From a bacterium (GTDB taxonomy: Bacteria > Patescibacteriota > Microgenomatia > Levybacterales > UBA12049): a stretch of 64,000 bases of DNA. The position numbers and the translations under genes are program-made. Position 1 is the stretch's first letter; each line of letters opens with the position of its first letter. This document shows positions 1-64,000 of the stretch, in pieces. The DNA lies in contig JAJYDJ010000003.1 in assembly GCA_021777565.1 (NCBI GenBank), forward strand, positions 65,001 to 129,000, written 5' to 3'. The notes under the pieces were generated by a model, which worked only from the letters and a program-made list of their open reading frames with translations, did not search any database and was not told where the DNA came from.

Positions 1-65
1 TTAATCCACGACTCTTCTGTTGAAACCATGTGACTTCACGAGCCTTATATTGATTAGTTCCAACC

Positions 66-314
66 CTATACAACATTGTTATTGCCCTCCCCTCTATTTG
101 GATAATTAAGTGATACTGTTTGCACAGTAATACCTAGTTTTTTGGCAATTGCCTCTCGTGCTTTTGTCCCAAGAGTTTCGTATATAAGTTCAGCGAGTTT
201 ATATTCCCTATCAATGTGGTGTCTGACGATAGAGAGGTTTATCACTTCTTTATGTAGAGAATTAGCAGCTATTGTACCTTTCGCCCGGACTCTCGGTTTG
301 GTATAATCGTTCAT
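66..314 (-). CDS. hypothetical small DNA-binding protein (predicted HTH near C-terminus)
   Basis: 82-aa ORF. The segment TKAREAIAKKLGITVQTVSL resembles a helix-turn-helix. It lies just outside the tRNA that marks the element boundary. Confidence 0.35.
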   Translation of the reverse strand: MNDYTKPRVRAKGTIAANSLHKEVINLSIVRHHIDREYKLAELIYETLGTKAREAIAKKLGITVQTVSLNYPNRGEGNNNVV

Positions 315-346
315 AAGATTAAGAGCTTCTTTGTCTTAATCTCCAT

Positions 347-421
347 GGCCCGTTCGTCTAGTGGCCTAGGACGCCTGGTTCTCATCCAGGAAATCAGGGG
401 TTCAAATCCCCTACGGGCTAC
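347..421 (+). tRNA. tRNA-Glu (anticodon CTC)
   Basis: 75-nt cloverleaf readable by eye. The 7-bp acceptor stem is GGCCCGT/ACGGGCT with discriminator A. The D-arm TCGTCTAGTGGCCTAGGAC is typical of tRNA-Glu. The anticodon stem is CCTGG/CCAGG with loop TTCTCAT, giving anticodon CUC. The T-arm is AGGGG-TTCAAAT-CCCCT. Confidence 0.85.
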
Positions 422-1925
422 TCATAGCTAAATCGGATTCAGAAATACTCAAAATAGTCTTATATTCCAAGCTAAACTCGCGATTCGACAAGCCAGAATA
501 ACACCAAGTCAACCCAACGGGAGCTATCGAACCAAGAAGTACTCTACGCTCACCTGGGTCTGAGCTCCGATAAGTATTATCCAAATGTGAAAATTTGTCA
601 CGCATAAATACCTCTACGTCTTCCATTGTGTATGCATCCAATATTGTTTCCCCTAATATCACTTCTGCATCTGCAATCTGATTTCCAATAATTTTATTCT
701 GTTCATGGTATACCTCATCTGAATATGTCCCTGCTAGATTCTTTTCAACAAGTGTTTGTCTCATTTGTTTAAGCCGAACAACCGCTTGTGTGGCTTTTTC
801 TCTCTTTGCTTGTAAGTTTGATACATTCTGATAAAAAGACTTTCTTAAAACCATCAAGAATACATCCAATTGTTCTTTTGTTGGTGCAGCAGACTGAAGA
901 AATTCTATCAGAGAATTATCAAGTTTTTCTACGGGAATAGATGGTGCCCCACATCTATTCTTACAAATATAGTACGCATACTTTTTATGTCTTCCTTTAC
1001 TCCATCCTCCAGACAGAACACCATAGCACTTACTACATTTCACAACCTTACGTAAAGGAAAATCTGGATTATCTTGCAAACGCTTACCGATAGTCATGCC
1101 AGCACGATTTCTTCCATCAATAATAGCCTGCACCTTGTAGTACTGTTCTTCAGTAACCATAGCTACATGCCGTCCTAGCACTTCTTCAGGGTACTTCGTT
1201 GAAGTAAGCATACCCATATAAAACTTGTGGCGAAACAGCCTATCAACTGTTTGCGCTCTCAATATGTATTCCTTGCCAGAGACAACCTTACGCATTCCCC
1301 ACCCATTCATTATTTTCGCCATCTCCTTCAAAGATTTTGTTCCCGTTGCCATTAAATTCCATGCATCCTTCATCTTTTCAAAATTCTCTCCATCTTTTAC
1401 AGCATATCCATGATCCATAACATATCCAATCGGCACTTTTCCTGTTACTTGTCCTGACAAGAACCTTGCCCGCAGACCATTTTTTGTCCGTTCTGATCGC
1501 ACGTCATTATCATGCTGTGCAAAACTTGCCATAATTGTCTCAAGAAGTTTTTCAGTGGGTGAGTTCCCTGTTGGTTCATTCGCAGATATTAAAGAGATCC
1601 CGTAGTCTGTCAATCTTTTACGAATTGCTAGATAGTCCTGTGTTTGCCGAGAGATTCTATCCAAACGATAAATAAATACAGCGTCGATATTTTTCTTGTT
1701 TCTTCTGCAATACTCCAGTAACTTTAATAATTCAGGTCTTCCGTTAATTGTTTTTGCCGATTTCCCTTCTTCCCTAAAAACTTCAATAATCTCAAATCCA
1801 CGACGTATTGCTTCTTTTCTACAGATTTGTTCCTGGGTATTTAAAGAAAAATTTTCAACTTGTTCCTCACTCGAAACTCTCAAGTAAATAACAGCGTTTT
1901 TATTCAAAATTGTATTTGACTCCAT
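411..1925 (-). CDS. large serine recombinase (integrase) with resolvase catalytic domain, recombinase domain and zinc ribbon
   Basis: The N-terminus AVIYLRVSSEEQ...IYRLDRISRQ is the classic resolvase/invertase catalytic-Ser motif. The protein is 504 aa. The C-terminal region carries a Cys cluster (CSKCYG...YYICKNRCG). The 3' end of the ORF overlaps the 3' end of tRNA-Glu by ~11 nt. Confidence 0.9.
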   Translation of the reverse strand: MESNTILNKNAVIYLRVSSEEQVENFSLNTQEQICRKEAIRRGFEIIEVFREEGKSAKTINGRPELLKLLEYCRRNKKNIDAVFIYRLDRISRQTQDYLAIRKRLTDYGISLISANEPTGNSPTEKLLETIMASFAQHDNDVRSERTKNGLRARFLSGQVTGKVPIGYVMDHGYAVKDGENFEKMKDAWNLMATGTKSLKEMAKIMNGWGMRKVVSGKEYILRAQTVDRLFRHKFYMGMLTSTKYPEEVLGRHVAMVTEEQYYKVQAIIDGRNRAGMTIGKRLQDNPDFPLRKVVKCSKCYGVLSGGWSKGRHKKYAYYICKNRCGAPSIPVEKLDNSLIEFLQSAAPTKEQLDVFLMVLRKSFYQNVSNLQAKREKATQAVVRLKQMRQTLVEKNLAGTYSDEVYHEQNKIIGNQIADAEVILGETILDAYTMEDVEVFMRDKFSHLDNTYRSSDPGERRVLLGSIAPVGLTWCYSGLSNREFSLEYKTILSISESDLAMSSP

Positions 1926-1929
1926 ATTC

Positions 1930-2226
1930 TCAAACTGATTGCAACAACTCTCTTAGAGTCCTATTGTTAAAGATCTTTTTCTCATATTCTTCCAACCAGT
2001 TTGTCACTAAGTACCCAAATGAAGCAATCATAGATTTTATTTCTTCAGTAGTATAGCTATTACCTACTATTTCTTTTGCCCGTAGCACCATCCTGTCTTC
2101 ATATTCTTGCTCTGGGAAAAGCTCACTCAATGTTGTTGTAAGAGTATTTGAGATATCACCTTTTTTCGTTGAAAGCGGGTTACTTGAAATCATATCATTT
2201 AGGCTCAAAACTATCGCTATATACAT
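1930..2226 (-). CDS. hypothetical protein (possible accessory/RDF-like gene of the integration module)
   Basis: 98-aa ORF immediately downstream of the integrase on the same strand. It is divergent from the XRE regulator. No recognisable motif. Confidence 0.35.
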   Translation of the reverse strand: MYIAIVLSLNDMISSNPLSTKKGDISNTLTTTLSELFPEQEYEDRMVLRAKEIVGNSYTTEEIKSMIASFGYLVTNWLEEYEKKIFNNRTLRELLQSV

Positions 2227-2275
2227 AAATATTATCTTAAATACAAAAGGTTGTCAATAAACAAATATTGCATGA

Positions 2276-2515
2276 ATGCCCTATGGAAATATGATATTAT
2301 ATAAGCATATGGATGCGAGAGAATCTATCGGAACAGCTCTTCGGTTAGCGCGAAAAAAAAGAAAATTAACACAGTTTAAACTTTCACAGGCTGCAGGCAT
2401 AAATGCGAACTACTATGCCCAGATCGAACGAGGAGAAGTAAATGTCTCTGCCAAAATATTACAGATGATCATTGAGGTACTCAAAGTGAAGTCTTCTGAT
2501 ATTTTGCCTTACTGA
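2276..2515 (+). CDS. XRE-family helix-turn-helix transcriptional regulator (Cro/CI-like)
   Basis: LRLARKKRKLTQFKLSQAAGINANYYAQIERGE is a canonical XRE HTH. The gene is divergent from the integrase-side genes, across a 49-bp intergenic region containing the inverted repeat CAATAAACAAATATTG. Confidence 0.7.
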   Translation: MPYGNMILYKHMDARESIGTALRLARKKRKLTQFKLSQAAGINANYYAQIERGEVNVSAKILQMIIEVLKVKSSDILPY

Positions 2516-2553
2516 GATACACCCAATAATCACACCACATAGGCACCACATCC

Positions 2554-5388
2554 ATGTGGTGTAAAAACGATAGTTATAGATTCAAAAGAATGTATTCCAC
2601 ACAAAAAGGCAGATCCCCTACATATACATGTAAAATACTTTTTGTTATGATACATATGCTTTTATCTTCTGCCCTCAAAAGTATATATATGTCACCTATC
2701 CCTCACTGTATTATTAAAGTAGAATTGATTCAGAATACTCCTGTCTTCTCTTGTTATACTCTTCCTCACATCTCTTTTATTTCGTTTACTCCTATTTTTT
2801 ATCTCACACTTCATAGTGTAATTTTCATCTGTTCTGTGTTGTTATTTCTTCTCTGTCTTCGTGGTTTCATACAAATGAAAAGACAATTATCTGAAACACA
2901 TGTACTCCTTGAAATAATACCCCCTTCAGATACTAAGCAGACAACACTTACTACAGAACAATTTATGACAAATTTGCATAGTATCGGACAAAATAGATCA
3001 TGGTTTGATAAATTAGTTGGGAAGAAAAATATTTTTTCTCTTGAGCTTATTGCTACGAAAGAAAAAGGAATACGTTACGTGTTAGGTGTGCCAAAAGAAA
3101 TTGTTCCTATCATCAAAAGACAAGTACTCTCATTCTTAAAAGGAGCCACCATAACAGATACTGATGATTCCCTTCAGAGTATCAACAAACCTACCCATGG
3201 GATGATACGAGAACTTACGTTTCAGAGTCATTATGTATACTCTTTGCAAGAGCAATCATCACTTTCTCAGTATGATCCAATTGCATATATGACAGGGCAC
3301 ATGACAAGGCTTGGAGAGCATGAGACAATACTTCTACAAATAGTTATTACCCCAGTTACAAAGAGTTCTCACTGGTCAATATATACCTTCATTCAAAAAA
3401 CTATTCATAGAATTGAGCTTGGAGAAGACGTATCTGAAAACATAAAGAGTCATCATTCACTCTCTGCCACTATCCTTATGACTCTGCTCCTCTCTGTACC
3501 ATTTATACTCTTCGCACCTTATACGATCATTTCTCAGATTCTCCGTCCTACGAAAGATGGTAACTTTTTTCCCCTATGGCTATATACAGGCGAGAAGAAA
3601 AATCCTATGGACAGACTTACTCCTGAGAAACAGGAAATACAAAGAGATATCGCTCACAAATTGCAAAAAGAACTTTTTGAAACAACAATAAGAATTTACA
3701 GTTCCCACGAAGACCGACAAGGACAAAAGGAACGAATGCAAGGCATTCTGTCATCCTTTCAACCACTTCATACTCACTTGCAAAGGTTACATACAAAGTT
3801 TTCAATCGATGCCACGCAGTGGATTCAAGAATTCTTCCTCATGCATAGAATACTTGCGTTCAAGGGTAATCCTATTCTTTCAGTTTCAGAACTCGCAAAT
3901 CTGTATCACTTTCCATATACGCCAATCACACATACAGAAGATTTAGTGCAAAGCAAAAATCAAGAACTTCCTGTACCACTTTCTCTCAAAAATAGTACTG
4001 ACCTTGCTATTACTTTTGCTACGAATTCCTATGGGGGAATACCAACATCAATTGGACAAGATGCAAACCAAAGAAGAAAGCACACATATATTATTGGGGG
4101 TACTGGTACTGGAAAGACAACGCTTCTTTATACAATGATTATGCAAGATATTATAGCAGGACATGGAATCAATGTGACCGATCCACATGGTGATCTTATA
4201 CAGAAGATCTTGCAAACCATACCAGAAAATCGACAAGATGATGTTGTTCTTTTTGACCCTGACGATACTGAACATCCCTGTGGTTTTAATATTTTAGAGA
4301 TGCCCCAAGTACTTTCCAAGGAAGAAATGGAAAAGTATAAGGACCAACTCTGTGGTATCTTGATTGCTACTTTTCAAAAACTATTTCCTTCACGAGTAAA
4401 CGCCTATCGTATGGAACATATTTTGCGACAGGCGATTTTGACTGTACTTGAGACAGAAAGTCCAACACTTTTTACCATACAGAAGCTACTTACGGATTAC
4501 AAATATAGAAAGAGTGTTGTTGAACAACTCACTGATCCTATTTTAATTAATTTCTGGAAAAAAGAATTCGCTTCAATGGGATCCATGCAGAGAGCAGATG
4601 CTACTTCACCAATCACAACACGCCTCGGTGAATTCTTTGCGTCACATATGGCACGAAACATCCTACTCCAAAAACATACTACTATTGATTTCACGGATAT
4701 TATGAATAATAAAAAGATATTACTTTGTGATCTTTCGAAAGGGAAAATTACTGAAAGCATGAGCTCTTTCTTTGGTGCATTGATTACCGCGCAAATCGAA
4801 ATTACTGCACAACAGAGAGCACGACTACAAGAAAAGGATCGTGTAGATTTCTATGTGTATATTGATGAATTCCAAAATTTTGCCACACCAAGCTTTGCGC
4901 AAATGATGGGAGAATCACGAAAATATCGATTAAATACGATTCTTGCCCATCAGACGATCGCACAGATTGAAGATACAAATTTCATAGATATCGTTCTTGC
5001 AAATACTGGTACAGTTATTTCATTTCATACAGGGAGTCCGAGAGATGAGAGATATCTCCTACCATTCTTCGTACCAGAAGTGCTACCAGGACAGTTGAAT
5101 TCACTGCCACCCTATCACTTTTACATAAAAATCTCCAACAGCACCCCAGCTACCGTCTTTACTGGACAAACCGAGATTCTTATTTACCCTGAGAATCAAG
5201 AAAGAGCAAACAGTATCAGAGAACTTTCAAGAAACAAGTACACAAAGCAGAAATCAGAGATAGAAAGAGAAATAGTAACATTGCTCGAAGATAATGTTTC
5301 AGAAAAGAATACTGCTGATGCACAAGATCAGCTACAAAAAGCAAAAGAGTATCACTTAAAAGATGGAGGTTCTCATGAAAAGAAGTAA
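2554..5388 (+). CDS. type IV secretion coupling-protein-like ATPase (VirD4/TraG/TraD family); start uncertain
   Basis: Walker A is YIIGGTGTGKTT. Walker B is FYVYIDEFQNF. Also present are DPHGD and FDPDD...HPCGFNILE, as in TraG/TraD coupling proteins. There are N-terminal hydrophobic segments. An alternative start lies at ATG 2875 (MKRQLSE...). Confidence 0.7.
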   Translation: MWCKNDSYRFKRMYSTQKGRSPTYTCKILFVMIHMLLSSALKSIYMSPIPHCIIKVELIQNTPVFSCYTLPHISFISFTPIFYLTLHSVIFICSVLLFLLCLRGFIQMKRQLSETHVLLEIIPPSDTKQTTLTTEQFMTNLHSIGQNRSWFDKLVGKKNIFSLELIATKEKGIRYVLGVPKEIVPIIKRQVLSFLKGATITDTDDSLQSINKPTHGMIRELTFQSHYVYSLQEQSSLSQYDPIAYMTGHMTRLGEHETILLQIVITPVTKSSHWSIYTFIQKTIHRIELGEDVSENIKSHHSLSATILMTLLLSVPFILFAPYTIISQILRPTKDGNFFPLWLYTGEKKNPMDRLTPEKQEIQRDIAHKLQKELFETTIRIYSSHEDRQGQKERMQGILSSFQPLHTHLQRLHTKFSIDATQWIQEFFLMHRILAFKGNPILSVSELANLYHFPYTPITHTEDLVQSKNQELPVPLSLKNSTDLAITFATNSYGGIPTSIGQDANQRRKHTYIIGGTGTGKTTLLYTMIMQDIIAGHGINVTDPHGDLIQKILQTIPENRQDDVVLFDPDDTEHPCGFNILEMPQVLSKEEMEKYKDQLCGILIATFQKLFPSRVNAYRMEHILRQAILTVLETESPTLFTIQKLLTDYKYRKSVVEQLTDPILINFWKKEFASMGSMQRADATSPITTRLGEFFASHMARNILLQKHTTIDFTDIMNNKKILLCDLSKGKITESMSSFFGALITAQIEITAQQRARLQEKDRVDFYVYIDEFQNFATPSFAQMMGESRKYRLNTILAHQTIAQIEDTNFIDIVLANTGTVISFHTGSPRDERYLLPFFVPEVLPGQLNSLPPYHFYIKISNSTPATVFTGQTEILIYPENQERANSIRELSRNKYTKQKSEIEREIVTLLEDNVSEKNTADAQDQLQKAKEYHLKDGGSHEKK

Positions 5389-6148
5389 TGTATACATACA
5401 TAACGTTACCCCAGAACAACAGAAAATACTTTGTTGGCTAGCACTATTTACTATACTCACAAAAAAACATATGCAGAAATTGCTCAGACATAAAGATCAT
5501 AAATGGGTATCTGTCTGCATATCCAGACTACAAGCAGATGGATATGTGAAGGAAGTGCCCTTCACATTTGGAAGAACGAAAATTTTTGCATTATCAACCA
5601 AAGGAATGCTACTAGTAAAACGTATAAACACAACAGATACACAGCACAAGCAAATTGCTAAAAATATCTCATTTGCACAGATTGATCGTTTCTTGTGTAT
5701 TGCAGACGTATATGTACAACTCAATGAAAATAGTAAAGATACACTTTCATTTATCGCTAAGGCAAATCTCTCACGCGAAAGTAAAATAATAACACCGGAT
5801 GCATATCTAACATATACAGAAAGTACTCGAATAAAGACATATTTCCTTGAATTAGATAGAGAAACACAAAGCATGAATCCTATGGAAAAGAAACTTGAAA
5901 GATATTCACAGTACTTTTACTCAAAACAATGGAAAAGAATAACGCCAGACCACTTTCCAGCTGTTTGTATCATATGTTTCACACAAGAAAGAAAAAGGAA
6001 TTTGATGAATTTAGCAGAAGACCTATTTAATACGTCTCACTTCGCTCCTATTGTGTTTAAATTTACTACGCTAGATGAAATAAACAATGGTACACAAAAA
6101 GATATCTGCCTTGTTCCGTTCGAAAAAAAATTATATCCTATCCTATAG
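5363..6148 (+). CDS. hypothetical protein, possibly winged-helix / replication-relaxation-like
   Basis: 261-aa ORF that overlaps the end of the coupling-protein gene, suggesting an operon. The N-terminal region looks like wHTH. It has the size and position of the replication-relaxation family proteins of Gram-positive conjugative elements, but the family assignment is tentative. Confidence 0.4.
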   Translation: MEVLMKRSNVYIHNVTPEQQKILCWLALFTILTKKHMQKLLRHKDHKWVSVCISRLQADGYVKEVPFTFGRTKIFALSTKGMLLVKRINTTDTQHKQIAKNISFAQIDRFLCIADVYVQLNENSKDTLSFIAKANLSRESKIITPDAYLTYTESTRIKTYFLELDRETQSMNPMEKKLERYSQYFYSKQWKRITPDHFPAVCIICFTQERKRNLMNLAEDLFNTSHFAPIVFKFTTLDEINNGTQKDICLVPFEKKLYPIL

Positions 6149-6249
6149 GTAAATATACATCTGGATGTTAGATGTGCCAGTTTTGTTTTAATAATATTTA
6201 ACTATAATCTCAGTATAAAGTGGCGATAAGAATATATGTAGGTCAAAAA

Positions 6250-6278
6250 CTGACAACAATACACTTTTAGTGTATAAT
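6250..6278 (+). promoter_or_regulatory. sigma70-like promoter for the cargo operon (CTGACA-17 nt-TATAAT)
   Basis: The -35 element CTGACA is at 6250-6255. A 17-nt spacer contains the palindrome ACACTTTTAGTGT. The -10 element TATAAT is at 6273-6278. A second TATAAT lies near 6320. Confidence 0.45.
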
Positions 6279-6364
6279 ACCTTTTCAAGAACAAAGATCT
6301 ACCTAGAAACTCAGCTGGGAGTATAATTGAGATGACAATTTAGATATACGTTCTTAATAAATAT

Positions 6365-6988
6365 ATGTATACAATTACAGGCACGGCAGGCAATAACTGG
6401 CTTGAATATTGCAAATTAGTACTAGAGTACGGGTCAGACTTTCATGATGAGGGAGAGAAGATCAAAGAACTCCTTGATGTATTCATTCTTTTTGATAATT
6501 TCGATCCTAATGACTCTATTTTCGTTAAATACGGCAATCCTCATACAATTGACTTGTATAAACAGAAAATGATCTCATTGGAGATCATTCCTGAGCTCAA
6601 TACTACCTATGGCAAAAGATTATATGCACAGCAAGGCTTTGATCAGATTAAGTGGCTTACTGATAGGCTAAAAAGGAAACCAGAGACAAAATCAGCAACA
6701 ATCTCTCTTTTACTTCCTGATGACCCTGGACCACGTATTCCATGTTTAACGACTATTGACTGTAAAGTGCGTGGTGGAAAACTGCACATGACCGTATTCT
6801 TCAGATCCCAAAATGTAGCACGCTCCTATGCAAACTTCATTAGCGTTCACTACTTACACGAGAAGATTGCAATTGATTCTGGACATCCACTAGGGCAAAT
6901 GAAGTTTATTGTCTCTTCAGCCCATATTTATGAAAGGGACATAGAACCTGTAAAGAAGATCTTGGAAGAGACCAGTGAGTTAAGATAA
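6365..6988 (+). CDS. thymidylate synthase-fold protein (ThyA / dNMP hydroxymethylase family), minimal 207-aa version
   Basis: IPCLTTIDCKVRGGKLHMTVFFRSQNVARSYANFISVHYLHEKIA aligns to the ThyA active-site block [40 protein letters not shown]. The nucleophilic Cys is present. GQMKFIVSSAHIYERD aligns to GDFVWTGGDTHLYSNH. Confidence 0.65.
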   Translation: MYTITGTAGNNWLEYCKLVLEYGSDFHDEGEKIKELLDVFILFDNFDPNDSIFVKYGNPHTIDLYKQKMISLEIIPELNTTYGKRLYAQQGFDQIKWLTDRLKRKPETKSATISLLLPDDPGPRIPCLTTIDCKVRGGKLHMTVFFRSQNVARSYANFISVHYLHEKIAIDSGHPLGQMKFIVSSAHIYERDIEPVKKILEETSELR

Positions 6989-7003
6989 TACCAGATACTT
7001 ATA

Positions 7004-7591
7004 TCATACATCTGCATTTTTATATCTATCATCAGCTTTCATTTCTTTACGAATTAATCCTCGTATAAGTTCCGTCTTACTTTTTTTGTGAATGAAGGCA
7101 GACCACTCAATGTATCTATCTTCTTGAGAGCTCAGAACTAAATTAAATCTTGTCTTTTTACCAGTTTTATTTTCTTCTAAGAACTTTTCAATAATTTCAG
7201 GTAACTCATTTGTGTTTGTGTACACTTCATCATTTAAAAGCTCTGATATAACTCCATTCGTTGTAAGTGAAAACATATCCCTATTTGTAGATTGATGCAA
7301 ATGGAGAACTGGTTTGCCTTTCTGAAGTGCAATTGTCATCTGATGTCCTGCAGTAAGACCCTTTACCGTTCCTTCAACAATAGCTACATCAGCGTTAATA
7401 ATAGAGGTAATAATATCTGCGTAGAGTTTATCGAAATCAACTTTATTCTTAGTTTCTTGGTTTTGTAGGGCCTCATCAATCCAATCTCTAGTCAACTCAT
7501 GTCCGAGACTCACGATTATTTCACAAATTTGTTTATAAATAGGGAAGTATTCAGGAAGTTTTGATGTTGAGGTGATAAAAACAACTTTCAT
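7004..7591 (-). CDS. nucleoside 2-deoxyribosyltransferase / DNPH1(Rcl)-like protein
   Basis: ADVAIVEGTVKGLTAGHQMTIALQKGKPVLHLHQ parallels the DNPH1 segment ADVVVAEVTQPSLGVGYELGRAVALGKPILCLFR. A small Rossmann-like fold begins at MKVVFITS. Confidence 0.5.
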   Translation of the reverse strand: MKVVFITSTSKLPEYFPIYKQICEIIVSLGHELTRDWIDEALQNQETKNKVDFDKLYADIITSIINADVAIVEGTVKGLTAGHQMTIALQKGKPVLHLHQSTNRDMFSLTTNGVISELLNDEVYTNTNELPEIIEKFLEENKTGKKTRFNLVLSSQEDRYIEWSAFIHKKSKTELIRGLIRKEMKADDRYKNADV

Positions 7592-7632
7592 ATATAAGAG
7601 CTATACTTAACTTCATTTATTTATGTAAAGTA

Positions 7633-7657
7633 TAACATCATTATACATGATGTTATG
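7633..7657. promoter_or_regulatory. perfect palindrome (10-bp arms, 5-bp spacer) in the divergent promoter region; candidate operator
   Basis: ATAACATCAT-TATAC-ATGATGTTAT read directly. It lies in the AT-rich 330-bp intergenic region between the divergent genes 7004-7591 (-) and 7922-8962 (+). Confidence 0.3.
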
Positions 7658-7921
7658 TAATCCTTGTACCCCCATTACAAAGATACTGTTTAGATTTTGA
7701 ATTTCCTCTTGACACAGAATGAAATATGTTATACACATGAATATGTACATATATACACACTTGTGCATTGATGTACTAGTGAATGATGCGTGCATTATTA
7801 GTTTGCCAAAAGTGTAGAAGAGAATATAAAGTTTCATCTAAGGATGAGTCTAAGTTTTCAGTATCACTACTAAAAGTGAGCGATGAGCTTTTAGTACATT
7901 CTGAGGTTTGTCCAAGGTTAT

Positions 7922-8962
7922 ATGGAAAAAGGAAAACTAAATCGAAATAAAAATATGAATAAAATACTAAAAGTAGGCATTATAGGCATGGGTGAGCAGA
8001 TGACTGACAACCTGCTTCCTAGCATATTACTCAATAACTCTGTCATCATAGATAGTGTATGTGATATTGATAAAGAGAAATTGCATATAGCAGAATCAAA
8101 ATATAACGTAGTTGGATGCCAGTCTTATCAAGAAATGCTTACTACTAGAGAACTCGATTGTATTGTAGTGGCATCAACACCCCAAGTTCACGAAGCTGTT
8201 ATACAGTTATCAATTGACAAAGGTATCCCTATCTTTGTCGAGAAACCTCCATTCGTTGATATATCTAGCCTAACTCATATCATGAGTGACCCTAAAGCAA
8301 AAGATTTAATAAGTGGGGTTGGCATTAATTTTAGTTACACTGACAGTTTATTAATTCTCAAGGAATTACTGAATGAAAAAAAGTTTGGCAATATTTTGTA
8401 TTGGAATATTAATCATCTTGCTAATAAACCAACGGAGGCGCTGTGGGGGCTAAATAGCGTACCTCAATCATTTTTGCTCGCGCAAGCGATTCACCCTTTG
8501 GCATTTATATTAAGCTTTGGTGATAATTATAAAATCAAAAGTATTGATTATAGCCAGTTTGCTGATCAACTTCTGTTAAATTTAAATTTAGATATAAATC
8601 GTAATGGAAAGTCCTTTGTTGCAAATATTACATCAGGAACTTGTTCCCCGCACTTTGAGTGGAATATGGAGATTATTACTGACCAAGGGAAAATATTACG
8701 AATCAATTCACTGTGGGAATTGGAGTTGCTAGATGCTGGGAAAAAAACAGATCTCGTTAAAAATACTAAAAGATGGAAAGACGTATGGCATCCAAGTCCT
8801 GTTGGAAATGGTCTAAAAAGGACAGGTTATTATCATGAGCTTTCATCTTTTTTTGATAGCGTAAGGGAAAATAAGACATTTTATCCTAACCTTTCTAATA
8901 TGTTTGCGGTATATACACTCATTGATCAAATAAGTAAAAACATAACTGTAAAATATGTATAA
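7922..8962 (+). CDS. Gfo/Idh/MocA-family NAD(P)-dependent sugar oxidoreductase
   Basis: The N-terminal Rossmann motif is KVGIIGMGE. The EKP motif is present (FVEKPP). An alternative start lies at M12 (MNKILKVG). Confidence 0.7.
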   Translation: MEKGKLNRNKNMNKILKVGIIGMGEQMTDNLLPSILLNNSVIIDSVCDIDKEKLHIAESKYNVVGCQSYQEMLTTRELDCIVVASTPQVHEAVIQLSIDKGIPIFVEKPPFVDISSLTHIMSDPKAKDLISGVGINFSYTDSLLILKELLNEKKFGNILYWNINHLANKPTEALWGLNSVPQSFLLAQAIHPLAFILSFGDNYKIKSIDYSQFADQLLLNLNLDINRNGKSFVANITSGTCSPHFEWNMEIITDQGKILRINSLWELELLDAGKKTDLVKNTKRWKDVWHPSPVGNGLKRTGYYHELSSFFDSVRENKTFYPNLSNMFAVYTLIDQISKNITVKYV

Positions 8963-10091
8963 ACTTGAAAATAAATTCGTAAGTATTAACGCTGAAGATA
9001 TTCAATCTGTGACTGATTCTCTGAGGCAAAAACAGCTTGCTGGGACAGCAGATGTTGTAAAAACCTATGAGCAAAAACTGTCTGAATATTTTGCAGCCAA
9101 ATATGCCCATGCATGCAATTCTGGTACTGCTGGGATTGAGCTTATTCTTAGAGCTCTTGGCGTAGACGAGAACAGTGAAGTTTTATTGCCACCGACGGGT
9201 CCTGTGATGTGTGTATTGCCGATAATAGCAATTGGAGCAAAACCAGTTTTTGTCGATGTAGATTCATCATCTACTTTTGGTATTGATATTGAGGATTTGC
9301 AAAGAAAAATAACAAAAAAAACAAAAGCTCTTCTTGTAGTCCCCATGTGGGGATACCCAATCGAGATGAGTGAAATCAGAAAGATATGCCAAGAAAAACG
9401 AATTATTCTTATTGAAGACGCCTCACACTGTCACGGCAGTAAACTAGGAGAGCACTATGTTGGGACTCTTGCTGATCTTTCTATTTTTAGTACTCAAGAA
9501 AGAAAACTTGTCACGACAGGAGAAGGAGGATTTGTACTTACCAACACGCCTGAGATCAGTCAAGTAGTACAAGAAATGAGGAACTTCGGTAGGGCAACAA
9601 CAAATGTTGCATATTTTGATAGAAAAGTAGATGATTTTGGCGTACGTTTTGGCCTTAATTTTAGGCTTAGTGCAACAAATGCAGCTCTAGGGATATCCCA
9701 GCTAGAGAAATTGGATAATAAGATTAAACAAAGAACTCGAAATGCAGAATACATACGAGAGTCCTTGAATAATTGTAAAGACATTGAAGAAATACCAATT
9801 CTCTCTCATGCAATACCTAATTATTACTCAATAGTTTTTAAGATAAAAAATATGACAAACAACGCTGTGTTTGGGAAATATCTAGACGAGCATGGAATTA
9901 TATCTGACACATATAGATTTAACTATATGCCGCTATATCAAATGCCACTCTTTAGTTCATATGTTTCTTCATGTCCCAATGCAGAATCTGTAACAAAATC
10001 AATCTTTACGTTGCCGACACATGAAGGACTAATCCAGAAAGATTTAGATCATATTATTTCAACTGTAAAAGATTTTTATGCAAATACTTAA
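8955..10091 (+). CDS. DegT/DnrJ/EryC1/StrS-family PLP-dependent sugar aminotransferase
   Basis: Family-typical N-terminus. The Lys-containing segment IEDASHCHGSKLG matches the DAAHA.G.K PLP-binding-Lys region. It overlaps its upstream neighbour by 8 nt. Confidence 0.85.
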   Translation: MYKLENKFVSINAEDIQSVTDSLRQKQLAGTADVVKTYEQKLSEYFAAKYAHACNSGTAGIELILRALGVDENSEVLLPPTGPVMCVLPIIAIGAKPVFVDVDSSSTFGIDIEDLQRKITKKTKALLVVPMWGYPIEMSEIRKICQEKRIILIEDASHCHGSKLGEHYVGTLADLSIFSTQERKLVTTGEGGFVLTNTPEISQVVQEMRNFGRATTNVAYFDRKVDDFGVRFGLNFRLSATNAALGISQLEKLDNKIKQRTRNAEYIRESLNNCKDIEEIPILSHAIPNYYSIVFKIKNMTNNAVFGKYLDEHGIISDTYRFNYMPLYQMPLFSSYVSSCPNAESVTKSIFTLPTHEGLIQKDLDHIISTVKDFYANT

Positions 10092-10581
10092 TAACTTGTT
10101 ATTGCCTGAGAAGTTCTGCAAACATGAGAGGCATATTACTGTTTCAGGCTACATCTTTAACAAAAGTCTAACAAAGGTAGTTTTACTTCATCACAAGAAA
10201 CTACACAAATGGATGGCTGCTGGTGGACATATTGAGGTAAATGAGTTACCGCATGAGGCTATTTCACGAGAGATTAAAGAAGAGGTAGGAGTTGAAGCGG
10301 ATTTTATTGATTCTATGATTGCTGCTAAGTTCGATTCTGTAAATGAGTGGAAGATGCCTTCGCCATATTTTGCCATGATGCAAGTAATCCCTGAAACAAA
10401 AACAAATCCCGAGCATTTACATTACGACTATAGCTATATACTCGTTGCACGCACAAAGAAATTGAATCCTAAACCAGATGAGTCACAAAAAGTTCAATGG
10501 TTCTCTTTACCTGAAGTGCTAAAACTGGAAACATTCCCTATTGTGCCAAAAATTTGTAAAGCGATACTTTCAAAAAAATAA
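10078..10581 (+). CDS. NUDIX hydrolase
   Basis: The Nudix box GGHIEVNELPHEAISREIKEEVGVEA matches GX5EX7REUXEEXGU. Confidence 0.8.
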   Translation: MQILNNLLLPEKFCKHERHITVSGYIFNKSLTKVVLLHHKKLHKWMAAGGHIEVNELPHEAISREIKEEVGVEADFIDSMIAAKFDSVNEWKMPSPYFAMMQVIPETKTNPEHLHYDYSYILVARTKKLNPKPDESQKVQWFSLPEVLKLETFPIVPKICKAILSKK

Positions 10582-10582
10582 T

Positions 10583-12187
10583 ATGAATAACTTACCTCTT
10601 AATTATTCTGATATGTATATAGGGATTGTCTTGACTGCGACTTCAATAGTTTTGGCTCGAGGCATTATGAATCTCTATAAGATAATTGATAATATCTCCT
10701 GGCTTAAAAAGACACATTATTCATCTGACGATTATAAAATCGTAAAGGATTTTCCACCAATCATTATCTGCATACCCATGTTACGGGAACAAAGGACAGC
10801 AAAATCAACAATCGAGTATTTCTCTAGTCTAGAGTATGCTAAAAAAGATTATCAACTTGTTATTGTAACCACTGAGAAAGAGCGGTATGACAAGGATGTT
10901 TACAAAAAAAGATTACCTCAGATATATGCAGACTTAAAACAGGGCATTTCTTTAGCAAGCTTTGTAGATAGGTATCTTGGCGTATTTTCTGAAGCAGAAC
11001 TCGTACATCTATTCCAAGCAAAAGATAAGGGAATTTCCTTGAAAGAAATAACTGAAAAATTTAATCAAATTCCCAGTACTGAAGATATTGCTCAAGAAGA
11101 AGCTAAAAGAATTAATAAAAAAGTGGGATTCGAGCTAATAAAAGTACTCCACTACCCCAAGAATCATAGAACTGTTAGTGAACAGATTAATTATGCGATT
11201 GATTATTATAGAGACATAAAAAGATACGAGAGGGGATATTTTGCATTATATAATGCCGATTCACGTCCAAGTTTAACAATTTTATATGATGCGCTTGTTA
11301 CAAAGGCTAACTTTGAAAGGAAATATAACTATTCTCCTCAAGTCATGCAACAATCTTCACTGTTTACATTAAACTATGGTATGTTTAAGAACAATCTCAA
11401 TGGATTCTTGTTGAAAGCATCAGCATTATTCCAAACAAAATGGACGCTTACCCATGAGTTTTCTATCCTCCGAAGCCAATCAGATACAGCAATGAAAATA
11501 AAGAAGGTAACAAATCCACTTGCGAAAATTTGGTATTCACGTCTAGGTATTTGCATTACGCATGGATTGTTCTTGAGTATGAAACTTATTAAAACACAAT
11601 ATATGCCTACCGACACAGTAACTGAAGACCTGCCATTGGGTTACTATTTATCCTGTCTTAATGAACCAATCGTACCAATACCATCAATTGAGAATTCAGA
11701 ATCCCCAGTTACATTAGGAAGTCTCTTTAATCAAAAAAAAGTTTGGTTCTGGCCATACTTACAATATGAGCAATGCAAAAGGAGAGTATTGAAACACTCT
11801 CTCTATCAATCAACGATATCAGTATATCTCATTACCTTTCAAGGCCAATTAAGAGGATTAACATGGCTACTACAGTCACCAATACTAATACTTTCTTTTT
11901 TGGGTCTTGTCATGTTTAATCACTGGCAAGTAATAGAATTCTCTCTCCTTGCGATAATAATATATTGGTTCATACCTATTTATATTGTTTTGAAACAACT
12001 CAACAGTCTAGAAAATGAGTCAGGCAAAGGTCTCACCACACTGAGTTCTAGAGATTATATCTATACACCCCTCTCTGGGCTTCTCGTTCTTGCTTCCCAC
12101 TCCTATGGCCCTATACTTACTTGCATTGATTACCTCAAAGAGATTCTGTTTGGAAAGGTATACGTTAAGCAAAAAACAGAAAGATAA
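10583..12187 (+). CDS. polytopic membrane protein with GT-A (family-2-like) glycosyltransferase domain
   Basis: It has an N-terminal TM segment. PPIIICIPMLREQ...YQLVIVT resembles the GT2 N-terminal beta-strand/DXD region. The C-terminal third has multiple TM helices. The start is moved to ATG 10583, just after the NUDIX stop. Confidence 0.45.
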   Translation: MNNLPLNYSDMYIGIVLTATSIVLARGIMNLYKIIDNISWLKKTHYSSDDYKIVKDFPPIIICIPMLREQRTAKSTIEYFSSLEYAKKDYQLVIVTTEKERYDKDVYKKRLPQIYADLKQGISLASFVDRYLGVFSEAELVHLFQAKDKGISLKEITEKFNQIPSTEDIAQEEAKRINKKVGFELIKVLHYPKNHRTVSEQINYAIDYYRDIKRYERGYFALYNADSRPSLTILYDALVTKANFERKYNYSPQVMQQSSLFTLNYGMFKNNLNGFLLKASALFQTKWTLTHEFSILRSQSDTAMKIKKVTNPLAKIWYSRLGICITHGLFLSMKLIKTQYMPTDTVTEDLPLGYYLSCLNEPIVPIPSIENSESPVTLGSLFNQKKVWFWPYLQYEQCKRRVLKHSLYQSTISVYLITFQGQLRGLTWLLQSPILILSFLGLVMFNHWQVIEFSLLAIIIYWFIPIYIVLKQLNSLENESGKGLTTLSSRDYIYTPLSGLLVLASHSYGPILTCIDYLKEILFGKVYVKQKTER

Positions 12188-12192
12188 AACAT

Positions 12193-12897
12193 ATGGCTGA
12201 AATACATATCGCAACTATTGATGGGACTAGCTTTGCAGGGAAAACAACTCTACTTGAGGGCATCTCTCATGCAAATTCAAACATACAAAGGATTGAGGAA
12301 TACGATGCGTATGCTGGCGGCTTTATAAATTTCCCTGATTTTCCCCCAACAGATGAACAAGCAGCAAGAGATGGGATAGATTGTATTGTTCGATTAGACC
12401 AAATGCGTACTCCTGATATCAGAAGGAAAAGCGCAGATGGAGCCATTGTTGTTACTGATCGTTCTGTTCTCTCGTGCATTCTTTTTCAAGACACTGTCAG
12501 AAGGTTGATGCCACATATCCCAAATGCATACCAATACTGCTTAGAAGCATTTTTAAGGGCCCATGATGCAGGAGAAGTTATTTTCCCAAACTCACTCATA
12601 TATTTGGAGGCTGTCAATGTTGAAACATTTAATAAACGTGTTGGCAGAAGAGGACGTACTCCGATAGACTTTCTATCAAGCGAGGAGGCTTATTACTTTA
12701 CTAGAGAATGGTTTTCAAAACTCATTTCTCAGCATTATGCTACAGATAATAGTATCTTATTACAATCTGAAGATGGTAGACTAGATGAACTGGTTGCAAA
12801 TGCAATGGCATTTCTCCAAAACTCTAGTTACCAAGGAGATACTCGTCTCATGTTGGAGACATTGCTTGCGAATTGCAACAGATTGGAGCTAAGTTAA
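12193..12897 (+). CDS. P-loop nucleoside/nucleotide kinase (deoxynucleoside kinase / dNMP kinase-like)
   Basis: Walker A is IDGTSFAGKTT (compare dNK IEGNIGSGKTT). The DRS motif is present (VVTDRSVLS). Confidence 0.6.
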   Translation: MAEIHIATIDGTSFAGKTTLLEGISHANSNIQRIEEYDAYAGGFINFPDFPPTDEQAARDGIDCIVRLDQMRTPDIRRKSADGAIVVTDRSVLSCILFQDTVRRLMPHIPNAYQYCLEAFLRAHDAGEVIFPNSLIYLEAVNVETFNKRVGRRGRTPIDFLSSEEAYYFTREWFSKLISQHYATDNSILLQSEDGRLDELVANAMAFLQNSSYQGDTRLMLETLLANCNRLELS

Positions 12898-13529
12898 TGA
12901 TTACACCAAAAATCATCTTTATTGACTGGAATAAAACACTCTCATACTCATTGTTTTGGGAGCAATTGCAGACAGAAGAACATAGATATCATCCTTATGG
13001 TGATCAGATCATCCATTCGCTTTTCAATATTGACTTGAATCTTATAAACGACTGGATGCTTGGAAAGCATACAACAGAAGATGTATGTAATTTTATATCT
13101 GAACATGTAAAACTTCCAGCAAATATAATTCAACAGGAGCTTATTGTAAGTTGTCAGCATATGAAGTTTATTGACAAAGTGATACCTAGATTACTCACAA
13201 AAATACGCAAGAAAGGGATACGAGTAGTGATTGCGACAGACAATATGGATACGTTCCGTCGATTTACTATGCCAGCTCTAAAGTTAGAAGAACATTTTGA
13301 CGATTTTCTCATATCTTCCGAGTTAGGTGTGTTCAAATACACGTTTACTGATGATAAAATACCATTCTTTGATACCTATCTACAAGCCTATAACGCAACA
13401 TATCAAGATGTAGCTCTACTCGATGACAGTCCTGAGCAAACAGGAACATACGAAAAGAAAGGATTTGTTATTCGAGATGTACAGGATAAGAGTGATCTTA
13501 TAAGGTATTTAAAAGAATATGCTGCTTAA
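12897..13529 (+). CDS. HAD-superfamily hydrolase (phosphatase/nucleotidase-like)
   Basis: Motif I-like IIFIDWNKTL. Later conserved acidic motifs are VVIATDN and ALLDDSPEQ. The start ATG 12897 overlaps the upstream stop (TAATG). Confidence 0.5.
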   Translation: MITPKIIFIDWNKTLSYSLFWEQLQTEEHRYHPYGDQIIHSLFNIDLNLINDWMLGKHTTEDVCNFISEHVKLPANIIQQELIVSCQHMKFIDKVIPRLLTKIRKKGIRVVIATDNMDTFRRFTMPALKLEEHFDDFLISSELGVFKYTFTDDKIPFFDTYLQAYNATYQDVALLDDSPEQTGTYEKKGFVIRDVQDKSDLIRYLKEYAA

Positions 13530-14226
13530 TTTGATTTTCCACCATATTTCAACAACGCCATTATCTGATGATCATTGGGCTATTACACCAGAAAAATATT
13601 GGTCAGTTATTGATATGATAAATCAATTAATAAAAACCCAAAAAGTTCCATATGAAGATTATCGAATATATTTTGACGATGGATACAGTTCGTTCTATGA
13701 TTTTATTTACAAAGATATTCCTGAGAAAGAATTATCTCGATATACATTGGCTATTGTGACTGACGATGTAGATACTCCAAACCATATGACTCTCCAGCAG
13801 TTAAAAGAGATTCATGAGACAGGTATACACATGTCCTCTCATGGAGTTTCACATGCTTCTATAGCTATCTATATTGATAATGTTATACAAACTACTCCCC
13901 TGGGGGGCATCTATCAAAACTGTCCTTGGGGGCAAGGAAAAGCATTAAGCGAGAGAGAGGTTTTATATCAACTCCAGGAATCCAAAAAATTCCTTGAAAA
14001 ATATTTTGGAATAATTGATGAATTTGTATTTCCCTTTGGGATTTATAACAATCAGGTAATCGCACTGAATGATAAATACGGTTTATATAGATACATGTCC
14101 ACATGTGATGAAGTTCTTGACCATGGACAGTTTCTAAGACCACGATACCTAATATATAACACAAAAAGTATGGAGCAAATTAAAGACGAATTAATGAACA
14201 TTAAAAATCAATATGAACTACTGTAA
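13519..14226 (+). CDS. polysaccharide deacetylase (CE4/NodB domain)
   Basis: The FDDGY metal-binding motif is present, together with MTLQQLKEIHETGIHMSSHGVSH (HxxH-type motif). Confidence 0.7.
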   Translation: MLLNLIFHHISTTPLSDDHWAITPEKYWSVIDMINQLIKTQKVPYEDYRIYFDDGYSSFYDFIYKDIPEKELSRYTLAIVTDDVDTPNHMTLQQLKEIHETGIHMSSHGVSHASIAIYIDNVIQTTPLGGIYQNCPWGQGKALSEREVLYQLQESKKFLEKYFGIIDEFVFPFGIYNNQVIALNDKYGLYRYMSTCDEVLDHGQFLRPRYLIYNTKSMEQIKDELMNIKNQYELL

Positions 14227-14244
14227 TAAGATTAAATAACTTGT

Positions 14245-14907
14245 ATGGATGAATACTTAATGAAACTCAAGACTAAGGTAGATGTAATGTTTGCCAATGA
14301 AAAAAGTGGGCATGATATTGCACACTTAGAGAGAGTCATGAGACTAGCATTACACATTCAAAAAGAAGAAGGTGGGGATAGACTTATTATCGGCATTTCT
14401 GCATATTTACATGATATACATAGACTTCTTGAAAATAGAGAGCATAAATTTTTCTCTCCAAAAATGTCACTACCAATAGTAAAAGATCTATTAAAATCCG
14501 TAGACTTCCCTGACAGAGAGATCAGTAAAGTTCTCCATTGTATTGAGTTTCACGAGGAGTATGATTTCACCCCACAAGGAAAAACAGTATCAGATCTAGA
14601 GACCCTCATCTTGCAGGATGCAGATAATCTCGATGCAATGGGGGCAATTGGTATTGCAAGAGCATTTATGTACGCAGGACATCATGGTGCGGTTATGTGG
14701 AATCCAGAAGTACCTCTAAATCCTGAAGCTTTATTTGAAGATGCTAAATCATTAGATGACGCATCCACTATACATCATTTCTATCATAATATACTCAAAC
14801 TGTGTGACAACATGAACACCTCGACAGCCAAATCTATTGCAAAAGATAGGCAGGAATTTACGCAAGAGTACATAGAAAGATTTTTTACTGAGTGGGATTT
14901 CATTTAA
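14245..14907 (+). CDS. HD-domain phosphohydrolase (YfbR-like 5'-deoxynucleotidase family candidate)
   Basis: HDIAHLERV...LHDIHR...LQDADNLD gives the H...HD...D metal-ligand pattern of HD hydrolases. Confidence 0.7.
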   Translation: MDEYLMKLKTKVDVMFANEKSGHDIAHLERVMRLALHIQKEEGGDRLIIGISAYLHDIHRLLENREHKFFSPKMSLPIVKDLLKSVDFPDREISKVLHCIEFHEEYDFTPQGKTVSDLETLILQDADNLDAMGAIGIARAFMYAGHHGAVMWNPEVPLNPEALFEDAKSLDDASTIHHFYHNILKLCDNMNTSTAKSIAKDRQEFTQEYIERFFTEWDFI

Positions 14908-14974
14908 TTCCACATTTTGAGACATAGTCCAGGTATAAGTAATTTACTTACCTGTAAGAAATAAATCTAAACGG

Positions 14975-15982
14975 ATGAATAAGCTTTATCATAAAAACAC
15001 ACTTGGTTATCATGTTTTATCTCACGATAATAATTATCCACTTAATATACTAAAACTATCAAATCCAACAGGCCTTACATCTCTATCAATCGTTATACTT
15101 TACTTTGAAGCAGTACAGACAATTAACTTAGTTCTTGAACATTTACTAAAATCCGTTAATAAAATAAAAAAACAAGTTGATAAAACTTGGGATGTTGAAG
15201 TCATCTTGATTGACGATGGATCTACAACTTATACTGCCAAGGAAACAATACACCCAGACTATTTATCTCAAATTAAAGTAGTGAGACACGCTGTAAATAG
15301 GGGTCGATGTATAGCAAGAAATACAGGTATCAGATCGGCAAGAAAAGAGTTACTACTCTTCTTAGATGCAGATATACTGGTAAATGAAACAATTTTATTG
15401 AATCATATGAGGATACATAACGATATTCGGAAGTATGATGATAATGCTATATCCGTTTCGCTATTCAATTTTGTACAAAAAGATATACTTGATAGAACAA
15501 AAGACCTCTCAGTACTTTTTAAAAAAACCAACGACTTTAGAGATGATTGCACATACCAAGAAAAGTGGATAGGATGTGAGGAAGATAAGGAGTTTGCCAA
15601 TCAAAGATTTAGGATTATGAAAGATACACATTATTTACAGAAATGGCCTTTATCAGGCTCTGTTGGACCTTGGATAATGACAAATATGGTTTTGGGGGGA
15701 GCGTTTATGGTAGATCGAAAACTAGCACAACTTGTAAATGGCTGTGATTATCTTTTTGTTGAATATGGATTTGAGGAAACTTCTCTTGCAACGAAACTAA
15801 TTGTTTATTGTGGTTCTTATATAATCCCTGAAACTTCGGCATACCCTATTCACATAATATGTGAGCAAGGAGAGAAAAACAGGCCTGAGAAAAACACTCT
15901 ATTTAGAAAAGCCCATGACCTATATTTTAATAAGTTTTTAAAGAGGAAAATCAATGAAAATGTAATCTTTGATACAGATTGA
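14975..15982 (+). CDS. family 2 glycosyltransferase (GT-A)
   Basis: VILIDDGSTT...RHAVNRGRCIARNTGIRSA...LLFLDADI gives the typical GT2 DXD and catalytic region. Confidence 0.7.
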   Translation: MNKLYHKNTLGYHVLSHDNNYPLNILKLSNPTGLTSLSIVILYFEAVQTINLVLEHLLKSVNKIKKQVDKTWDVEVILIDDGSTTYTAKETIHPDYLSQIKVVRHAVNRGRCIARNTGIRSARKELLLFLDADILVNETILLNHMRIHNDIRKYDDNAISVSLFNFVQKDILDRTKDLSVLFKKTNDFRDDCTYQEKWIGCEEDKEFANQRFRIMKDTHYLQKWPLSGSVGPWIMTNMVLGGAFMVDRKLAQLVNGCDYLFVEYGFEETSLATKLIVYCGSYIIPETSAYPIHIICEQGEKNRPEKNTLFRKAHDLYFNKFLKRKINENVIFDTD

Positions 15983-16069
15983 GATATTGCTAAATTTCCA
16001 CAGACTACGTATAATCTTCGTGAGTTACGTTTATCCTGCCACTGCCCTCCAAACGTCTCTACTTTAACT

Positions 16070-16327
16070 ATGCAAGGACAAGTTATTCAGTTTCCTGGTC
16101 TTGATGCCCTTTTGTGGGGAATCGTTGCTACACTCCAATATTATTCGTTGCCAGCAATGGCACTTTCAATTGCAGCTATAGGCATTGCGTTAGTTATGAG
16201 TGGAGATGATATTGATCGCAAATCAAGACTAAAGCATTGGATCTTTAATATCCTGTTTGGTGGACTTTTTGTTTTTGGTGCTACTACGCTCGCCAATATT
16301 CTCAAGGGATTTTTGAGTAGTCATTAA
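16070..16327 (+). CDS. small two-helix membrane protein, VirB2/TrbC pilin-like candidate
   Basis: 85 aa with two hydrophobic helices separated by a short charged loop. It is the first gene of the T4SS-like block. Confidence 0.35.
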   Translation: MQGQVIQFPGLDALLWGIVATLQYYSLPAMALSIAAIGIALVMSGDDIDRKSRLKHWIFNILFGGLFVFGATTLANILKGFLSSH

Positions 16328-16365
16328 ATCTTAATAATCTCTGTTTATGAAAAATATTTCCAATA

Positions 16366-17646
16366 ATGAAACTTATTCTTGTATTTGCAATTATTTCTGT
16401 TATTCTTTTTAGTGTTCCGTCACCTATTTTCGCAGATACTCCCACCCCTACTCCTATACCCACACAGATACCTCAAGAAGCGACTAATGCACTAGGGAAC
16501 TCCCTCAACGGCTTTTTTTCAGGATTTGATTGGATTGCCGATGGCCTTATCTTCAACACACCTGATGTCACGCGTGATACTATCACACTGAGAGATGGTA
16601 CATCACTTGGAGGAATTAGTCAGTACAAAAATATATTTTATGATATAGCCATTCCAATTTTTGCCATTATTTTGGCAGCAAGTGCATTGCTGCATATTGC
16701 CAATGATGACAAGTATCAACTTGTGAATTTCCTGAAACGACTTGCCTTTGTGGCTATATTATTCATCCTTGCTCCCTATATACTTTCCTACAGTATCCAA
16801 TTCATTAACTTGCTTGATACACAAATACAACAACTACAAGTACTCAATTTAGTTACCTTCCTTACAGAATATGTACAAAGTGGTGATTTTAATAGTTTAC
16901 TTAAATTCAGTAGTAGCCCCCTATTATTTTTCTCCCCCACAGTCCTCTTACAGATGCTTATTATCATCATTTCTATGGGATTTCTCCTCCTAGGGTTTCT
17001 CTATATTGTTTTCCAGGCAGTAACACGCTTCGTAGCATTACTGATCCTTACTGTCTTAATGCCTATTGCTATTCCTTTTGCCCTTTCAGAGAAAACACAA
17101 AATATAACAAACAATTATTTCCGTACGTGGTTTACCTTTCTTATTCAACAGCCTGCATTCGTATTAGGATTTGCGCTCATCACTACTATTTTTGGTAACC
17201 TCTTGAAAGCACATTCATCAAGCATTGGGACACTTTTCCTCTATGCAGGATCACTCATCTTTTTAGGCGGTGTGAATGTCTTCATTGCGCGTATCTTCGG
17301 TAGTGGCTGGGAACTTATGACGATAAACAGTCAAAGTATGTTTGCCGCTGGAATGATTACAGGATTTGGTATGTCATCACTCAACAAATTTAAAGATGGA
17401 GCACTTACAGGAAAGGAAACTGGCATACGAAACCAAGTTGGTGCAACATTTGGACGAACCATGGGCTTTCTTATCATGGACAGAAAGAACTACTCAGAAA
17501 ATAGTGGAATTCCTCACCATGAACAATCTTCTCGAGGTGAGACATTTATAAATAGGCATGGCTATTTTGCTCACAAATCAGGGCAAAGACCAAATATAAC
17601 TTGGGAAAAGCCAAAAGCAAAGAAGGGGACAAATGAAGAGCGTTAG
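16366..17646 (+). CDS. VirB6/TrbL-like polytopic membrane protein
   Basis: A signal peptide is followed by a Thr-Pro-rich linker. There are at least 5 TM helices, and the protein is 426 aa. This is the usual architecture and position of VirB6-family proteins upstream of VirB4. Confidence 0.5.
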   Translation: MKLILVFAIISVILFSVPSPIFADTPTPTPIPTQIPQEATNALGNSLNGFFSGFDWIADGLIFNTPDVTRDTITLRDGTSLGGISQYKNIFYDIAIPIFAIILAASALLHIANDDKYQLVNFLKRLAFVAILFILAPYILSYSIQFINLLDTQIQQLQVLNLVTFLTEYVQSGDFNSLLKFSSSPLLFFSPTVLLQMLIIIISMGFLLLGFLYIVFQAVTRFVALLILTVLMPIAIPFALSEKTQNITNNYFRTWFTFLIQQPAFVLGFALITTIFGNLLKAHSSSIGTLFLYAGSLIFLGGVNVFIARIFGSGWELMTINSQSMFAAGMITGFGMSSLNKFKDGALTGKETGIRNQVGATFGRTMGFLIMDRKNYSENSGIPHHEQSSRGETFINRHGYFAHKSGQRPNITWEKPKAKKGTNEER

Positions 17647-18442
17647 GATATATAAGGATAATTTACGAGAACATATTTTGCGTTCTCTCTTTTTTAGTAA
17701 TAACGTCATCTTTCTCGGTGCAGGAATTGTTATTGCAGTAGTGACATTTCTGATCTTTCACTTTGTACTCCACTCATTCCAAATTGGCCTTTTTGTTATG
17801 ACTGTTTTTACTTCAGAGATATGTCTCGCTCTTATCACCACTATTCAGATAGAAAATCAGACAATTGTTTCACTCATTCCTCGCGTATGTGGGTTTGCAA
17901 CGACAAAAAAACAATATGAAATGAAGGATTTAGATGCGAGCACATCGAATTTCACCATTATTGGAAATGCAATAAAACACAAACAGGAACTTATTGCTAT
18001 TTTCGAGATACAGCCATATGATATTGCTCTTTTGAATGAAGAAGATCGAGACCACTTTTATCATCAAGTAAAGATGATGTTACATACACTACCTAAGCAC
18101 GTGCAGCTCATTGTACGAAAAGAGACCGCGAAAGTATCTGATTATCACAATCACTTCTTCTCCATGTATAAAGGTGCCGAGAAAAAACAAGAGAAGCTCA
18201 TAGCTCAATATGTTAATGACATATCAAGTCTTGTGGAAACAGGCAAGTTTCAAATCATGAAATATTATGCTGTCTTCTCTGCACCACTCCCAACTGACAA
18301 AGAAACGCATTTTGTTGATGCTCAGAAGAGTCTACATGATCAAAGTATTCGATTCATTACCTCACTAGGAGCACTACATATCAATGTGACACAACTGCAA
18401 AAAGAAGATTTAATTGCATATTGTAAATCACAATTACAGTAG
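17633..18442 (+). CDS. membrane-anchored T4SS accessory protein (VirB3/VirB8-like candidate)
   Basis: There are two N-terminal TM helices followed by a soluble domain. It overlaps VirB4 by 29 nt, suggesting an operon. No diagnostic motif. Confidence 0.35.
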   Translation: MKSVRIYKDNLREHILRSLFFSNNVIFLGAGIVIAVVTFLIFHFVLHSFQIGLFVMTVFTSEICLALITTIQIENQTIVSLIPRVCGFATTKKQYEMKDLDASTSNFTIIGNAIKHKQELIAIFEIQPYDIALLNEEDRDHFYHQVKMMLHTLPKHVQLIVRKETAKVSDYHNHFFSMYKGAEKKQEKLIAQYVNDISSLVETGKFQIMKYYAVFSAPLPTDKETHFVDAQKSLHDQSIRFITSLGALHINVTQLQKEDLIAYCKSQLQ

Positions 18443-20603
18443 ACTTATGAGAAAGAAAGATATTGCACCAATAAGATTATTAAAAAGCCCTTTTGGGGCA
18501 TATAGAAATCGACGAATCGTTGGTGATATAAAATCTGAGATTAAAGAGATCTTGCGTAAAAAATCGTTAGCTGAGAAAGGACTCGCGAGTGAAAGAAGCA
18601 AATTCTCTCAATTGAAAGCGAAAACGGAACATCTATACGATATTTATTCTGGCCTTGAAGCATTGAAACAGCTACATAAGCTTCCTCCTCAAAAGGCAGA
18701 GAACAAAGCTATAGAAATATTAAAGGCTGAAATTAAGCGCCTTGAAGCATTAGTGACACTCCAAAGAGAAGAATTAACCAAGAATTTTTATGAAAATCCT
18801 CTTCTCGGGATCCACAAGCCTGTATTTGAGAGATCATACAATCCTATACGTTTCGTTACCAATCTTGTTCACTATAACAAAGAAAAACAAATCTATAACA
18901 AAGTCGTAAACGAGTCAAAGCACGCTGAATACAACAATATCATTGGAAAAGAAGCTAATCATATTCATGTCTCAAATAATGGCACCAGACAATATAAAAG
19001 CGAACAACTGATTGAGAAACAGCAATACATTGAACTTGGAGATAAACTTGTTGCAACGTACTATCTTGCTGATATTCCCGCATATTTAAACCCGTATTCA
19101 TTTTTCAAACTCATTAGCTCATCTCTTCCTTTTACTATCAGCATGTTTATTAAACCAACAGTAAATAGTTCACTCATTAAAATTGCACGTCAGCGATTAT
19201 CTGTGCTTGAGATGCAACAAAAAGAACGTGTGAATAAAGGCAAATTACGTGATGTTGAAACAGATAAACATATTGAGGAAACTTCTGCCTTCCTTGAAGA
19301 CTTAGTGCATGAGCTCGAGAGAGGTATTGAATATAGACTCTTTCTGTCCTTAGAAGCAAAAGATAAAGATGAACTCAAAAGATTACACAAGGAATTACGT
19401 AATGTCGCTGATGCTATGGAGTTTTCCTTTGCACGGTTCTTATATGGGCAGAAAAAGGCATTTGAAGCAACATTACCATTCAATACAAATCTCTTCGTTC
19501 ATAATCGTGTTATCCAGTCATCGGGAGCCGCCTATCTTATGCCATTTATTACAAAACAAATTCACGATCCTGAGGGTGTGTTTCTTGGAATTAATGCATA
19601 TTACGATAGTTTGGTATTTCTGAATCCATCTAGTGTAAGAAATAGCAATGTAAACATTCTAGGAGTATCAGGAGCAGGTAAATCTGTAACTGCGAAAGCA
19701 TTAGCAACACGACTGTATACTCGAGGGACACAAGTCATTATTATTGATCCCGAAGGCGAATATGTTGAATTTGCCAAGGCACTTGGGGGAGAAGTAGTTC
19801 AGTTCTCACGAAAAAATGGTATCAATCCATTCTCACTACGTAGCAAGGAAGAAGATGCTATCTTAGACCATGTAACTATCCTTAAAACGTTCTTCAAATC
19901 ATTCATCCCCGATGACACCTATGATAGCGCCGTACTTGATCAAGTTCTTGTATCGCTGTATAAGAATAGTGAACCAACATTCGAAAATTTCCTCAAATCA
20001 CTCCAGAAAGACCCCATGCACAAATACCTTAATGTGCTCAGTGAAGGCAGCTTACAAGGCATCTTTAACGCAAAACGAGAATTAGAGCTTACTAACGATC
20101 TTATTGTCTTTGATATTTCTCCACTCGGAGACACCGAGAAGAAGGCACCAGCAATGTATCTTCTTACAAGCCTCATTTGGCAACTAGTGAATAAGAAAAG
20201 TGATCGTAAACGAATGTTATTCATAGATGAAGCACATAAATTACTCAAAGACCGTGAAGTAGCAATTTTTTACAGGGAAATGGTTAAACAGGCAAGAAAA
20301 AGAAATTTAGGTGTGGTATCTATTACCCAGGATGTTGAGGATTTTCTTCATGGAGAGTTCGGAAAAGCAATTATCACCAATTCTGAAACAAAGATATTTC
20401 TCAAACAGTCATATGCTACTCTCAATCTCCTCAAGGATATTTTTCCTATGACACAGGAAGAGAGACAACAGTTGGGAAACTTGAATATTGGAGAAATGAT
20501 CCTCTTTCGAGAAAATGAACACATGAGAGTAGATTTTATGGTACTTCCTCACGAAGAACCATTTATCTTCCCCAAAACATATGCAGAAAATTCATCAGAG
20601 TAA
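18414..20603 (+). CDS. VirB4/TrbE/CagE-family type IV secretion ATPase
   Basis: Walker A is ILGVSGAGKSVTAKAL. IIIDPEGEY is present. Walker B is MLFIDEAHKLL. The protein is 729 aa. Confidence 0.9.
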   Translation: MHIVNHNYSRLMRKKDIAPIRLLKSPFGAYRNRRIVGDIKSEIKEILRKKSLAEKGLASERSKFSQLKAKTEHLYDIYSGLEALKQLHKLPPQKAENKAIEILKAEIKRLEALVTLQREELTKNFYENPLLGIHKPVFERSYNPIRFVTNLVHYNKEKQIYNKVVNESKHAEYNNIIGKEANHIHVSNNGTRQYKSEQLIEKQQYIELGDKLVATYYLADIPAYLNPYSFFKLISSSLPFTISMFIKPTVNSSLIKIARQRLSVLEMQQKERVNKGKLRDVETDKHIEETSAFLEDLVHELERGIEYRLFLSLEAKDKDELKRLHKELRNVADAMEFSFARFLYGQKKAFEATLPFNTNLFVHNRVIQSSGAAYLMPFITKQIHDPEGVFLGINAYYDSLVFLNPSSVRNSNVNILGVSGAGKSVTAKALATRLYTRGTQVIIIDPEGEYVEFAKALGGEVVQFSRKNGINPFSLRSKEEDAILDHVTILKTFFKSFIPDDTYDSAVLDQVLVSLYKNSEPTFENFLKSLQKDPMHKYLNVLSEGSLQGIFNAKRELELTNDLIVFDISPLGDTEKKAPAMYLLTSLIWQLVNKKSDRKRMLFIDEAHKLLKDREVAIFYREMVKQARKRNLGVVSITQDVEDFLHGEFGKAIITNSETKIFLKQSYATLNLLKDIFPMTQEERQQLGNLNIGEMILFRENEHMRVDFMVLPHEEPFIFPKTYAENSSE

Positions 20604-21339
20604 TCACTTCACAGAAATCGTCTCAGTTATAGATGGTCCCCTACAAGCGATCCTTAATAGCTTAGTACGCATTTTTCTCACGATGTTCCTCCCTTTCCCT
20701 ATTCCAGATGAAATTATCATGGAGCTCAGAGCATCAATACTCCAAATTCTTTTTATATTACTTCTTGTTCTTATTCTCACTGTCGTCAGCCTTATTGGCA
20801 TTTTCACTCTTCCATTAACACACCAAGTCACGACAATTGCTCCAGCAAGCGATAGCTCTTTCTCTGGGACAGATGTACCGTTTCAGAACCCATTAGGGGG
20901 AATTGGACTATCTTTTGTGCGTATTACTGCATACTTCCATGATAGTGACTATTACGCTCAATTTGGATTATGGCATGAAGGAGTAGATTTCGTACCATCT
21001 GACGCATATTACAAACAAAGTACAGCATATAATGCTCCTAAGAACGTTAATCATGACATTGATGTTTTCTCAACAATTAATGGTGTGGTAACTTATTATC
21101 AGGACCAATACGGATCACACACTATTGAGGTTTTAAACAATGAAGGGACACTAAAGGTTATATTTATGCATTTGAACGACGTATTTGTGAGTACAGGACA
21201 GTCCATAACTGCCGGAACACCGGTGGGAACCATGGGAGATACAGGCTTCTCAACAGGAGAACATTTACATTACCAAATAGATATAAGTAATAATGATTCA
21301 TGGACACCCATTGATCCTTTGGGATATATAAAACAATGA
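20581..21339 (+). CDS. M23-family metallopeptidase (cell-wall hydrolase of the transfer apparatus); start uncertain
   Basis: GTMGDTGFSTGEHLHYQI matches the M23 HxH region, with the HxxxD region further upstream. There is an N-terminal TM segment. An internal Met at ~20719 is a plausible start. Confidence 0.8.
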   Translation: MQKIHQSNHFTEIVSVIDGPLQAILNSLVRIFLTMFLPFPIPDEIIMELRASILQILFILLLVLILTVVSLIGIFTLPLTHQVTTIAPASDSSFSGTDVPFQNPLGGIGLSFVRITAYFHDSDYYAQFGLWHEGVDFVPSDAYYKQSTAYNAPKNVNHDIDVFSTINGVVTYYQDQYGSHTIEVLNNEGTLKVIFMHLNDVFVSTGQSITAGTPVGTMGDTGFSTGEHLHYQIDISNNDSWTPIDPLGYIKQ

Positions 21340-21716
21340 TAAAACTATTTCTAAGACATACAATAGGCACAAAAGTTTTTCTCTATACGAGCGCAATACT
21401 TATTTTCATAATATGGTTTATTTACTTCCATATCATGGAGTACCACTATTGGCTCCAATCTGAGTGGCGTGTCTTTCTTTCTGCATTTATCCTTCTTTTG
21501 TCAGAAGGATTTATCTTTTTTTTGAATCAAAAATGCCGAAGTAAGAAAGAAGAAAAGCAATGGGATTTGATTACATCCATACCCAGAGAAGAGACAGAGA
21601 CACATCATATTCACACTATTGCTGATGGGATGAAGAAAGAATCGCAAAAAGAGGCAACGATTGCCTTTCACGAAGATATCCAGAAAAGAGAGGAGAAAGC
21701 ATGGAAAATACTTTAA
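21336..21716 (+). CDS. hypothetical membrane protein
   Basis: 126 aa with 2-3 TM helices, in the operon with the T4SS genes. Confidence 0.4.
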   Translation: MIKLFLRHTIGTKVFLYTSAILIFIIWFIYFHIMEYHYWLQSEWRVFLSAFILLLSEGFIFFLNQKCRSKKEEKQWDLITSIPREETETHHIHTIADGMKKESQKEATIAFHEDIQKREEKAWKIL

Positions 21717-22483
21717 ATCCAAGACAGAGACAAAGATTAAAAATTGCAGTGATCATCATATCACTTCTATTTTTGCTTGGATACTTCTTTTTTCTATTCA
21801 GTAGGCATGATACGAACGAACAACAGCAAAACCCTGACCAAGTGGTATTTCAACAACCACTTCTCCAAGTTTTTCAATATAAGGAAACACTCAATACATA
21901 CCCCGATGCTATCCGTATACATTATCCCTATCTTTTAGTTGTTAGACCAAATGAAGGAACTACACAAATCTACAATTTACAGCAGAAAACTAAAGATAAA
22001 AAAACTAATGCAGTTCTTCTTGATTATTACGAAGAAATCGAAATATATAACAAAGCAGGCAAAACATACGTCGACAATACAAACCTCAATGTACTTTGTA
22101 CGCTTGCTTTCATGAAGACGAAGCAAGATGTTCTGTGCGTTACCAAACTTGACAGTAACAAACCTGACGTTTCTCTTATTGAGATTGATACAAATACTCT
22201 TACACAAAAAATATTACATACCTCACACATGCTCATTACCGCAATATACTATGCAAATAGTACAATATATCTAGGAGAATATGATCCAGTAATTCAAAAA
22301 TCATTTATCTCAACAAATAACGACACTATTCCTGTACCTGACTGGATTAATATTATCTATCCTATGAATAGCCAGATATACCTTGCCTCTTTTAAGAGTG
22401 TAAGAAATAACAATAAAGAATCTTACAGTTTATTCCAAAACAATAATATAAACTTGATAACACAAGGTGAAATTAGGTTCTAA
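21701..22483 (+). CDS. hypothetical N-terminally anchored extracytoplasmic protein
   Basis: 260 aa with a single N-terminal TM helix and an Asn/Thr-rich exported domain. Confidence 0.4.
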   Translation: MENTLNPRQRQRLKIAVIIISLLFLLGYFFFLFSRHDTNEQQQNPDQVVFQQPLLQVFQYKETLNTYPDAIRIHYPYLLVVRPNEGTTQIYNLQQKTKDKKTNAVLLDYYEEIEIYNKAGKTYVDNTNLNVLCTLAFMKTKQDVLCVTKLDSNKPDVSLIEIDTNTLTQKILHTSHMLITAIYYANSTIYLGEYDPVIQKSFISTNNDTIPVPDWINIIYPMNSQIYLASFKSVRNNNKESYSLFQNNNINLITQGEIRF

Positions 22484-22539
22484 TTATATGGCACAAAATA
22501 CTTGCGGCTTTTTTTCCAAAACTAGTATATAATCTTTTT

Positions 22540-23652
22540 ATGAGAAGCTTTGTGGCTAACAATTTAACTTTTACCTCAATACTATCAAATGCACCTAAAT
22601 TAGTGTCTCTTTTTTCTGGCTGCGGTGGATTAGACCTTGGATTCAAGATGGCAGGATATGAAATAGTTTGGGCAAATGATTTTGATCATTGGTCGTGTGA
22701 GACTTATAAAAGAAATTTTGGTGACCATATTTTAGAAGGAGATATTACTAAAATAAATTTTGATGAAATTCCTGACGCAGATATCATAACTGGTGGATTT
22801 CCATGTCAAGATTTCTCCATGATATGGAAGCGTGAAGGCTTAGGGACAGAAAGAGGCAATCTATATACTTACTTCGTTAAAGCAGTTAAAACAAAAATGC
22901 CAAAAGTTTTTGTAGCAGAGAATGTAAAGGGGTTGTTAACAGCTAATGGAGGAAAAGCTATACAACAAATTGTAAATGATTTTGCAAAATTAGGGTATAA
23001 GATAAATATTGATCTATATAACTTTGCCGAGTATGGAGCACCCCAACTGAGAGAGAGAGTACTAATTGTTGGTGTTAGATCTGATTTGGAATTTTCATTT
23101 AAAAAACCAGAGCCTTTGAGGAATAGTTGGAATTATATGACAGCTGGGGAAGCCCTCTTAGGGGTAGAGAAAGTGAACTACAACAATGAACATCAGAATA
23201 TAAAAGAGAAAACAAAAGAGATGCTTAAGTTAATTCCAGAAGGTGGTAACTTCAGCTCAATTCCTAAAGATAGTCCATATTACGTAAAAGGCATGATTAG
23301 TCACGTGTACCGAAGGCTCCACCGCAACAAGCCCTCTACAACTATTATTGCTGGTGGTGGTGGTGGGACATGGGGGTATCATTACGAAGAACCACGTCCG
23401 TTGACTAATAGAGAAAGAGCTCGTTTGTTTGGTTACCCAGATAATTTTGTGTTCGAAGGATCAATAAGTGAAGTTCGTCATCAAATTGGTAATTCTGTCC
23501 CTCCTATTGCCGCTAAAGTTGTTGCACAGCAATTGCTCCCAGCATTCGAAGCAAATTCTATTGTTGTAGTAAATTCAAAGAATGAAGTTGATTATACTCA
23601 AAAAATTGAAAGTACTTTGAATCTAAAACAATTTACGTTTGCGTTAGGATAA
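22540..23652 (+). CDS. DNA (cytosine-5)-methyltransferase
   Basis: Motif I is LFSGCGGLDLGF. Motif IV is GGFPCQDFS. Motif VI is ENVKGL. Motif X is QIGNSVPP. Confidence 0.9.
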   Translation: MRSFVANNLTFTSILSNAPKLVSLFSGCGGLDLGFKMAGYEIVWANDFDHWSCETYKRNFGDHILEGDITKINFDEIPDADIITGGFPCQDFSMIWKREGLGTERGNLYTYFVKAVKTKMPKVFVAENVKGLLTANGGKAIQQIVNDFAKLGYKINIDLYNFAEYGAPQLRERVLIVGVRSDLEFSFKKPEPLRNSWNYMTAGEALLGVEKVNYNNEHQNIKEKTKEMLKLIPEGGNFSSIPKDSPYYVKGMISHVYRRLHRNKPSTTIIAGGGGGTWGYHYEEPRPLTNRERARLFGYPDNFVFEGSISEVRHQIGNSVPPIAAKVVAQQLLPAFEANSIVVVNSKNEVDYTQKIESTLNLKQFTFALG

Positions 23653-23654
23653 TT

Positions 23655-24713
23655 ATGGCACTTTTATTTTCTAATTTTCCACCACTAAGAACATCTTATC
23701 CTACATATTCTTCCATTTTTAAAGAAAATTTGCAGGTATCAGAAAAGGTGAAAATTGCAACAGGGTATATCTCGTCAGATTCTGCAATAGATTTGAAGCG
23801 CATTATAGAAGACAACAATGGGCCTCATGTTGAGTTATGTGTTGGGATGCAATATTTTGATGGGTTGAACCCAGCTCAAAAAGATGCTTTAGAAAGTTTA
23901 AATACTTCACTGCAAAACAATAACTTAGGAAGAGTATATATGGTAACAACATTCCCATTTCATGGAAAGGTTGTATCCTTTTCAAGGAAAGACACTGTAA
24001 CCTGTTCTATCATCGGATCGTCAAACTTATCAAATATAATTGATGACTGTAGGCAATATGAAGCTGATTATCTATTCAATCAATGCAAGGAGTCTGATGA
24101 ACTCGATCAATTTATCAAAAAATTAATAACAGTCTCGTCACAACCCTTAGAAGGGCTTCAATTAAAGATCATCGAGCCAAATAATGATCTTCTTGCTAAT
24201 CAAATGGGGGTACAGAAATTGACTCTTAAAGATGTACAAAATGCTATGCAGAACCTATCAGATCTAAAATTTCAAATTCCATTAAAAGGCAATGAAGCTC
24301 CCAAAAGTAGCCTTAATCCTTTTTTCGGAGAGGGGAGAAAGAATATTCAAGGATTCATTATACCTCGGCCTTGGTATGAAGTTGAACTTATTGTTCCTAA
24401 GTCAATCACACAATCTGATGGATATCCTAATTCAAAAATTACTCAGGACAATTCATTTCCAGTAATTACGGATGATGGATGGTCATTTCAATGTAAAGTA
24501 AGTGGCGATTACAGCAAGAACTTTCGTTCATGTAATGATTTAAAGATTCTAGGCAAATGGATAAAGGGAAGACTTGAAAACGCTGGAGCATTAAAACCAG
24601 GAGAACTTGTAACAGATACGACTTTTTATAAATATGGACGATCAAGTATCGATTTTACTAGAATAAAAAATTCTGAGAGTTGGTATTTGGATTTTGGAGT
24701 TAATAATGGATAA
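23655..24713 (+). CDS. PLD-superfamily nuclease, candidate restriction endonuclease (NgoFVII/BfiI-like)
   Basis: FHGKVVSF...IIGSSNLSN resembles the PLD HxK...GSxN signature. The size (352 aa) matches BfiI-type enzymes. It starts 3 nt after the MTase stop. Confidence 0.45.
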   Translation: MALLFSNFPPLRTSYPTYSSIFKENLQVSEKVKIATGYISSDSAIDLKRIIEDNNGPHVELCVGMQYFDGLNPAQKDALESLNTSLQNNNLGRVYMVTTFPFHGKVVSFSRKDTVTCSIIGSSNLSNIIDDCRQYEADYLFNQCKESDELDQFIKKLITVSSQPLEGLQLKIIEPNNDLLANQMGVQKLTLKDVQNAMQNLSDLKFQIPLKGNEAPKSSLNPFFGEGRKNIQGFIIPRPWYEVELIVPKSITQSDGYPNSKITQDNSFPVITDDGWSFQCKVSGDYSKNFRSCNDLKILGKWIKGRLENAGALKPGELVTDTTFYKYGRSSIDFTRIKNSESWYLDFGVNNG

Positions 24714-26598
24714 TCACCTTACAAATTATCTTAAAATACTTGAGCAAACATCTTCAGATGCTGTATTGTCAGTAAAAAATACCGTAGAGAAAATTATTCC
24801 AGAACATATAGAATCATTTACACATAAGGAACATATTAGAGGTTTACTGTTAGGGCAAGTGCAAAGCGGTAAAACAAGTCAAATGCTCGGTATTATCGCT
24901 GCTACAGCTGATATAGACAATGGTTTCAAAATATTTGTTCTTCTTACAACCGATAATACTGCTTTACAGCAACAAACTCTGAAAAGAGCACTTGCCTCCA
25001 TGGACACATTCAATGTATGTGATGAGCACGATGAGATGCGCTTTATGGAAGGTGGTATTCGTAAACCATCTTTAATTGTTCTGAAGAAAAATTCGAGTAT
25101 CCTAAAAACGTGGAGGAATATTCTAGGTTCATCGGAACTCAATAAAGGTCGACCAATATTCTTGGTTGATGATGAAGCTGACGCTGCTAGTCTTAATACA
25201 CTAGTTAACAAACAAGAACAAAGTGCAATTAATACACATTTAGAGGCCATATTAAAACTTTTTACAAGTAGTGTTTATCTACAGGTAACGGCAACCCCCC
25301 AATCATTGTTTTTACAAACCGAAGAATCTGGTTGGAAACCTTCATTCGTACACTACTTTCCTCCAGGTAAAAATTATTTAGGCGGGAACTTTTTTTATAC
25401 AAAACCAAAACCATTTACAAACAGATTTACTCAAGATGATGAACTACAAGTCCTCTTAAGAGAGAAATTCATTGCCGATGGACTTAAGCTTGCCATAGAA
25501 AACTTCCTTATAACCTCATCACATCTTACATTGGGGTCTGAATCAAGTGTTTGTAACTTTCTAGTACATCCTAGTGTAAAAATTGACGATCATGAAAAGA
25601 TTAAATCAAAAGTCGTTGACTATCTCAATTATATATTCTCATCTCTTGATTCCAAAGACGTTATTTCTAGACTTAAACATGCGTGGGATGATCTGAAAAC
25701 ATCAAAGCCAGATCTTATTGCATTCGAAGATATTGTGAGTTTTTTGGCAACAAAACCAGAAATAACTGTTATTACAATGAACTCTGGACCAAAGAGTGAT
25801 GCACATTTGACCTATGATGAAGGTCTCAATATTGTTATTGGAGGAAATAGTTTAGGAAGAGGGGTCACATTCAAATGCCTTCAAACAGTTTATTATTGTC
25901 GATCTTCTAAAATACCTCAGGCAGATACTTTCTGGCAACATAGCAGAATGTTTGGTTATGATAGAGACCCTTTACTTATGAGAGTTTTTATGCCACAAGC
26001 GTTATTTAATATGTTCTCAGAGATCAATGATTCAAATGAGATTCTTATCAAGCAAATTGAAGAGAACAAGTTTGATGAAATTCAAATAGTAACTAGTAAT
26101 AAAATTAAACCTACTAGGAAAAATGTTATAGATCAAGATAGATATAATTATCTCGTAGGGGGTGTTAATTACTTTCCACCATATCCTGATCAAGACAACC
26201 TTGCTCTTATGGATAACATTCTGAATAATTTTGATTCAACGAAGAAAGTACATGATATAACAATCGATGATTTGGTGAAAATAGTTTCTAACCTAAAATC
26301 TGATCTATCAAATAGCTGGTCGATTGAATCATTTGTAAATGCATTACTTGCTGTAAAAGCTCAGAGAGGTACTCCTAACCTGGCAAAGCTTATTATCAGA
26401 AGAGACAGAGATATTGGATATGGGACAGGTACTATGCTATCCCCTGATGATAGACAACTAGGAAATGATATTGAGAACCTTCCTGTAATTACTTTCTATA
26501 GGATTAATGGGCAAAAGGAGAAAAACTGGCAAGGACATCCATTCTGGATGCCTAATATAAAACTTCCAATAGGGAAGGTTTTCCATAGAGTGGATTAG
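24694..26598 (+). CDS. Z1-domain P-loop ATPase (R-M-associated)
   Basis: GLLLGQVQSGKTSQMLG is the Z1-type Walker A. A DEAD-like LVDDEAD is present. It overlaps the nuclease gene by 20 nt. Confidence 0.5.
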   Translation: MELIMDNHLTNYLKILEQTSSDAVLSVKNTVEKIIPEHIESFTHKEHIRGLLLGQVQSGKTSQMLGIIAATADIDNGFKIFVLLTTDNTALQQQTLKRALASMDTFNVCDEHDEMRFMEGGIRKPSLIVLKKNSSILKTWRNILGSSELNKGRPIFLVDDEADAASLNTLVNKQEQSAINTHLEAILKLFTSSVYLQVTATPQSLFLQTEESGWKPSFVHYFPPGKNYLGGNFFYTKPKPFTNRFTQDDELQVLLREKFIADGLKLAIENFLITSSHLTLGSESSVCNFLVHPSVKIDDHEKIKSKVVDYLNYIFSSLDSKDVISRLKHAWDDLKTSKPDLIAFEDIVSFLATKPEITVITMNSGPKSDAHLTYDEGLNIVIGGNSLGRGVTFKCLQTVYYCRSSKIPQADTFWQHSRMFGYDRDPLLMRVFMPQALFNMFSEINDSNEILIKQIEENKFDEIQIVTSNKIKPTRKNVIDQDRYNYLVGGVNYFPPYPDQDNLALMDNILNNFDSTKKVHDITIDDLVKIVSNLKSDLSNSWSIESFVNALLAVKAQRGTPNLAKLIIRRDRDIGYGTGTMLSPDDRQLGNDIENLPVITFYRINGQKEKNWQGHPFWMPNIKLPIGKVFHRVD

Positions 26599-26633
26599 TT
26601 GTTTTATTTATCAACCGCGAGTTATCATAAATA

Positions 26634-26978
26634 TCAGTTTCTACTCTCAATTCTAGTCCTTATTCTCGCCCTATTCTGCTCATGTTCAGCAACTACCTCC
26701 TTATATTGATCCTCTCCTCCCATAACTGCGGCTAGATATAGCATACCAAAGTCAATTCCATACTTTGCAGTATAGTAACCACCAAGTTCAGCGAAAGGAC
26801 TAAGCTTTTCCTTACCACCTTTTGTCTCCTTCTGAACTTTCTTTATAAATTCTACATCTTCTGGTGGAACTTGCCCAATAAAGGCCAATTCAACAAGATT
26901 GATCTGATTTTGGGTTAACACAATCTTATCTTCAGATAAAATCTCAATATCGTTCATTTTGTTTTTCATTGACTTCAT
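26634..26978 (-). CDS. hypothetical protein
   Basis: 114-aa ORF, convergent with the R-M block. It is the last gene before the AT-rich gap that precedes the core chromosome genes. Confidence 0.4.
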   Translation of the reverse strand: MKSMKNKMNDIEILSEDKIVLTQNQINLVELAFIGQVPPEDVEFIKKVQKETKGGKEKLSPFAELGGYYTAKYGIDFGMLYLAAVMGGEDQYKEVVAEHEQNRARIRTRIESRN

Positions 26979-27305
26979 TATACAATACTCTTGTAGGAAT
27001 TACGTTTACAGCCATAAGCATCCATTAGTTTAAATATCCAGACTAGAAGCGGTTCGATGGTGTTTGCATTGAGTCTGCACTTTTCACACCTTTTAGCCTC
27101 AAAATAGCCTATAATCTTGACCCAGTACCCCTACATATGGTATACTACCGTTAGCAGATTGAGAGAAATGATCTGCTTAATAAGCAGTATATTTGATTAG
27201 ATAAGTAAAAGATAAAAGTAATAGAAATTTTAATATCCGTATCTTTCTTCACTAACTCCAAATCATCTTCATTAAGCAGTTCCTTTTTTCTCAACTGCAT
27301 AGTAT

Positions 27306-28481
27306 ATGCAAAATAAACACTTTCACGCACCACAACGTGCACAAAAGAAGCCTAAAACTATCTCACAGAATGATTTAGTAGCACTTATTGCCTCAAGCAA
27401 GATAGAAAAAAGTACCTATCTTGAGCCAGAGATTGTTGATGCACAAGTAAAAACATTTGATGAATTCGCTATCTCCCAACAGCTCTTGCAAAATATTTTG
27501 AGCAAAGGCTATACCCAGCCAACACCAATTCAGGCGCAGGCCATCCCAGCAATTCTTGCAGACAGGGATGTAATTGGTATTGCAGATACAGGGACAGGAA
27601 AGACAGCTGCATTTTTGATCCCACTCATTGAAAAAGTTGTGAAACAGCCTACAGAAAAAGTACTTATTATCACGCCAACACGTGAGCTGGCGGTGCAGAT
27701 TCGTGATGAACTCGCTTCATTTACCGATGGGTTCTCTATCAAGTCCACACTCTTGATCGGTGGTATGAATATCGAAAGACAAAAACAAAATTTGAAAGAG
27801 AATCCTCACTTTGTTATCGGGACGCCCGGCAGAATAAAAGATCTTTTGAAAAGCCCTCACTTTTCTCTTACTCAATTCACTAACGTTGTCTTGGACGAAG
27901 CAGATCGCATGGTCGATATTGGTTTTATACACGATATCAAATATTTCATAAGCCTCCTCCCTCAACAACGCCTTTCACTCTTTTTCTCTGCAACGATAAA
28001 TCATAAAGTAAAAGAGATTTTAGAGAAATTTGTTTCTAACCCAATTACTATTTCAATAAAACAAAAAGAGACAGCACCTTTGGTTGAGCAAAGGCTTATT
28101 CGCCTAGAACCTGGCATGAATAAAATTGACACACTACATGACCTTTTAGTACGTGAAAATTGTACCAAAGCCATACTTTTTGGCCGAACCAAATGGGGAA
28201 TAGAACATCTTGAGAAAGACCTTGTCAGGAGAGGTTTTCATGTGGCAGCAATACATGGGAATAAAAATCAGAATCAGAGACAGCGCGCAATTACACAATT
28301 TAAAGAAGGACTAGTACAAATTCTTTTAGCAACAGACGTCGCATCTCGAGGACTAGACATCCCAGACGTGACTCATGTGATCAACTATGATCTACCAGCA
28401 ACCCATGAGGACTATATTCACCGCATAGGAAGAACTGGGCGTGCACAAAAACAAGGAATTGCATTTACCTTTCTAACGTAA
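27306..28481 (+). CDS. DEAD-box ATP-dependent RNA helicase
   Basis: The Q motif is PTPIQ. Walker A is ADTGTGKT. PTRELA is present. DEAD is VLDEADRM. SAT is present. HRIGRTGR is present. Confidence 0.9.
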   Translation: MQNKHFHAPQRAQKKPKTISQNDLVALIASSKIEKSTYLEPEIVDAQVKTFDEFAISQQLLQNILSKGYTQPTPIQAQAIPAILADRDVIGIADTGTGKTAAFLIPLIEKVVKQPTEKVLIITPTRELAVQIRDELASFTDGFSIKSTLLIGGMNIERQKQNLKENPHFVIGTPGRIKDLLKSPHFSLTQFTNVVLDEADRMVDIGFIHDIKYFISLLPQQRLSLFFSATINHKVKEILEKFVSNPITISIKQKETAPLVEQRLIRLEPGMNKIDTLHDLLVRENCTKAILFGRTKWGIEHLEKDLVRRGFHVAAIHGNKNQNQRQRAITQFKEGLVQILLATDVASRGLDIPDVTHVINYDLPATHEDYIHRIGRTGRAQKQGIAFTFLT

Positions 28482-28615
28482 CCAACAATACTTACGGAAC
28501 ATGTGCTATACTATATATAGACATACCTTGTCTACCACATCAGTGGTCGTTTATTACAGCTTATAAACCTTTACGTTTTAGCATTAGCTTCTTACACACG
28601 TTACAATACAAAAAT

Positions 28616-28867
28616 ATGAAAAATACGTCTGAAAAACTAGCCCCTTGCACCCGTTGTGGGAGTGAACAAATAGTTGCAAAGACATGGACTGAAAATGTTC
28701 CAAATCTTGTTGGGACAACAACCGTACAATATTCAATTATGGTCTGTACCAATGAAGCATGTCAAAAAGAATTTGATCAAAACCGTCTAAAAGAGAAAGA
28801 AAAGAGACAGCAACTGCAACTCCAGAAGGAAGAACGAACAAAAAACAACGCCAAGAAAAAAGCATAA
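28616..28867 (+). CDS. small zinc-ribbon protein with Lys/Glu-rich tail
   Basis: CTRCGS...CTNEAC gives two Cys pairs in 83 aa. Confidence 0.4.
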   Translation: MKNTSEKLAPCTRCGSEQIVAKTWTENVPNLVGTTTVQYSIMVCTNEACQKEFDQNRLKEKEKRQQLQLQKEERTKNNAKKKA

Positions 28868-28901
28868 CCCTTTTTAACCTTCACCAATTACAAACCAGAC
28901 A

Positions 28902-28928
28902 TTGACAAATCCTAGAGAGTGCTATAAT
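28902..28928 (+). promoter_or_regulatory. sigma70-like promoter with extended -10 (TTGACA ... TGcTATAAT), apparently producing a leaderless mRNA
   Basis: TTGACA is at 28902-07. TGCTATAAT is at 28920-28. The start codon at 28936 lies only 8 nt after the -10 element. Confidence 0.45.
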
Positions 28929-28935
28929 AGCGATT

Positions 28936-29988
28936 GTGACACAAATAACATCACATCTTGGCCTGACATATGATGACGTCATATTAAGACCTCAGTATTC
29001 TGATATTAGATCCCGAAGTGATGTTAATACTTCTGTAGAATTAGCAAAAGGCATTACCTTACGAATTCCCCTTATTGCAGCCAGCATGCATACCGTTATT
29101 TCTGTCGAGCTAGCCACCAAACTGTGGGAACTTGGAGGTATCGCACAACTGCATCAATTTCAAAGTATTGAAAAAGAGGTTGAGATGCTCAAGGAGATAA
29201 AGAAGAGAAATGCAAAAGTTATCGGGGTTGTAGGAGCAGTACGAGAAACATATGAACGAGCTAAAGCATTAGTAGAAGAGGGCGTGGATATGCTCAGTAT
29301 CGATACCCCCCATGCACATAGTATCTATGCAATAGAGGCAACGAAAAAATTAAAGAAAGAATTCCCCAACATTCCTTTACTCGTTGGTACAGTTGCTACA
29401 AAAGAAGGAGTTGAAGACCTCATAAAGGCAGGTGCTGACTCAATAAAATTTGGAGTTGGCGCAGGTGCAGCGTGCACAACGCGCATCAGTGCAGGAGTTG
29501 GTGTCCCACAGTTTAGTGCCATTCTTGATGGCATTTTAGGAATGCATGATAGTGGGGTTACTCTCATCGCAGATGGCGGCATTAAGATCCCTGCTGACCT
29601 TGCAAAAGCGATTGGAGCAGGAGCACATGCTGTCATGGCAGGGAAAATCTTTGCTGGGACTGACGAAGCACCATCTGAACTGGTTGAGAAAGATGGAAAG
29701 AAATACAAAATATACATGGGTGAAGCTTCAGCTGCATCAAAGGCTGATCGCGCAAAAAATGACCCGAACTATAAAGGGAAAACAGATGAGTATGTAGAAG
29801 GTGATGCTGGACTTATTCCTTATGGCGGAAGTCTTGAGTCAGTGGTTAATGCATTTTTGAATGGACTTCGCTCTGGTATGAGCTATTCAGGAGCACGGAC
29901 TGTACAAGAATTTCACGAAAAGGCCATCTTTATGCAAGTTTCACAAAGTGCTCAGGTAGAAAGCGCTGCACATGGACTTATTAAATAA
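28936..29988 (+). CDS. IMP dehydrogenase/GMP reductase family protein (no CBS insert)
   Basis: It is a TIM-barrel protein. GVGAGAACTTRISAGVGVPQ matches the IMPDH/GMPR catalytic-Cys loop G.G.GSICTTR. The protein is 350 aa. Confidence 0.8.
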   Translation: MTQITSHLGLTYDDVILRPQYSDIRSRSDVNTSVELAKGITLRIPLIAASMHTVISVELATKLWELGGIAQLHQFQSIEKEVEMLKEIKKRNAKVIGVVGAVRETYERAKALVEEGVDMLSIDTPHAHSIYAIEATKKLKKEFPNIPLLVGTVATKEGVEDLIKAGADSIKFGVGAGAACTTRISAGVGVPQFSAILDGILGMHDSGVTLIADGGIKIPADLAKAIGAGAHAVMAGKIFAGTDEAPSELVEKDGKKYKIYMGEASAASKADRAKNDPNYKGKTDEYVEGDAGLIPYGGSLESVVNAFLNGLRSGMSYSGARTVQEFHEKAIFMQVSQSAQVESAAHGLIK

Positions 29989-30036
29989 TTCTCTCTTCAT
30001 TTGACTAATCAATACGTCTGAACTAGAGTAAAAGTA

Positions 30037-31317
30037 ATGGGGCAGTTAATCCAAAATTTTCAAGATCTTGCAATAACTCCTGAAAGAAAAGCCGTTCTGG
30101 AAGTTATTGAAGCAGGACTCCAAGCAATTCAACCTAAAAAAATTCTTCAAGATAATTTTATCAAAAACAATTCACTCCTGAGTATAAAAGGAAAACAATT
30201 TGATCTCAGTTCCTACAAAAGAGTTTTCCTTATTGGATTTGGTAAGGGATCTGCCGGCATCGCGCAAGACATTGAAGATATTCTGGGGGATACCCTCACT
30301 GATGGGTATGTTATTGATAACGTAGCACAGCAATTTAAAAAAATACATTTTACCCTTGGCACTCACCCACTGCCTTCTCAACAAAATATCGACTTCACAA
30401 AGCAGGTCTTAGCCAGTATTCATGATCTCAATGAAGACGATCTAGTACTCGTTGTGGTGTGTGGTGGTGGATCAGCGATGTTCGAATCCCCACATATAGC
30501 GACCCTTGATGAGTTGGATCGTATCTCACAGGCACTTCTTAAAAGTGGTGCTGATATTGAAGAAATCAATGTTATTCGCAAACATCTTTCCCAAGTAAAA
30601 GGAGGCGATCTTGCCTATCATCTATACCCTGGGACCGTCGTCTCGCTCATTTTTTCTGACGTGCCAGGAAGTGATCTGTCAGTCATCGCATCGGGACCGA
30701 CTGTCCAAGACAAAACAACATTGGAAGAAGCACATGAGATTATTACCAAGTATCATATCAATCAAGCTGTTCCAAATATAGAGAATATGATGCAACGACT
30801 TCATTCAGACGAAAAATACTTTATCCATGTTCATAATATTCTTATTGCCAGTAATCTGGATGCACTCAAGGCGATGCAGGAGAAAGCAGCAGAGTTGCAT
30901 ATCACTACATCAATTTTTTCAGACAAAGTTCAAGGTGATGCGAAGACAATAGGGAAAGAGCTCCTTGGAAATGCGCCGGAACATAGCATGATGCTTGCAG
31001 GTGGAGAGACAACGGTGGTTGTGAAGGGCAGTGGCAAAGGAGGGCGTAATCAGACGGTTGTGGTAGCATCTCTCCCCTATCTTAAAAACAATGAGGTGAT
31101 TGCATCCATCGGTTCTGATGGACTCGACTATTATTATTTTGCGGGAGCAATTGGTGACATGAAGACCAGTGAAAAGGCCAAACAAAAAGGCCTTGACCCA
31201 CAAGTTTTTCTGGACAATGATAATACGTATGAGTTTCTTTCACAAATTGGAGACGGTATATATACTGGGAAACTTGAATCAAATGTTTCAGACTTAATGG
31301 TAGTCTATAAACCATAA
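30037..31317 (+). CDS. glycerate kinase (MOFRL family, glycerate 2-kinase)
   Basis: The N-terminus is typical of the GckA/TtuD family. LAGGETTVVVKGSGKGGRNQ is the MOFRL signature. Confidence 0.8.
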   Translation: MGQLIQNFQDLAITPERKAVLEVIEAGLQAIQPKKILQDNFIKNNSLLSIKGKQFDLSSYKRVFLIGFGKGSAGIAQDIEDILGDTLTDGYVIDNVAQQFKKIHFTLGTHPLPSQQNIDFTKQVLASIHDLNEDDLVLVVVCGGGSAMFESPHIATLDELDRISQALLKSGADIEEINVIRKHLSQVKGGDLAYHLYPGTVVSLIFSDVPGSDLSVIASGPTVQDKTTLEEAHEIITKYHINQAVPNIENMMQRLHSDEKYFIHVHNILIASNLDALKAMQEKAAELHITTSIFSDKVQGDAKTIGKELLGNAPEHSMMLAGGETTVVVKGSGKGGRNQTVVVASLPYLKNNEVIASIGSDGLDYYYFAGAIGDMKTSEKAKQKGLDPQVFLDNDNTYEFLSQIGDGIYTGKLESNVSDLMVVYKP

Positions 31318-31322
31318 CGAAT

Positions 31323-32186
31323 ATGTCTATAGATCTCACAGACGAACAAATTATTGATTTGGAAGAAAAAGCCAATACGATCAGAGAGCTAATTATTAGC
31401 TCATTGGTTGAAGCTGGTTCAGGACATTCCGCAGGCCCGTTGGGCATGGCAGATATTTTCACGGCACTGTATTTTCATATTCTTAATCATGATCCCCAAA
31501 ACCCTGAGTGGGAGGATAGAGATAGGCTTATTTTATCCAATGGACACATTTGTCCTGTCAGATATGCCGCTATGGCACTCGCAGGATATTTCCCTGTTGA
31601 GGAATTAAAAACCTTACGAAAAATAAATTCACGTCTGCAAGGACATCCACATCGAACGGCACTTCCAGGACTTGAGACGACATCAGGGCCACTAGGAGAG
31701 GGTCTATCGCAGGCAATTGGTGTCGCGTTGGCGGCACGACTCGATCAAAAAAGATACACCGTGTACTGTCTTACTTCAGATGGAGAACATCAGGAAGGCA
31801 ATACCTGGGAAGCTGCAATGTTTGCAGGTAAACACAAACTCCACAATCTTATTCAAGTCATGGATCGCAATCATATCCAGATCGATGGCTTTACTGAACA
31901 AGTCATGCCCCTAGAGCCTCTTAGGGATAAATATCGTGCATTTGGCTGGGAAGTTATTGAAGTAGATGGGAATAATATTCATGCATTCGTGGATGCAGTC
32001 AATCAAGCCAAGGCAACACAAGAAAAACCAGTCTTAATACTTGCTCACACTATCCCAGGAGAAGGAGTGGATTTTATGGAAAATGATTTTCACTGGCATG
32101 GAACACCACCTAACCCAGAACAGGCCAAGAAAGCACTTGCTGAACTGCGTACCCTTGGGGGTAAGATTGTCAGTGAGCAAGAATAA
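31323..32186 (+). CDS. transketolase, N-terminal subunit (split Tkt)
   Basis: SGHSAGPLGMADIFTALYF and LSNGH are the TPP-binding transketolase N-terminal motifs. Confidence 0.9.
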   Translation: MSIDLTDEQIIDLEEKANTIRELIISSLVEAGSGHSAGPLGMADIFTALYFHILNHDPQNPEWEDRDRLILSNGHICPVRYAAMALAGYFPVEELKTLRKINSRLQGHPHRTALPGLETTSGPLGEGLSQAIGVALAARLDQKRYTVYCLTSDGEHQEGNTWEAAMFAGKHKLHNLIQVMDRNHIQIDGFTEQVMPLEPLRDKYRAFGWEVIEVDGNNIHAFVDAVNQAKATQEKPVLILAHTIPGEGVDFMENDFHWHGTPPNPEQAKKALAELRTLGGKIVSEQE

Positions 32187-32189
32187 CAT

Positions 32190-33179
32190 ATGTTAAATCC
32201 GAAATTACATCTCAATCCTAAACTGTTTGATACAGACGTTGAGCAAAAAGCGACACGCGATGGGTATGGAGAGGCTTTAGTGGCCCTCGGCGAGGCTGAC
32301 AAACGGGTAGTGGCACTTACTGCAGATCTTGCTGAATCAACCAGAACTGAAGCATTCGCGACAAAATTCCCAGAGAGATTTTTTGAGTGTGGCGTGGCAG
32401 AGCAGAATATGGCTGCGATTGCGGCAGGACTTGCAGTCACAGGCAAAATACCATTTATTTCCTCCTACGCTACCTTCTCTCCTGGCAAAAATTTAGAGAC
32501 TATCCGAACAACTATCATCTATAACAATGCCAACGTGAAGATCGCCGGGCATCACAGTGGCATCATGACAGGGCCCGATGGGGCTACCCATCAAGCCACG
32601 GAAGATATTGCCATCATGAGAGCGCTCCCTGATGTGCAGGTAGTTGTCCCGTGTGATGCAATTGAGGCAAAGAAAGCAACTATGGCTGCAGGCACGTACG
32701 TAGGGCCTGTGTATCTACGTTTTACTCGTGACAAGACACCGCTGATAACCACCGAAGATACGCCATTTGATGGGACTGTGCAACAATTTTGGGTTACTGA
32801 TCATCCGGTTGTGACAATTTTTGCCACAGGATACATGCTTATGTATGCACTTCTTGCAGCTAAAGAACTCGAAGGAGAAGGAATCTCTGTCATCGTTGCC
32901 AATGTAGCCAGTATTAAACCTCTGGATGAAGCCACAGTTCTCTCACTTGTACAAGAGTCAGGGGCAGCAGTCACTGTGGAAGACCATCAAGTTATGGGAG
33001 GCTTAGGAGGACTGATCGCAGAAGTATGTGCGAAAAATCATCCTGTCCCAATGGAATTTATTGGACTGCAAAATACGTTTGGTGAGTCAGGGAAACCTGC
33101 AGAGCTTATCGAAAAATATGGCATGGGCAAAGAAAGTATTAAACAAGCGGTAAAAAAAGTGATTGAAAGAAAAAAATAA
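32190..33179 (+). CDS. transketolase, C-terminal subunit
   Basis: It contains the pyrimidine-binding domain and the C-terminal domain. It immediately follows the N-terminal subunit gene. Confidence 0.9.
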   Translation: MLNPKLHLNPKLFDTDVEQKATRDGYGEALVALGEADKRVVALTADLAESTRTEAFATKFPERFFECGVAEQNMAAIAAGLAVTGKIPFISSYATFSPGKNLETIRTTIIYNNANVKIAGHHSGIMTGPDGATHQATEDIAIMRALPDVQVVVPCDAIEAKKATMAAGTYVGPVYLRFTRDKTPLITTEDTPFDGTVQQFWVTDHPVVTIFATGYMLMYALLAAKELEGEGISVIVANVASIKPLDEATVLSLVQESGAAVTVEDHQVMGGLGGLIAEVCAKNHPVPMEFIGLQNTFGESGKPAELIEKYGMGKESIKQAVKKVIERKK

Positions 33180-33180
33180 T

Positions 33181-34833
33181 ATGGATACCCAACTTATAGA
33201 AAAACTCAAAGCAATCATCTCAGGAGAAGTCATGAGTGATAACGAGACACTGCAAACATATTCTCATGACGCATCGCTTTTCGAGGTCATGCCACAAGTG
33301 GTTGTGGCTCCAAAAGACGCCAAAGATGTACAAGCGCTCGTGAGTTTTGTTACTGAACAAAAGAAAAAGTATCCCAGTCTTTCACTCACTGGCAGATCAG
33401 CCGGCACCGATATGGGAGGAGGATCTATCAATGATGGCATTATCGTTTCATTTACCCAGCATTTCAATCACACCCCAACTGTAAAAGGTACTGTCGCCAC
33501 AACTGAGCCAGGTGTTTTTTACCGTGACTTTGAGAAAGAGACCCTCAAACATAATTTAATTTTCCCCTCCTACCCTGCTAGTCGAGAAATTTGTGCAATG
33601 GGTGGCATTGTGAATAACAACTCAGGTGGAGAGAAGTCTCTGCAGTACGGAAAAACGGAAAAGTATGTCAAGCGAGTGAAAGTTGTCCTCTCTGACGGAA
33701 AGATTTATGAATTTAAACCACTCACAGAGACTGAACTGAAGAAGAAAATGACGCAGAAAGATTTTGAAGGTAAATTATATAAAGAATTATATGCTCTTAT
33801 TTCAGAGAATTATGACCTTCTGCAAAAAGCAAAACCTAAAGTTACCAAAAACTCAGCAGGATACTATTTGTGGAATGTTTGGGACAAAGATAAGAAAATT
33901 TTCGACCTGACAAAATTATGGGTTGGTGCACAGGGCACGCTGGGGATGCTTCTTGAAGCTGATATTGAACTTGTCCCCGTGCATAAACATCACGAAATGG
34001 AAGTCATATTTCTGCATGACATGAGCCATCTCAAGCAGATTGTGGATACCATCCTGCCTCTGCAACCAGAAAGTTTCGAGAGTTATGATGACAATACCTT
34101 AAAACTGGCCTTGCGATACTTTCCGGAGTTTATCCATCAACTAGGCATCGGTGGGATGATAGAGGCAGGATTTGCCTTCATGCCAGCATTTATGGATATG
34201 CTTCTGGGACGACTTCCCAAGCTTATCTTACAGGTGGATTTTGCCGGGGATGATCCAGACGAACTGAAGCAAAAGATTGCAACACTTCGTGAGAAATTAA
34301 GACCGCTACACCCACAGACAACTATTGCGGTTGATGAACAGGAGAAAAAATATTGGCTCGTACGCCGTGAGAGCTTTAATTTATTGAGAAAGAAAGTACG
34401 CAATCTTCATACCGCACCATTTATCGATGATATTGTGGTTGATTGGCATGATTTTGCAACAGTATTTACCGAAGTAAGTAACATTCTGAAAAAACACAAA
34501 GAGTTTATCTTTGCCGGACAGGGTCATGTGGGAGATGGAAATTTTCACATTATTCCACTCGTAGATATCGCCAACCCAAAAGTCAGGCAGTTAATTCCAG
34601 AAATTTCCAAACAAGTATATAGCCTGGTCATCGCTCACCATGGGTCCATCACCGGTGAGCATAATGATGGGCTTATCCGTACACCATATCTAGAGGAGAT
34701 GTATGGCAAAGATATTGTCGAGCTTTTTAGAAAAACAAAAGAGATTTTTGATCCAGAAGATATCTTTAATCCCCGAAAGAAAATTGGTGGGACAATAGAA
34801 TATGCGATGAGCCATATCCGTGAGAATTGGTGA
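33181..34833 (+). CDS. FAD-linked oxidase (GlcD / D-lactate dehydrogenase-like)
   Basis: The FAD-binding PCMH domain LTGRSAGTDMGGGS is present, with the typical C-terminal domain. The start is set at M7 (33181), just after the upstream stop. Confidence 0.8.
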   Translation: MDTQLIEKLKAIISGEVMSDNETLQTYSHDASLFEVMPQVVVAPKDAKDVQALVSFVTEQKKKYPSLSLTGRSAGTDMGGGSINDGIIVSFTQHFNHTPTVKGTVATTEPGVFYRDFEKETLKHNLIFPSYPASREICAMGGIVNNNSGGEKSLQYGKTEKYVKRVKVVLSDGKIYEFKPLTETELKKKMTQKDFEGKLYKELYALISENYDLLQKAKPKVTKNSAGYYLWNVWDKDKKIFDLTKLWVGAQGTLGMLLEADIELVPVHKHHEMEVIFLHDMSHLKQIVDTILPLQPESFESYDDNTLKLALRYFPEFIHQLGIGGMIEAGFAFMPAFMDMLLGRLPKLILQVDFAGDDPDELKQKIATLREKLRPLHPQTTIAVDEQEKKYWLVRRESFNLLRKKVRNLHTAPFIDDIVVDWHDFATVFTEVSNILKKHKEFIFAGQGHVGDGNFHIIPLVDIANPKVRQLIPEISKQVYSLVIAHHGSITGEHNDGLIRTPYLEEMYGKDIVELFRKTKEIFDPEDIFNPRKKIGGTIEYAMSHIRENW

Positions 34834-34863
34834 TGTGACCTGCAACGAGTATACTAAGAATAG

Positions 34864-35898
34864 ATGAAAAAAGTTTTCTTGTTTTTAATTACTTTTGTGG
34901 TGCTTATTGTCCTCTCCCCAAAGATCGTCTCAGCTCATGAGGCATATGTACTCACCCAACAAGAGTTTCAGCAAGGCAGTAGTGTAATCACAACCAACCC
35001 ACTTGCTCCACTCTTAACACCAGAGTACTTTCAAATCTCATCATTTATTACGTTCTGTGTTGTGCTCGCCTATCTCTTAGTAATTCTTTGGTCTCTTACT
35101 CCCTGGGCAAAAGTTGCTGACGGCATAATTAAGAAAGCACATGGGATAGGCCCACTCATCATACGACTTGCAGTTAGCAGCTCATTTTTCTTTGCAGCAC
35201 AGGCCAACTGCTTTCTAGGACCAGAGCTTTCTCTTGCGAGCATTCCGGGCGGCCAGATTCTCCGGTTCTTAGCATACGTTATAGCCATTATGGTATTCCT
35301 TGGATTTTTCACAGAGATTGTTGCGGCCCTCGCGCTAGGAATTTTCTTGTATAGTAGCTATTTTTTTGGCGCCTATATGATGACCTATGCGAATTATTTT
35401 GGAGAATTTCTCATTTTAATGCTCTTCGGATCACGCTTTGTGTCCCTTGACCAGCTTTTGTTTGGGAACAAACTACTTTTCACGAAACTTAAAAAATATA
35501 CGAGCTTAGAAACGCCAATCGTACGAATCCTGTACGGGTTTGGACTCATTTATGCTGGATATAACATCAAATTTGTTCATCAAATTCTCACCATATGGGT
35601 CTATAACCAATACCATTTGCAAGACTTCTTCCACGCATCAGCAGGGTTTATCGCAGCTGGAGCAGGTCTATCAGAGATTCTCATTGGCTTTTTTATCATG
35701 ATCGGGTTTGCGATGCGTTTTACTATTCTTATTTCACTCGTATTCATCACACTTTCGCTCATCTATTTCCATGAGCTTCTTTGGCCACATATTATTCTCT
35801 ACGGTATTTCATTCTCACTGCTTATCAACTCGGGAGATTTCCTGACAATAGATCACTACATCAAGCCACTCATGAGGAAACTTATTGGTAAGAAATAG
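34864..35898 (+). CDS. hypothetical polytopic membrane protein
   Basis: There are about 8 predicted TM helices. No catalytic motif was recognised. Confidence 0.5.
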   Translation: MKKVFLFLITFVVLIVLSPKIVSAHEAYVLTQQEFQQGSSVITTNPLAPLLTPEYFQISSFITFCVVLAYLLVILWSLTPWAKVADGIIKKAHGIGPLIIRLAVSSSFFFAAQANCFLGPELSLASIPGGQILRFLAYVIAIMVFLGFFTEIVAALALGIFLYSSYFFGAYMMTYANYFGEFLILMLFGSRFVSLDQLLFGNKLLFTKLKKYTSLETPIVRILYGFGLIYAGYNIKFVHQILTIWVYNQYHLQDFFHASAGFIAAGAGLSEILIGFFIMIGFAMRFTILISLVFITLSLIYFHELLWPHIILYGISFSLLINSGDFLTIDHYIKPLMRKLIGKK

Positions 35899-36367
35899 TT
35901 ATTACGTCGTTTGGCCGCAGTGGTGTTTCTCTGCCTGAATTTACTTCTTTCCCATTCACAAGGATGTGGACTCGATGTCCAGACTCAACTTTATAGGTCA
36001 TAATTTGCGTATTGGAGAAGGTCTTGTGCCAGACATCGAAGAATTGTCCTAGAGTATACGTACTGGTATCATTTGCTCTGATATAAACTACGCCACTTGC
36101 ATCAGTCGTATACATGGTATGCATACATTTCCCGTAGTCATAGCCAATCCTTGGTTCCAAAGGATATGGCTGACCATCCACGGTGATCGTGATATGCACT
36201 TGGAATGCCTGACGCACAGGCTGTGTCGTGTCAAAACAAGGGACAGTCGGAAGACCTTGATAGACAGAGCTTGTGAGGGCAGACTGGTACAGATACCATG
36301 CACCAAGAAAGATACAGACTATACCACCCAAAATAGCTATCTTTTTACCAGGATGTTTCATGAACAC
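35882..36367 (-). CDS. hypothetical exported/membrane-anchored protein
   Basis: 161 aa with an N-terminal TM/signal anchor. Confidence 0.45.
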   Translation of the reverse strand: MFMKHPGKKIAILGGIVCIFLGAWYLYQSALTSSVYQGLPTVPCFDTTQPVRQAFQVHITITVDGQPYPLEPRIGYDYGKCMHTMYTTDASGVVYIRANDTSTYTLGQFFDVWHKTFSNTQIMTYKVESGHRVHILVNGKEVNSGRETPLRPNDVITISYQ

Positions 36368-36399
36368 TCTTTTATTGTAGCAAATAGAAGAAAGTTTGA

Positions 36400-37275
36400 T
36401 TAGGCAGCAACGACTTCACCAACCGCTGGTTTGTGAGCAATGATGACAGCACGGACTCTGATCCCAGCCTCTCCATGGCCATATCCTTGTCCCATATAGT
36501 TATCATACGCTTGGGGATCAATATCTCGCACGTCGTCCCCATCAGGAATTGGAAGTTCTTCAATACGATCGATGACAAACCCAGCGTCACGAATAATCTG
36601 GGCACTACGATCTACTTCACGATAGTAATTCGTGCCTTGCCCACCCCATGGGAAATTGGTGACAAAAGGACCTTCTTCAGTCACATGCTCCGTGTGTGCA
36701 ACACGTTGAGGGTCCGTCCAGATAGTTACTAACCGGCCACCCGGTTTGAGTGCATCAAGGGTGTTTCTCGAAGTTGCTGCGAGTGCCTCATTACTTAAAT
36801 GCTCATCTACCATATGTCGCACAGCTACATCAAAGTGATCTGAAGGGAGCTCAACTGTGCTTAAATCACCCACGATAAAATGAGCTTCTGGGATGTCCTG
36901 CTGGGCAAGGGCAACTTGATCTGGACTAATTTCGACACCAGTAATATTTTGAGGCTGCGCACCCATCGCGATCAGCTGTTTGGTAATTCTGCCACTCGCG
37001 CTTCCTCCGTCATAAATTTGTGCCTGAGAAAGATCCATATCTGCCAATGAGTGTTCTAGTGCGGGACGACCTACAGCCTCCCATGAAAGTAGCTTCGGGG
37101 CTTTTGTATGGAATGCCTCGGCACCAGCATCATAAACTTGTGCGTTATTTGTAAGATCCATACCTGATCTTCTTGAGGTAGTATCCTCAGTCGCAGCCTC
37201 AACCGTAGTGTCTTCAGCCTGGACATCGTGCTCATCATTGAGTGCCATGGGTGTTATTTTACGTTTCATAGTCAC
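36400..37275 (-). CDS. class I SAM-dependent methyltransferase
   Basis: Motif I-like IYDGGSASGRIT. Later motifs are VGDLS and LKPGGRLV. The gene is markedly more GC-rich than its neighbours. Confidence 0.7.
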   Translation of the reverse strand: MTMKRKITPMALNDEHDVQAEDTTVEAATEDTTSRRSGMDLTNNAQVYDAGAEAFHTKAPKLLSWEAVGRPALEHSLADMDLSQAQIYDGGSASGRITKQLIAMGAQPQNITGVEISPDQVALAQQDIPEAHFIVGDLSTVELPSDHFDVAVRHMVDEHLSNEALAATSRNTLDALKPGGRLVTIWTDPQRVAHTEHVTEEGPFVTNFPWGGQGTNYYREVDRSAQIIRDAGFVIDRIEELPIPDGDDVRDIDPQAYDNYMGQGYGHGEAGIRVRAVIIAHKPAVGEVVAA

Positions 37276-37406
37276 TAATTACAATATATCATTTTGTAGG
37301 TGAATTTTCTCTCTCTTTCTAAGAAATAAGAAAATAACGCCTGAGACACAGGTCACAGATACCCCCTTGACAGTAGCCTATAGGAGTATTATGATGCCTT
37401 TCAACT

Positions 37407-37841
37407 ATGGCACAATTTACTGAAGCTGACGTCCAAATAGCGCTCGTTGACGATGAGGCAGACATTAGAGATATCATACAGGGCATTCTTATTGATGAAG
37501 GTGTTGCCCCTGAGAGAATTACTCAATTTAGGAATGGTGGGGAAGCCATGGATGCACTACGCCAAAATGGACTCGAAGGCATTGCCTCTGGTCGCAGACC
37601 AGCCATCGTCCTCCAGGATGGGAAATGTGGTGGAGGAGTGACAGGCGTTGAGGTAACCCAAGCGATTCGAGATGAACAAGATAAAGAAGAGCAAGCCACG
37701 GGTTCACGCCGTAATGTCTATGTGATTGCAGTCACTGCAGAGAGTAATATGACCTATGGTGATGAAAAAATTCAAAAGCCATTTAACCTCACTGATCTTC
37801 TTGATGCGGTTGACCGCGGTAAACAAGCCGTACTTGCCTAA
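37407..37841 (+). CDS. stand-alone response-regulator receiver (CheY-like) protein
   Basis: IALVDDEADIRDII has the acidic pocket. A (beta-alpha)5 pattern is present. There is no output domain. Confidence 0.6.
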   Translation: MAQFTEADVQIALVDDEADIRDIIQGILIDEGVAPERITQFRNGGEAMDALRQNGLEGIASGRRPAIVLQDGKCGGGVTGVEVTQAIRDEQDKEEQATGSRRNVYVIAVTAESNMTYGDEKIQKPFNLTDLLDAVDRGKQAVLA

Positions 37842-37868
37842 GGGCACTCCTTTTGTAATACTAAAAGG

Positions 37869-37979
37869 ATGAAACCCTCCCAACCTTGCCCCAATTGTGG
37901 ACACCCTATAGGAATAGTTGCTGGTTCCAAAGAAGCCATCTGCAAAAACTGCGGATTTAAAGATCCTTGTTGTGAGTAA
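37869..37979 (+). CDS. 36-aa zinc-ribbon peptide (CPNC...CKNC)
   Basis: Hand-translated as MKPSQPCPNCGHPIGIVAGSKEAICKNCGFKDPCCE. It is absent from the ORF track because it is shorter than 60 aa. It is followed by a hairpin terminator. Confidence 0.35.
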   Translation: MKPSQPCPNCGHPIGIVAGSKEAICKNCGFKDPCCE

Positions 37980-37987
37980 CCTACCAA

Positions 37988-38020
37988 AAACCCCCACTCT
38001 CAAATTGAATGTGGGGGTTT
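37988..38020. terminator. bidirectional intrinsic terminator between convergent small genes
   Basis: The stem AAACCCCCAC / GTGGGGGTTT (8-10 bp, GC-rich) has a 13-nt loop. It is flanked by an A-tract on the 5' side and a T-rich run on the 3' side, so it forms a U-tract terminator in either orientation. Confidence 0.5.
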
Positions 38021-38037
38021 ATTCTACAACCAAGTAA

Positions 38038-38184
38038 TTATTTGGCTGCGCCAATTTTGAACATAGCGGTTCCACAAACTGGGCACTTCCCTTTCATTGC
38101 TGGTTTACCATTTTTCATGGTAACTTCAACTGCGTTTGGGTCTTCGCGCTTTGCTCGACATTTTACACAATACATTGATGCCAT
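38038..38184 (-). CDS. 48-aa zinc-ribbon protein (CVKC...CPVCG type)
   Basis: Hand-translated as MASMYCVKCRAKREDPNAVEVTMKNGKPAMKGKCPVCGTAMFKIGAAK. A strong SD (AAAGGGGGTGA) lies 8-10 nt upstream. A terminator hairpin lies downstream. The + strand ORF 38009-38239 in the track is probably spurious. Confidence 0.55.
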   Translation of the reverse strand: MASMYCVKCRAKREDPNAVEVTMKNGKPAMKGKCPVCGTAMFKIGAAK

Positions 38185-38201
38185 ATTTAATTCACCCCCT
38201 T

Positions 38202-38453
38202 TCAATAATTCACGTTTGGAATTATCACAACATGTTTAAGTAATAGCATATACAAAATGACTTCACCCAGGACTAACAGTCCAATCATAATCGCGGTTTT
38301 ACGAAGATCATATAAAACGTGACGTGCCTCACGCTGCTGGATCTCTTTTTGATGCATTACTGTTACCGCTATAGGATGGGAGTACTGCAGTTGTGGGAGA
38401 ACTGTTTGGGAGACAGAGATTGTCTTGTCTGGCTGCTGTGCTTGTTTAGCCAT
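38202..38453 (-). CDS. hypothetical small membrane protein
   Basis: 83 aa with one TM helix. Confidence 0.3.
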   Translation of the reverse strand: MAKQAQQPDKTISVSQTVLPQLQYSHPIAVTVMHQKEIQQREARHVLYDLRKTAIMIGLLVLGEVILYMLLLKHVVIIPNVNY

Positions 38454-38474
38454 ACGTGAACTCAGGCTACACTA

Positions 38475-38999
38475 TTGACACTCGTGCTGTCAAGAGGATA
38501 TCATGATAGGAAGATTATGACAATTGTCGTTTGGGTCTTATTATCAATCTTTTTTGTGTGGATGGGTTTTTTAACTTTCCTTTTTTGGAGTTTGTATCGA
38601 CACTACAATACAATCGTCAAAGGGACAACAAAGAAGACGCTGCAATCATTGCTGGAAGATATCTTAAAACGTGATGAAAAGACAAAAGAGGATATTGCAT
38701 TACTCTCTAAAAGATGTGATACCATTGAACTAGATGGGAAAATGCACATCCAAAAAATTGGATTGTTGCGATTTAACCCCTTTCACGACACCGGTGGTGA
38801 TCAGAGCTTTATTTTAGCTTTGGTAGATGGACACGATACCGGTGTTGTTATTTCTGGGCTCTACTCACGATCCGGCACTAGGTGGTATGCAAAGAAAGTG
38901 CAAAATGGAAAAAGTCTGGATCATGAACTGTCCGAAGAAGAAGCTCAAGCTCTTAAGCAGGCAGAAAAAGTAGAGAAAACAGAAAAAGAGAAAAAATAA
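38475..38999 (+). CDS. DUF4446-like membrane-anchored protein
   Basis: An N-terminal TM helix is followed by LRFNPFHDTGGDQSFILALVD, which matches the conserved core of the DUF4446 family as remembered. Confidence 0.45.
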   Translation: MTLVLSRGYHDRKIMTIVVWVLLSIFFVWMGFLTFLFWSLYRHYNTIVKGTTKKTLQSLLEDILKRDEKTKEDIALLSKRCDTIELDGKMHIQKIGLLRFNPFHDTGGDQSFILALVDGHDTGVVISGLYSRSGTRWYAKKVQNGKSLDHELSEEEAQALKQAEKVEKTEKEKK

Positions 39000-39002
39000 T
39001 CT

Positions 39003-40154
39003 ATGTCAAAAAAGACACTTATTGTCGCACTCGTTCTGTACCTGGTAATTGCAGGAGCTTCCTTTGCCGTATTCTCATTTGTTTTTAAAACAAAAACCGC
39101 TGTTATCCAGCCACCATCACCAAAAGTCACCACTAATGGGACACAATTTGATCAAACACTCCCCAAAACAGAGGCATGTCCACTTAATGGTGTCCTCTAC
39201 TCTACCCAACAGCGCAACTGGTGGGAACAACACCGACCTCTGGCTGTCATGATTGAGAATCATGTTGATGCTCGTCCTCAGTCTGGTATTAGTAAAGCAG
39301 ACGTTGTGTATGAAGCGATTGCCGAAGGTGGCATCACTCGTACCATGGATGTTTTCTACTGTCAGGATGCCTCAGAGATTGCCCCAATTCGCTCAGCACG
39401 AACCTATTTCATTGACTATGCCTCAGAATATGGTGATAAGCCACTCTATGCCCACGTTGGTGGTGCCAATGCTGCTGGGCCTGCTGATGCACTCGGGCAA
39501 CTGGATCAGTACGGCTGGTCTGGGGTAAATGATCTTAATCAGTTCTCGATCGGGTTCCCTACCTTCTATCGTAACTACAACCGTCTTGATCATACGGTAG
39601 CGACTGAACATACCATGGAATCAAGTACAACCAAACTCTGGGATTTTGCTGCCAAAGACCGTGGACTTACCAATGTCGATAAACAAGGCACGTCATGGAA
39701 CACTAAGTTCGTCCAATACTCATTCAAGGATGATCAACCAACGCCAAATGGCACACAGACTATTCACCTTTCATTCTGGGGTGATCCGGACTATGCTGTT
39801 GACTGGATCTATGACAGTGCTACCAACACCTACAAGAGAAACAATGGTGGCCAGCCACACATGGATTTGCTGACTCATCAACAGCTTGCTGCCAAAAACG
39901 TCGTCGTACTTTTGGAGAAAGAGTTGAATGCTGATGATGGATATGCCAATAACGAACATCTTTTGTACGGCGATACTGGCACAGGCAAAGCACTTGTCTT
40001 CATGGATGGCAAAGAAACTATGGCGACCTGGAAGAAAGCAAGTCGTACCGCCCGTACGCTCTTATACGACCAACAAGGAAATCCAATCAAATTCGATCGT
40101 GGACAGATCTGGTTTACGATCTATCCAGCAGATAAAGACGTCGTTGTGAAATAA
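39003..40154 (+). CDS. DUF3048-domain exported protein (YerB-like)
   Basis: There is a signal anchor. RPLAVMIENHVDARPQSGISKADVVYEAIAEGGITR is the hallmark N-terminal block of DUF3048. Confidence 0.75.
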   Translation: MSKKTLIVALVLYLVIAGASFAVFSFVFKTKTAVIQPPSPKVTTNGTQFDQTLPKTEACPLNGVLYSTQQRNWWEQHRPLAVMIENHVDARPQSGISKADVVYEAIAEGGITRTMDVFYCQDASEIAPIRSARTYFIDYASEYGDKPLYAHVGGANAAGPADALGQLDQYGWSGVNDLNQFSIGFPTFYRNYNRLDHTVATEHTMESSTTKLWDFAAKDRGLTNVDKQGTSWNTKFVQYSFKDDQPTPNGTQTIHLSFWGDPDYAVDWIYDSATNTYKRNNGGQPHMDLLTHQQLAAKNVVVLLEKELNADDGYANNEHLLYGDTGTGKALVFMDGKETMATWKKASRTARTLLYDQQGNPIKFDRGQIWFTIYPADKDVVVK

Positions 40155-40198
40155 TCCTGTCCCTCTACACAACTGATGAAAAAAAGTATACAATATCG

Positions 40199-40786
40199 TT
40201 GATTATGTTCTCAGATCTCATCACTTCACAATCTAGAATAAAGCTTCTAAACGTATTTTTTCAGACCCCTCTTGAAATGTTTCATGTACGAGAAATAGTC
40301 CGAAGAACCAATGATGAAATTAATGCGGTGAGGCGTGAGCTTGCCTTCCTGGAAAAGCATGGCATCCTCTCAAAAGAGCAACGCGCCAACCGAGTCTACT
40401 ACATGCTTGATAAGAATTATCCATTTTATTTTGATCTTCTGAGAATCGGTGCCAAATCTGTTGGACTTGGTGCACAAATTTTAAAAAATCGTGTAAAACT
40501 TGGCAAGATCAAATATGCCTATCTGTCTGGGAAGTTTGTTAGAAATTTACCAAAAGGGGATAACGACGTTGATCTTTTACTCGTGGGTACGGTTGTGCTT
40601 CCAGAGATTGCGCTTCTGGTGCGTAATGAAGAAGCTCGCACCGGAACTGAAATAAATTATACCGTCATGACAGAGGAAGAATTTTCTTTCAGAAAAACCC
40701 GCAATGATCCGTTTATTAAGCAAGCACTTTATAATTCTCGCGTGATGTTGATCGGAGACGAAGAAGCACTGCTGAATGAAAAATAA
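40199..40786 (+). CDS. hypothetical protein with N-terminal winged-helix-like region
   Basis: 195 aa. No catalytic motif was recognised. It is followed immediately by secD. Confidence 0.4.
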   Translation: MIMFSDLITSQSRIKLLNVFFQTPLEMFHVREIVRRTNDEINAVRRELAFLEKHGILSKEQRANRVYYMLDKNYPFYFDLLRIGAKSVGLGAQILKNRVKLGKIKYAYLSGKFVRNLPKGDNDVDLLLVGTVVLPEIALLVRNEEARTGTEINYTVMTEEEFSFRKTRNDPFIKQALYNSRVMLIGDEEALLNEK

Positions 40787-42158
40787 TCCACGTCTTATCC
40801 TTTTTCTTATTACACTCCTGACCATTGTCGCAGGAGTCCTCGTCCTACCTCCCACACAGCCAGTCAAGATAACGACTCCTAAACTTCCAGGCCTGAATAG
40901 ACAATTCACCCTTACTCTCCCTTTATATGGCTCAACTGTTGATGTGAGTTGGGGGAATAATCATTTTGTAAAACAATTCCCATTTAGAAAAGGTCTTGAT
41001 CTTGCTGGTGGTACCAGTGTCACTATGAAAGCTGATATGAGTAAGATCTCACCAGATAATCGCGATAGCGCGCTGGCAGGAGCAAAGACGGTTATCGAAA
41101 ATCGTGTCAATTTGTACGGAGTCAGTGAGCCACTCGTGCAGACATCCAAAGTAAATAATGACTATCGTCTTATCGTTGATTTGCCAGGGGTGAGTACTGA
41201 GCAAGCACTTTCGCTGATTGGGACCACGGCACAACTTTCATTCTGGGAAGCAGTGGCAAGTGGCAGTGCCGATGCCTATCCTGTGGAGGCTTTACCACTT
41301 GGTATCCTCCAGACAATTGGTCCCTACGCTCATCCAACGAGTCTGAGTGGCAAAGATTTACAAAATACTACCGTTACCTTTGATGCCAATACTGGTGCGC
41401 CACAGGTACAGTTGCAATTCACTCCCGACGGAACAAAGAAGTTTGCTGATATTACGGGGAGAAATGTAGGCAAAATCGTTGCGATTGTTTTGGATAATAT
41501 GGTTGTTGAGGCTCCACGAGTCCAACAAATTATTCCTAATGGCGATGCTGTGATTAGCGGCAGTATGACCACCGATACGGCCAATCAGCTCAAAATTGAG
41601 CTGCAGGCAGGACAGCTTCCTATTCCACTCTCTATTCTCCAACAGCAGACCATCGGCGCGACACTTGGTGCCAGTTCTCTGTCAAAAAGTCTTTTTGCAG
41701 GATTTGTCGGATTTGTCATCATCGCTCTTTTCATGATGGTGTTATATGGCAGACTTGGGATTATTGCCAGCATGGCACTCGTTGTGTATGTGATCCTCAC
41801 CTTGTGCGTCTTTAAGCTCATCCCAGTCACGCTGACTTTGGCCGGCATTGCAGGATTCATTCTCTCGGTGGGTATGGCTGTTGATGCAAATATTTTGATT
41901 TTTGAGCGTATGCGGGAGGAGCATCGGAGTGGCAAGTCCTTTGATAAAGCGCTTACTCTTGGCTTCGCACGAGCATGGACCTCAATTAGAGACAGTAATC
42001 TTTCCACACTTATTACCTGTTTTGTTCTGTACCAATTTGGGACAGGAATTGTGAGAGGATTTGCCTTTACTTTGGCTATCGGGGTGGCTATCTCACTGTT
42101 CTCAGCTATCGTCGTGACACGCACGCTTATCCGTACTATGATGGGAGAACACATATGA
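40776..42158 (+). CDS. secD: protein translocase subunit SecD
   Basis: An N-terminal TM helix is present. GLDLAGGTSV is the SecD signature. There is a C-terminal 6-TM bundle. Confidence 0.9.
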   Translation: MKNNPRLILFLITLLTIVAGVLVLPPTQPVKITTPKLPGLNRQFTLTLPLYGSTVDVSWGNNHFVKQFPFRKGLDLAGGTSVTMKADMSKISPDNRDSALAGAKTVIENRVNLYGVSEPLVQTSKVNNDYRLIVDLPGVSTEQALSLIGTTAQLSFWEAVASGSADAYPVEALPLGILQTIGPYAHPTSLSGKDLQNTTVTFDANTGAPQVQLQFTPDGTKKFADITGRNVGKIVAIVLDNMVVEAPRVQQIIPNGDAVISGSMTTDTANQLKIELQAGQLPIPLSILQQQTIGATLGASSLSKSLFAGFVGFVIIALFMMVLYGRLGIIASMALVVYVILTLCVFKLIPVTLTLAGIAGFILSVGMAVDANILIFERMREEHRSGKSFDKALTLGFARAWTSIRDSNLSTLITCFVLYQFGTGIVRGFAFTLAIGVAISLFSAIVVTRTLIRTMMGEHI

Positions 42159-43045
42159 ACATAATCAAGCACAAGAATTGGTATTTTGCTCTCTCACTGA
42201 TCGTCATTATCCCAGGCACGATTGCACTTCTTTTGTGGGGATTGAGATTGTCTATTGATTTTACTGGGGGAAGTCGTATCACCTACCTTGCCAAGACTGC
42301 CACACCAGTCAATATGCAACAGATTCAAAGTGTTGAGAAAGAATCCAACATTACTTTTGTTTCTATCGCAACCAGCCCAACACAAATTAGTATCAAGACC
42401 AAACCACTTACCAATGATCAACACACGGCGCTAACCAAAGCATTTACTGACAAGCTTCCTGGCTATGTTGAAGAGTCTTACGAAACCGTGGGGCCAGTGG
42501 TCGGACAAGAGACGACCTGGAATGCTATCAAAGGTGTCGGCCTGGCATCTATCCTGATCATTCTTTTTATTGCATTCTCTTTCCGCAGTGTTCCCAAGCC
42601 TGCCAACAGCTGGAGATTTGGGATTTGCGCCATCATAGCTCTTCTGCACGACGTGTTGGTAGTGGTGGGTATTTTTGCGATCTTGGGACATTTCTTTGAC
42701 GTGGAAGTAGACAGTCTTTTTGTGACTGCACTTCTGACTGTGATTGGCTTTTCAGTACATGACACGATCGTGGTATTTGACAGAATTCGAGAGAATTTAA
42801 AGAAGAGCCTTCTAAGGCCATTTGACGAAGTCGTCAATGATGCGATCCTCCAGACACTCAACAGATCACTCAACACGTCATTTACGGTCATTCTCGTGCT
42901 CCTGGCAATACTTCTTTTTGGAGGAGAGAGTATCAGGTGGTTTGTCGCAGCACTTTTGATCGGCGTGATCTCAGGAACGTATTCTTCTATCTTTAACGCA
43001 TCCCCCATGCTCGTCCTCTGGCAAGAATTGAGTAAGAAGAAATAG
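42155..43045 (+). CDS. secF: protein translocase subunit SecF
   Basis: SIDFTGGS is the SecF motif. The C-terminus is polytopic. It overlaps secD by 4 nt. Confidence 0.9.
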   Translation: MNIIKHKNWYFALSLIVIIPGTIALLLWGLRLSIDFTGGSRITYLAKTATPVNMQQIQSVEKESNITFVSIATSPTQISIKTKPLTNDQHTALTKAFTDKLPGYVEESYETVGPVVGQETTWNAIKGVGLASILIILFIAFSFRSVPKPANSWRFGICAIIALLHDVLVVVGIFAILGHFFDVEVDSLFVTALLTVIGFSVHDTIVVFDRIRENLKKSLLRPFDEVVNDAILQTLNRSLNTSFTVILVLLAILLFGGESIRWFVAALLIGVISGTYSSIFNASPMLVLWQELSKKK

Positions 43046-43046
43046 T

Positions 43047-43634
43047 ATGGTAATTAATTTCATCACTGGCAATGCTGGCAAATTTGTTAGCATGAAAGAG
43101 CACGTTAGCAAGTACGGCTTCGAGGTAAAACAAACCACGCTACCAATAATTGAGCCACAAGCAGATACACCTGAAGAGGTTTCGCTTTCCAAGGCAAAAC
43201 AAGCATATGAATTGCTTCACGAACCAGTTGCAGTTGAAGATAGTTCGTTTCATATAGATGCACTCCATGGCTTCCCCGGACCATATATCAAATATGTCAT
43301 GCAAACTATTGGCGTAGACGGGATCTTGAAAGTAACTGAGACCATAACAGAAAGGACATGTAGATTTACTAGTGTGCTTACCTTTATTGATGCAGATGGA
43401 ACCGTTCAGCAATTCGTACAAAAAGATGATGCGGGGACACTTGCCACGAAAAAAGATGAGACACCTATGGAACAGGCATGGTCAGATTTGTGGAGAATTT
43501 TTATTCCTGCAGGATATTCCAAACCTCTCTCTGGACTTTCTGCAGAAGAGAACAGACAAGTAAATGAAGATTGGCAAAAAGTTTCAACATTTACCCAGTT
43601 TGCCAAGTGGCTGCACGAGAACAAAAAAAGCTAA
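43047..43634 (+). CDS. non-canonical purine NTP pyrophosphatase (Ham1/RdgB family)
   Basis: INFITGNAGKF and later blocks are typical of the Ham1 family. Confidence 0.85.
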   Translation: MVINFITGNAGKFVSMKEHVSKYGFEVKQTTLPIIEPQADTPEEVSLSKAKQAYELLHEPVAVEDSSFHIDALHGFPGPYIKYVMQTIGVDGILKVTETITERTCRFTSVLTFIDADGTVQQFVQKDDAGTLATKKDETPMEQAWSDLWRIFIPAGYSKPLSGLSAEENRQVNEDWQKVSTFTQFAKWLHENKKS

Positions 43635-43636
43635 TA

Positions 43637-44086
43637 CTATCCCAAACTTTCTTTTACCCTCTTACTGACCAGGGAGCCGTCAGCTTTGCCTTTGATCTTC
43701 GGTGCAAGATAACCCATGACTTTACCCATATCAGCTGGTGTTGCGGCGCCAGTTGCAGACTTTGCCTCATCAATCAGGGCCTTTATCTCCTCTTCTGACA
43801 TTTGTGCTGGCAGGTATGCTTGGAGCAAATGCAGCTCTGCTTTCTCTTTTTCTACCAATTCCTGACGTCCTGCTTGTTCAAATTGTTCGATACTGTCTCT
43901 GTGCTGTTTGACCTGTGTCCCAATCACGGACATGATATCTTCCTCAGTTGCCTGGTAGCCTGCTCCACCTTTTTGGATTTCAAAATACGTCACGGCAGAG
44001 ATAAGCATACGAAGGACTGACTTTCTGACTTCATCTTGTGCCATCATGGCATCCTTCAGTTGGCTTTGTAGATCTTGCTTGGTCAT
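43637..44086 (-). CDS. GatB/YqeY-domain protein
   Basis: AMMAQDEVRKSVLRMLISAV is the YqeY signature. The start is trimmed to M28 to avoid overlap with lon. Confidence 0.8.
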   Translation of the reverse strand: MTKQDLQSQLKDAMMAQDEVRKSVLRMLISAVTYFEIQKGGAGYQATEEDIMSVIGTQVKQHRDSIEQFEQAGRQELVEKEKAELHLLQAYLPAQMSEEEIKALIDEAKSATGAATPADMGKVMGYLAPKIKGKADGSLVSKRVKESLG

Positions 44087-44108
44087 AGCACTAGTATAGC
44101 ACACCCAT

Positions 44109-46517
44109 TTAGTCAGCAGGGTGGAGAGGAAGCGCCGTACCCTTGGCAGATGATTGTGGCGAGACACTCAATGTCTTGGCAAGAGCCACTGGTAACACCT
44201 CATCCATGTGTGAAACATAGTAAAACTTCAAATCATTCTGCACTTCTTTTGGCACGTCTTCCACCACATCTTTTTTGTTCTCGCGTGGTAGGATGACTGT
44301 CTTGATACCCGCGCGATGTGCTGCAATGACTTTTTCCTTTACCCCACCAATTTCAAGTGCCCGACCTCTGAGTGTTACCTCCCCCGTCATTGCCACATCT
44401 TTTCTCACCGGTATCTTGGTGAGAGCCGATATCATCGATGTCGTTATAGCCAGACCGGCTGATGGGCCGTCTTTAGGGATGGCACCTTCTGGCATATGGA
44501 CATGAATATCTATTTTCTGGAAAAATCCTTCTGGAAGTCCGAACTGTTTTGCACGGGCTCTGATATAGGAGAGTGCCGCTTGCCCTGATTCTTTCATCAC
44601 GTCGCCCAGCTGTCCAGTGAGAATAAGACTTCCCTTGCCTGGCATGACGGTTGATTCAATCTGTAGGATACTTCCCCCAGATGGTGACCACCCCAGACCG
44701 GTGGACATTCCGACTTCATCTTTTTTCTCTGCAGTGGTTGCATTAAATCGTTCTGGTCCCAGATATTTCTCGACCAACTTTGGCGTGACACTCACAGAAG
44801 TTTTCTTACCGTCGGCCACTTGTTTGGCTACTTTTCTAAATATATCTGCCAGTTTTCTCTCAAGATTACGTACCCCAGCCTCAAGAGTATAATGCTCAAT
44901 GACAAATCGCAGTGCCGCATCGGTCATCTCAATCTGGTCTTCAGAGAGACCATGATTGGACTGCAGTTTCTTCAAGAGATATTTTTTCGCGATCGCAAAT
45001 TTCTCATCCTGTGTATACCCAGAGAATGAAATAATTTCAAGACGATCACGAAGCGCTGGTGGAATTGTATCCAGCATATTTGCAGTGGTAATAAACATCA
45101 CATTAGACAGATCAAATGGTACTTCCAGATAGTGATCTGAGAAACTGTTGTTTTGTTCTGGATCCAGCGCCTCCAAAAGTGCACTTGATGGATCACCACG
45201 ATAGTCAGAACCAAGTTTATCTATTTCATCAAGCATAAAGACTGGGTTTTTCGTCCCCGCGTCTTTAATCCCTTGAATAATGCGTCCTGGAAGCGCACCC
45301 ACATAGGTTCGTCTGTGTCCCCTGATTTCTGCCTCATCACGCACACCACCAAGAGACATTCTCACAAATTTACGCCCGAGTGCTTTGGCAATTGATTTCC
45401 CAATTGAGGTTTTCCCAACTCCCGGAGGCCCAGCAAAACACAAAATCGGACTTTTCATGGTAGTTCCTTTCTCACTGGTGAGCTTGCGTACTGCCAGGTA
45501 TTCCAAAATACGCTCTTTTGCTTTTTCCAGACCATAATGCTCTTCATTGAGGATTTTCTCTGCTTTTTTCAAATCAAATTCTTCCTTGCTTTCAATATCC
45601 CACGGCAGAGCAGACAGAGTTTCGACATAATTTCTGATATAACCTGACTCAGGGTTAAACTGGTTCATTTGGGAAAGCTTTTTTATTTCCTTCTTTACTT
45701 TTTCATAGACATCCTCAGGCATATGGGCATTTTTTGCTGCATCTACAAGCTCTTTCATATCCCCTGTTGCCTCATCATTGCCAAGCTCTTGTTCAATTGT
45801 TTTTAATTTCTCACGAAGAATTGCTTCCTTGGCACCTTTATCAAATTTTGCTTGTGTTTTGGTTGCAATTTTCTGTTCCAACTCCAGTACTTTGATTTCT
45901 TTTGCCAGATAGTCAGACACTTTTTCAAGACGTGTCTTTACATCAAAAATTTCAAGAAGTTCTTGTCTCTCCTGATTTTTAATCTCAAGAACTGATGCTA
46001 CCAAATCAGCGAGCTGTGATGGGGTAGTATCTGACATGATATTCATAAAGACCAAGAAATCAGCATGCTTGCCAATATTCATGGCTTTTCTAAATTCAGT
46101 GGTTAGATGGTTGCAAAGCGCTTTTATTTCAGGAGAATTATCTTCAGTTTCAGGAATTTCTGTCACTTTCCCCATGAGGAAATACTCATGATTTTCATAG
46201 GATTCAATACGCACTCTGGTAATACCACGTACTTGTGCACTTATATTATCATCAAGTTTTACCATGCGCTCGATATGAGCAAGTGTCCCGATGGTATAGA
46301 GATCTTCTGGACCTGGTTCATGATTACGAGTGTTTTTTTGGAGGACAAAACAGACGGTCCTATCGCCCTGTGATGCTGCCTCAAGTGCCGACAGACTTTT
46401 CGGTCGCCCAAAGGTAAGCATGGAATCTGTATGTGGGAAAATCGTCCCGTCTCGAATTGGGATGATCGGAACAATTAACTCATTTGGATTAAGTAGTGAT
46501 GACTCTGTGTCTTGCAT
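44109..46517 (-). CDS. lon: ATP-dependent Lon protease
   Basis: An N-terminal LON domain is present. The AAA+ Walker A is GPPGVGKTS. The S16 protease domain has the catalytic PKDGPSAG motif. Confidence 0.95.
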
Positions 46518-46564
46518 ATGAGTATATTAGCACTCTATCAACTCTGGTGCTAATTGTCAAGATA

Positions 46565-47395
46565 TCAATACGTATAATACCCCACCAGTAGCCCATTTGT
46601 ATTATACAAAAATGCGCTATCGTGATCATTATTCCAGACCGGATATGCTGCTTGGGGACATGCCCAATAAACATCTTTTGTGGTGTTAGTTCCACATCCC
46701 GAGTGAATAGTAATTGTTGAACCTGACACCAGGCTGACATCGGGAAAGGTAAAACGATTAGATGAAGAGTTATCTTTCAACAGATAACCCTTGAGCGAGA
46801 TGGTATTGGGGCAAATGTTTTGAATTTGGATCCATTCATCATTTCGCGTCTGGCCAGATGTGTTAATCGAGGGGAATGAGAGACACTTCCCTTCTGGCTT
46901 ACAAAGTCCTTCCCACATACCTTGGCATTGGGTACGTGCATCATCTTCTGCACTCGTCAAAACTGCTTCATATTTCATGTTTTTTTGCATAAAATCTGTA
47001 ATCGCCATACCATCCTTGACCATTTCTTCATTGACGAACATATCCCCTAAAAACACATAAGCAAGTGTCCGTCCATAGCGATCAGTCTTTTCATTTTCAT
47101 ACTCAAGGCTGACTGGCTTCCCTTCAACAAGCTTCTTTAACAGGTTCATCGCTTCATCATGATATGACTCCCCTTTTTCTGAGCTATTAATCCCTAAAAA
47201 ACGTACATGTCTTTTATCAGAAAGTATAGCTGTGTCCCCATCAATCACATAGGTGACAGTTAGTGCATTCGTTGTATTGCCAGACAAGACGGTTTTGTGT
47301 GGAGTGGGATGACTTGCGAGAAGTAATAAGACCCCACCTGAGAAAAAAAGGAGTGCACTCGCCAAACTTATAAGCCAGAAACGTTTCAAAAACAT
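46565..47395 (-). CDS. secreted thermonuclease (SNase-like) with C-terminal lamin-tail-like domain
   Basis: A signal anchor is present. VIDGDT...RFLGINSSE...RYGRTLAYV is the SNase catalytic core. The C-terminal ~100 aa are LTD-like. Confidence 0.7.
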   Translation of the reverse strand: MFLKRFWLISLASALLFFSGGVLLLLASHPTPHKTVLSGNTTNALTVTYVIDGDTAILSDKRHVRFLGINSSEKGESYHDEAMNLLKKLVEGKPVSLEYENEKTDRYGRTLAYVFLGDMFVNEEMVKDGMAITDFMQKNMKYEAVLTSAEDDARTQCQGMWEGLCKPEGKCLSFPSINTSGQTRNDEWIQIQNICPNTISLKGYLLKDNSSSNRFTFPDVSLVSGSTITIHSGCGTNTTKDVYWACPQAAYPVWNNDHDSAFLYNTNGLLVGYYTY

Positions 47396-47400
47396 GAGAC

Positions 47401-48336
47401 TTACCAGGGTTTAAAGGTACTTTGATTGAGCCAATTAAGCAGATCCTGCCCTCTACGAACGCCTGGCCTGAGTCGATACAGAAAGTAACGATTGTCATTA
47501 CTCTGGACAATTCCGGGGATGGTTGACGTAGCAGTGCGGAATCCTACACCTCTGATGACATCAATACTTTGTGCATCAAATGCACCAAATGGATAAGCGA
47601 AAGATACGACCGGTTTGCCGGTGATAGCTTCCAACACTACCTTACTCTGTGCTGTCTCGGTAGTATCTTCCTGAAGAGATTTCCCTTTGAGCCAGTCATG
47701 ATGAACAGTGTGTGCACCAATTTCAATAATGCCACTATCTGACATTTCCCTCACTTGCCACGTATACAGATGGTTGGGGTGATCGAGAAAGCCAGAGATA
47801 ACATAATTAGTTGCCTTCACATTATATTTTTTCAAAATTGGGTAGGCATCAGTATAAAAATCCTGGTATCCGTCATCAAAAGTTAGGGCAACTGATGGGG
47901 AGGCAAGTTTTATCTTGCCATCTAAGACATCTGCGACTTCTGACATCGTCAGGAAGGTATATCCGGCGTTTTTCAACGTCTGTACCTGTGCGTCAAGAGT
48001 TGTTGGAAGCGTATCCAGAGAGACGCGTGTCTTATCATTTTTATCTTGTACATACTCTACGTAGTGATACATAAGAATCGGCAGACGTAAAGAGGCGGAG
48101 ATAGTTGCAGACGTATTTTGCGACATTCTCTTTTTTACGTCTGCAGGGATAGAATTCTGATGAATTTCTTTTATTTCACTTCCATTAAGTGATGTATCAA
48201 TTTGTTTGACAATATATCTTTGATATAAAAATCCTAAGACAAAAAAGAGTATGAGTGAGACACCAAAAGAGGTAAAGAAAATAAATTTCTTCTTTTCAAT
48301 TTTTACGTATTGTGCGGCTTTCTGAACTGACTTCAT
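47401..48336 (-). CDS. polysaccharide deacetylase (CE4)
   Basis: There is a TM anchor. LTFDDGY and IGAHTVHHDW are the NodB motifs. Confidence 0.8.
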   Translation of the reverse strand: MKSVQKAAQYVKIEKKKFIFFTSFGVSLILFFVLGFLYQRYIVKQIDTSLNGSEIKEIHQNSIPADVKKRMSQNTSATISASLRLPILMYHYVEYVQDKNDKTRVSLDTLPTTLDAQVQTLKNAGYTFLTMSEVADVLDGKIKLASPSVALTFDDGYQDFYTDAYPILKKYNVKATNYVISGFLDHPNHLYTWQVREMSDSGIIEIGAHTVHHDWLKGKSLQEDTTETAQSKVVLEAITGKPVVSFAYPFGAFDAQSIDVIRGVGFRTATSTIPGIVQSNDNRYFLYRLRPGVRRGQDLLNWLNQSTFKPW

Positions 48337-48337
48337 A

Positions 48338-49897
48338 TTATTGTGGACCAGTATAGTGTTTTAGCTTGTATATGTCTACCACTGACAGATGTGTTTTACT
48401 GACAATATCTGCACGCCCAAATCCTGCGACCTCCCACAAGGAATATCCAAGTGGTGAACATGGCACACTTTCACAAACGATCAGGAGTTGATCCGTCACT
48501 GTCCTGCGCTCTGGATCAACAATTGAATTATCTATTGTCACTGGCGGATGACCCCAGATCGTCAGGTAATATCGGTACGCATAGTCTGAGTTCCCTCCAG
48601 TGATGAGCGCAAAGTTATATGGCTTTCCATTTGTCTCATTCAAGACTTCCTGTGCTATTACTTTTGTCTGTGATACTTGATTATTCGGCGGGTAACGGAA
48701 AGGAAGCTGAAAGATATTTAAAACCAAAATCCCTACGATCACACAAGGGATAAACAAACGGAGCATTCGATTGACATGCCAAAGATAGACAAAAAGACCC
48801 GCGCTCAGCATAATCGAGACCGGGAACAAGAACTCAAAGTAGTATTCATAGATATTTTTTTTGTAAAACCCAAAGCCTACCACGCCAAATGCCAACCACA
48901 AAGCAACAAAGAGATATTTCAAAAAGGTTTCACGATTTTTCTTTCGCACATCTACCAGAAGAAATAAAAATAAACCTACGGCTGCGCATCCAAGGATGAT
49001 GCCTGACCAATTCCACACAGCAAGCTGCCACTGTGCATAATGGGCAAACTCCACGGGTTCTGGGAATGCAAGAACACCGCGGGTGAAAATGCGAGTGAAC
49101 ACATCAACTATCGTTGGGATCATCTGCGCCCCACTCCCTGCATCTTTTGAGTGAAACATGAACGTAATGATATTACGAGTATTCACAAATTGATGTCGAA
49201 GTTCAAATGCAATAATTGGTGAGATACCGACAGCAAACCCAGCACCAAAGACAAGGTAGGCAACAATTAATTTTTTAATCCACGCCATCAGTGGCCTTGT
49301 CCAGAGAATATACCCAATAAACGCAATGACAGCGGCCGCGAAAAAGAGGGTAACAAAATGAAGTTCAAAGGTAATTCCATAGAAAAAACCAGCAAGCAGT
49401 ATCCACTTTTTATTCTCTTTCTTAATGTAGGAAAATAATGACAAAACAGTCAGTAATACAAAAAATGGAACAACATGTGGGTTCCAAGATGATCTAGAGA
49501 ATGTTACTAAAAGTGATGAGGTCGCATACAAGAAAGCCGCAACAAGGCCAACTGCTGGAGAGAATATATCTTTAACAACTCGATAAAGTAAATAAATTGT
49601 CGCTGTGGCAAAAAGCGCTACCATCGCTGCCGGACCGACCGGATCATAGTGGGCTAGCCATAGAAATGGCGCAATCATGTAGTAGTATATTGGCCCAAAG
49701 AAAAAGCCCCCAACACTCGCAGTCGGACCAAGAAGGGTCAATTTCCCATGTAATATCCCATATGCCACCAGTACATCACGTCCTTCATCGCCAAGAAAGA
49801 TCTGGTATGGACCTATCATGTATAGGCGTAGCACTGCACCGATAAGTAAAATGGCACACAAAAGAACCGTATGGATATGTTTGGAAAGAAAGCTCAT
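48338..49897 (-). CDS. polytopic membrane glycosyltransferase (GT39/ArnT/PMT-like)
   Basis: There are about 12 TM helices, typical of lipid-linked-sugar-dependent GT-C enzymes. It lies next to a polyprenyl-phosphate sugar synthase-like GT2. The start is set at M12. Confidence 0.5.
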   Translation of the reverse strand: MSFLSKHIHTVLLCAILLIGAVLRLYMIGPYQIFLGDEGRDVLVAYGILHGKLTLLGPTASVGGFFFGPIYYYMIAPFLWLAHYDPVGPAAMVALFATATIYLLYRVVKDIFSPAVGLVAAFLYATSSLLVTFSRSSWNPHVVPFFVLLTVLSLFSYIKKENKKWILLAGFFYGITFELHFVTLFFAAAVIAFIGYILWTRPLMAWIKKLIVAYLVFGAGFAVGISPIIAFELRHQFVNTRNIITFMFHSKDAGSGAQMIPTIVDVFTRIFTRGVLAFPEPVEFAHYAQWQLAVWNWSGIILGCAAVGLFLFLLVDVRKKNRETFLKYLFVALWLAFGVVGFGFYKKNIYEYYFEFLFPVSIMLSAGLFVYLWHVNRMLRLFIPCVIVGILVLNIFQLPFRYPPNNQVSQTKVIAQEVLNETNGKPYNFALITGGNSDYAYRYYLTIWGHPPVTIDNSIVDPERRTVTDQLLIVCESVPCSPLGYSLWEVAGFGRADIVSKTHLSVVDIYKLKHYTGPQ

Positions 49898-49899
49898 GA

Positions 49900-51075
49900 C
49901 TATTTTTTCTTCAAATGTTGGGTCTTCCAAATAAACTTATTATAGATAATGTAATTCATTGGAATGACGACCAAGATAATTGTTGGGAAGAGAATAAGGA
50001 TTCGTGTTGCAACAGAGTAGCCCAATAGATGCATTTGTACTCCAAAAACTTGTTCAGCAATCCATACCGCAACCACTTGCACCACCACTGCTCCTATGGA
50101 AGTAAAGTTGAACTTCACCAGTTTGACGAAAACATTGGAACTCCCCTCTGTATGTTGTGCATCTGAGAATGTCCACACATGATTCCATAAAAAATTAGAG
50201 AGAATCGCTGTCTCAGCACCAATTCCTACTGCCCATGCATGAGGTGCATGTAAGGCAACTGATCCTTCCTGTGCTACAAGCTGGACGATAAACCCCGTAC
50301 CTCCGACAACTAAAAATTTAATAATACGTTCCCAATCTCTCCAGGCAAGCATGCACACGACATACAAAGACTCAAATTGCTCTGTTTTATTGATTTTACT
50401 GACTCCAACTTCCCTTTCAAGGAAATTGACAGGAATCTCTTTCACCTTAGCTCCTGCTTTGTATGCATCATGAAGGATCTGCATTTTGTAGGCAAATTGC
50501 TTGGAAAGCATATGATCCAAATCAATTTTTTTAAGTATCGATGTTCTTGTCAGCTTAAGACCAGCAGTAATGTCATGAATATCAAATTTGAGCCACATAA
50601 TGCGAGCAAACATGCCACCAAACCGACTGAGGATCTTTCTATCTAGACCCCAGTTCTCAGGGACCGAACCACCTTTGACGTACCTACTCCCAATAACATA
50701 ATCATAGCCTTTGTCCATCTCTGCAATTAGTCGAGGGATATCATGCGGGTTATGCTGAAAATCACAGTCAAATTCAATGACTGCATAGGCATCCATTTCA
50801 TTCATGGCATGCTTCATCGCACGAACATATGCAGCACCGAGTCCTTCTTTCTTCCCCATCAAAAGCTCAATGTTTTTGAACTTTTTCATTTTTTCTTTAA
50901 TAATATCTGCAGTACCATCAGGGGAGGTATCATCAGCGAAAAGAATAACCATTTCATGGTTGGTTATCTGGGGAAAGATTTCATCTTCAAGTACATCGAC
51001 CATACGACCGACATTTTCTTTTTCATTATACGTAGGAATGATAACTACTACTTTTGTTTTTTCTTCTTTCACCAT
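49900..51075 (-). CDS. GT2 glycosyltransferase with C-terminal GtrA-like TM domain (polyprenyl-phosphate sugar synthase-like)
   Basis: VVVIIPTYNEKENV...DDTSPDGT is the classic DPM1/GtrB-like N-terminus. There are four C-terminal TM helices. Confidence 0.8.
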   Translation of the reverse strand: MVKEEKTKVVVIIPTYNEKENVGRMVDVLEDEIFPQITNHEMVILFADDTSPDGTADIIKEKMKKFKNIELLMGKKEGLGAAYVRAMKHAMNEMDAYAVIEFDCDFQHNPHDIPRLIAEMDKGYDYVIGSRYVKGGSVPENWGLDRKILSRFGGMFARIMWLKFDIHDITAGLKLTRTSILKKIDLDHMLSKQFAYKMQILHDAYKAGAKVKEIPVNFLEREVGVSKINKTEQFESLYVVCMLAWRDWERIIKFLVVGGTGFIVQLVAQEGSVALHAPHAWAVGIGAETAILSNFLWNHVWTFSDAQHTEGSSNVFVKLVKFNFTSIGAVVVQVVAVWIAEQVFGVQMHLLGYSVATRILILFPTIILVVIPMNYIIYNKFIWKTQHLKKK

Positions 51076-51107
51076 ATAAAAAGTATATCAGGATTTTTAT
51101 CAAGTTA

Positions 51108-52517
51108 CTATTCTTTTGTCCCTCGCATGTAAATAGCTTGCCATGGTCGATAATTACTCACAAATGTATCCTGGGCCAATACATCATTTCCTCGTGTCAC
51201 GGTACGTGAGAAGCTCACGTGAGCACCCCACGCAGAGAAATCCACCTGTTTAAGAACGCCTTTTGCAAGGGTTGGGTCATCAACATACAAATCTGGGGGT
51301 GGTGGTGCCTGTCCTGTTACCACGGGGGTTGTCATAGAGACTTTTCTGCCATCACTTGTTCCATACATATCAAACGTAAGGCGCATATTTGTTGTATCTG
51401 CAGTTGCTTGAATAAGAATCCAGTGGCCGGTATTATTGGTGAATTTAAGGTCAACGGTAGGCACATTGACTGCCGCATCGATTCCAGGTGGCCCATCTTC
51501 CTCATAATACCCAACTCGATAGTCATGTGGATGGCGTTCATTAATCGGAAGTCCTGCATCAAGTGCCGCACGGAAAAGTGTGGTTGAGACCTGACATACG
51601 CCCCCTCCATCACCCAAAATTGTTCTTCCTCCCGAGATTACATATGCTTGCTGATATCCCGTTTGTGCTGAAATATCACCCACTGTCTTTGCAAAAGAGA
51701 ACTCCTCACCAGGAGCGATGAGCACACCATTCAGCTTACTCGTCGCTAGAGAGATATTGTAAATGCGATTAGGAATTGAGTGGTAATACAGAGAAGTGCC
51801 ATGGCCAATGAGTTCTTTAATACCAAGGTTATTTGCGCCATCCGTGCTTACTCGCGGTTTAATCACTTTTACTGGAATATCAATGTGTATTGGTTCTGTG
51901 CTTTTCATCATGAGCCTCCCTACTAACTGATTCTCAAGAGTTGTTCTCAGCGCATCAATATCCACATCCTGCCCATCTTTGGAAAGTTGGAAGGCAGTCA
52001 CTTTATTGTTGCTAAAGGTAAACAGTCCATCCACAGGATCTTTTTTTACCGTCGCAGAGAAGGACGCAACGATATCCCGCAGCGCATCGTCACTATAGCT
52101 ATAGGAAGCTGGTAGGTTAATACCGTACATATAACTTCCGACAATCTGTGAGATATTAGAGACAAGCGATGGAGAGCGTCCAAGGACATATGCTTGATCA
52201 GCCAACAAGTCAGCATTGTAGCCAAACTGAAGTTGCTGAGCAGATACAGTAGCAACTTGATTCTGATATGAAAAAGTGATTTGGGTTTGGGCAATGGAGG
52301 TGTTTTGCCCTATGAGATACTCTTTTACTTGCTGCTGCGTTTTACCCCCAACATCATGACCTACGACATGAATACCTGGGTACACATAATTCCCATATAT
52401 TTGTTGAAAAATAATGATAATAAAGCTAAGTGAGAAGAAAAGACCTAGACTTGCTCCAACAATAAACCAGAATACACTTTTTCCTACATGCTTCGCTTTC
52501 TGTTTCATTGCCGACAT
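51108..52517 (-). CDS. VanW-family protein
   Basis: There is an N-terminal TM helix. GGGVCQVSTTLFRAALDAGL is the VanW core. Confidence 0.8.
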   Translation of the reverse strand: MSAMKQKAKHVGKSVFWFIVGASLGLFFSLSFIIIIFQQIYGNYVYPGIHVVGHDVGGKTQQQVKEYLIGQNTSIAQTQITFSYQNQVATVSAQQLQFGYNADLLADQAYVLGRSPSLVSNISQIVGSYMYGINLPASYSYSDDALRDIVASFSATVKKDPVDGLFTFSNNKVTAFQLSKDGQDVDIDALRTTLENQLVGRLMMKSTEPIHIDIPVKVIKPRVSTDGANNLGIKELIGHGTSLYYHSIPNRIYNISLATSKLNGVLIAPGEEFSFAKTVGDISAQTGYQQAYVISGGRTILGDGGGVCQVSTTLFRAALDAGLPINERHPHDYRVGYYEEDGPPGIDAAVNVPTVDLKFTNNTGHWILIQATADTTNMRLTFDMYGTSDGRKVSMTTPVVTGQAPPPPDLYVDDPTLAKGVLKQVDFSAWGAHVSFSRTVTRGNDVLAQDTFVSNYRPWQAIYMRGTKE

Positions 52518-52545
52518 ACATTGTATAGTATATCATTATACGTAT

Positions 52546-54117
52546 ATGGATCCATTGCAAACAATGCCAGGGCAAACTACTCCATCAGTTCCACCAATTG
52601 ATTCTCTCAACCCTGTCCCACCAGCACCTGCAGATATGAATCCCCAGACTGCTCCGACTGTGCCTCCAACAAATCCTGCTGCGGCAACACCTCTCACCTC
52701 AACAGAGATTCCTTTATCCACACTGCCTCAAACATTTGGGGCTCAGTCGCCTTTCGCAAACAATCCAGCTGGTACGCCACCACCTGCCATGCCATCCCAT
52801 CCTATGCTTGAAGAAGAACATTCTGGGATGCCAATTTTCATTAAGATTGCAGCGGTTCTGTTGGTCGTCTTTGCTGTAATAGCACTGGTTTTATTCCTCT
52901 TTTCGATGAGAAAAGCAAGCAGCGATACACAAAAGGTAACACTTACCTACTGGGGGCTGTGGGAAGACAAGAGCGTGATGGCAAATGTATTAAATGATTT
53001 TACCAAACAACACCCGAATATCACTGTCGACTATATACAACAAGACCCAAAACAATATACAGAGAGACTTATTACCAGAATTCAGGGAGGCAATGGTCCT
53101 GATGTATTTAGATTCCACAACACATGGCTGCCATTTCTCCAGCCACTCATGACGCCTCTGAGTAAAGAAACTATTTCGCCGCAGGATTTCAATACCAATT
53201 ATTATCCGGTTATTCGTTCTGACTTGAGTAAAAATGGAGCCATTTATGGAGTTCCTCTTGAGATCGACACCTTGGCGATGTTTGTCAACACTGACCTTCT
53301 CAAGAAAGCCGGTGTATCAGTCCCTACGACCTGGAATGATTTTGTCACTGATGCGCGCACCCTTACTGTCGTAGATGCTAATGGCAAAATCCAAACGGCA
53401 GGGGCTGCTATAGGGACCTATGACAATGTCACCCACGCGCCAGACATTCTTTCCATGCTTTTTGTACAAAGTGGCGTTAACCCAATCAACTTCTCTCAAA
53501 ATGCACAGAATGCCGGAGACGCACTTTCTTTCTATACGTCATTTGCTCTTGGAAAGACTGCGGTCTGGGATAGTTCGCAAGAGCAGGCATGGAGTATGTT
53601 CGCCAAAGGTAAGGTTGCTATTTATTTCGGATACTCATGGGACGTGTTCCAAATTAAAGCAGTTAACCCCACCTTGCCATTTGCAGTATATCCAGTCCCA
53701 CACTTACCGGGTAGCAAAGCAACCATTGCGAGTTATTGGGCAGAAGGCATTTCAAACAAAAGTACTCATCAACAAGAAGCACAATTACTTTTGGCATATC
53801 TCAGTAAGAAAGAGACACTGCAAAAGTTGTACACGGAAGAGTCAAAGGTTCGTCTTTTTGGGGAGCCATATCCACGAATTGATTTAGCAAGTACAGTGAA
53901 GGACAATCCTTATATTGCTCCTTTCCTCGCTGCTGCACCAGATGCAGTATCTTCCTACTTCGTTGGCAACACCTATGACTCGGCTGTGAACATTCCATTG
54001 GATAATTACCTCGGAGATGCAGTGAGATCAGTGCTCAGTAACACCTCAGCTCAGACAGCCATTACGACCCTCTCACAAGGGACTGCCCAAGTCCTTTCAA
54101 GATATGGCATTAAGTAG
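52546..54117 (+). CDS. ABC transporter extracellular solute-binding protein (family 1) with Pro-rich N-terminal extension and TM anchor
   Basis: About 100 aa of Pro/Thr-rich sequence is followed by a TM helix, then KVTLTYWGLWED... in an SBP_bac_1-like fold. The start is taken at ATG 52546. Confidence 0.7.
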   Translation: MDPLQTMPGQTTPSVPPIDSLNPVPPAPADMNPQTAPTVPPTNPAAATPLTSTEIPLSTLPQTFGAQSPFANNPAGTPPPAMPSHPMLEEEHSGMPIFIKIAAVLLVVFAVIALVLFLFSMRKASSDTQKVTLTYWGLWEDKSVMANVLNDFTKQHPNITVDYIQQDPKQYTERLITRIQGGNGPDVFRFHNTWLPFLQPLMTPLSKETISPQDFNTNYYPVIRSDLSKNGAIYGVPLEIDTLAMFVNTDLLKKAGVSVPTTWNDFVTDARTLTVVDANGKIQTAGAAIGTYDNVTHAPDILSMLFVQSGVNPINFSQNAQNAGDALSFYTSFALGKTAVWDSSQEQAWSMFAKGKVAIYFGYSWDVFQIKAVNPTLPFAVYPVPHLPGSKATIASYWAEGISNKSTHQQEAQLLLAYLSKKETLQKLYTEESKVRLFGEPYPRIDLASTVKDNPYIAPFLAAAPDAVSSYFVGNTYDSAVNIPLDNYLGDAVRSVLSNTSAQTAITTLSQGTAQVLSRYGIK

Positions 54118-54982
54118 TCTTGAGTCTTCCATCCTTGCAACAGTAGCCTATGCAGATGTGTTTTCATTTCCACTATCTGAGGCTGAGCTCTGGTACTATT
54201 TCTATCCAGTCCAAGCCTGCAGGCTGAATAAAACACTTTTCCGCCAGTCTCTCACTCATTTGATCGAAAGAAAATATCTACGCCAAGAATCTGGATACAT
54301 CACGTTCTATAATCAGACTAAATCGCTGGTCAATCGAGAGAAATCAGAAAAATATACGCAAGCAAAAGTGTCTTTTTCGAAATTTTATGCATCCATTCTT
54401 TTTTGCATCCCCTCCATTTTATTCATTGGTATCTCTGGATCTGTGGCTGCACATAATGCAGTGCGAGATGATGATATTGATTTCATTATTATTTGTGAAC
54501 AAGGGACGATTTGGGCGACACGTTTCCTAGTATATTTTGTACTCAAATTACTCAACTCAAAGAGAAAAAGAAACGAAGACAATCCAAACAACAAAATTTG
54601 CACAAATTTTTTTATCACTAATCGATCACTTTCTATGTCCAAAAATAGACGAAATATTTACACAGCTCATGAAATAGCTAATATACTCCCCCTATTTGAT
54701 CGCAATAATACCTATCAGCAATTTTGGGCTAACAATGCATGGGTACACGAATTCCTTCCTCATGTAAAAAATGTCGTCATAGAAACCGACCGGAGACGAA
54801 ACGCTACAACACGTGCCCTCTTACGTCTTCTTAACCCAATTGTGAAATACCCTCAGATTTGGTACATGCATCCACACCTTACGAACGAAACGATAACTGA
54901 TGATATGCTAGCGTTTCATCCTCGTGACGCAATGTCTGATACATTGAAAGCCTTCAACAAGATACTCACCCAATTGCATTGA
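54104..54982 (+). CDS. nucleotidyltransferase-fold protein (Pol-beta superfamily candidate)
   Basis: GISGSVAAHNAVRDDDIDFII matches the GS...D.D minimal NTase motif. Confidence 0.4.
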   Translation: MALSSLESSILATVAYADVFSFPLSEAELWYYFYPVQACRLNKTLFRQSLTHLIERKYLRQESGYITFYNQTKSLVNREKSEKYTQAKVSFSKFYASILFCIPSILFIGISGSVAAHNAVRDDDIDFIIICEQGTIWATRFLVYFVLKLLNSKRKRNEDNPNNKICTNFFITNRSLSMSKNRRNIYTAHEIANILPLFDRNNTYQQFWANNAWVHEFLPHVKNVVIETDRRRNATTRALLRLLNPIVKYPQIWYMHPHLTNETITDDMLAFHPRDAMSDTLKAFNKILTQLH

Positions 54983-55168
54983 CTGCAGACTGTATTGTGA
55001 CATAGACCACATATATTGTGGTCGGCAAAACAACAACAATTATTCTATTTAGGTTGATATGACAGCACAAACCCACAATTACTAGAGGTTATTGACAAAT
55101 CCTGATAAGTTGTCTAACATGCGTTAAGTAACTTCCCAGACCTAGTGTGTTGGGAATTTATTTTTTTT

Positions 55169-55639
55169 ATGCAACCTAAGAAAATTTATGTAACAAAAGA
55201 AGGACTCGCAGACCTGCAAAAGGAATACGATGACTTAACTAAGAAAAAGCGCCCAGAACTTCTGGAAGCTCTTTCAAGTGCTCGTGCAGAAGGCGATCTC
55301 TCTGAGAACGCTGAGTACCAAGCTGCTAAGCAGGACCTCGCATTCATTGATGGTCGCATTGATGAACTCGAAGAGATGCTCAAGCAGGCTGAAATTATTG
55401 TAGAAGACAAGAAGAGTGGCAACAAAGTTGTAGAGCTTGGTTCTGAGGTAACAGTAAAAATTGGTGCAAAAGAGCATGTGTACAAACTCGTTGGGGAATG
55501 GGAAGCAGCTCCTGCAGAAAAAAAGATTTCACATGAATCTCCTCTGGGGAAGGCTCTCCTTGGCAAAGTAGTTGGCGATACTATCGAAGTAGATGCGCCA
55601 GCAGGAAAAGTGGCATACACTATCGTTGCTATTGCATAA
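55169..55639 (+). CDS. greA: transcription elongation factor GreA
   Basis: GDLSENAEYQAAKQ is the acidic coiled-coil tip. The C-terminal FKBP-like domain is present. The start is set at MQPKK. Confidence 0.9.
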   Translation: MQPKKIYVTKEGLADLQKEYDDLTKKKRPELLEALSSARAEGDLSENAEYQAAKQDLAFIDGRIDELEEMLKQAEIIVEDKKSGNKVVELGSEVTVKIGAKEHVYKLVGEWEAAPAEKKISHESPLGKALLGKVVGDTIEVDAPAGKVAYTIVAIA

Positions 55640-55668
55640 ACTCTCCTCCTATCGCGTATCATACAGAT

Positions 55669-57411
55669 ATGCAGTCACCAACCCTTCTCAAAAATCTCAA
55701 TGATTTGAAGATAACGCCAAATCTTACTGAGTACGTATCTCAAAGCCAACCGCAATGGGACAGTCTCGCGAAAGACATCCCATCCTTCTCTGAGGGGATA
55801 AAACATATTACCTATCACTGTCTAGACTTTCACCTGATGCAAAGCACGAAGGATAAGGAGGCACTGCTTTTCTGGAATAAAGAAGATATGAAGGAAAGCT
55901 ATACGTATGCCGATCTCGCAACACTCTCAAACAAATTTGCACACGTGCTATCCACGCAAGAAGTAGTGAAAGGCGATAGAGTATGTATTTTTCTTCCAAC
56001 GATTCCAGAGCGTCTCGTGACCTTCCTTGGGACACTCAGAACAGGTGCTATCGTACTCCCACTTTTTGCCGCGTTTCAAGAGATGGCACTTCTTGACAGG
56101 CTGAAAGATAGTGAAGCGAAAGTCGTTGTCACAACACATGAGTTATATCCTCGCATCCACAAAATCATGCACAATCTCCCACATCTCAAGAAAATTATTA
56201 TTATCCAGAGAGGCTCTTTTGAGATGCCAACTGGGGATCAGATTGTATCCTACAACGAATATATGGCAGAGGCGCCAGATGTCTATATCTCTCCCGAGAT
56301 TTTACCCACTGATCCGGCATTTATGCTCTATACGTCCGGGACCACTGGCAAGCCAAAAGGTATTATACACACACACAAAGATGTGATCGGGGCAGCGGTG
56401 ACAAGTAAGTATGTTCTTGACCTGCATGAGGATGATATCTACTGGTGCACTGCGGACCTTGGATGGGTCACAGGAGTTGTGTACGGAGTTATTGGGCCCC
56501 TCACACTGGGTGTGACGACTGTGGGCTACGAAGGGAGATTCTCTGCAACCAATTGGTATAGTGTCCTGGAGAAAAGTAATGTCAGTGTCTGGTATACCGC
56601 ACCAACTGCTATTCGCATGCTTATGGGGTCAGAGACCACTCCAAGCGACTATCACTTCCCTGCACTACGTCTTCTGGCAAGTGTTGGTGAGCCACTTAAT
56701 CCTGAAGGCATTTGGTGGGGGCTTGAGAAGTTTGGCCTCCCTTTTCACGATACATGGTGGCAAACAGAGTTAGGGTGTATCTGTATCACCAATTTCGCCT
56801 CTATGGACATCAAACCAGGCTCCATGGGCAAACCTTTCCCAGGCATCAAAGCAGCCATTCTCGATGATGACGGAGAAGTACTTCCCACAGGACAGGAGGG
56901 CATGCTTGCTCTGGATAAGACAACTATTCAGCCACTTATGGATGCTATTTGGAAAAATTCTGAGAAGTACCAGTCTTACTTCCATAACAATTGGTATCTG
57001 TCCGGGGACAGAGCCTATCAAGATGAAGACGGATATTTCTGGTTTGTGGGACGAGCGGACGATATTATTAACACGAGCGGAGAACGCGTTGGGCCTTTTG
57101 AAGTTGAGAGCGCGCTGGTTGCACATCCTGATGTCGTAGAAGCAGGTGTTATCGGATATCCTGATGAACTGCGTGGAGAGATTGTGATGGCATGTGTTGT
57201 TCTTAAGCCAAATATCACCCCATCAGATGAGTTGATAAAAGACATTGAAATATTTGTGAAGCAACATCTTTCAGGGTATGCATACCCAAGAAAAATAGTA
57301 TTTGTTGATAAACTTCCAAAAACACGCAGTGGCAAAATCATGAGACGAGTACTCAAGGCTCGTGTACTAGGACTTCCTGAGGGAGATACTTCTACGCTTG
57401 AGGAGTATTAA
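55669..57411 (+). CDS. acetyl-CoA synthetase-like AMP-forming acyl-CoA ligase
   Basis: The AMP-binding motif is YTSGTTGKPKG. The Acs-typical motif DTWWQTE is present. The C-terminal PKTRSGKIMRR is present. Confidence 0.85.
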   Translation: MQSPTLLKNLNDLKITPNLTEYVSQSQPQWDSLAKDIPSFSEGIKHITYHCLDFHLMQSTKDKEALLFWNKEDMKESYTYADLATLSNKFAHVLSTQEVVKGDRVCIFLPTIPERLVTFLGTLRTGAIVLPLFAAFQEMALLDRLKDSEAKVVVTTHELYPRIHKIMHNLPHLKKIIIIQRGSFEMPTGDQIVSYNEYMAEAPDVYISPEILPTDPAFMLYTSGTTGKPKGIIHTHKDVIGAAVTSKYVLDLHEDDIYWCTADLGWVTGVVYGVIGPLTLGVTTVGYEGRFSATNWYSVLEKSNVSVWYTAPTAIRMLMGSETTPSDYHFPALRLLASVGEPLNPEGIWWGLEKFGLPFHDTWWQTELGCICITNFASMDIKPGSMGKPFPGIKAAILDDDGEVLPTGQEGMLALDKTTIQPLMDAIWKNSEKYQSYFHNNWYLSGDRAYQDEDGYFWFVGRADDIINTSGERVGPFEVESALVAHPDVVEAGVIGYPDELRGEIVMACVVLKPNITPSDELIKDIEIFVKQHLSGYAYPRKIVFVDKLPKTRSGKIMRRVLKARVLGLPEGDTSTLEEY

Positions 57412-57437
57412 GGCCATCTGGTACACTAGGTACTGGT

Positions 57438-58601
57438 ATGGCACGTAAAAAAATTACTGAGTTTCGCGCAAAGTCTCTTTTGATCCCCAATTATCAGGGC
57501 ATACGAATCACTCCTGACAGCGATATTTCTAAGGAAGTCGCCAAACTCCAGGATACCCAGACGTATGTCGTGAAGATCGATCACGGAGTGAAAAAACGCA
57601 TGAAACAAGGGCTTATTCTTCTAGATATAAAAAGGGATGCAGTACCAGATGCCATTGAGACATTGAAAGCAAAAGGATATACGAACTTTCTCATTGAACC
57701 ATTCCTTCGCTATAACCCCACAGAAGAAAGATATCTCAGTTTGCAGCGAGTGAGAGACGGGATCATGATCCTTTATGCGCCACAAGGTGGTATCGAGATA
57801 GAGGATCGCCCAGAAAGTCTTATCGCAGAGACTATCCATGCTCCCCAAGAGCTCGCAGCATTCGCAGAGAAGACTGGCCTTACACCCTCACTTTTACAAA
57901 CTATCTATGAAGAATTTGAAGAAAATTACTATGCATTTTTTGAGATAAACCCACTAGTCCTTCATGATGGCAAGTTCCTTCCATTAGATATCGCCTGTGA
58001 AGTCGATGATGCGGCAGAACTTCTCGTCCATCACCGATGGAGTGCTGATGATTTTCCTATCATGACAGCAAAGACTGAAGAGGAAGAAAATATTGATATC
58101 CTTAAAACTAAAAGTGCTGCATCATTTTCATTTGTGCCACTTAATTTAAATGGTAGTATCTTTATGCTCCTCTCTGGAGGAGGAGTAAGTATTGTCCTTG
58201 CAGATGAAGTATATAATTTAGGATATGGAAAAGAATTGGCAAATTATGGAGAATACAGTGGAAATCCCAATGCAGAAGAGACATATTTATATACAAAAAA
58301 TGTATTACAACTTTTACTCAAATCAACCGCTACAAAAAAAGTTTTACTTATTGGCGGCGGGGTAGCAAATTTCACTGATATCGCCAAAACATTTACCGGA
58401 GTCATTCATGCGCTCAGTGAAGTAGCTGATCAGATGCAACAACAACATGTTACTGTATTTGTTCGTCGAGGAGGACCCAATCAGGCAGAAGGGCTTGCCA
58501 AGATGCATAATTTTCTACAAGAAAATAATTTACTTGGCGCCGTGTGTGGACCAGACACACCGCTACCAGATATCGTTGCCCAAATGGTCAAAACAATATG
58601 A
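57438..58601 (+). CDS. ATP-citrate lyase small subunit-like protein (ATP-grasp, AclB/SucC-like)
   Basis: The protein is 387 aa. The ATP-grasp N-terminus resembles succinyl-CoA synthetase beta / ACL. It is translationally coupled (ATGA) to the next gene. Confidence 0.55.
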   Translation: MARKKITEFRAKSLLIPNYQGIRITPDSDISKEVAKLQDTQTYVVKIDHGVKKRMKQGLILLDIKRDAVPDAIETLKAKGYTNFLIEPFLRYNPTEERYLSLQRVRDGIMILYAPQGGIEIEDRPESLIAETIHAPQELAAFAEKTGLTPSLLQTIYEEFEENYYAFFEINPLVLHDGKFLPLDIACEVDDAAELLVHHRWSADDFPIMTAKTEEEENIDILKTKSAASFSFVPLNLNGSIFMLLSGGGVSIVLADEVYNLGYGKELANYGEYSGNPNAEETYLYTKNVLQLLLKSTATKKVLLIGGGVANFTDIAKTFTGVIHALSEVADQMQQQHVTVFVRRGGPNQAEGLAKMHNFLQENNLLGAVCGPDTPLPDIVAQMVKTI

Positions 58602-60382
58602 TCGATATACAAACATTACGAAATACTCCTCACACGATTATTGCAATTGGGACGTACCCTGCGATTATCCAAGCCATGATTGATTTCGATTTTCTCTCAG
58701 GCAAAGATAAACCAAGTATTGCTCTTATCCTTGCAGAAGGACGTAACCACGAGCGGTACTTCTGGGGCAAAGAAGAAATTCTTATTCCTGTCGTTCATGA
58801 AGTCCATAGTATCCCAGATTCACTGCAAAAACAGATAACATTCTTTGTCAATTTTTCCTCAGGCAGACGAACCAAAGACACAACTCTTGAGATTCTTGAT
58901 GCACTTCCCGGGCTTATCGGCGGTGCACTTTTTGCAGAGAAAGTACCTGAGAAACATAGTCTTCGTATGTATGCACATGCCAAGAAGTTAGGAAAGTTCA
59001 TTGTCGGACCCGCAAGTATTGGGTTGTTACTCCCAGGGAGTGTAAAACTTGGAGCCATTGGAGGTACTGATGCACGGCAGCTTATCAGTGCTGACGTATT
59101 CCAGAGAGGATCTGTTGCTGTCCTTTCAGCATCAGGGGGCATGACAAATGAGCTTATTAATGCCGTCACCAGAAGTAACAAGCGCATCTCATTTTCTCTT
59201 GCCTTTGGTGGAGAAAGATTCCCCGTGACGACTCCAACCGAAGCGTTCTTGGCAGCAGAAAAAGATCTAGAGACCAAAACCATCATTTATTTTGGTGAAC
59301 TTGGCGGAAGCGATGAATACGATCTTGCACAACTCATGCAGTCTGGTAGTATTACCAAACCAATCCTCTGCTACATCGCAGGCAGCGTTGCTGAGATGTT
59401 TGATACTCCTCCACAGTTTGGTCACGCAAAGGCACTCGCTCAGTCCAAAGACGAAACCGCACGTGGGAAAAGAGACATGCTTGAAAAAGCCGGCGCACAG
59501 GTTGCAGAGTCTTTTACCGAGTTTCTTTCAATGATCAATGCGCTCCCTGTCGATCAATTTGAAGAAAAATCATATGCGCATGCCCTGCAACTTTTTGCGT
59601 CCCGACATGAGGCATTGATTACTTCTTCTATATCCGGCGATGCCAACGGCGTCACCGGATTGCTGCATGAAGATTTACTTTCTTTCGTGCAAAAGAGATC
59701 ATTTGCCGGAATTGTTTGTTCACTTTTCTTAGGAAGAAATGAGGTCTCACCTGAACTAGAAGAGTTTGTCGATTTTGTCCTGAGATTATTGGTTGATCAT
59801 GGACCAAATGTAAGTGGTGCTATGAATACGATCGTTACGGCTCGTGCAGGACGTGATATTGTTTCGTCTCTTGTTTCAGGACTGCTGACTATTGGTCCTC
59901 GTTTTGGTGGCGCTATCAATCAGGCTGCAGAAAACCTTTTATTAGGCGTCACCACCGGACAAGACGCCGCAGATTTTGTAGAATCATTTGCATCCACCAG
60001 ACAATACATTGCTGGCATTGGTCATAAAAAATATCGTAGTGATCTTCCTGATCCACGGGTAAAGGCACTGAAAGCATTTGGCGAGAAGTTGGAACAAAAA
60101 CGTTTCCTGCAATACGCACTCGCGATTGAAAAAATTACAACCCAAAAGAAAGGGAATCTTATTCTCAATGTTGATGGCGCAATTGCTGCAATACTCCTTG
60201 ATATCCTTTCTGAAAAAGAGCATTATAGTGATCAAGAATTACAAACTCTCGTTGAAAGTGAATTCTTCAATGCCTTCTTTATTCTTTCCCGATCGGTCGG
60301 ATTTTTGGCACATTTCCTTGATCAAAAGCGCATTGATGAGGGCATATTTAGGCTTCCTGATGATTTGATTCTTCACATCTAA
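58598..60382 (+). CDS. ATP-citrate lyase large subunit-like protein (CoA-binding/ligase domains + citrate-synthase-like C-terminal domain)
   Basis: The N-terminus has a CoA-binding Rossmann fold. A phosphohistidine-loop-like FGHAKAL is present. C-terminal GHKKYRSDLPDPRV resembles the citrate synthase GHRVYK..DPR motif. The size, 594 aa from the 58598 start (612 aa for the full ORF), matches AclA. Confidence 0.55.
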   Translation: MIDIQTLRNTPHTIIAIGTYPAIIQAMIDFDFLSGKDKPSIALILAEGRNHERYFWGKEEILIPVVHEVHSIPDSLQKQITFFVNFSSGRRTKDTTLEILDALPGLIGGALFAEKVPEKHSLRMYAHAKKLGKFIVGPASIGLLLPGSVKLGAIGGTDARQLISADVFQRGSVAVLSASGGMTNELINAVTRSNKRISFSLAFGGERFPVTTPTEAFLAAEKDLETKTIIYFGELGGSDEYDLAQLMQSGSITKPILCYIAGSVAEMFDTPPQFGHAKALAQSKDETARGKRDMLEKAGAQVAESFTEFLSMINALPVDQFEEKSYAHALQLFASRHEALITSSISGDANGVTGLLHEDLLSFVQKRSFAGIVCSLFLGRNEVSPELEEFVDFVLRLLVDHGPNVSGAMNTIVTARAGRDIVSSLVSGLLTIGPRFGGAINQAAENLLLGVTTGQDAADFVESFASTRQYIAGIGHKKYRSDLPDPRVKALKAFGEKLEQKRFLQYALAIEKITTQKKGNLILNVDGAIAAILLDILSEKEHYSDQELQTLVESEFFNAFFILSRSVGFLAHFLDQKRIDEGIFRLPDDLILHI

Positions 60383-60383
60383 T

Positions 60384-60605
60384 TTATTTCTCAGCGAAAT
60401 TCACTTGATGTTTTCTTTGTAAAAGGTCGCGGGCTATAGATTGTAATTCCTTCACCATTTGGATTTGTACCTCACCTCGTACTTTTTCAATTTGAAACGT
60501 ATTGGCCGCGTAAAAAATGTGAAGTAATACTTCAACATCTTTCCCTTTGGCGATACGGTAGGTCGCTTTTTCAAACAAAAATGTATCAATATATGTTACC
60601 TTCAT
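60384..60605 (-). CDS. hypothetical protein
   Basis: 73-aa ORF with no recognisable motif. Confidence 0.3.
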   Translation of the reverse strand: MKVTYIDTFLFEKATYRIAKGKDVEVLLHIFYAANTFQIEKVRGEVQIQMVKELQSIARDLLQRKHQVNFAEK

Positions 60606-60758
60606 GCGCTCTCACCTCACTTATTACAAAACAATTCTGCTTTGCAGGAAGGTTTATTCTTGAAGCTAAAAGAAGCGACGTTTCTGCAAACCAACTATTT
60701 CAGTGGTTTGCGACAACAAGATAAATTGCAAAAATTCATACTCTGATAATATCCTGTC

Positions 60759-60897
60759 TTGACGTTTCTGACAAGCACGATATAATACAAGTACCTATGA
60801 CATACGTTTTCTCTGCAAAAAAGTCAAACAAGAAGAACCTCTAACGAGGGCTTGTTTGCATGAATAAAAACAACGCCCTCCCCAGGAGGGTTTTTTT
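60759..60897 (+). promoter_or_regulatory. promoter + Lys-codon-rich leader peptide + terminator/antiterminator: candidate translation-coupled attenuator for lysK
   Basis: TTGACG is at 60759-64, followed by a 16-nt spacer and TATAAT at 60781-86. The mini-ORF 60797-60844 encodes MTYVFSAKKSNKKNL, with 4 Lys codons in 15. GAGGGC at 60846-51 is complementary to GCCCTC at 60875-80. That GCCCTC overlaps the 5' arm of the terminator hairpin (CCCTCC at 60876-81 pairing with GGAGGG at 60885-90), which is followed by a T7 tract. Confidence 0.4.
60875..60897 (+). terminator. intrinsic terminator (GC stem + T7 tract) upstream of lysK
   Basis: CCCTCC-cca-GGAGGG is followed by TTTTTTT at 60891-97. It is not usable in the reverse orientation because the opposite strand has no U-tract after the stem. 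Confidence 0.55.
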
Positions 60898-60926
60898 GTA
60901 GGGTAGAAAAGACGTATAATAGATAT

Positions 60927-62447
60927 ATGAAATACTGGTCAGACACATTAGCTGAAAAATTAAAAGAGAGGCACTTACCTCTGGAGGGTGTCGATGATAT
61001 GAAAACACCATCTGGTCGTGTGCACATGGGGGCGCTTCGAGGGCTGGTTATCCACGATCTCGTATATAAATCACTCCAACAAGCAGACGTACCTACGCGA
61101 TATACCTATGTATATGACGACCATGATCCTATGGATGGATTCCCAGTTTACCTTCCAGAAGAGTTTAAACAATACATGGGTATGCCACTCTACCAAATTC
61201 CTTCTCCTGGTCCAGGAGCAGAAAATTTTGCCCAATATTTTGCCAACGAATTTACAGAAGTTTTTAACAAGATCGGATGTCATCCAGAAATTATTTGGGC
61301 ATCCAAACTCTATGAAGACGGCAAAATGAATGATCTGATCCGTGTCGCTCTCGACCATGCTGATGATATACGCGAAATCTATGAAAAAATGTATAAAAAA
61401 GAGATTGCTAAACCATGGTATCCATACCAGCCGTATTGTCCACAATGTAAAAAAGTTGCGACAACTACAGTTACTGATTGGGATGGCGAACAAATTACAT
61501 TTACCTGTGAAGTGAATAAAGTAAACTGGACACAAGGGTGTGGATACACAGGGAAAATGTCGCCGTTTAGTCATGGTACCGTCGTTGGAAAATTACCATG
61601 GAAAATTGAATGGCCGGCAGTCTGGAAAGTTATTGGAGTAACTGTTGAGGGAGCGGGGAAAGACCATATGTCAGCTGGTGGTTCACACGACGTCGCCAAA
61701 CAAATTTCTGAGAAAGTCTTCCACTACGAAACACCATACCCTATTGCTTATGAGTGGTTTAATATTGGGGGCAAAAAAATGTCCAGTTCTAAAGGAGTTG
61801 GGACATCAGCTGCCGAAATGTTAGAGCTCCTCCCACCAGAATTGGTACGTTTCTTGATGGTACGAACTGACTACAATAAAGCAATTAATTTTGATCCATT
61901 TGGGGATACAATTCCAGCACTTTTTGATGAATATCAACGAGCTGCTCAGGCATATACTGACAAAAGCGATGAACTTCTTGCCCGTATGTTTGAGTTGTCA
62001 CAAATTAATGGCGTACATATGCCACCAAAACTCAGATTCTCAGTCATCGCTCAGCTGGTACAAATGCCAAATATGAAAGACTACATTGCATCAGAGGGTC
62101 TGGAATCTTGGGCGCACTATGCACGCAATTGGGTTGAAAAATATGCGCCAGAAGATGAAAAATTTAGTATCCAAGAAAGTCTGCCAGAAGCAGCAAAAAA
62201 TCTCACAACAACACAAAAAGAATTGCTTGCACGTATTGCAAAAGAACTGGATACAGACTGGGAAGCAGAAAAATTACAATTTGAAATCTATGAATGGGGC
62301 AAAGCGATGGGGATGTCAGGGAAAGAAGTATTTAGTGCAATCTATACAGCACTTATCGGCAAAGATCACGGGCCGAAAGCAGCATGGCTTATTCTTTCAC
62401 TTGAAAAAAACTTTGTACAAAAAAGATTTGAAGAAGCCGCGAAATAA
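60927..62447 (+). CDS. lysK: lysine--tRNA ligase, class I
   Basis: The N-terminal TPSGRVHMG is the class I LysRS HIGH-region variant. KMSSSKG is the KMSKS motif. The protein is 506 aa. TATAAT at 60913-18 lies only 8 nt before the ATG, so the mRNA may be leaderless. Confidence 0.9.
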   Translation: MKYWSDTLAEKLKERHLPLEGVDDMKTPSGRVHMGALRGLVIHDLVYKSLQQADVPTRYTYVYDDHDPMDGFPVYLPEEFKQYMGMPLYQIPSPGPGAENFAQYFANEFTEVFNKIGCHPEIIWASKLYEDGKMNDLIRVALDHADDIREIYEKMYKKEIAKPWYPYQPYCPQCKKVATTTVTDWDGEQITFTCEVNKVNWTQGCGYTGKMSPFSHGTVVGKLPWKIEWPAVWKVIGVTVEGAGKDHMSAGGSHDVAKQISEKVFHYETPYPIAYEWFNIGGKKMSSSKGVGTSAAEMLELLPPELVRFLMVRTDYNKAINFDPFGDTIPALFDEYQRAAQAYTDKSDELLARMFELSQINGVHMPPKLRFSVIAQLVQMPNMKDYIASEGLESWAHYARNWVEKYAPEDEKFSIQESLPEAAKNLTTTQKELLARIAKELDTDWEAEKLQFEIYEWGKAMGMSGKEVFSAIYTALIGKDHGPKAAWLILSLEKNFVQKRFEEAAK

Positions 62448-62450
62448 GAT

Positions 62451-63599
62451 TTATCTATTTATTGATATCCCGCGCTGTTGCAGAAACTCCTCATGAGCTG
62501 TAACAAAATCTTTTCCATAAAGCATTGCTGCAGTCATGTGGACTCTCCAAGCATCGATGTCATCCATCGTCTGCAGTACTTCCAATGTTGTTCTGTATAC
62601 TTCCTGTGATATAGCAATATGTCTTCCTACCACATCTGATCCCCTGTAATTATCTGAGGCAAGGAGATGATAATAGACATCTCCTATAAGTCCTTGCCAC
62701 AATTCTAAATCAGTAAGGGTGTCTTCTCGAGGCCGCATAGTAAATCTATCATGAAAGGAAAATGGAAATTCTCGACCTCCCACCAGATCTCTATCTCTTT
62801 CTACCGAGACGCTATATCCCTCTGCTGCGAGCATGTCACCAATAGGTTCATGTGCCATCCCGCGACGAACCACAACGGCATAAATATTTGGATTCTCTCC
62901 AACAAGAGTGGTAAGACGTCGTACTAAGAGAGTATCTCTATCGAACACATTCTCGCGTGCCAGATCAAGACTACTGCGATACAGCCCGAAAGCTTCATCA
63001 AAATTTCCTGTAGCGAGATTTTGATATGACATTTTTTCTTGCCAACCAAAAAGATTTGAGACAGTTCTCTTTTCTCTTCTTCCAGCTACAAACGGATCCT
63101 CTTCCTCAACTTCCCCCCTATTACTTGCGATAATTTCATCAGTATTCCCTTCAACAACTAAAAGCAATCTCCCACCATGCATTTCGTATAAATTCGTAAG
63201 AATTGCTATTGCCTGTGCTATTTCTGGATTTGTATGCACTGTATAGGCTCGTAGAGCGTTTCTATAATTAAGCGTATTTCCTCTTGCATCCTCTGGTGTC
63301 ACATGTTGTGTTGCACAAACGAATGCCTGCAGTGGTGTAAGTGGAGTTTCCCTGTGTAGTCCTTGTGCGCTCAAACGGGTTACCTCATCGGCGACTTCTT
63401 GTGTCATGTCTGCCATCTCTAGAACAGCAGCAACAGCCATAGGAGCTCCCTCTGGCGTACGCATATCCTCGCTTTCTCTCAAGCGTCGTGCTACTTGATC
63501 TCTCAGCTGAGTGATCCCCTCAGAATGATACGTTGGACCAAGGTCATGCACCATCGAGGAAATATCAAAGAATGGCCCTTGTTGTTCAGAATTCGACAT
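62451..63599 (-). CDS. hypothetical protein
   Basis: 382-aa ORF with no motif recognised. It is somewhat GC-richer than its surroundings. Confidence 0.45.
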   Translation of the reverse strand: MSNSEQQGPFFDISSMVHDLGPTYHSEGITQLRDQVARRLRESEDMRTPEGAPMAVAAVLEMADMTQEVADEVTRLSAQGLHRETPLTPLQAFVCATQHVTPEDARGNTLNYRNALRAYTVHTNPEIAQAIAILTNLYEMHGGRLLLVVEGNTDEIIASNRGEVEEEDPFVAGRREKRTVSNLFGWQEKMSYQNLATGNFDEAFGLYRSSLDLARENVFDRDTLLVRRLTTLVGENPNIYAVVVRRGMAHEPIGDMLAAEGYSVSVERDRDLVGGREFPFSFHDRFTMRPREDTLTDLELWQGLIGDVYYHLLASDNYRGSDVVGRHIAISQEVYRTTLEVLQTMDDIDAWRVHMTAAMLYGKDFVTAHEEFLQQRGISINR

Positions 63600-63658
63600 C
63601 GTGGAGAGATTATATTATAGGTTAAGAAAAAATTCAAGTAGAAGCTTGCCTTATAGCA

Positions 63659-64000
63659 TTATCTCTGTTGGTACTGTTTCTTGTAGAATTTCTGATACTC
63701 GCCTGATTTTATGTCTTTCCACCACTGTTCGTGCTCTTGATACCACTTCACCATACGCTCAAGGTAAGTATCAAAATCATATTGTGGTGCCCAACCAAGT
63801 TCGTTGTGAATTTTTGACCAGTCGACTGCATAACGCACATCATGGCCTGGTCGATCTTTCACGTATTCTATACTTGTCTCATCTTTACCCAGAAGTGCAA
63901 TAATCTTTTTTATGGCAACAATATTTGGGATATCCTCTGTCAAACCCCCTATACAATAGGTGTCGCCTATCTTCCCTTTTTGTAAAATGAGATCAATTGC
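63659..64000 (-). CDS. rfbB: dTDP-glucose 4,6-dehydratase, C-terminal part (N-terminus beyond window edge)
   Basis: DRPGHDVRYAVDWSKIHNELGWAPQYDF...WY..H..WW matches the RfbB C-terminus. The frame is open to position 64000 (upstream residues ...IGDTYCIGGL), so the CDS is truncated by the window. Confidence 0.75.
   Translation of the reverse strand, partial: AIDLILQKGKIGDTYCIGGLTEDIPNIVAIKKIIALLGKDETSIEYVKDRPGHDVRYAVDWSKIHNELGWAPQYDFDTYLERMVKWYQEHEQWWKDIKSGEYQKFYKKQYQQR

Follow-up and report, generated by a model that had tools for sequence, protein, structure and literature searches.

An apparently intact CglI/NgoAVII-type restriction-modification operon with a candidate self-site in its promoter, at the end of an ICE-like island in a member of the Patescibacteriota

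Three co-directional genes, here called M, R, and H (the last also N), very likely form an ATP-dependent restriction-modification operon of the CglI/NgoAVII type, a reading that takes in both a mechanism like that of the prototypes and possible autoregulation through a site in the promoter. The genes lie on contig JAJYDJ010000003.1 (GenBank assembly GCA_021777565.1; Levybacterales, UBA12049), within a stretch of 64,000 nucleotides that is referred to below as the window, and all open reading frames were confirmed at their predicted positions in the ORF list of the window (Table 1). The trio is an ordinary further example, and apparently an intact one, of a class known in detail from Neisseria and Corynebacterium, for which biochemistry and structures were published in four NAR papers between 2014 and 2018 (PMC4267653, PMC4267654, PMC5737866, PMC5861437). 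The initial annotation, made from the sequence alone, had claimed a three-gene restriction-modification unit, and the family matches described below are far beyond chance. From the match to the CglI/NgoAVII class, the ‘ATP-dependent type-II-like’ system that it had offered as one option appears to be the right one, while its view that a Z1 plus PLD-nuclease combination is poorly characterized is contradicted by these biochemical and structural studies. What is established here is the gene content and order, the domain architecture, the intact catalytic, clamp, and motor residues, the orthology with the prototypes, and the movement of the cassette.

Table 1 Features of the M-R-H operon and its promoter, in window coordinates
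Feature	Position	Strand	Basis
GCGGC (bottom strand GCCGC), probable cognate site overlapping the -35 region of the operon promoter	22504..22508	+	Spacing and conservation
-10 box TATAAT of the M-R-H promoter	22528..22533	+	Sequence; columns 95% conserved, 16 unique promoter sequences
M: C5 cytosine DNA methyltransferase, 370 aa, orthologue of M.NgoAVII and M.CglI (GCSGC)	22540..23652	+	Profile matches, identity, motifs
R: PLD + B3-like nuclease, 352 aa	23655..24713	+	PF09565 and PF20731; full-length match to PDB 4rct
H (also N): DEAD-Z1-C helicase-like ATPase/translocase subunit, 630 aa	24706..26598	+	Helicase_II, Z1, and 6f1s matches

The first gene product was recognized by profile searches as a C5 methyltransferase (PF00145, E = 5.7e-82; TIGR00675, E = 6e-76; PADLOC MTase_II, E = 6e-118). 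The Dcm-type assignment with all motifs readable was confirmed: FSGCGG (residues 25–30), PCQ (88–90), ENV (127–129), QLRER (169–173), and GNSV (317–320) are present, and a set of 72 homologues showed no variation at F25/G27/G29/G30 of FxGxGG, at PCQ and ENV, at R171/R173, or at G317/N318/V320 of GNSV. M is 60% identical to M.NgoAVII overall and 63% identical in the variable/target recognition domain (TRD) region.

For R, the generic PLDc_2 match was below threshold in Pfam, and the NgoFVII families matched instead, with an N-terminal PLD domain (PF09565, E = 1.5e-26) and a C-terminal B3-like domain (PF20731, E = 9e-37). The crystal structure of R.NgoAVII (PDB 4rct) matches R over its full length (E = 1.7e-73), as PDB 4rd5 also matches (E = 5e-51). 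The PLD-like HxK...GSxN nuclease with BfiI/NgoFVII architecture that had been proposed from the letters is thus borne out by both families and by the signatures themselves, HGK at 103–105 and GSSN at 121–124. Residues H103, K105, N124, and E136 align with NgoAVII positions 104, 106, 124, and 137 (the catalytic His, Lys, Asn of GSxN, and Glu), and K211, E242, E244, K281, and R291 align with 212, 241, 243, 275, and 285; for residues 124, 241, and 243 of R.NgoAVII the paper text gives D124, D241, and D243 and the deposited 4rct sequence, which was used here, gives N, E, and E. Conservation of the catalytic His and Lys had been set beforehand as a test of the nuclease assignment: H103, K105, G121, S122, and N124 are conserved in 100% of 70 homologues, E136 in 66/70 (94%), K211 in 69/70, and both E242 and R291 in 70/70. 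K281 is retained in 20 of 21 members of the closest clade and in 17 of 49 distant relatives (37/70 overall), and the catalytic, clamp, and reader residues, including E244, are invariant or near-invariant in the closest clade. More than 1,400 R homologues are found in public data. R has a serine (S110) where the generic HxK(x)4D motif calls for Asp, and this position varies among the 70 homologues; the 4rct alignment suggests that the Asp is missing from the prototype R.NgoAVII as well.

The third gene product matches PADLOC Helicase_II end to end (E = 6e-204) and Z1 (PF10593, E = 1.7e-31), and the structure of the C-domain of H.CglI (PDB 6f1s) matches its residues 473–633 (E = 3.5e-18), where residue numbers follow a TTG start at 24694 (634 aa). 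The Z1 domain and the P-loop and DEAD-like motifs of the initial annotation were confirmed, but its 634-residue length was not retained: the ATG at 24706 is the more likely start, as it overlaps the R stop by 8 nt (ATGGATAA), has a GGAG 7 nt upstream, and is the start given by an independent gene prediction for the source contig; in addition, alignments with homologues start at residues 5–8. The overlapping stop and start codons described earlier accordingly hold for R/H only, since M and R are separated by a 2-nt gap (TAA-TT-ATG). Motor features defined for H.CglI comprise a Walker A with Gly replaced by Gln/Asn, DDEAD, motif III, an H/H motif, a motif V Arg, and a short QxxR motif VI (PMC5861437). 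In H we found GQVQSGKT (54–61), DDEAD (159–163), TATP, HPSVKIDDH, GRG (R389), and QHSR, with K60 conserved in 69/70 homologues and D159/D160/E161/D163, H292/H300, R389, Q415, and R418 each in 70/70. N492, R572, W612, and P625 are conserved and correspond to the isolated conserved positions described for H.CglI, and on these sequence matches the C-terminal domain is predicted to have the unique CglI fold.

Among characterized systems, NgoAVII of Neisseria gonorrhoeae FA1090 resembles the present operon in its identical gene order M-R-N (locus L086), in an R of PLD + B3-like architecture with matching catalytic and DNA-clamp residues, and in a DEAD-Z1-C N/H protein with G(Q/N)VQSGKT, DDEAD, TATP, H-x7-H, and QHSR at matching positions and spacing. 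The lengths of the three proteins are also close to those of the prototypes (370/374, 352/345, and 630/629 aa) and frameshifts are absent. NgoAVII differs in that identity is only 40–43% for R and 44% for H, the N-arm of R has an unlike tip, and the NgoAVII promoter has a (TTGCG)n tract in place of a GCSGC site; the operon described here moreover sits on an ICE-like island. CglI of Corynebacterium glutamicum ATCC 13032 shares the homologous H C-domain and the unusual Walker A, H/H motif, motif V Arg, and QxxR motif VI, and both systems lie on a mobile element (CglI in prophage CGP3, ours as plausible island cargo), whereas its sequence is divergent and R2H2, translocation-collision, and stress sensitivity are known for CglI only. 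BceSIV and Bce14579I of Bacillus cereus belong to the same family, with a PLD nuclease plus ATPase and NTP-dependent cleavage, but recognize GCWGC. The Type IIS enzyme BfiI has the same two-domain nuclease fold (PLD + B3) and a PLD dimer with a single active site, yet cuts alone without ATP or a motor, whereas the H subunit is always linked here. A stand-alone BfiI-type enzyme was therefore rejected: H overlaps the R stop and is linked in all related loci, and the orthologue R.NgoAVII is inactive on DNA without N, which may be expected of R as well.

Two further assignments can be given next to no weight. One is a methylation-dependent, Type IV-like system in which R and H attack foreign-methylated DNA and M is unrelated in role, the other option offered by the initial annotation. 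Z1 and SF2 ATPases do occur in some modification-dependent systems, but nothing specific at the locus favors this reading: R is a full-length orthologue of R.NgoAVII, for which unmethylated GCCGC is the site bound and cut, conservation extends to R291, E242, and E244, which contact the bases, a domain search found no modified-base reader domain, and a cognate C5 methyltransferase is linked in all 75 of the 75 related loci with enough upstream DNA. Just as improbable is membership of another Z1/methyltransferase defense system, MZA, Druantia, or DISARM-like, instead of classical restriction-modification. Weak partial matches to MzaC (NCBIfam, E = 2e-23; PADLOC, E = 2e-19) and matches of M to DruM/DrmMII point in that direction, but the MzaC match reaches 82 bits where the cut-off is 1500 and covers the Z1 core only, the end-to-end Helicase_II match is far stronger, MTase_II beats DruM (E about 1e-64), partner genes (MzaA/B/D/E etc.) were not found in the flanks, and the neighboring genes change from locus to locus. 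A further alternative is a system in decay or silenced, in which only the methyltransferase still works. Inactivation of restriction genes is frequent in reduced genomes, but we regard this reading as very unlikely here, given three full-length ORFs without frameshifts, every catalytic and motor residue intact, and an identical protein on 6 contigs.

By comparison with the prototypes, the target of the CglI/NgoAVII-type operon is probably GCSGC for M and the asymmetric 5'-GCCGC-3' for R. M.CglI and M.NgoAVII, which are 62% identical, both recognize GCSGC (PMC4267653), and the M.NgoAVII-like TRD together with the conserved promoter GCGGC argues for GCSGC and not for the GCWGC of the BceSIV type. 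The base-contacting residues R291, E242, and E244 of R are those of the prototype, and its N-arm is identical at 25 of 36 positions; the arm tip, which reads the 3' half of the site in NgoAVII, is RRDKRGFVK here versus RKNIQGFII in the prototype, so that the specificity of the nuclease could partly depart from GCCGC. Depletion of GCSGC was not found in the window, where 33 sites were observed versus about 28 expected under a Markov model (GCCGC 18 versus 13.6; GCGGC 15 versus 14.6), and composition is therefore uninformative on specificity.

The stoichiometry, ATP dependence, cleavage position, and recognition sequence of the system described below are inferred from the prototypes, for which alone an R2H2 assembly, a requirement for ATP hydrolysis and one-dimensional translocation, and a fixed N6-7 downstream cut are known (PMC4267653, PMC5737866). 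M would methylate C5 of a cytosine in the target, probably GCSGC, and thereby shield the host genome. R and H would, by homology, form an R2H2 complex in which the B3-like domains of R recognize the unmethylated asymmetric site, probably 5'-GCCGC-3', and the two PLD domains share a single active site. The DEAD-Z1 motor of H would spend ATP to move on double-stranded DNA away from the site, and collision of a translocating with a site-bound complex would activate the nuclease, as in the published translocate-and-collide mechanism (PMC4267653, PMC4267654, PMC5737866, PMC5861437). Each complex would then cut one strand at a fixed 6–7 nt downstream of the site.

The promoter holds a feature beyond this published scheme. 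GCGGC lies 19 nt upstream of TATAAT here, and the spacing is 18–19 nt in 19/19 of the closest related loci; its columns are 100% conserved versus 63% for the spacer, and no other of the window's 33 GCSGC sites has a -10 box at a distance of 17–21 nt. This constant distance in 20/20 close loci suggests autoregulation by methylation or by methyltransferase binding, in which the -35 region may report the methylation state to the system or serve as a binding site for its methyltransferase. As just 6 nt separate the -10 box from the start codon of M and a Shine-Dalgarno sequence is absent, the M mRNA may be leaderless. A consensus scan returned promoter-like sites at the frequency expected from shuffled sequence and did not list the proposed operon promoter, which it missed because the -35 region is non-canonical; a consensus terminator scan found no convincing terminator after H. 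The closest precedent is CfrBI/LlaDII, in which the recognition site likewise lies inside the methyltransferase promoter and methylation state can tune expression (PMC3874152), but in CfrBI divergent M and R genes share the regulatory region, whereas here a single co-directional M-R-H operon stands behind the site and the effect is putative. The prototype papers of the CglI/NgoAVII class do not discuss promoters, and the self-site is a new detail, autoregulation through such a site being undescribed for the class. The chances are slightly below even that, in a Saccharibacteria-centered clade, the promoter GCGGC is a methylation- or methyltransferase-sensing switch that autoregulates the whole operon, possibly through a leaderless M mRNA; such a switch would time establishment after conjugation and then keep expression safe.

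Co-occurrence of the three genes had likewise been set in advance as a test, and M, R, and H were found together and in the same order in 72 of 80 related loci from many phyla, with five of the other eight being truncated contigs. The flanking genes are unrelated among these loci, and collinearity against unrelated flanks shows that the cassette moves as a unit. A 114-aa convergent ORF (26634-26978) was considered as a controller or partner and rejected, as it has no family match and no homologue in the 80 related loci.

In the present genome the operon lies at the end of an ICE-like island of low GC content with a tRNA-Glu gene, a large serine recombinase, a coupling protein, a MobC/Replic_Relax protein, TrbC/TrbL/VirB4, and an M23 peptidase. 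The GC content of the operon, 0.34–0.36, is like that of the island and unlike the 0.40–0.44 of the downstream genes, and it is plausible that a mobile element carries the operon. A search of all the downstream sequence for a directly repeated 3' end of tRNA-Glu gave at best a chance-level 14-mer, and an empty-site variant was absent from the contigs with an identical downstream DEAD-box helicase. The location next to conjugation genes and the matching GC, together with H homologues on plasmids (23 records, 11 conjugative) and the presence of CglI in a prophage, could also be read as signs of an operon that serves mainly for addiction, stabilizing the conjugative island by post-segregational killing, and not for anti-phage defense; the enzymology would be the same and the selective role different. 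We consider this possible but rather unlikely, as the island boundary, att repeat, and empty site were not found, the cassette occurs in unrelated contexts in other genomes, and addiction and defense can coexist.

The restriction system itself adds little to what is known, because its class, structures, and translocate-and-collide mechanism have been published and its nuclease already has this large number of public homologues. For the host lineage, the CglI/NgoAVII-type assignment leads one to expect m5C at GCSGC across the methylome and a barrier by restriction, which is relevant to the genetic manipulation of hard-to-transform episymbionts, and the cassette is plausibly cargo at the margin of a conjugative island. 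The self-site conserved in the promoter yields a simple model, open to testing, for self-control in a restriction system of the three-gene operon type.

On sequence grounds, the three-gene operon is a restriction-modification system of the CglI/NgoAVII class, the prototypes of which come from Corynebacterium glutamicum and Neisseria gonorrhoeae. The PLD and B3-like nuclease (R) aligns over its full length with the R.NgoAVII crystal structure (4rct, E=1.7e-73) at an overall identity of 42.6%, with 31% in the PLD domain and 52% in the linker and B3 domain; the DEAD-Z1-C motor (H) is homologous over its last 160 residues to the C-terminal domain structure of H.CglI (6f1s, E=3.5e-18); and end-to-end fits were obtained with the REBASE-derived PADLOC models REase_II (E=6e-91), Helicase_II (E=6e-204), and MTase_II (E=6e-118). 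These matches support the restriction-modification unit proposed in the initial annotation; its combination of Z1 ATPase and PLD nuclease, considered poorly characterised there, is that of a known and well-studied class. The NgoAVII locus (L086), reached via tblastn of plasmid records in which two N. gonorrhoeae chromosomes matched, has the same gene order, with an M of 374 aa, an R of 345 aa, and an N (the counterpart of H) of 629 aa; their identities with M, R, and H of the window are 60%, 40%, and 44%, respectively.

ORF reading of the window bears out the three genes and the domain content first noticed in them. The C5 methyltransferase (M), recognised as Dcm-type with all motifs, matches PF00145 (E=5.7e-82) and TIGR00675 (E=6e-76), and the motifs FSGCGG, PCQ, ENV, QLRER, and GNSV can be read; the PLD-like HxK...GSxN signature of R corresponds to HGK 103-105 and GSSN 121-124, within a protein that has both NgoFVII Pfam domains (PLD PF09565, E=1.5e-26; B3-like PF20731, E=9e-37); and the Z1-type P-loop and DEAD-like box of H are present as GQVQSGKT and DDEAD, together with a Z1 match (E=1.7e-31). 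The stop and start codons of M and R, described as overlapping, instead lie 2 nt apart (TAA TT ATG). H most likely starts at ATG 24706: this codon shares an overlap with the stop of R (ATGGATAA), has GGAG upstream, and is the start in the gene call of the 953-kb contig that contains the window.

Features of the island and the M-R-H operon in the window, and replacement ORFs in three related loci (coordinates of the respective locus)
Feature	Position	Strand	Remark
tRNA-Glu	347-421		abuts large serine recombinase
Large serine recombinase	411-1925	-	
VirD4-like coupling protein	2554-5388		
MobC/Replic_Relax protein	5363-6148		
TrbC + TrbL/VirB6	16366-17646		
VirB4	18414-20603		
M23 peptidase	20581-21339		
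GCGGC	22504-22508	+	36 nt upstream of M start
-10 box TATAAT	22528-22533	+	exactly 19 nt after GCGGC
M	22540-23652	+	370 aa, complete C5 methyltransferase
R	23655-24713	+	352 aa
H	24694/24706-26598	+	634/630 aa by start codon chosen
Replacement ORF, L045	4949-5737		position between M and H
Replacement ORF, L055	4979-5752		position between M and H
Replacement ORF, L042	561-1259		position between M and H

The residues that define the class are in place. In the alignment, the active-site positions 104, 106, 124, and 137 of R.NgoAVII correspond to H103, K105, N124, and E136, the DNA clamp lysines K212 and K275 to K211 and K281, the central-base-pair reader R285 to R291, and positions 241/243 to E242/E244. 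Among 70 homologues drawn from related loci, H103, K105, G121, S122, and N124 are invariant, the catalytic His and Lys thus being kept throughout the relatives, and E136 (66/70), K211 (69/70), E242 (70/70), and R291 (70/70) are similarly conserved; the exception is K281, found in 20/21 members of the closest clade and 17/49 distant relatives. H has all the DEAD-Z1 features defined by Toliusis et al. (PMC5861437): a Walker A variant with Gln/Asn replacing Gly, DDEAD, TATP (motif III), the H/H motif HPSVKIDDH, the motif V arginine, and a short QxxR motif VI (QHSR). Their spacing is identical to that in N.NgoAVII and they are kept in the 70 homologues; the solitary N, R, W, and P residues of the C-domain are conserved as well.

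From orthology with the prototypes and the intact residues, we infer that M would methylate GCSGC on its own, while R would dimerise via its PLD domains, the dimer sharing a single active site, with the B3 domains binding GCCGC. An R2H2 complex would be a rapid ATPase, each monomer using about 170 ATP per second, and would translocate away from its site, preferentially downstream; its rear-end collision with a site-bound complex would lead to cleavage at GCCGC N7/N6-7, a double-strand break taking two complexes.

The three genes also co-occur in relatives. A search with H, one genome per species, gave 80 loci, the closest from Saccharibacteria (54-73%); further CPR groups, Omnitrophota, Bacteroidota, Legionella, Treponema, and an archaeon are among the other sources. 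In 72 of these loci the three genes are collinear on a single strand, and five of the remaining eight are contigs that end within the cassette. The other three (L042, L045, and L055, from one Paludibacteraceae MAG and two Scalindua MAGs) have a 232-262-aa protein (232 aa in L042) where the PLD-B3 nuclease would stand. A scan of the L045 and L055 copies found NOV_C/DUF3883 (PF13020, E about 1e-13), a PD-(D/E)xK-like domain, in both. This looks like a swap of the nuclease subunit on the same M and DEAD-Z1 chassis. The genes that flank the operon in the window are not found in synteny with the cassette in other loci. Given this and the collinearity, M-R-H move as one unit, as expected of a restriction-modification system. 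By tblastn, H homologues occur on 23 plasmid records (11 predicted conjugative), a match count inflated by two 2.17-Mb N. gonorrhoeae chromosomes filed as plasmids in PLSDB (NZ_CP119142.1 and NZ_CP119140.1).

A candidate cognate site lies in the promoter of M. In all 19 closest loci (M 69-79% identical to that of the window), a GCGGC in the same orientation precedes the -10 box (TATAAT, TATACT, or TACAAT) by 18-19 nt, and several have a second GCGGC 14-15 nt farther upstream. Over 16 unique promoter sequences, column conservation is 100% in the five columns of the site, 95% in the -10 box, 63% in the spacer, and 49-57% in the flanks. GCGGC is better conserved than the TT that a TTG -35 element would need, so the constraint acts on the site rather than on a canonical -35 hexamer. 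Only this one of the 33 GCSGC sites in the window has a -10 box at such a distance. CfrBI and LlaDII are regulated through a cognate site located in the promoter of the methyltransferase (PMC3874152), and autoregulation of M-R-H is conceivable, with a chance approaching even; the promoter GCGGC is absent from distant family members and from NgoAVII, and the prototype papers on the class do not discuss such regulation. In the window, the -10 box and the ATG of M are separated by 6 nt that contain no Shine-Dalgarno sequence, which makes a leaderless M mRNA possible. Upstream of M.NgoAVII (L086, about 1670-1770, NZ_CP119142.1), a long (TTGCG)n pentanucleotide tract, which could be a phase-variation tract, lies between a TATAAT-like box and the M start and contains no GCSGC site.

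The conserved promoter site independently supports GCSGC as the recognition sequence, which is the probable assignment from sequence. GCSGC/GCCGC is further favoured by the variable (TRD) region of M, which is 63% identical to that of M.NgoAVII, and by the invariance of the named base readers of R; M.CglI and M.NgoAVII, at 62% identity, both recognise GCSGC (PMC4267653). Against this stand the N-arm tip of R, which is unlike that of NgoAVII, BceSIV of the same family, which reads GCWGC, and site counts that reveal no avoidance of GCSGC in the window.

The gene set from 347 to about 27,000 has the hallmarks of an integrative conjugative element. GC content is near 0.35 over 1 to about 27,000 and 0.40-0.47 beyond; M-R-H sit at the far end and share the GC of the island, to which they rather likely belong, while att repeats, an empty site, and a right-hand boundary were looked for and not found. 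VirB4 is apparently split, with a 269-aa ORF (17633-18442) covering positions 14-272 of 894 in an ICE VirB4 model and the overlapping ORF 18414-20603 holding the ATPase part, either as a true two-gene arrangement or through a frameshift. Within the island, a cargo cluster (6365-15982) encodes a short protein of 207 aa that resembles methanogen-type thymidylate synthase and scores under the curated cut-off, an ORF with weak similarity to dTMP kinase (12193-12897), NUDIX, HD hydrolase, and HAD-like proteins, a polysaccharide deacetylase, a GFO/IDH/MocA oxidoreductase, a DegT aminotransferase, and two glycosyltransferases, and could serve nucleotide/DNA hypermodification or simply surface-glycan synthesis. 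Across the whole window, CCGCC occurs 3 times, far below the expectation of 11.6 (Markov) or 21.5 (zero-order), and its reverse complement GGCGG, with 15 occurrences, is not under-represented, a strand-asymmetric depletion.

The operon is a divergent new instance of a known, well-studied class, and its additions to that class are modest: the host belongs to the CPR, the operon sits at the end of an ICE-like island, and its promoter holds a conserved putative self-site.

Follow-up and report, generated by a model that had tools for sequence, protein, structure and literature searches.

Does a bacterium whose genome measures about 1 Mb code for a genuine ATP-citrate lyase (ACL), and in which direction would such an enzyme run? 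The question is raised by three consecutive genes, acs, aclB and aclA, in a 64-kb stretch of DNA (the window; positions are counted from its first base), which comes from a Levybacteria-like CPR bacterium of that genome size (953-kb contig). The initial annotation had read the genes as an acetyl-CoA synthetase followed by a two-subunit, ACL-like pair, with a paralogue derived from succinyl-CoA synthetase (SCS) as fallback, and had considered ACL foreign to fermenters with reduced genomes.

Gene layout and identity of the encoded proteins

ORF calling reproduced the three genes at the coordinates and lengths given in the initial annotation (Table 1). In full, the aclA ORF spans 58544-60382 (612 aa), while the ATG at 58598 corresponds to the start residue of the homologues (alignment consensus MIDI...) and is also the start in the public gene call of the source contig. 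As bases 58598-58601 read ATGA, the start codon of aclA overlaps the stop codon TGA of aclB, just as had been noted, and the two genes are predicted from this arrangement to be translationally coupled at this locus. The gaps between greA and acs and between acs and aclB measure 29 nt and 26 nt, respectively. The promoter-like site upstream of greA could possibly be the start of a greA-acs-aclB-aclA transcription unit; on the plus strand from greA to aclA no comparable site was found, only sites with 9/12 matches within genes. Promoter-like sites occur at about the shuffled frequency, without enrichment, and the promoter and terminator scans, with counts near the shuffled expectation, do not define the limits of an operon. 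The plus-strand unit ends at a convergent ORF of 73 aa, annotated as a gene on the source contigs, for which Pfam gives no match and which is found in all three contigs that have an identical AclA.

Table 1. Position of genes, modules and motifs at the acs-aclBA locus, in window coordinates
Feature	Position	Strand	Description
Promoter-like site	55092..55120	+	TTGACA-17-TAACAT, upstream of greA; consensus scan, 10/12 matches
greA	55169..55639	+	Transcription elongation factor, 156 aa as called; Pfam GreA_GreB_N and GreA_GreB
acs	55669..57411	+	AMP-forming acetate-CoA ligase, 580 aa
aclB	57438..58601	+	ATP-citrate lyase beta (small) subunit, 387 aa; ATP-grasp and citrate-binding domain
aclA	58598..60382	+	ATP-citrate lyase alpha (large) subunit, 594 aa from ATG
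Phosphohistidine loop of AclA	59417..59434	+	FGHAKA; translation, alignment to human FGHAGA
Citryl-CoA lyase (citrate-synthase-fold) module of AclA	59669..60379	+	Residues about 358-594; Pfam, alignment, fold
73-aa ORF	60384..60605	-	Called gene on source contigs; convergent with aclA

The assignment of the first gene as an acetyl-CoA synthetase is borne out. Acs scores 745.5 bits against the NCBIfam equivalog NF003313 (cutoff 729), it has both the adenylation domain (Pfam AMP-binding, PF00501, 2e-78) and the C-terminal domain with the catalytic Lys motif (AMP-binding_C, PF13193), and its translation contains DTWWQTE and PKTRSGKIMRR.

In AclB, the Pfam domains Citrate_bind (PF16114, 4.2e-54, 183 bits, cutoff 26.8) and Citrate_synth_N (PF24948, 4.1e-29, 102 bits, cutoff 83) were found, and a phmmer search of the PDB gives E-values of 1.2e-59 for ACLY-A from Methanothrix (Methanosaeta) concilii and 1.9e-59 for human ACLY, against 3.8e-8 for the best SCS beta chain. 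The four citrate-binding residues of the human enzyme, G309, N346, T348 and R379, are all identical in the alignment with AclB, and their equivalents are kept in 76-77 of 78 CPR AclB sequences. AclA consists of a CoA-binding and phosphohistidine module resembling SCS alpha, to which a C-terminal citryl-CoA lyase (CCL) module is fused (Pfam Ligase_CoA at residues 176-299, Citrate_synt at residues 358-585, 2e-24). Over residues 14-591 it matches human ACLY with 7.5e-105 and the M. concilii enzyme with 2.5e-104 (phmmer), and the top Foldseek matches of its AF2 model (pLDDT 81.5) in the PDB are ACLY alpha chains, over about 600 columns, with a TMt of 0.87 for the N-terminal half. The C-terminal segment, which had been described as citrate-synthase-like, resembles the human CCL module (6hxk) in sequence (5.7e-49) as well as in fold (TMt about 0.8). 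Counted along the HMMER alignment to human ACLY, the lyase residues H900, H975, D1026, R1065 and R1085 correspond to H401, H476, D526, R565 and R585 of AclA, which are invariant among 24 aligned AclA sequences; the D526 codon occupies 60173-60175, where translation confirmed LNVDG. Also present in the AclA translation is GHKKYRSDLPDPRV.

As the E-values in Pfam and against ACLY are this strong, the ORF and domain calls are not chance matches. A small and a large subunit, the phosphohistidine, the citrate-binding residues, the lyase residues and a grouping with ACL were all found, and the interpretation of aclB and aclA as a canonical heteromeric ACL (EC 2.3.3.8) is well supported at the level of sequence. 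The solved enzymes from M. concilii (6hxi, 6znw) and human (6hxh, 6qfb), the best matches of AclA in both sequence and fold (1e-104 to 1e-105), have the same domain order, and their catalytic His, citrate-site residues and CCL Asp, His and Arg all align with those of the CPR AclAB. The CPR pair differs from them in its identity of about 34%, in the loop sequence GHAKA instead of GHAGA, and in an AclB that is about 35 residues shorter; moreover, human ACLY is one fused chain, whereas the CPR enzyme has two subunits. The sizes, which had been said to match AclB and AclA, are indeed close to those of AclBA from Chlorobium limicola (6hxj; 398 and 608 aa), where gene order and chemistry are alike as well, although this enzyme is more distant (5.6e-62 for AclA, 2.8e-32 for AclB).

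Could the pair instead be an SCS, or a separate citryl-CoA synthetase (CCS) with its lyase? Distant homology is present, as the NCBIfam models for SCS beta (TIGR01016), SCS alpha (NF004230) and CCL score 57.7, 106.4 and about 67 bits; however, the curated cutoffs of 375.6, 336 and 193-409 bits lie far higher. An SCS alpha chain should be about 290 aa long and lack a CCL module, and the joining of this module to the alpha subunit, giving 594 aa here, is an ACL trait that also sets the pair apart from CcsAB/Ccl of the Hydrogenobacter type. In the PDB, SCS chains match AclA with about 1e-24 only, and CCS chains match AclA with 6.5e-23 (6hxq) and AclB with 3.6e-13, compared to ACLY with 1e-105 and 1e-59; for 6hxp the E-value against AclA is 1.3e-15. 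The SCS and CCS/CCL readings, including the fallback mentioned above, are refuted by domain architecture and score ranking, and the probability that one of them applies is practically nil. Placement among the AclA/AclB, CcsA/CcsB/Ccl and SucC/SucD families, which had been called for, puts AclA with ACL both in the score ranking and in a neighbour-joining (NJ) tree. Misannotation of CPR sequences as SCS or CS is described in the accessible part of an earlier preprint (bioRxiv 10.1101/2022.10.25.513756).

A lysine-marked clade of ACL in CPR bacteria

The initial annotation had pointed to FGHAKAL in the larger protein as a phosphohistidine-like loop, and this stands: His276 of AclA aligns to human H760, and two positions further Lys278 takes the place of the canonical Gly of GHAGA. 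Together with the lyase residues, the phosphorylation site that was to be checked is therefore present. H276 and K278 are invariant in 24/24 aligned relatives and in the 120 best database matches (120/120), and GHAGA appears in ACL representatives at 41% identity to AclA or less. In the NJ tree the CPR enzymes form a monophyletic clade with 91% bootstrap, in which subclades track the taxon labels, this being a distance-based, midpoint-rooted tree that does not settle deep branching. FGHAKA instead of FGHAGA marks the CPR ACL clade, as judged from these alignments.

Such a substitution next to the phosphorylated residue might indicate that the clade has been neofunctionalised, i.e. that it handles another acid or CoA ester or is regulated differently, in which case the name ACL would be misleading. 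The long stem branch (0.17) between the CPR clade and the remaining ACLs would fit, as would the contrast between Lys in all 120 nearest matches and Gly in every representative with 41% identity or less, and the mere 34% or so of identity to characterised ACLs. However, the citrate-binding residues are kept and the CCL catalytic residues are invariant (see above), and the +2 position of the loop varies in other ACL representatives too (GHAWA, GHAAA), while one member inside the CPR clade, P0124, has GHAGA. A change of function is, in my opinion, quite improbable.

ACL of this type was found in no fewer than 192 Patescibacteria species in GTDB. The relatives, which were recovered with an alignment as query (a single-protein query of genome contigs recovered none), carry the labels Levy-, Woese-, Magasanik- and Dojkabacteria and Saccharimonadia; DPANN archaea have related enzymes as well. 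In 81 of 84 loci, aclB and aclA lie side by side. The wide occurrence, together with earlier papers, leaves the notion that ACL is foreign to reduced-genome fermenters unsupported. Genome surveys have recorded these genes in organisms of this kind, as presence or absence only in their accessible parts (PMC13014828; PMC12577380; 10.1101/2022.10.25.513756): aclAB was found enriched in Saccharimonadia, and among the TCA gene frequencies in the accessible supplement aclA and aclB alone are listed (both PMC12577380). The accessible text of these three sources makes no mention of a monophyletic CPR clade, the GHAKA signature or the variable slot described below, and literature searches on ACL together with Levybacteria, or on Levybacteria together with isocitrate dehydrogenase, returned nothing.

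Neighbouring genes and the direction of the reaction

In Levybacteria, greA is the neighbour that is conserved on the upstream side of the aclBA slot, and in 15 related loci GreA precedes aclB either directly or at a short distance. What fills the slot, from greA to aclB, varies: Acs, or a Tdh-Kbl pair, or nothing. Acs adjoins aclBA only in this organism and in two other species (it stands in the window and in locus L004), the closest relative has tdh-kbl where Acs stands here, and the link between Acs and ACL is not general. Pairs resembling Tdh-Kbl, spaced by -28 to 31 nt, were found in loci L006, L007, L008, L012, L029 and L086, and after aclA in L017; their best matches, TIGR00692 (348 bits) and NF005394 (434 bits), are below the NCBIfam equivalog cutoffs. 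An archaeal-type PEP carboxylase (PEPC; TIGR02751, 484 bits) is located three genes upstream in L052, L059, L062 and L065, with two unrelated genes between, and other neighbours comprise an ACD-like ligase (L073), GNAT acetyltransferases and a homocitrate-synthase-like gene. Two candidates were discarded: an SDR-type gene beside a Kbl-like gene in L058 could not be classed as a threonine dehydrogenase, its best NCBIfam match being a D-erythronate dehydrogenase far under cutoff, and an 856-aa neighbour in L041, considered as aconitase, is a ribonucleotide reductase. MurB is located downstream in 37 loci, with EF-G or GreA upstream; these neighbours are treated as lineage synteny, without functional coupling. 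In the window itself, the genes around aclBA are housekeeping and cell-wall genes.

ACL is a key enzyme of the reductive TCA cycle, and surveys based on KEGG assign aclA and aclB to the Arnon-Buchanan cycle, which could be taken to mean that aclBA mark autotrophic CO2 fixation in this host. This is extremely improbable. The genome is only about 1 Mb in size, and 2-oxoglutarate:ferredoxin oxidoreductase, fumarate reductase, aconitase and isocitrate dehydrogenase (IDH) are absent from the window, its 6-kb flank and 80 related loci; the housekeeping and cell-wall character of the neighbourhood argues in the same direction. The C. limicola enzyme, in contrast, sits in the complete reductive TCA cycle of an autotroph, a context that is not visible here. 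The genes of the window that have a Pfam annotation include no aconitase, IDH or citrate synthase, and regex motifs for IDH, aconitase, citrate synthase, malic enzyme, PEPCK, PFOR and AckA gave no match in 1234 ORFs from the 80-84 loci, in a crude screen spanning only about 8 kb either side of aclBA. CPR bacteria are, moreover, generally held to be non-autotrophic, according to the accessible part of PMC12577380.

It is fairly probable that the pair is an ACL that cleaves scavenged citrate, at the cost of ATP, to acetyl-CoA and oxaloacetate, with Acs as a parallel route. By homology to the solved enzymes, the ATP-grasp domain of AclB would use ATP to phosphorylate His276 of AclA, from which the phosphoryl group would pass to citrate in the citrate-binding domain of AclB; the resulting citryl phosphate would be attacked by CoA on the N-terminal domain of AclA, and the citryl-CoA thus formed would be split into acetyl-CoA and oxaloacetate by the CCL module (Asp526, His401, His476). 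The enzyme would then act as in the eukaryotic cytosol, splitting citrate from the host or community for one ATP, and the adjacent AMP-forming Acs would feed acetate into the same acetyl-CoA pool. I infer the cleaving direction, the citrate source and the fate of the products. The reaction is near equilibrium at standard conditions, so that the usual ATP/ADP ratio of a cell and a low oxaloacetate level favour cleavage. This direction is also favoured since the variable neighbours of aclBA are all enzymes of the acetyl-CoA node. No citrate transporter was identified near acs-aclBA. Citrate uptake with conversion to acetyl-CoA and oxaloacetate was proposed for the ACL of Patescibacteria and DPANN in a genome survey, as far as its accessible part goes (PMC13014828).

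However, Acs, Tdh-Kbl and PEPC all make substrates of the reverse reaction, and a sequential pathway to citrate fits these neighbours at least as well. Since the ACL reaction is freely reversible, the same enzyme might run in vivo as an ATP-conserving citrate synthase, converting acetyl-CoA, oxaloacetate, ADP and Pi to citrate, ATP and CoA. Acetyl-CoA would come from a swappable Acs (here) or from Tdh-Kbl or ACD (elsewhere) and oxaloacetate from PEPC, and thioester energy would be regained as ATP, or the enzyme would substitute for a missing citrate synthase. Every metabolic gene tightly linked to aclBA yields such a substrate, be it Acs, the closely spaced Tdh-Kbl-like pairs or the PEPC of four loci, and operons join sequential steps more often than parallel ones. 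The ACL of Desulfobacter postgatei reportedly works in the citrate-forming, ATP-making direction, in an oxidative cycle; there, however, a complete citric acid cycle consumes the citrate, and none is evident here. Running in reverse would require stoichiometric oxaloacetate and a sink for citrate, and no aconitase, IDH or citrate lyase was found in the window or the 80 loci. Apart from the ATP/ADP ratio and low oxaloacetate, which disfavour this direction, the acetate route would still have a net ATP cost with an AMP-forming Acs, the linkage to PEPC is confined to four loci with two intervening genes, and the Tdh and Kbl matches are under the equivalog cutoffs. I consider citrate formation rather doubtful. 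The wider proposal, in which CPR bacteria own an old, vertically inherited, Lys-marked ACL that runs to citrate as substrate-level phosphorylation, fed by swappable acetyl-CoA modules and PEPC, is unlikely.

Implications for CPR bacteria

ACL is widespread in this CPR group and has been noted before, and the find is solid but mostly ordinary; as ACL in Patescibacteria and citrate scavenging are already in print, the present analysis is a confirmation and refinement rather than a discovery. Nevertheless, CPR bacteria account for much of bacterial diversity, and most of them are not known to possess a TCA cycle, so that the supply of acetyl-CoA and C4 acids bears on their dependence on hosts. 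The presence of aclAB in metagenomes should not be taken for a marker of reductive TCA autotrophy. For biochemistry, the clade-specific GHAKA loop and the swappable acetyl-CoA modules offer concrete handles. If the enzyme were to form citrate after all, it would give minimal cells an energy-conserving sink for acetyl-CoA, or their sole citrate synthase. In the preferred, cleaving direction, an ACL conserved in intact form suggests that citrate is among the exchanged metabolites, which parallels the eukaryotic cytosol.

The aclB-aclA pair and its products

Translation of the open reading frames places acs, aclB and aclA exactly where the initial annotation had put them, and it returns the ATGA in which the aclB stop overlaps the aclA start, as well as the two AclA segments singled out there, FGHAKA and GHKKYRSDLPDPRV. 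The ATG at 58598 corresponds to the first residue of the aligned homologues and is also the start in the public gene call. Intergenic gaps are short (greA-acs 29 nt, acs-aclB 26 nt); a promoter scan, weak evidence in itself, finds its sole good promoter-like site on the + strand here 5' of greA, and a 73-aa ORF convergent with aclA follows directly after that gene.

Features of the window (bp; strand and remarks where available)
Feature	Position	Strand	Remarks
tRNA-Glu(ctc)	347-421		start of low-GC block
serine recombinase	411-1925	-	low-GC block
T4SS coupling protein	2554-5388		low-GC block
TrbL	16366-17646		low-GC block
VirB4-like ATPase	18414-20603		low-GC block
methylase, NgoFVII-type restriction enzyme, Z1 protein	22540-26598		low-GC block
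central-metabolism cluster	28936-34833
ORF without Pfam match	34864-35898		344 aa
ORF without Pfam match	54104-54982		292 aa
promoter-like site 5' of greA	55092-55120	+
acs	55669-57411	+	ORF, 580 aa
aclB	57438-58601	+	ORF, 387 aa
aclB/aclA overlap	58598-58601		ATGA
aclA	58598-60382	+	594 aa from ATG; maximal ORF 612 aa, from GTG at 58544
FGHAKA loop	59417-59434		in aclA
promoter-like site and lysS leader	60759-60900
terminator-like hairpin and U-run	60875-60891		in lysS leader
class I lysyl-tRNA synthetase	60927-62447		just 3' of aclA
ORF without Pfam match	62451-63599		382 aa

Acs contains both AMP-binding domains (Pfam) and scores above the NCBIfam equivalog for acetate-CoA ligase (NF003313, 745.5 bits vs a cutoff of 729). 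AclB carries both Pfam domains specific to ATP-citrate lyase (ACL), Citrate_bind and the ATP-grasp domain of ATP-citrate synthase, and among solved structures it is closest to ACLY-A of M. concilii and to human ACLY (~1e-59), with the beta chains of succinyl-CoA synthetase (SCS) reaching just 3.8e-8. In AclA, Ligase_CoA is followed by Citrate_synt at the C-terminal end (Pfam), and the alignment over residues 14-591 gives 7.5e-105 for human ACLY and 2.5e-104 for M. concilii ACLY-B; weaker matches are Chlorobium AclA (5.6e-62), SCS alpha (~1e-24) and citryl-CoA synthetase (6.5e-23). The AlphaFold2 model of AclA (pLDDT 81.5) matches ACLY alpha chains over ~600 columns, with a TMt of 0.87 for the N-terminal half and of ~0.8 against the human citryl-CoA lyase module. 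The initial annotation had left room for a paralogue derived from SucCD, yet neither a SucCD placement nor a missing citrate-synthase fold was found; judged by sequence and model, the pair is an ATP-citrate lyase. All scores against the SCS and citryl-CoA lyase models of NCBIfam lie far under their cutoffs. That the pair is an SCS or a citryl-CoA synthetase (CCS) has next to no probability, this identity being excluded by domain architecture and scores.

Counted along HMMER alignments, His276, H401, H476, D526, R565 and R585 of AclA are equivalent to H760, H900, H975, D1026, R1065 and R1085 of human ACLY, and AclB has counterparts of human G309, N346, T348 and R379. The catalytic AclA residues are invariant in 24 aligned relatives, and the citrate-site residues of AclB are kept in 76-77 of 78 sequences from the candidate phyla radiation (CPR). 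An ACL-like enzyme with altered substrate specificity is quite improbable, as the citrate site is intact. By homology to the solved enzymes, ATP would phosphorylate His276 of AclA, citryl phosphate and then citryl-CoA would form at the AclB/AclA interface, and the C-terminal AclA module would split citryl-CoA into acetyl-CoA and oxaloacetate.

Distribution and phylogeny

Identical proteins are encoded by a contig of 953,194 bp at ENA (ERZ27236897 k141_2336031) and by GCA_027424575.1 at NCBI, and the closest database proteins (57-67% identity) include some named Candidatus Levybacteria. Scanning one genome per GTDB species, I found a relative in at least 192 species, the best 80 of which (51-65% identity) bear the titles Levyibacteriota, Woesebacteria, Magasanikbacteria, Saccharibacteria/Saccharimonadia and Patescibacteria group. 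Many species-representative records carrying the CPR-type ACL (L005, L006, L008, L011 and ~35 more) are titled "uncultured Gammaproteobacteria" despite a synteny like that of Levybacteria or Patescibacteria, which looks like a labelling artefact of bulk submission. Among 1.84 billion representative proteins, 146 clusters matched at E<=1e-30, one of the nearby ones from Dojkabacteria and a more distant one from a DPANN archaeon.

In a distance-based tree (neighbour-joining, 61 sequences, 584 columns, 100 bootstraps, midpoint root), the CPR sequences form a single clade with 91% support and a long stem; its subclades track the taxon labels, with the window sequence among Levybacteria, and the other half of the tree holds human, M. 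concilii, DPANN, fused eukaryotic and Chlorobium-type forms. This simple midpoint-rooted tree suggests long vertical inheritance of ACL within CPR. The phosphohistidine loop reads FGHAKA in all 120 best matches of an independent protein search and in the nearest 50%-identity representatives, and FGHAGA in representatives at 41% identity or less. The exceptions are P0124, an AclA inside the CPR clade that retains Gly, and two other ACL representatives with GHAWA or GHAAA. Counting Lys among the 80 related loci would be circular, since these were partly picked by the pattern PQFGHAKA, an objection that does not apply to the count of 120.

Surroundings of the genes

The neighbourhood was compared by clustering 1234 ORFs from 84 loci, in 81 of which aclB and aclA are adjacent. 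Adjacency of Acs is not conserved: it is seen in the window organism, in L004 (Acs, 27 nt, aclB) and in L023, where a split gene lies 3' of aclA. This homologue in L023 (9806-11534) consists of two overlapping ORFs of 137 and 448 aa; the cause is a frameshift or pseudogene, or else faulty assembly. Levybacteria have a slot between greA and aclB that contains Acs, or a Tdh-like and Kbl-like pair (L006, L007, L008, L012, L029; intergenic distances -28 to 31 nt), or nothing, these Tdh and Kbl calls being best matches slightly under the equivalog cutoffs. The closest relative, P0002 (67% identity), has the order greA-tdh-kbl-aclB-aclA, and in L017 tdh-kbl lies immediately 3' of aclA. Rarer neighbours are a gene resembling ADP-forming acyl-CoA synthetases (L073), one resembling homocitrate synthase (L012) and GNAT acetyltransferases; the Tdh, Kbl, homocitrate-synthase-like and ADP-forming synthetase annotations are at family level. 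In four CPR-like genomes (L052, L059, L062, L065), an archaeal-type PEP carboxylase (TIGR02751, 484 bits vs a cutoff of 146; e.g. L065 2268-3863) stands three genes 5' of aclB, in a tight same-strand arrangement PEPC-dcd-unknown-aclB-aclA. The frequent neighbours MurB, EF-G and GreA look like plain synteny. The 292-aa gene of the window is a conserved part of an SBP-X-greA block 5' of aclBA in 14 loci.

The class I lysyl-tRNA synthetase downstream of aclA (TIGR00467, 366 bits vs a cutoff of 148) has at the corresponding place in L086, the closest relative by AclA, a class II enzyme (10997-12481; NF001756, 607 bits vs a cutoff of 468), and one class may have displaced the other between related Levybacteria. 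A strong promoter-like site (TTGACG-16-TATAAT, 11/12) precedes a leader of ~110 nt (-31.7 kcal/mol, z -3.06), which ends in the terminator-like hairpin directly 5' of lysS; it has no Rfam match at a threshold as loose as E<=1 and may represent an attenuator or leader of an unclassified kind.

Further upstream, the central-metabolism cluster encodes a 350-aa protein of the IMPDH/GMP-reductase family, a DUF4147/MOFRL glycerate kinase, a transketolase split into separate genes for its N and C halves, and an FAD-linked oxidase of 550 aa that resembles GlcD / D-lactate dehydrogenase. Positions 1-27000 have a lower GC content (0.33-0.39 vs 0.40-0.46 beyond 28 kb) and also contain Replic_Relax, ThyA, TrbC, an M23 peptidase and a sugar-modification cluster; the block resembles an integrative conjugative element, here within a CPR genome.

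Direction of the reaction and ACL in CPR

A motif search of the 1234 ORFs from all 84 loci found no aconitase, isocitrate dehydrogenase or citrate synthase near aclBA, nor does the Pfam annotation of the window include any of these. The ACL reaction is near equilibrium at standard conditions, and cleavage is favoured by the ATP/ADP ratio of cells and by low oxaloacetate. I consider it somewhat probable that the enzyme cleaves scavenged citrate in vivo, because citrate-consuming enzymes are not visible, because the near-equilibrium reaction would be pulled in this direction, because there is a parallel in the eukaryotic cytosol, which has no TCA cycle, and because a single acetyl-CoA pool could be fed in parallel by Acs and Tdh-Kbl. 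The main alternative is that ACL runs in reverse as an ATP-yielding synthesis of citrate; all linked metabolic genes produce a substrate for citrate formation, but such a direction requires a supply of oxaloacetate and a sink for citrate, neither of which is seen, and it is unlikely. A reductive TCA cycle in this organism is extremely improbable given genome size and gene context.

The occurrence of ACL in CPR is already known. A groundwater study reports aclAB as enriched in Saccharimonadia, with frequencies per CPR class in its supplement (PMC12577380), and a preprint groups with citrate-cleaving enzymes some sequences of CPR and DPANN that had been wrongly annotated as SCS or citrate synthase (10.1101/2022.10.25.513756). 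One report has eukaryotic ACLA/B branching with DPANN (PMC11976288). A deep-groundwater study proposes that ACL-bearing Patescibacteria and DPANN could import citrate after its release and turn it into acetyl-CoA and oxaloacetate (PMC13014828). My search of the literature found no paper on the function or clade structure of CPR ACL, on its GHAKA loop or on the upstream slot with its variable content; the latter three are modest additions to what is known of ACL in CPR.

Follow-up and report, generated by a model that had tools for sequence, protein, structure and literature searches.

The window, the 64-kb stretch of DNA that we analyzed, comes from a Patescibacteria (candidate phyla radiation, CPR) organism and carries lysK, a gene for a class I lysyl-tRNA synthetase (LysRS), at 60927-62447 (Pfam PF01921, tRNA-synt_1f). 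The LysRS is closest to those of Levybacteria, its closest LysK relative being only 67% identical. The gene after lysK (62451-63599) is convergent, and lysK is the sole cis gene 3' of the element described here. All features of this element lie on the plus strand, as does lysK.

The promoter P1 (60759-60786) combines a -35 box, TTGACG (60759-60764), and a -10 box, TATAAT (60781-60786), across a 16-nt spacer and matches the consensus at 11 of 12 positions. Our scan found three promoter-like sites against 2.6 expected from shuffles, so the P1 match by itself is no better than chance; terminator-like sites numbered 4 against 0.7 expected, the attenuator terminator among them. Ten nucleotides 3' of the -10 box, with no Shine-Dalgarno sequence, an ATG at 60797 opens a 15-codon leader ORF, MTYVFSAKKSNKKNL with a TAA stop, which spans 60797-60844 (stop at 60842-60844). 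Assuming that transcription starts about 7 nt past the -10 box, the 5' UTR is predicted to be about 3 nt long and the leader AUG would lie near the 5' end, not strictly at it. The ORF contains two pairs of Lys codons, AAA AAG at 60818-60823 and AAG AAG at 60830-60835, the second of which is a putative regulatory pair.

Four regions can be distinguished from the end of the ORF onward. Region 1, CAAGAAGAACCUC (60829-60841), has region 2, GAGGGCUUGUUUG (60846-60858), as its pairing partner, which yields a 1:2 "protector" hairpin. Region 2 begins with GAGGGC (60846-60851), the complement of GCCCTC (60875-60880), and forms the 5' arm of an antiterminator whose 3' arm (60868-60880) lies in region 3, AAACAACGCCCUCC (60868-60881). 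Region 3 also overlaps the 5' arm of a terminator (CCCTCC, 60876-60881), and region 4 (60885-60897) comprises the terminator 3' arm GGAGGG (60885-60890) and the U-tract, T7 in the DNA (60891-60897). From region 1 to the U-tract the span is about 75 nt, and the whole element measures about 100 nt. A first-pass annotation made from the sequence had described the promoter, the 15-codon ORF about 10 nt after it, the GAGGGC/GCCCTC complementarity and the terminator, and every one of these coordinates proved exact. Its two-state picture of terminator and antiterminator holds as far as it goes and is incomplete, since the 1:2 hairpin makes this a four-segment attenuator. Region 1 (about 60829-60841) and its pairing with region 2 had been overlooked, as had a second TATAAT at 60915-60920.

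This second TATAAT is the -10 box of a promoter, P2, that ends 6 nt 5' of the lysK ATG and predicts a leaderless lysK mRNA. Among 76 related loci, 38 have a TAnA[AT]T box whose end lies exactly 6 nt 5' of the lysK ATG, and in 59 this distance is 6-9 nt, also where the attenuator and other genes sit upstream; a Shine-Dalgarno-like motif precedes lysK in only 10 of 78 related loci, and most internal genes of this genome are likewise without one. Because this leaderless promoter is conserved, lysK is probably under further control besides attenuation, and given such a proximal promoter the attenuator may have little weight for the window's lysK.

Distribution of the element and conservation of its putative leader peptide

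Using nhmmer and a covariance model, we found the element in 22 of 80 related lysK loci, each time on the strand of lysK, and as a single copy in the 64-kb window. Metagenomes contributed at least 17 further copies, of which 14 count among the distinct versions. In the metagenome pattern search 112 stretches matched, and about 65 of the 80 loci listed among these 112 were rejected as chance matches with neither a terminator nor a covariance-model score. Among the loci examined there are 37 distinct element sequences, the window included, all from uncultured bacteria. Three further contigs of the same organism do not differ upstream of lysK (100% identity) and so are uninformative for conservation, and a scan of genome contigs with LysK as a single-protein query returned no match. 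In the remaining 58 of the 80 related lysK loci the covariance model found no element within 2 kb and no divergent copies; a heuristic scan of those 58 for a terminator together with a KK mini-ORF brought up ordinary terminators only, such as the greA terminators in L055 and L058.

The genes 3' of the element in relatives are aspartokinase (lysC)-dapB-dapA-asd, lysA, dapF, M20 peptidases and lysK. The element always lies 5' of lysine genes and is co-oriented with them, and two contigs (L131 and L148) have two copies each, with biosynthesis genes after one copy and lysK after the other. Its position before lysC-dapB-dapA-asd, lysA and dapF elsewhere ties the element to lysine, and because it heads lysine-biosynthesis operons as well as lysK in relatives, we regard it as a cis-element of a lysine regulon.

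An ORF in the frame of the Lys-Lys pair is present in all 36 evaluable homologous elements, including that of L113, which has a GTG start and was assigned by eye, and ranges from 13 to 27 codons. Between the ATG and the Lys pair this frame is free of stops in 35 of 35 cases, against 2 and 6 of 35 for the other frames. Both anchor positions are Lys, encoded by AAG or AAA only, in 34 of 34 anchored peptides; L056, with a single Lys, is the exception. The first-pass annotation had pointed to four Lys codons at 60818-60835 and had tied its attenuation reading to conservation of the mini-ORF and of these codons in relatives. All four are present in the window and the ORF is conserved throughout, whereas only the pair at 60830-60835 is universal and the upstream pair is frequent, with an extra Lys at position -3 in 15 of 34 peptides and at -2 in 10 of 34. 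With this refinement, the comparison with relatives supports the attenuation reading.

The leader consensus is M-x8-10-[S/T/A]-K-K-N-L-S-stop, with KKNLS-stop the commonest ending and an Asn codon after the Lys pair in 17 of 34 leaders. N-terminal residues vary, and the peptide is conserved only at KK and at residues encoded by the stem. Lys codons number only 2-4 per leader, and in AT-rich genomes this residue is frequent anyway. The AAGAAG sequence also lies in helix 1:2, where third-position A/G changes still pair with U, so RNA constraints may contribute to its conservation.

A promoter scoring at least 9 of 12 accompanies 25 of the 36 homologous elements, and in 22 of these 25 a distance of 7-16 nt separates the end of its -10 box from the mini-ORF ATG. 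The shared design is therefore a sigma-70-like promoter, an ATG shortly after the -10 box and no Shine-Dalgarno sequence. Given that absence, the mini-ORF would have to be translated from a leaderless or near-leaderless mRNA. Together with lysK (59/76) and many genes of the window, the leader ORFs point to leaderless or Shine-Dalgarno-less initiation as a normal and dominant mode in this lineage. It is conservation, the same architecture in 36 other distinct sequences from relatives, and not any single sequence, that sets the attenuator apart from chance.

Pairing among the four regions

The segment from 60793 to 60900 folds with a free energy of -31.7 kcal/mol (z = -3.75), and within it the antiterminator (60846-60880) forms 12 pairs, 60846-60857 with 60868-60880, in a segment of -19.4 kcal/mol. 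Taken singly and compared with shuffles, the window hairpins reach -10.9 kcal/mol for 1:2 (z = -3.5), -15.9 kcal/mol for 2:3 (z = -5.1) and -9.0 kcal/mol for 3:4 (z = -3.9). Across 36 members the median free energies are -14, -16.3 and -10.2 kcal/mol for 1:2, 2:3 and 3:4, with z below -2 in 89%, 97% and 100%, respectively. Hairpin 2:3 is more stable than 3:4 in 35 of the 36 elements.

Both MAFFT and covariance-model-fitted alignments leave two subclasses out of register by 1 nt, so that column counts understate pairing; on the alignment with this shift, RNAalifold recovered only 3 invariant pairs in the 1:2 segment. We replaced column counts with per-sequence energies judged against shuffles and with an alignment-free arm-swap test. 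Cognate arms outperformed swapped arms with z = -4.3 for 1:2 and z = -7.9 and -8.9 for the other helices (0/5000 permutations, kinship uncorrected). For 2:3, covariation was 0.239 compared with 0.169 +/- 0.014 in shuffles, none of 500 being as high, with kinship among the sequences uncorrected; slid controls reached at most 0.175. Six of the seven extension pairs of 2:3 change on both sides, and in the window one change is compensated as well: GAGGGC/GCCCUC where the family has GAGGGG/CCCCUC. The terminator stem, which is invariant in sequence, showed no covariation by columns across the family. The sole long loop (15-60 nt) is conserved in neither sequence nor length.

From the end of the second Lys codon to region 2 there are 10 nt in the window; in 33 of 36 elements this distance is 10-12 nt. 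The stop codon either falls inside region 2 or is no more than 2 nt away from it. The first-pass annotation had proposed folding with and without a ribosome mask. With the footprint masked at the stop, the terminator formed in 34 of 36 minimum-energy folds, as the attenuation reading predicts; with the mask at the second Lys codon, the antiterminator appeared in only 21 of 36 at equilibrium. Folded without a ribosome, again at equilibrium, 21 of the 36 adopted a nested 1:4 plus 2:3 structure instead of 1:2 plus 3:4. In view of these equilibrium folds, an attenuation model depends on co-transcriptional kinetics.

A model of attenuation and its alternatives

The hallmarks of a trp-type attenuator occur together in this element: an ORF after a promoter, clustered and conserved Lys codons, mutual exclusivity of 2:3 and 3:4, 1:2 pairing, spacing compatible with a ribosome, and lysine-pathway genes downstream. 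We think it likely that the element works as a trp-type attenuator of transcription, in which a ribosome mediates the sensing of charged tRNA-Lys. The features of the sequence, their conservation and covariation, the folding energies and the gene neighborhood are what we observed; from them we infer translation of the leader, stalling, regulated termination and a read-through contribution to LysRS synthesis.

In the model, a transcript from P1 would begin with a few nucleotides followed by the 15-codon leader ORF, which would be translated without a Shine-Dalgarno sequence. When Lys-tRNA is ample, the ribosome would reach the stop at 60842-60844 and its footprint would cover region 2, leaving region 3 free to pair with region 4; the resulting CCCUCC/GGAGGG terminator with its U7 tract would end transcription at about 60897. 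When Lys-tRNA is scarce, the ribosome would stall at 60830-60835, on region 1 and just short of region 2, and the free region 2 would enter the 12-bp 2:3 antiterminator, which is more stable than the terminator and would allow read-through into lysK. If the leader were not translated at all, 1:2 and then 3:4 would form, again with termination. P2 stands in tandem with the attenuator and probably provides basal lysK expression, to which the attenuator would add upon lysine starvation.

A real attenuator need not control lysK at this particular locus. It is possible, and in our judgment unlikely, that lysK is expressed from P2 independently and that the upstream unit is a relic of a lost lysine gene, an insulating terminator or a source of short transcripts. 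The -10 box found 6-9 nt before the lysK ATG in most related loci is consistent with this, and in most relatives the gene directly after the attenuator has a strong GGAGGTG Shine-Dalgarno sequence while lysK has none. A read-through transcript would, moreover, carry the lysK AUG internally and without such a motif. An internal start of this kind is no barrier in a genome where most internal genes lack the motif, and across the family lysK is the only consistently downstream gene, the intervening ORFs being heterogeneous. (A partner gene between attenuator and lysK was considered and rejected: the unknown ORFs there form unrelated small groups with no Pfam match.) In the window there is no cis target other than lysK, and L048 shows the identical direct arrangement of attenuator and lysK. 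The window copy is also intact, with its 11/12 promoter, open ORF, two Lys pairs, three significant hairpins and compensated G/C change, which speaks for ongoing selection and favors the attenuator as a regulator of lysK.

Could the unit instead be an independent small gene? With a promoter and a terminator of its own, it might encode a ~100-nt sRNA, a 15-residue micropeptide or both, acting in trans and lying near lysK by synteny, its pairings a by-product of a GAGGGG/CCCCUC repeat; the trans functions of the S. meliloti trpL attenuator RNA and leader peptide offer a precedent (cited in PMC10117765). We consider this very improbable. The peptide is unconserved outside KK and the stem-encoded residues, and one "leader" in L131 is the C-terminus of DapF, which makes no sense for a micropeptide gene. 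The constant position 5' of co-oriented lysine genes, with two copies each in L131 and L148, speaks against it as well, and covariation backs the 2:3 helix, which cannot coexist with the terminator.

An untranslated RNA switch, in which the ORF is incidental and the RNA senses lysine, uncharged tRNA-Lys (as a mini T-box-like element with an AAG specifier) or LysRS, has the lowest probability of the readings that we weighed. It would fit the location of AAGAAG inside helix 1:2 with its pairing-compatible A/G wobble changes, and lysine genes of other bacteria carry riboswitches or, rarely, T-boxes (PMC2916919). It would leave unexplained the fixed distance from promoter to start codon and the frame that is open in all members while the alternative frames are closed; the unconserved long loop leaves no ligand pocket, and T-box and lysine-riboswitch models gave no match in the window or in 40 related loci. 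Finally, a terminator of the upstream gene is ruled out by the intervening promoter and the divergent orientation of that gene, a minus-strand terminator by the lack of a minus-strand gene ending there, and tRNA mimicry for LysRS binding by the unconserved loop.

Relation to known systems and significance

In E. coli trpL, segments pair as 1:2, as the 2:3 antiterminator and as the 3:4 terminator followed by a U-tract, and the leader ends WWRTS-stop. The putative lysine attenuator shares this four-segment geometry, a stop that adjoins region 2 and a 14-15-residue peptide in which two adjacent regulatory codons are followed by three codons and the stop (WWRTS versus KKNLS). Unlike trpL, it has Lys rather than Trp codons, no Shine-Dalgarno sequence and an ORF about 0-10 nt from the predicted transcript start. 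The two are not similar in sequence, the predicted targets here are lysK and DAP-pathway/lysine genes, and the host is a CPR bacterium.

No Rfam family matched the element in the window or in 40 related loci. The T-box model (RF00230) had no match at E <= 10 in 60550-61000 and none at gathering score in the window or the 40 related loci, and the lysine riboswitch model (RF00168) likewise had none, whether the window was searched at E <= 10 or the 40 loci at gathering score. The only Rfam model to score at all was Phe_leader (RF01859), whose 17.7 bits (E = 2.2) fell short of the gathering score of 55; most of this came from the terminator, and we rejected membership. Like the E. coli pheST attenuator with its pheM leader, which that model describes, the element would place an aminoacyl-tRNA synthetase under leader-peptide control by cognate codons, Phe there and Lys here. 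The L-box binds free lysine through a large five-helix RNA. Its regulon of lysC, dap genes and lysA resembles that of the element, as does premature termination when lysine is sufficient, whereas the attenuator has only switch helices, an unconserved loop and an ORF predicted to be translated.

A T-box, which the first-pass annotation took as the expected default for lysK, turns out to be rare on LysRS, with 4 species among 891 genomes (PMC2916919). The lysK T-box of Bacillus cereus causes antitermination of class I LysRS at low tRNA-Lys charging and also responds to tRNA-Asn (PMC2916919). It thus shares with the attenuator the control of a class I LysRS, and its Asn response has a counterpart in the Asn codon that follows the Lys pair in half of the leaders; it differs in being longer than 200 nt and in sensing uncharged tRNA by direct RNA-RNA contact without a ribosome. 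Since the KK-N motif is conserved, the element might sense Asn along with Lys. A leaderless sensing ORF, predicted here, is found in S. meliloti trpL, where it controls a downstream operon by amino acid supply (PMC10117765), and mycobacterial poly-Cys short ORFs are likewise reported to be sensors translated from a leaderless mRNA whose 5' end lies at or near their own start codon (bioRxiv 10.1101/834739). These systems differ from the present element in amino acid (Trp and Cys) and in lineage.

The most likely interpretation of the sequences is a lysine-specific leader-peptide attenuator that has so far gone undescribed. For the wider claim, that a Levybacteria-type CPR lysine regulon comprising the DAP pathway, lysA and class I LysRS is under a new family of leaderless Lys-codon leader peptides, we see a somewhat better than even chance. 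Our literature search found no lysine leader-peptide attenuator and no CPR attenuator. The known control of bacterial lysine genes consists of the L-box riboswitch, protein regulators and, in very few cases, T-boxes on LysRS, and the classical attenuator amino acids are Trp, His, Phe, Leu, Thr, Ile/Val and Cys. If the attenuation reading is true, lysine would join this list, and the element would be the first ribosome-mediated lysine attenuator and the first for a class I LysRS.

Well defined, conserved in sequence, about 100 nt long and with 37 natural variants, the element is ready for in vitro transcription-translation or heterologous reporters, and the covariance model could serve to annotate metagenomes for lysine regulons. 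To our knowledge, CPR bacteria cannot be cultivated on their own, and hardly anything has been learned of how they regulate their genes. If the reading is true, the candidate phyla radiation would gain its first reported family of conserved cis-regulatory attenuators. CPR bacteria would then be seen to use ribosome-coupled sensing, and these minimal cells would be expected to couple transcription tightly to translation and to initiate on leaderless mRNAs with 70S ribosomes as a matter of routine.

Leader, hairpins and their distribution

In the window, a promoter (P1; TTGACG at 60759-60764, a 16-nt spacer and TATAAT at 60781-60786; 11/12 by consensus scan) precedes, on the forward strand, the leader ORF MTYVFSAKKSNKKNL, which runs from an ATG at 60797 to a TAA stop at 60842-60844. 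Beyond it lie GAGGGC (60846-60851), the complement of GCCCTC (60875-60880), and a terminator, also picked up by the scan, of CCCTCC (60876-60881) and GGAGGG (60885-60890) followed by T7 (60891-60897); lysK occupies 60927-62447 (+). Re-reading 60400-61300 bore out exactly every coordinate that the first-pass annotation had given for promoter, ORF, complementary hexamers and terminator. By consensus scan, promoter-like sites were not commoner than chance (3 versus 2.6 in shuffles) and terminator-like sites were commoner (4 versus 0.7). Folding of the leader RNA gives z = -3.75, and its antiterminator hairpin (60846-60880) has 12 pairs.

Back to back with P1 lies an overlapping minus-strand promoter-like site (60746-60774; TTGTCA-17-TATTAT, 10/12), and the two may form a divergent promoter pair. 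The minus-strand site faces a 73-aa ORF (60384-60605, minus strand) with a GAGGTGA Shine-Dalgarno sequence and no Pfam match. Farther upstream, two adjacent genes at 57438-60382 (+) match ATP-citrate lyase/synthase domains (Citrate_synth_N and Citrate_bind; Ligase_CoA and Citrate_synt), a surprise for a CPR bacterium, given its reduced metabolism. A 382-aa ORF without a Pfam match (62451-63599, minus strand) is convergent with lysK and ends 4 nt past its stop.

LysK homologues occur in Patescibacteria, mainly Levybacteria, the nearest being only 67% identical. Because three further contigs from the same organism were identical to the window upstream of lysK, more distant relatives were needed, and we compared 80 lysK loci from GTDB species representatives obtained by a profile-based scan. 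An nhmmer search with the window leader turned up related sequences 30-2000 nt ahead of lysK and on its strand, and iteration placed the element in 22 of the 80 loci. A covariance model recovered the same 22 and, across the 64 kb of the window, matched only the element itself, once. Metagenome contigs were scanned with a pattern irrespective of the presence of lysK, and filtering the matches with this model gave a further 17 copies from 15 contigs; all sources together gave 37 distinct sequences. Five tandem pattern matches spaced ~75-80 nt apart in one metagenome contig (L151, 784-1143) were rejected as an attenuator, being a repeat array to which the covariance model gives no match.

An ATG-initiated ORF lies in the Lys-Lys frame of 35/37 elements, one of the other two having a GTG start and one being cut by a contig end. 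Between ATG and Lys pair this frame is stop-free in 35/35, the other two frames in 2/35 and 6/35. Lys occupies both anchor positions in 34/34 peptides, encoded only by AAG or AAA, and further Lys residues concentrate at -3 (15/34) and -2 (10/34) relative to the pair; N (17/34), L (22/34) and S (24/34) follow it, and the N-terminal residues show no conservation. The stop directly follows a KKNLS-type end in 15/33, short-class leaders commonly having 15 residues; in a long class, translation runs through RNA region 2 to end ...RGFVLA-stop. Sigma-70-like promoters scoring at least 9/12 were found in 25/36 members, with the -10 box ending 7-16 nt before the mini-ORF ATG in 22 of these; none of the members checked for promoters has a convincing Shine-Dalgarno sequence before the mini-ORF.

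Competing hairpins and ribosome position

The fold of each member divides into region 1 (AAGAAGAACCnCUC, made up of the Lys codons and those that follow), region 2 (GAGGGGUUcUUU), region 3 (...CCCCUC) and region 4 (GAGGGG, then U6), and these four segments can pair alternatively as 1:2 (protector), 2:3 (antiterminator) or 3:4 (terminator). Hairpin energies were computed per sequence and set against shuffles. Median dG was -14 kcal/mol for 1:2 (z < -2 in 89%; window -10.9 kcal/mol, z -3.5), -16.3 kcal/mol for 2:3 (97%; window -15.9 kcal/mol, z -5.1) and -10.2 kcal/mol for 3:4 (100%; window -9.0 kcal/mol, z -3.9), the antiterminator exceeding the terminator in stability in 35/36. In an alignment-free control comparing each element's own arms with arms exchanged between elements, cognate arms paired better in all three helices (z = -4.3, -7.9 and -8.9; 0/5000 permutations as good).

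In a model-fitted alignment of the 37 sequences, 74.5% of cells in the 2:3 helix are paired, and its covariation score, uncorrected for relatedness, is 0.239 versus 0.169 +/- 0.014 in shuffles (0/500 as high) and at most 0.175 in slid controls; these figures are conservative because the alignment keeps two subclasses out of register by 1 nt. Both sides have changed in 6/7 pairs of the helix extension. The terminator stem shows no covariation in this alignment and is essentially invariant, which is neutral evidence. Most members also carry a conserved AGUGG or UGUGG after the U-tract (..GGGGUUUUUUAGUgg..; alignment columns 105-113 and just after), which termination alone does not explain.

From the end of the second Lys codon to region 2 is 10-12 nt in 33/36 members (10 nt in the window), about as far as the leading edge of a ribosome extends beyond its A site. 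Short-class leaders have their stop codon at most 2 nt from region 2; in the long class it falls within or after that region. When we masked a ribosome at the stop, the minimum-energy fold contained the terminator in 34/36; with the footprint on the Lys codon instead, the fold contained the antiterminator in 21/36. Without a ribosome, a nested 1:4 plus 2:3 form appeared at equilibrium in 21/36. Equilibrium folding thus supports termination upon complete translation, and the remaining steps of the switch depend on folding order during transcription.

We consider lysine leader-peptide attenuation the likely mechanism of the element. With plentiful Lys-tRNA, a ribosome at the stop would cover region 2, so that 3:4 would form and transcription terminate at ~60897. 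With scarce Lys-tRNA, a ribosome stalled at 60830-60835 would occupy region 1 and leave region 2 free to pair as 2:3, and RNA polymerase would continue into lysK. Without translation, 1:2 and then 3:4 would form, again causing termination.

Downstream genes, alternatives and known systems

Among the genes that directly follow the element are aspartokinase (loci L039, L042 and L016), an Orn/DAP decarboxylase (L033) and M20 peptidases (L072 and L013). L148 has the order attenuator, aspartokinase, dapB, dapA, asd, second attenuator, 354-aa ORF, lysK; L121 has dapL, attenuator, lysA, lysK; and L131 has attenuator, lysA-like gene, dapF, second attenuator, 92-aa ORF, lysK. The second L131 copy (reverse-complement coordinates 5345-6323) has no separate mini-ORF, its leader being the DapF C-terminus (...FVIKGNKKNLS-stop), so that a ribosome finishing dapF would sense for downstream genes including lysK. 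Other ORFs between attenuator and lysK are small, mutually unrelated and without Pfam matches. Small protein families, likewise unmatched in Pfam, also recur there (L006/L040/L075/L107, 141-245 aa, e.g. MGEARMA...; L031/L066; L117/L125) and are possibly lysine-related. The only gene always downstream is lysK, which, together with these lysine genes, makes the element the cis-signal of a lysine regulon.

The element could still be a relic or insulator without action on lysK. Two observations count against this. The window copy is intact and compensated, GAGGGC/GCCCUC replacing the family's GAGGGG/CCCCUC and the terminator keeping six pairs in a shifted register, and L048 has an identical arrangement. 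Against an untranslated RNA switch speak the conservation of start codon and reading frame, the unconserved loop and the absence of T-box and L-box matches. An independent sRNA or micropeptide gene would account poorly for a peptide that is not conserved, a leader fused to DapF and an element strictly oriented upstream of lysine genes.

Closest to the element in geometry is E. coli trpL, which shares its four-segment layout and 1:2/2:3/3:4 pairing and ends in WWRTS-stop versus KKNLS-stop here. pheST/pheM is alike in leader-peptide control of an aminoacyl-tRNA synthetase, yet Phe_leader, the best Rfam match, scored 17.7 bits where the threshold is 55, so the element is not a member; no Rfam family matches the window element, 20 element-bearing loci or 20 element-free loci. 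The L-box serves the same regulon and the B. cereus lysK T-box the same gene, with sensors unlike the one proposed here; in a set of 891 genomes, LysRS was under T-box control in just 4 species (PMC2916919). That T-box responds to uncharged tRNA-Asn too (PMC2916919). In the window an Asn codon (AAC, 60836-60838) follows the Lys pair, as in 17/34 leaders, and may simply be fixed by helix 1:2 pairing (AACC with GGUU). The full-text literature, as far as covered, describes no lysine leader-peptide attenuator and no CPR attenuators, and an earlier description is possible. The mechanism class is classical, and the element would be a new family within it.

A predicted second promoter and probable leaderless initiation

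The first-pass annotation overlooked a second, proximal -10 box (P2; TATAAT, 60915-60920, +), 6 nt before the lysK ATG. Across loci, the distance from the end of a TAnA[AT]T box to this ATG is exactly 6 nt in 38/76 and 6-9 nt in 59/76, and a Shine-Dalgarno-like motif precedes lysK in only 10/78. Judged from these sequences, lysK appears leaderless across the clade. Among the 51 long ORFs in the window a Shine-Dalgarno sequence is rare, and the start codons of several operon-first genes lie 6-9 nt downstream of a -10-like box (for example at 22540 and 28936, and on the minus strand at 36367, 37275, 49930 and 63599), which suggests that leaderless or Shine-Dalgarno-independent initiation is widespread in this CPR genome. 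The missing Shine-Dalgarno sequence of the mini-ORF is therefore no longer an objection. Leaderless leader ORFs of S. meliloti (PMC10117765) and mycobacteria (bioRxiv 10.1101/834739) are also among the closest analogues of the element. Because internal starts that lack a Shine-Dalgarno sequence are usual in the genome, translation of read-through transcripts is plausible. Given the predicted proximal promoter, lysK mRNA probably has more than one source, with read-through from P1 adding to it inducibly.
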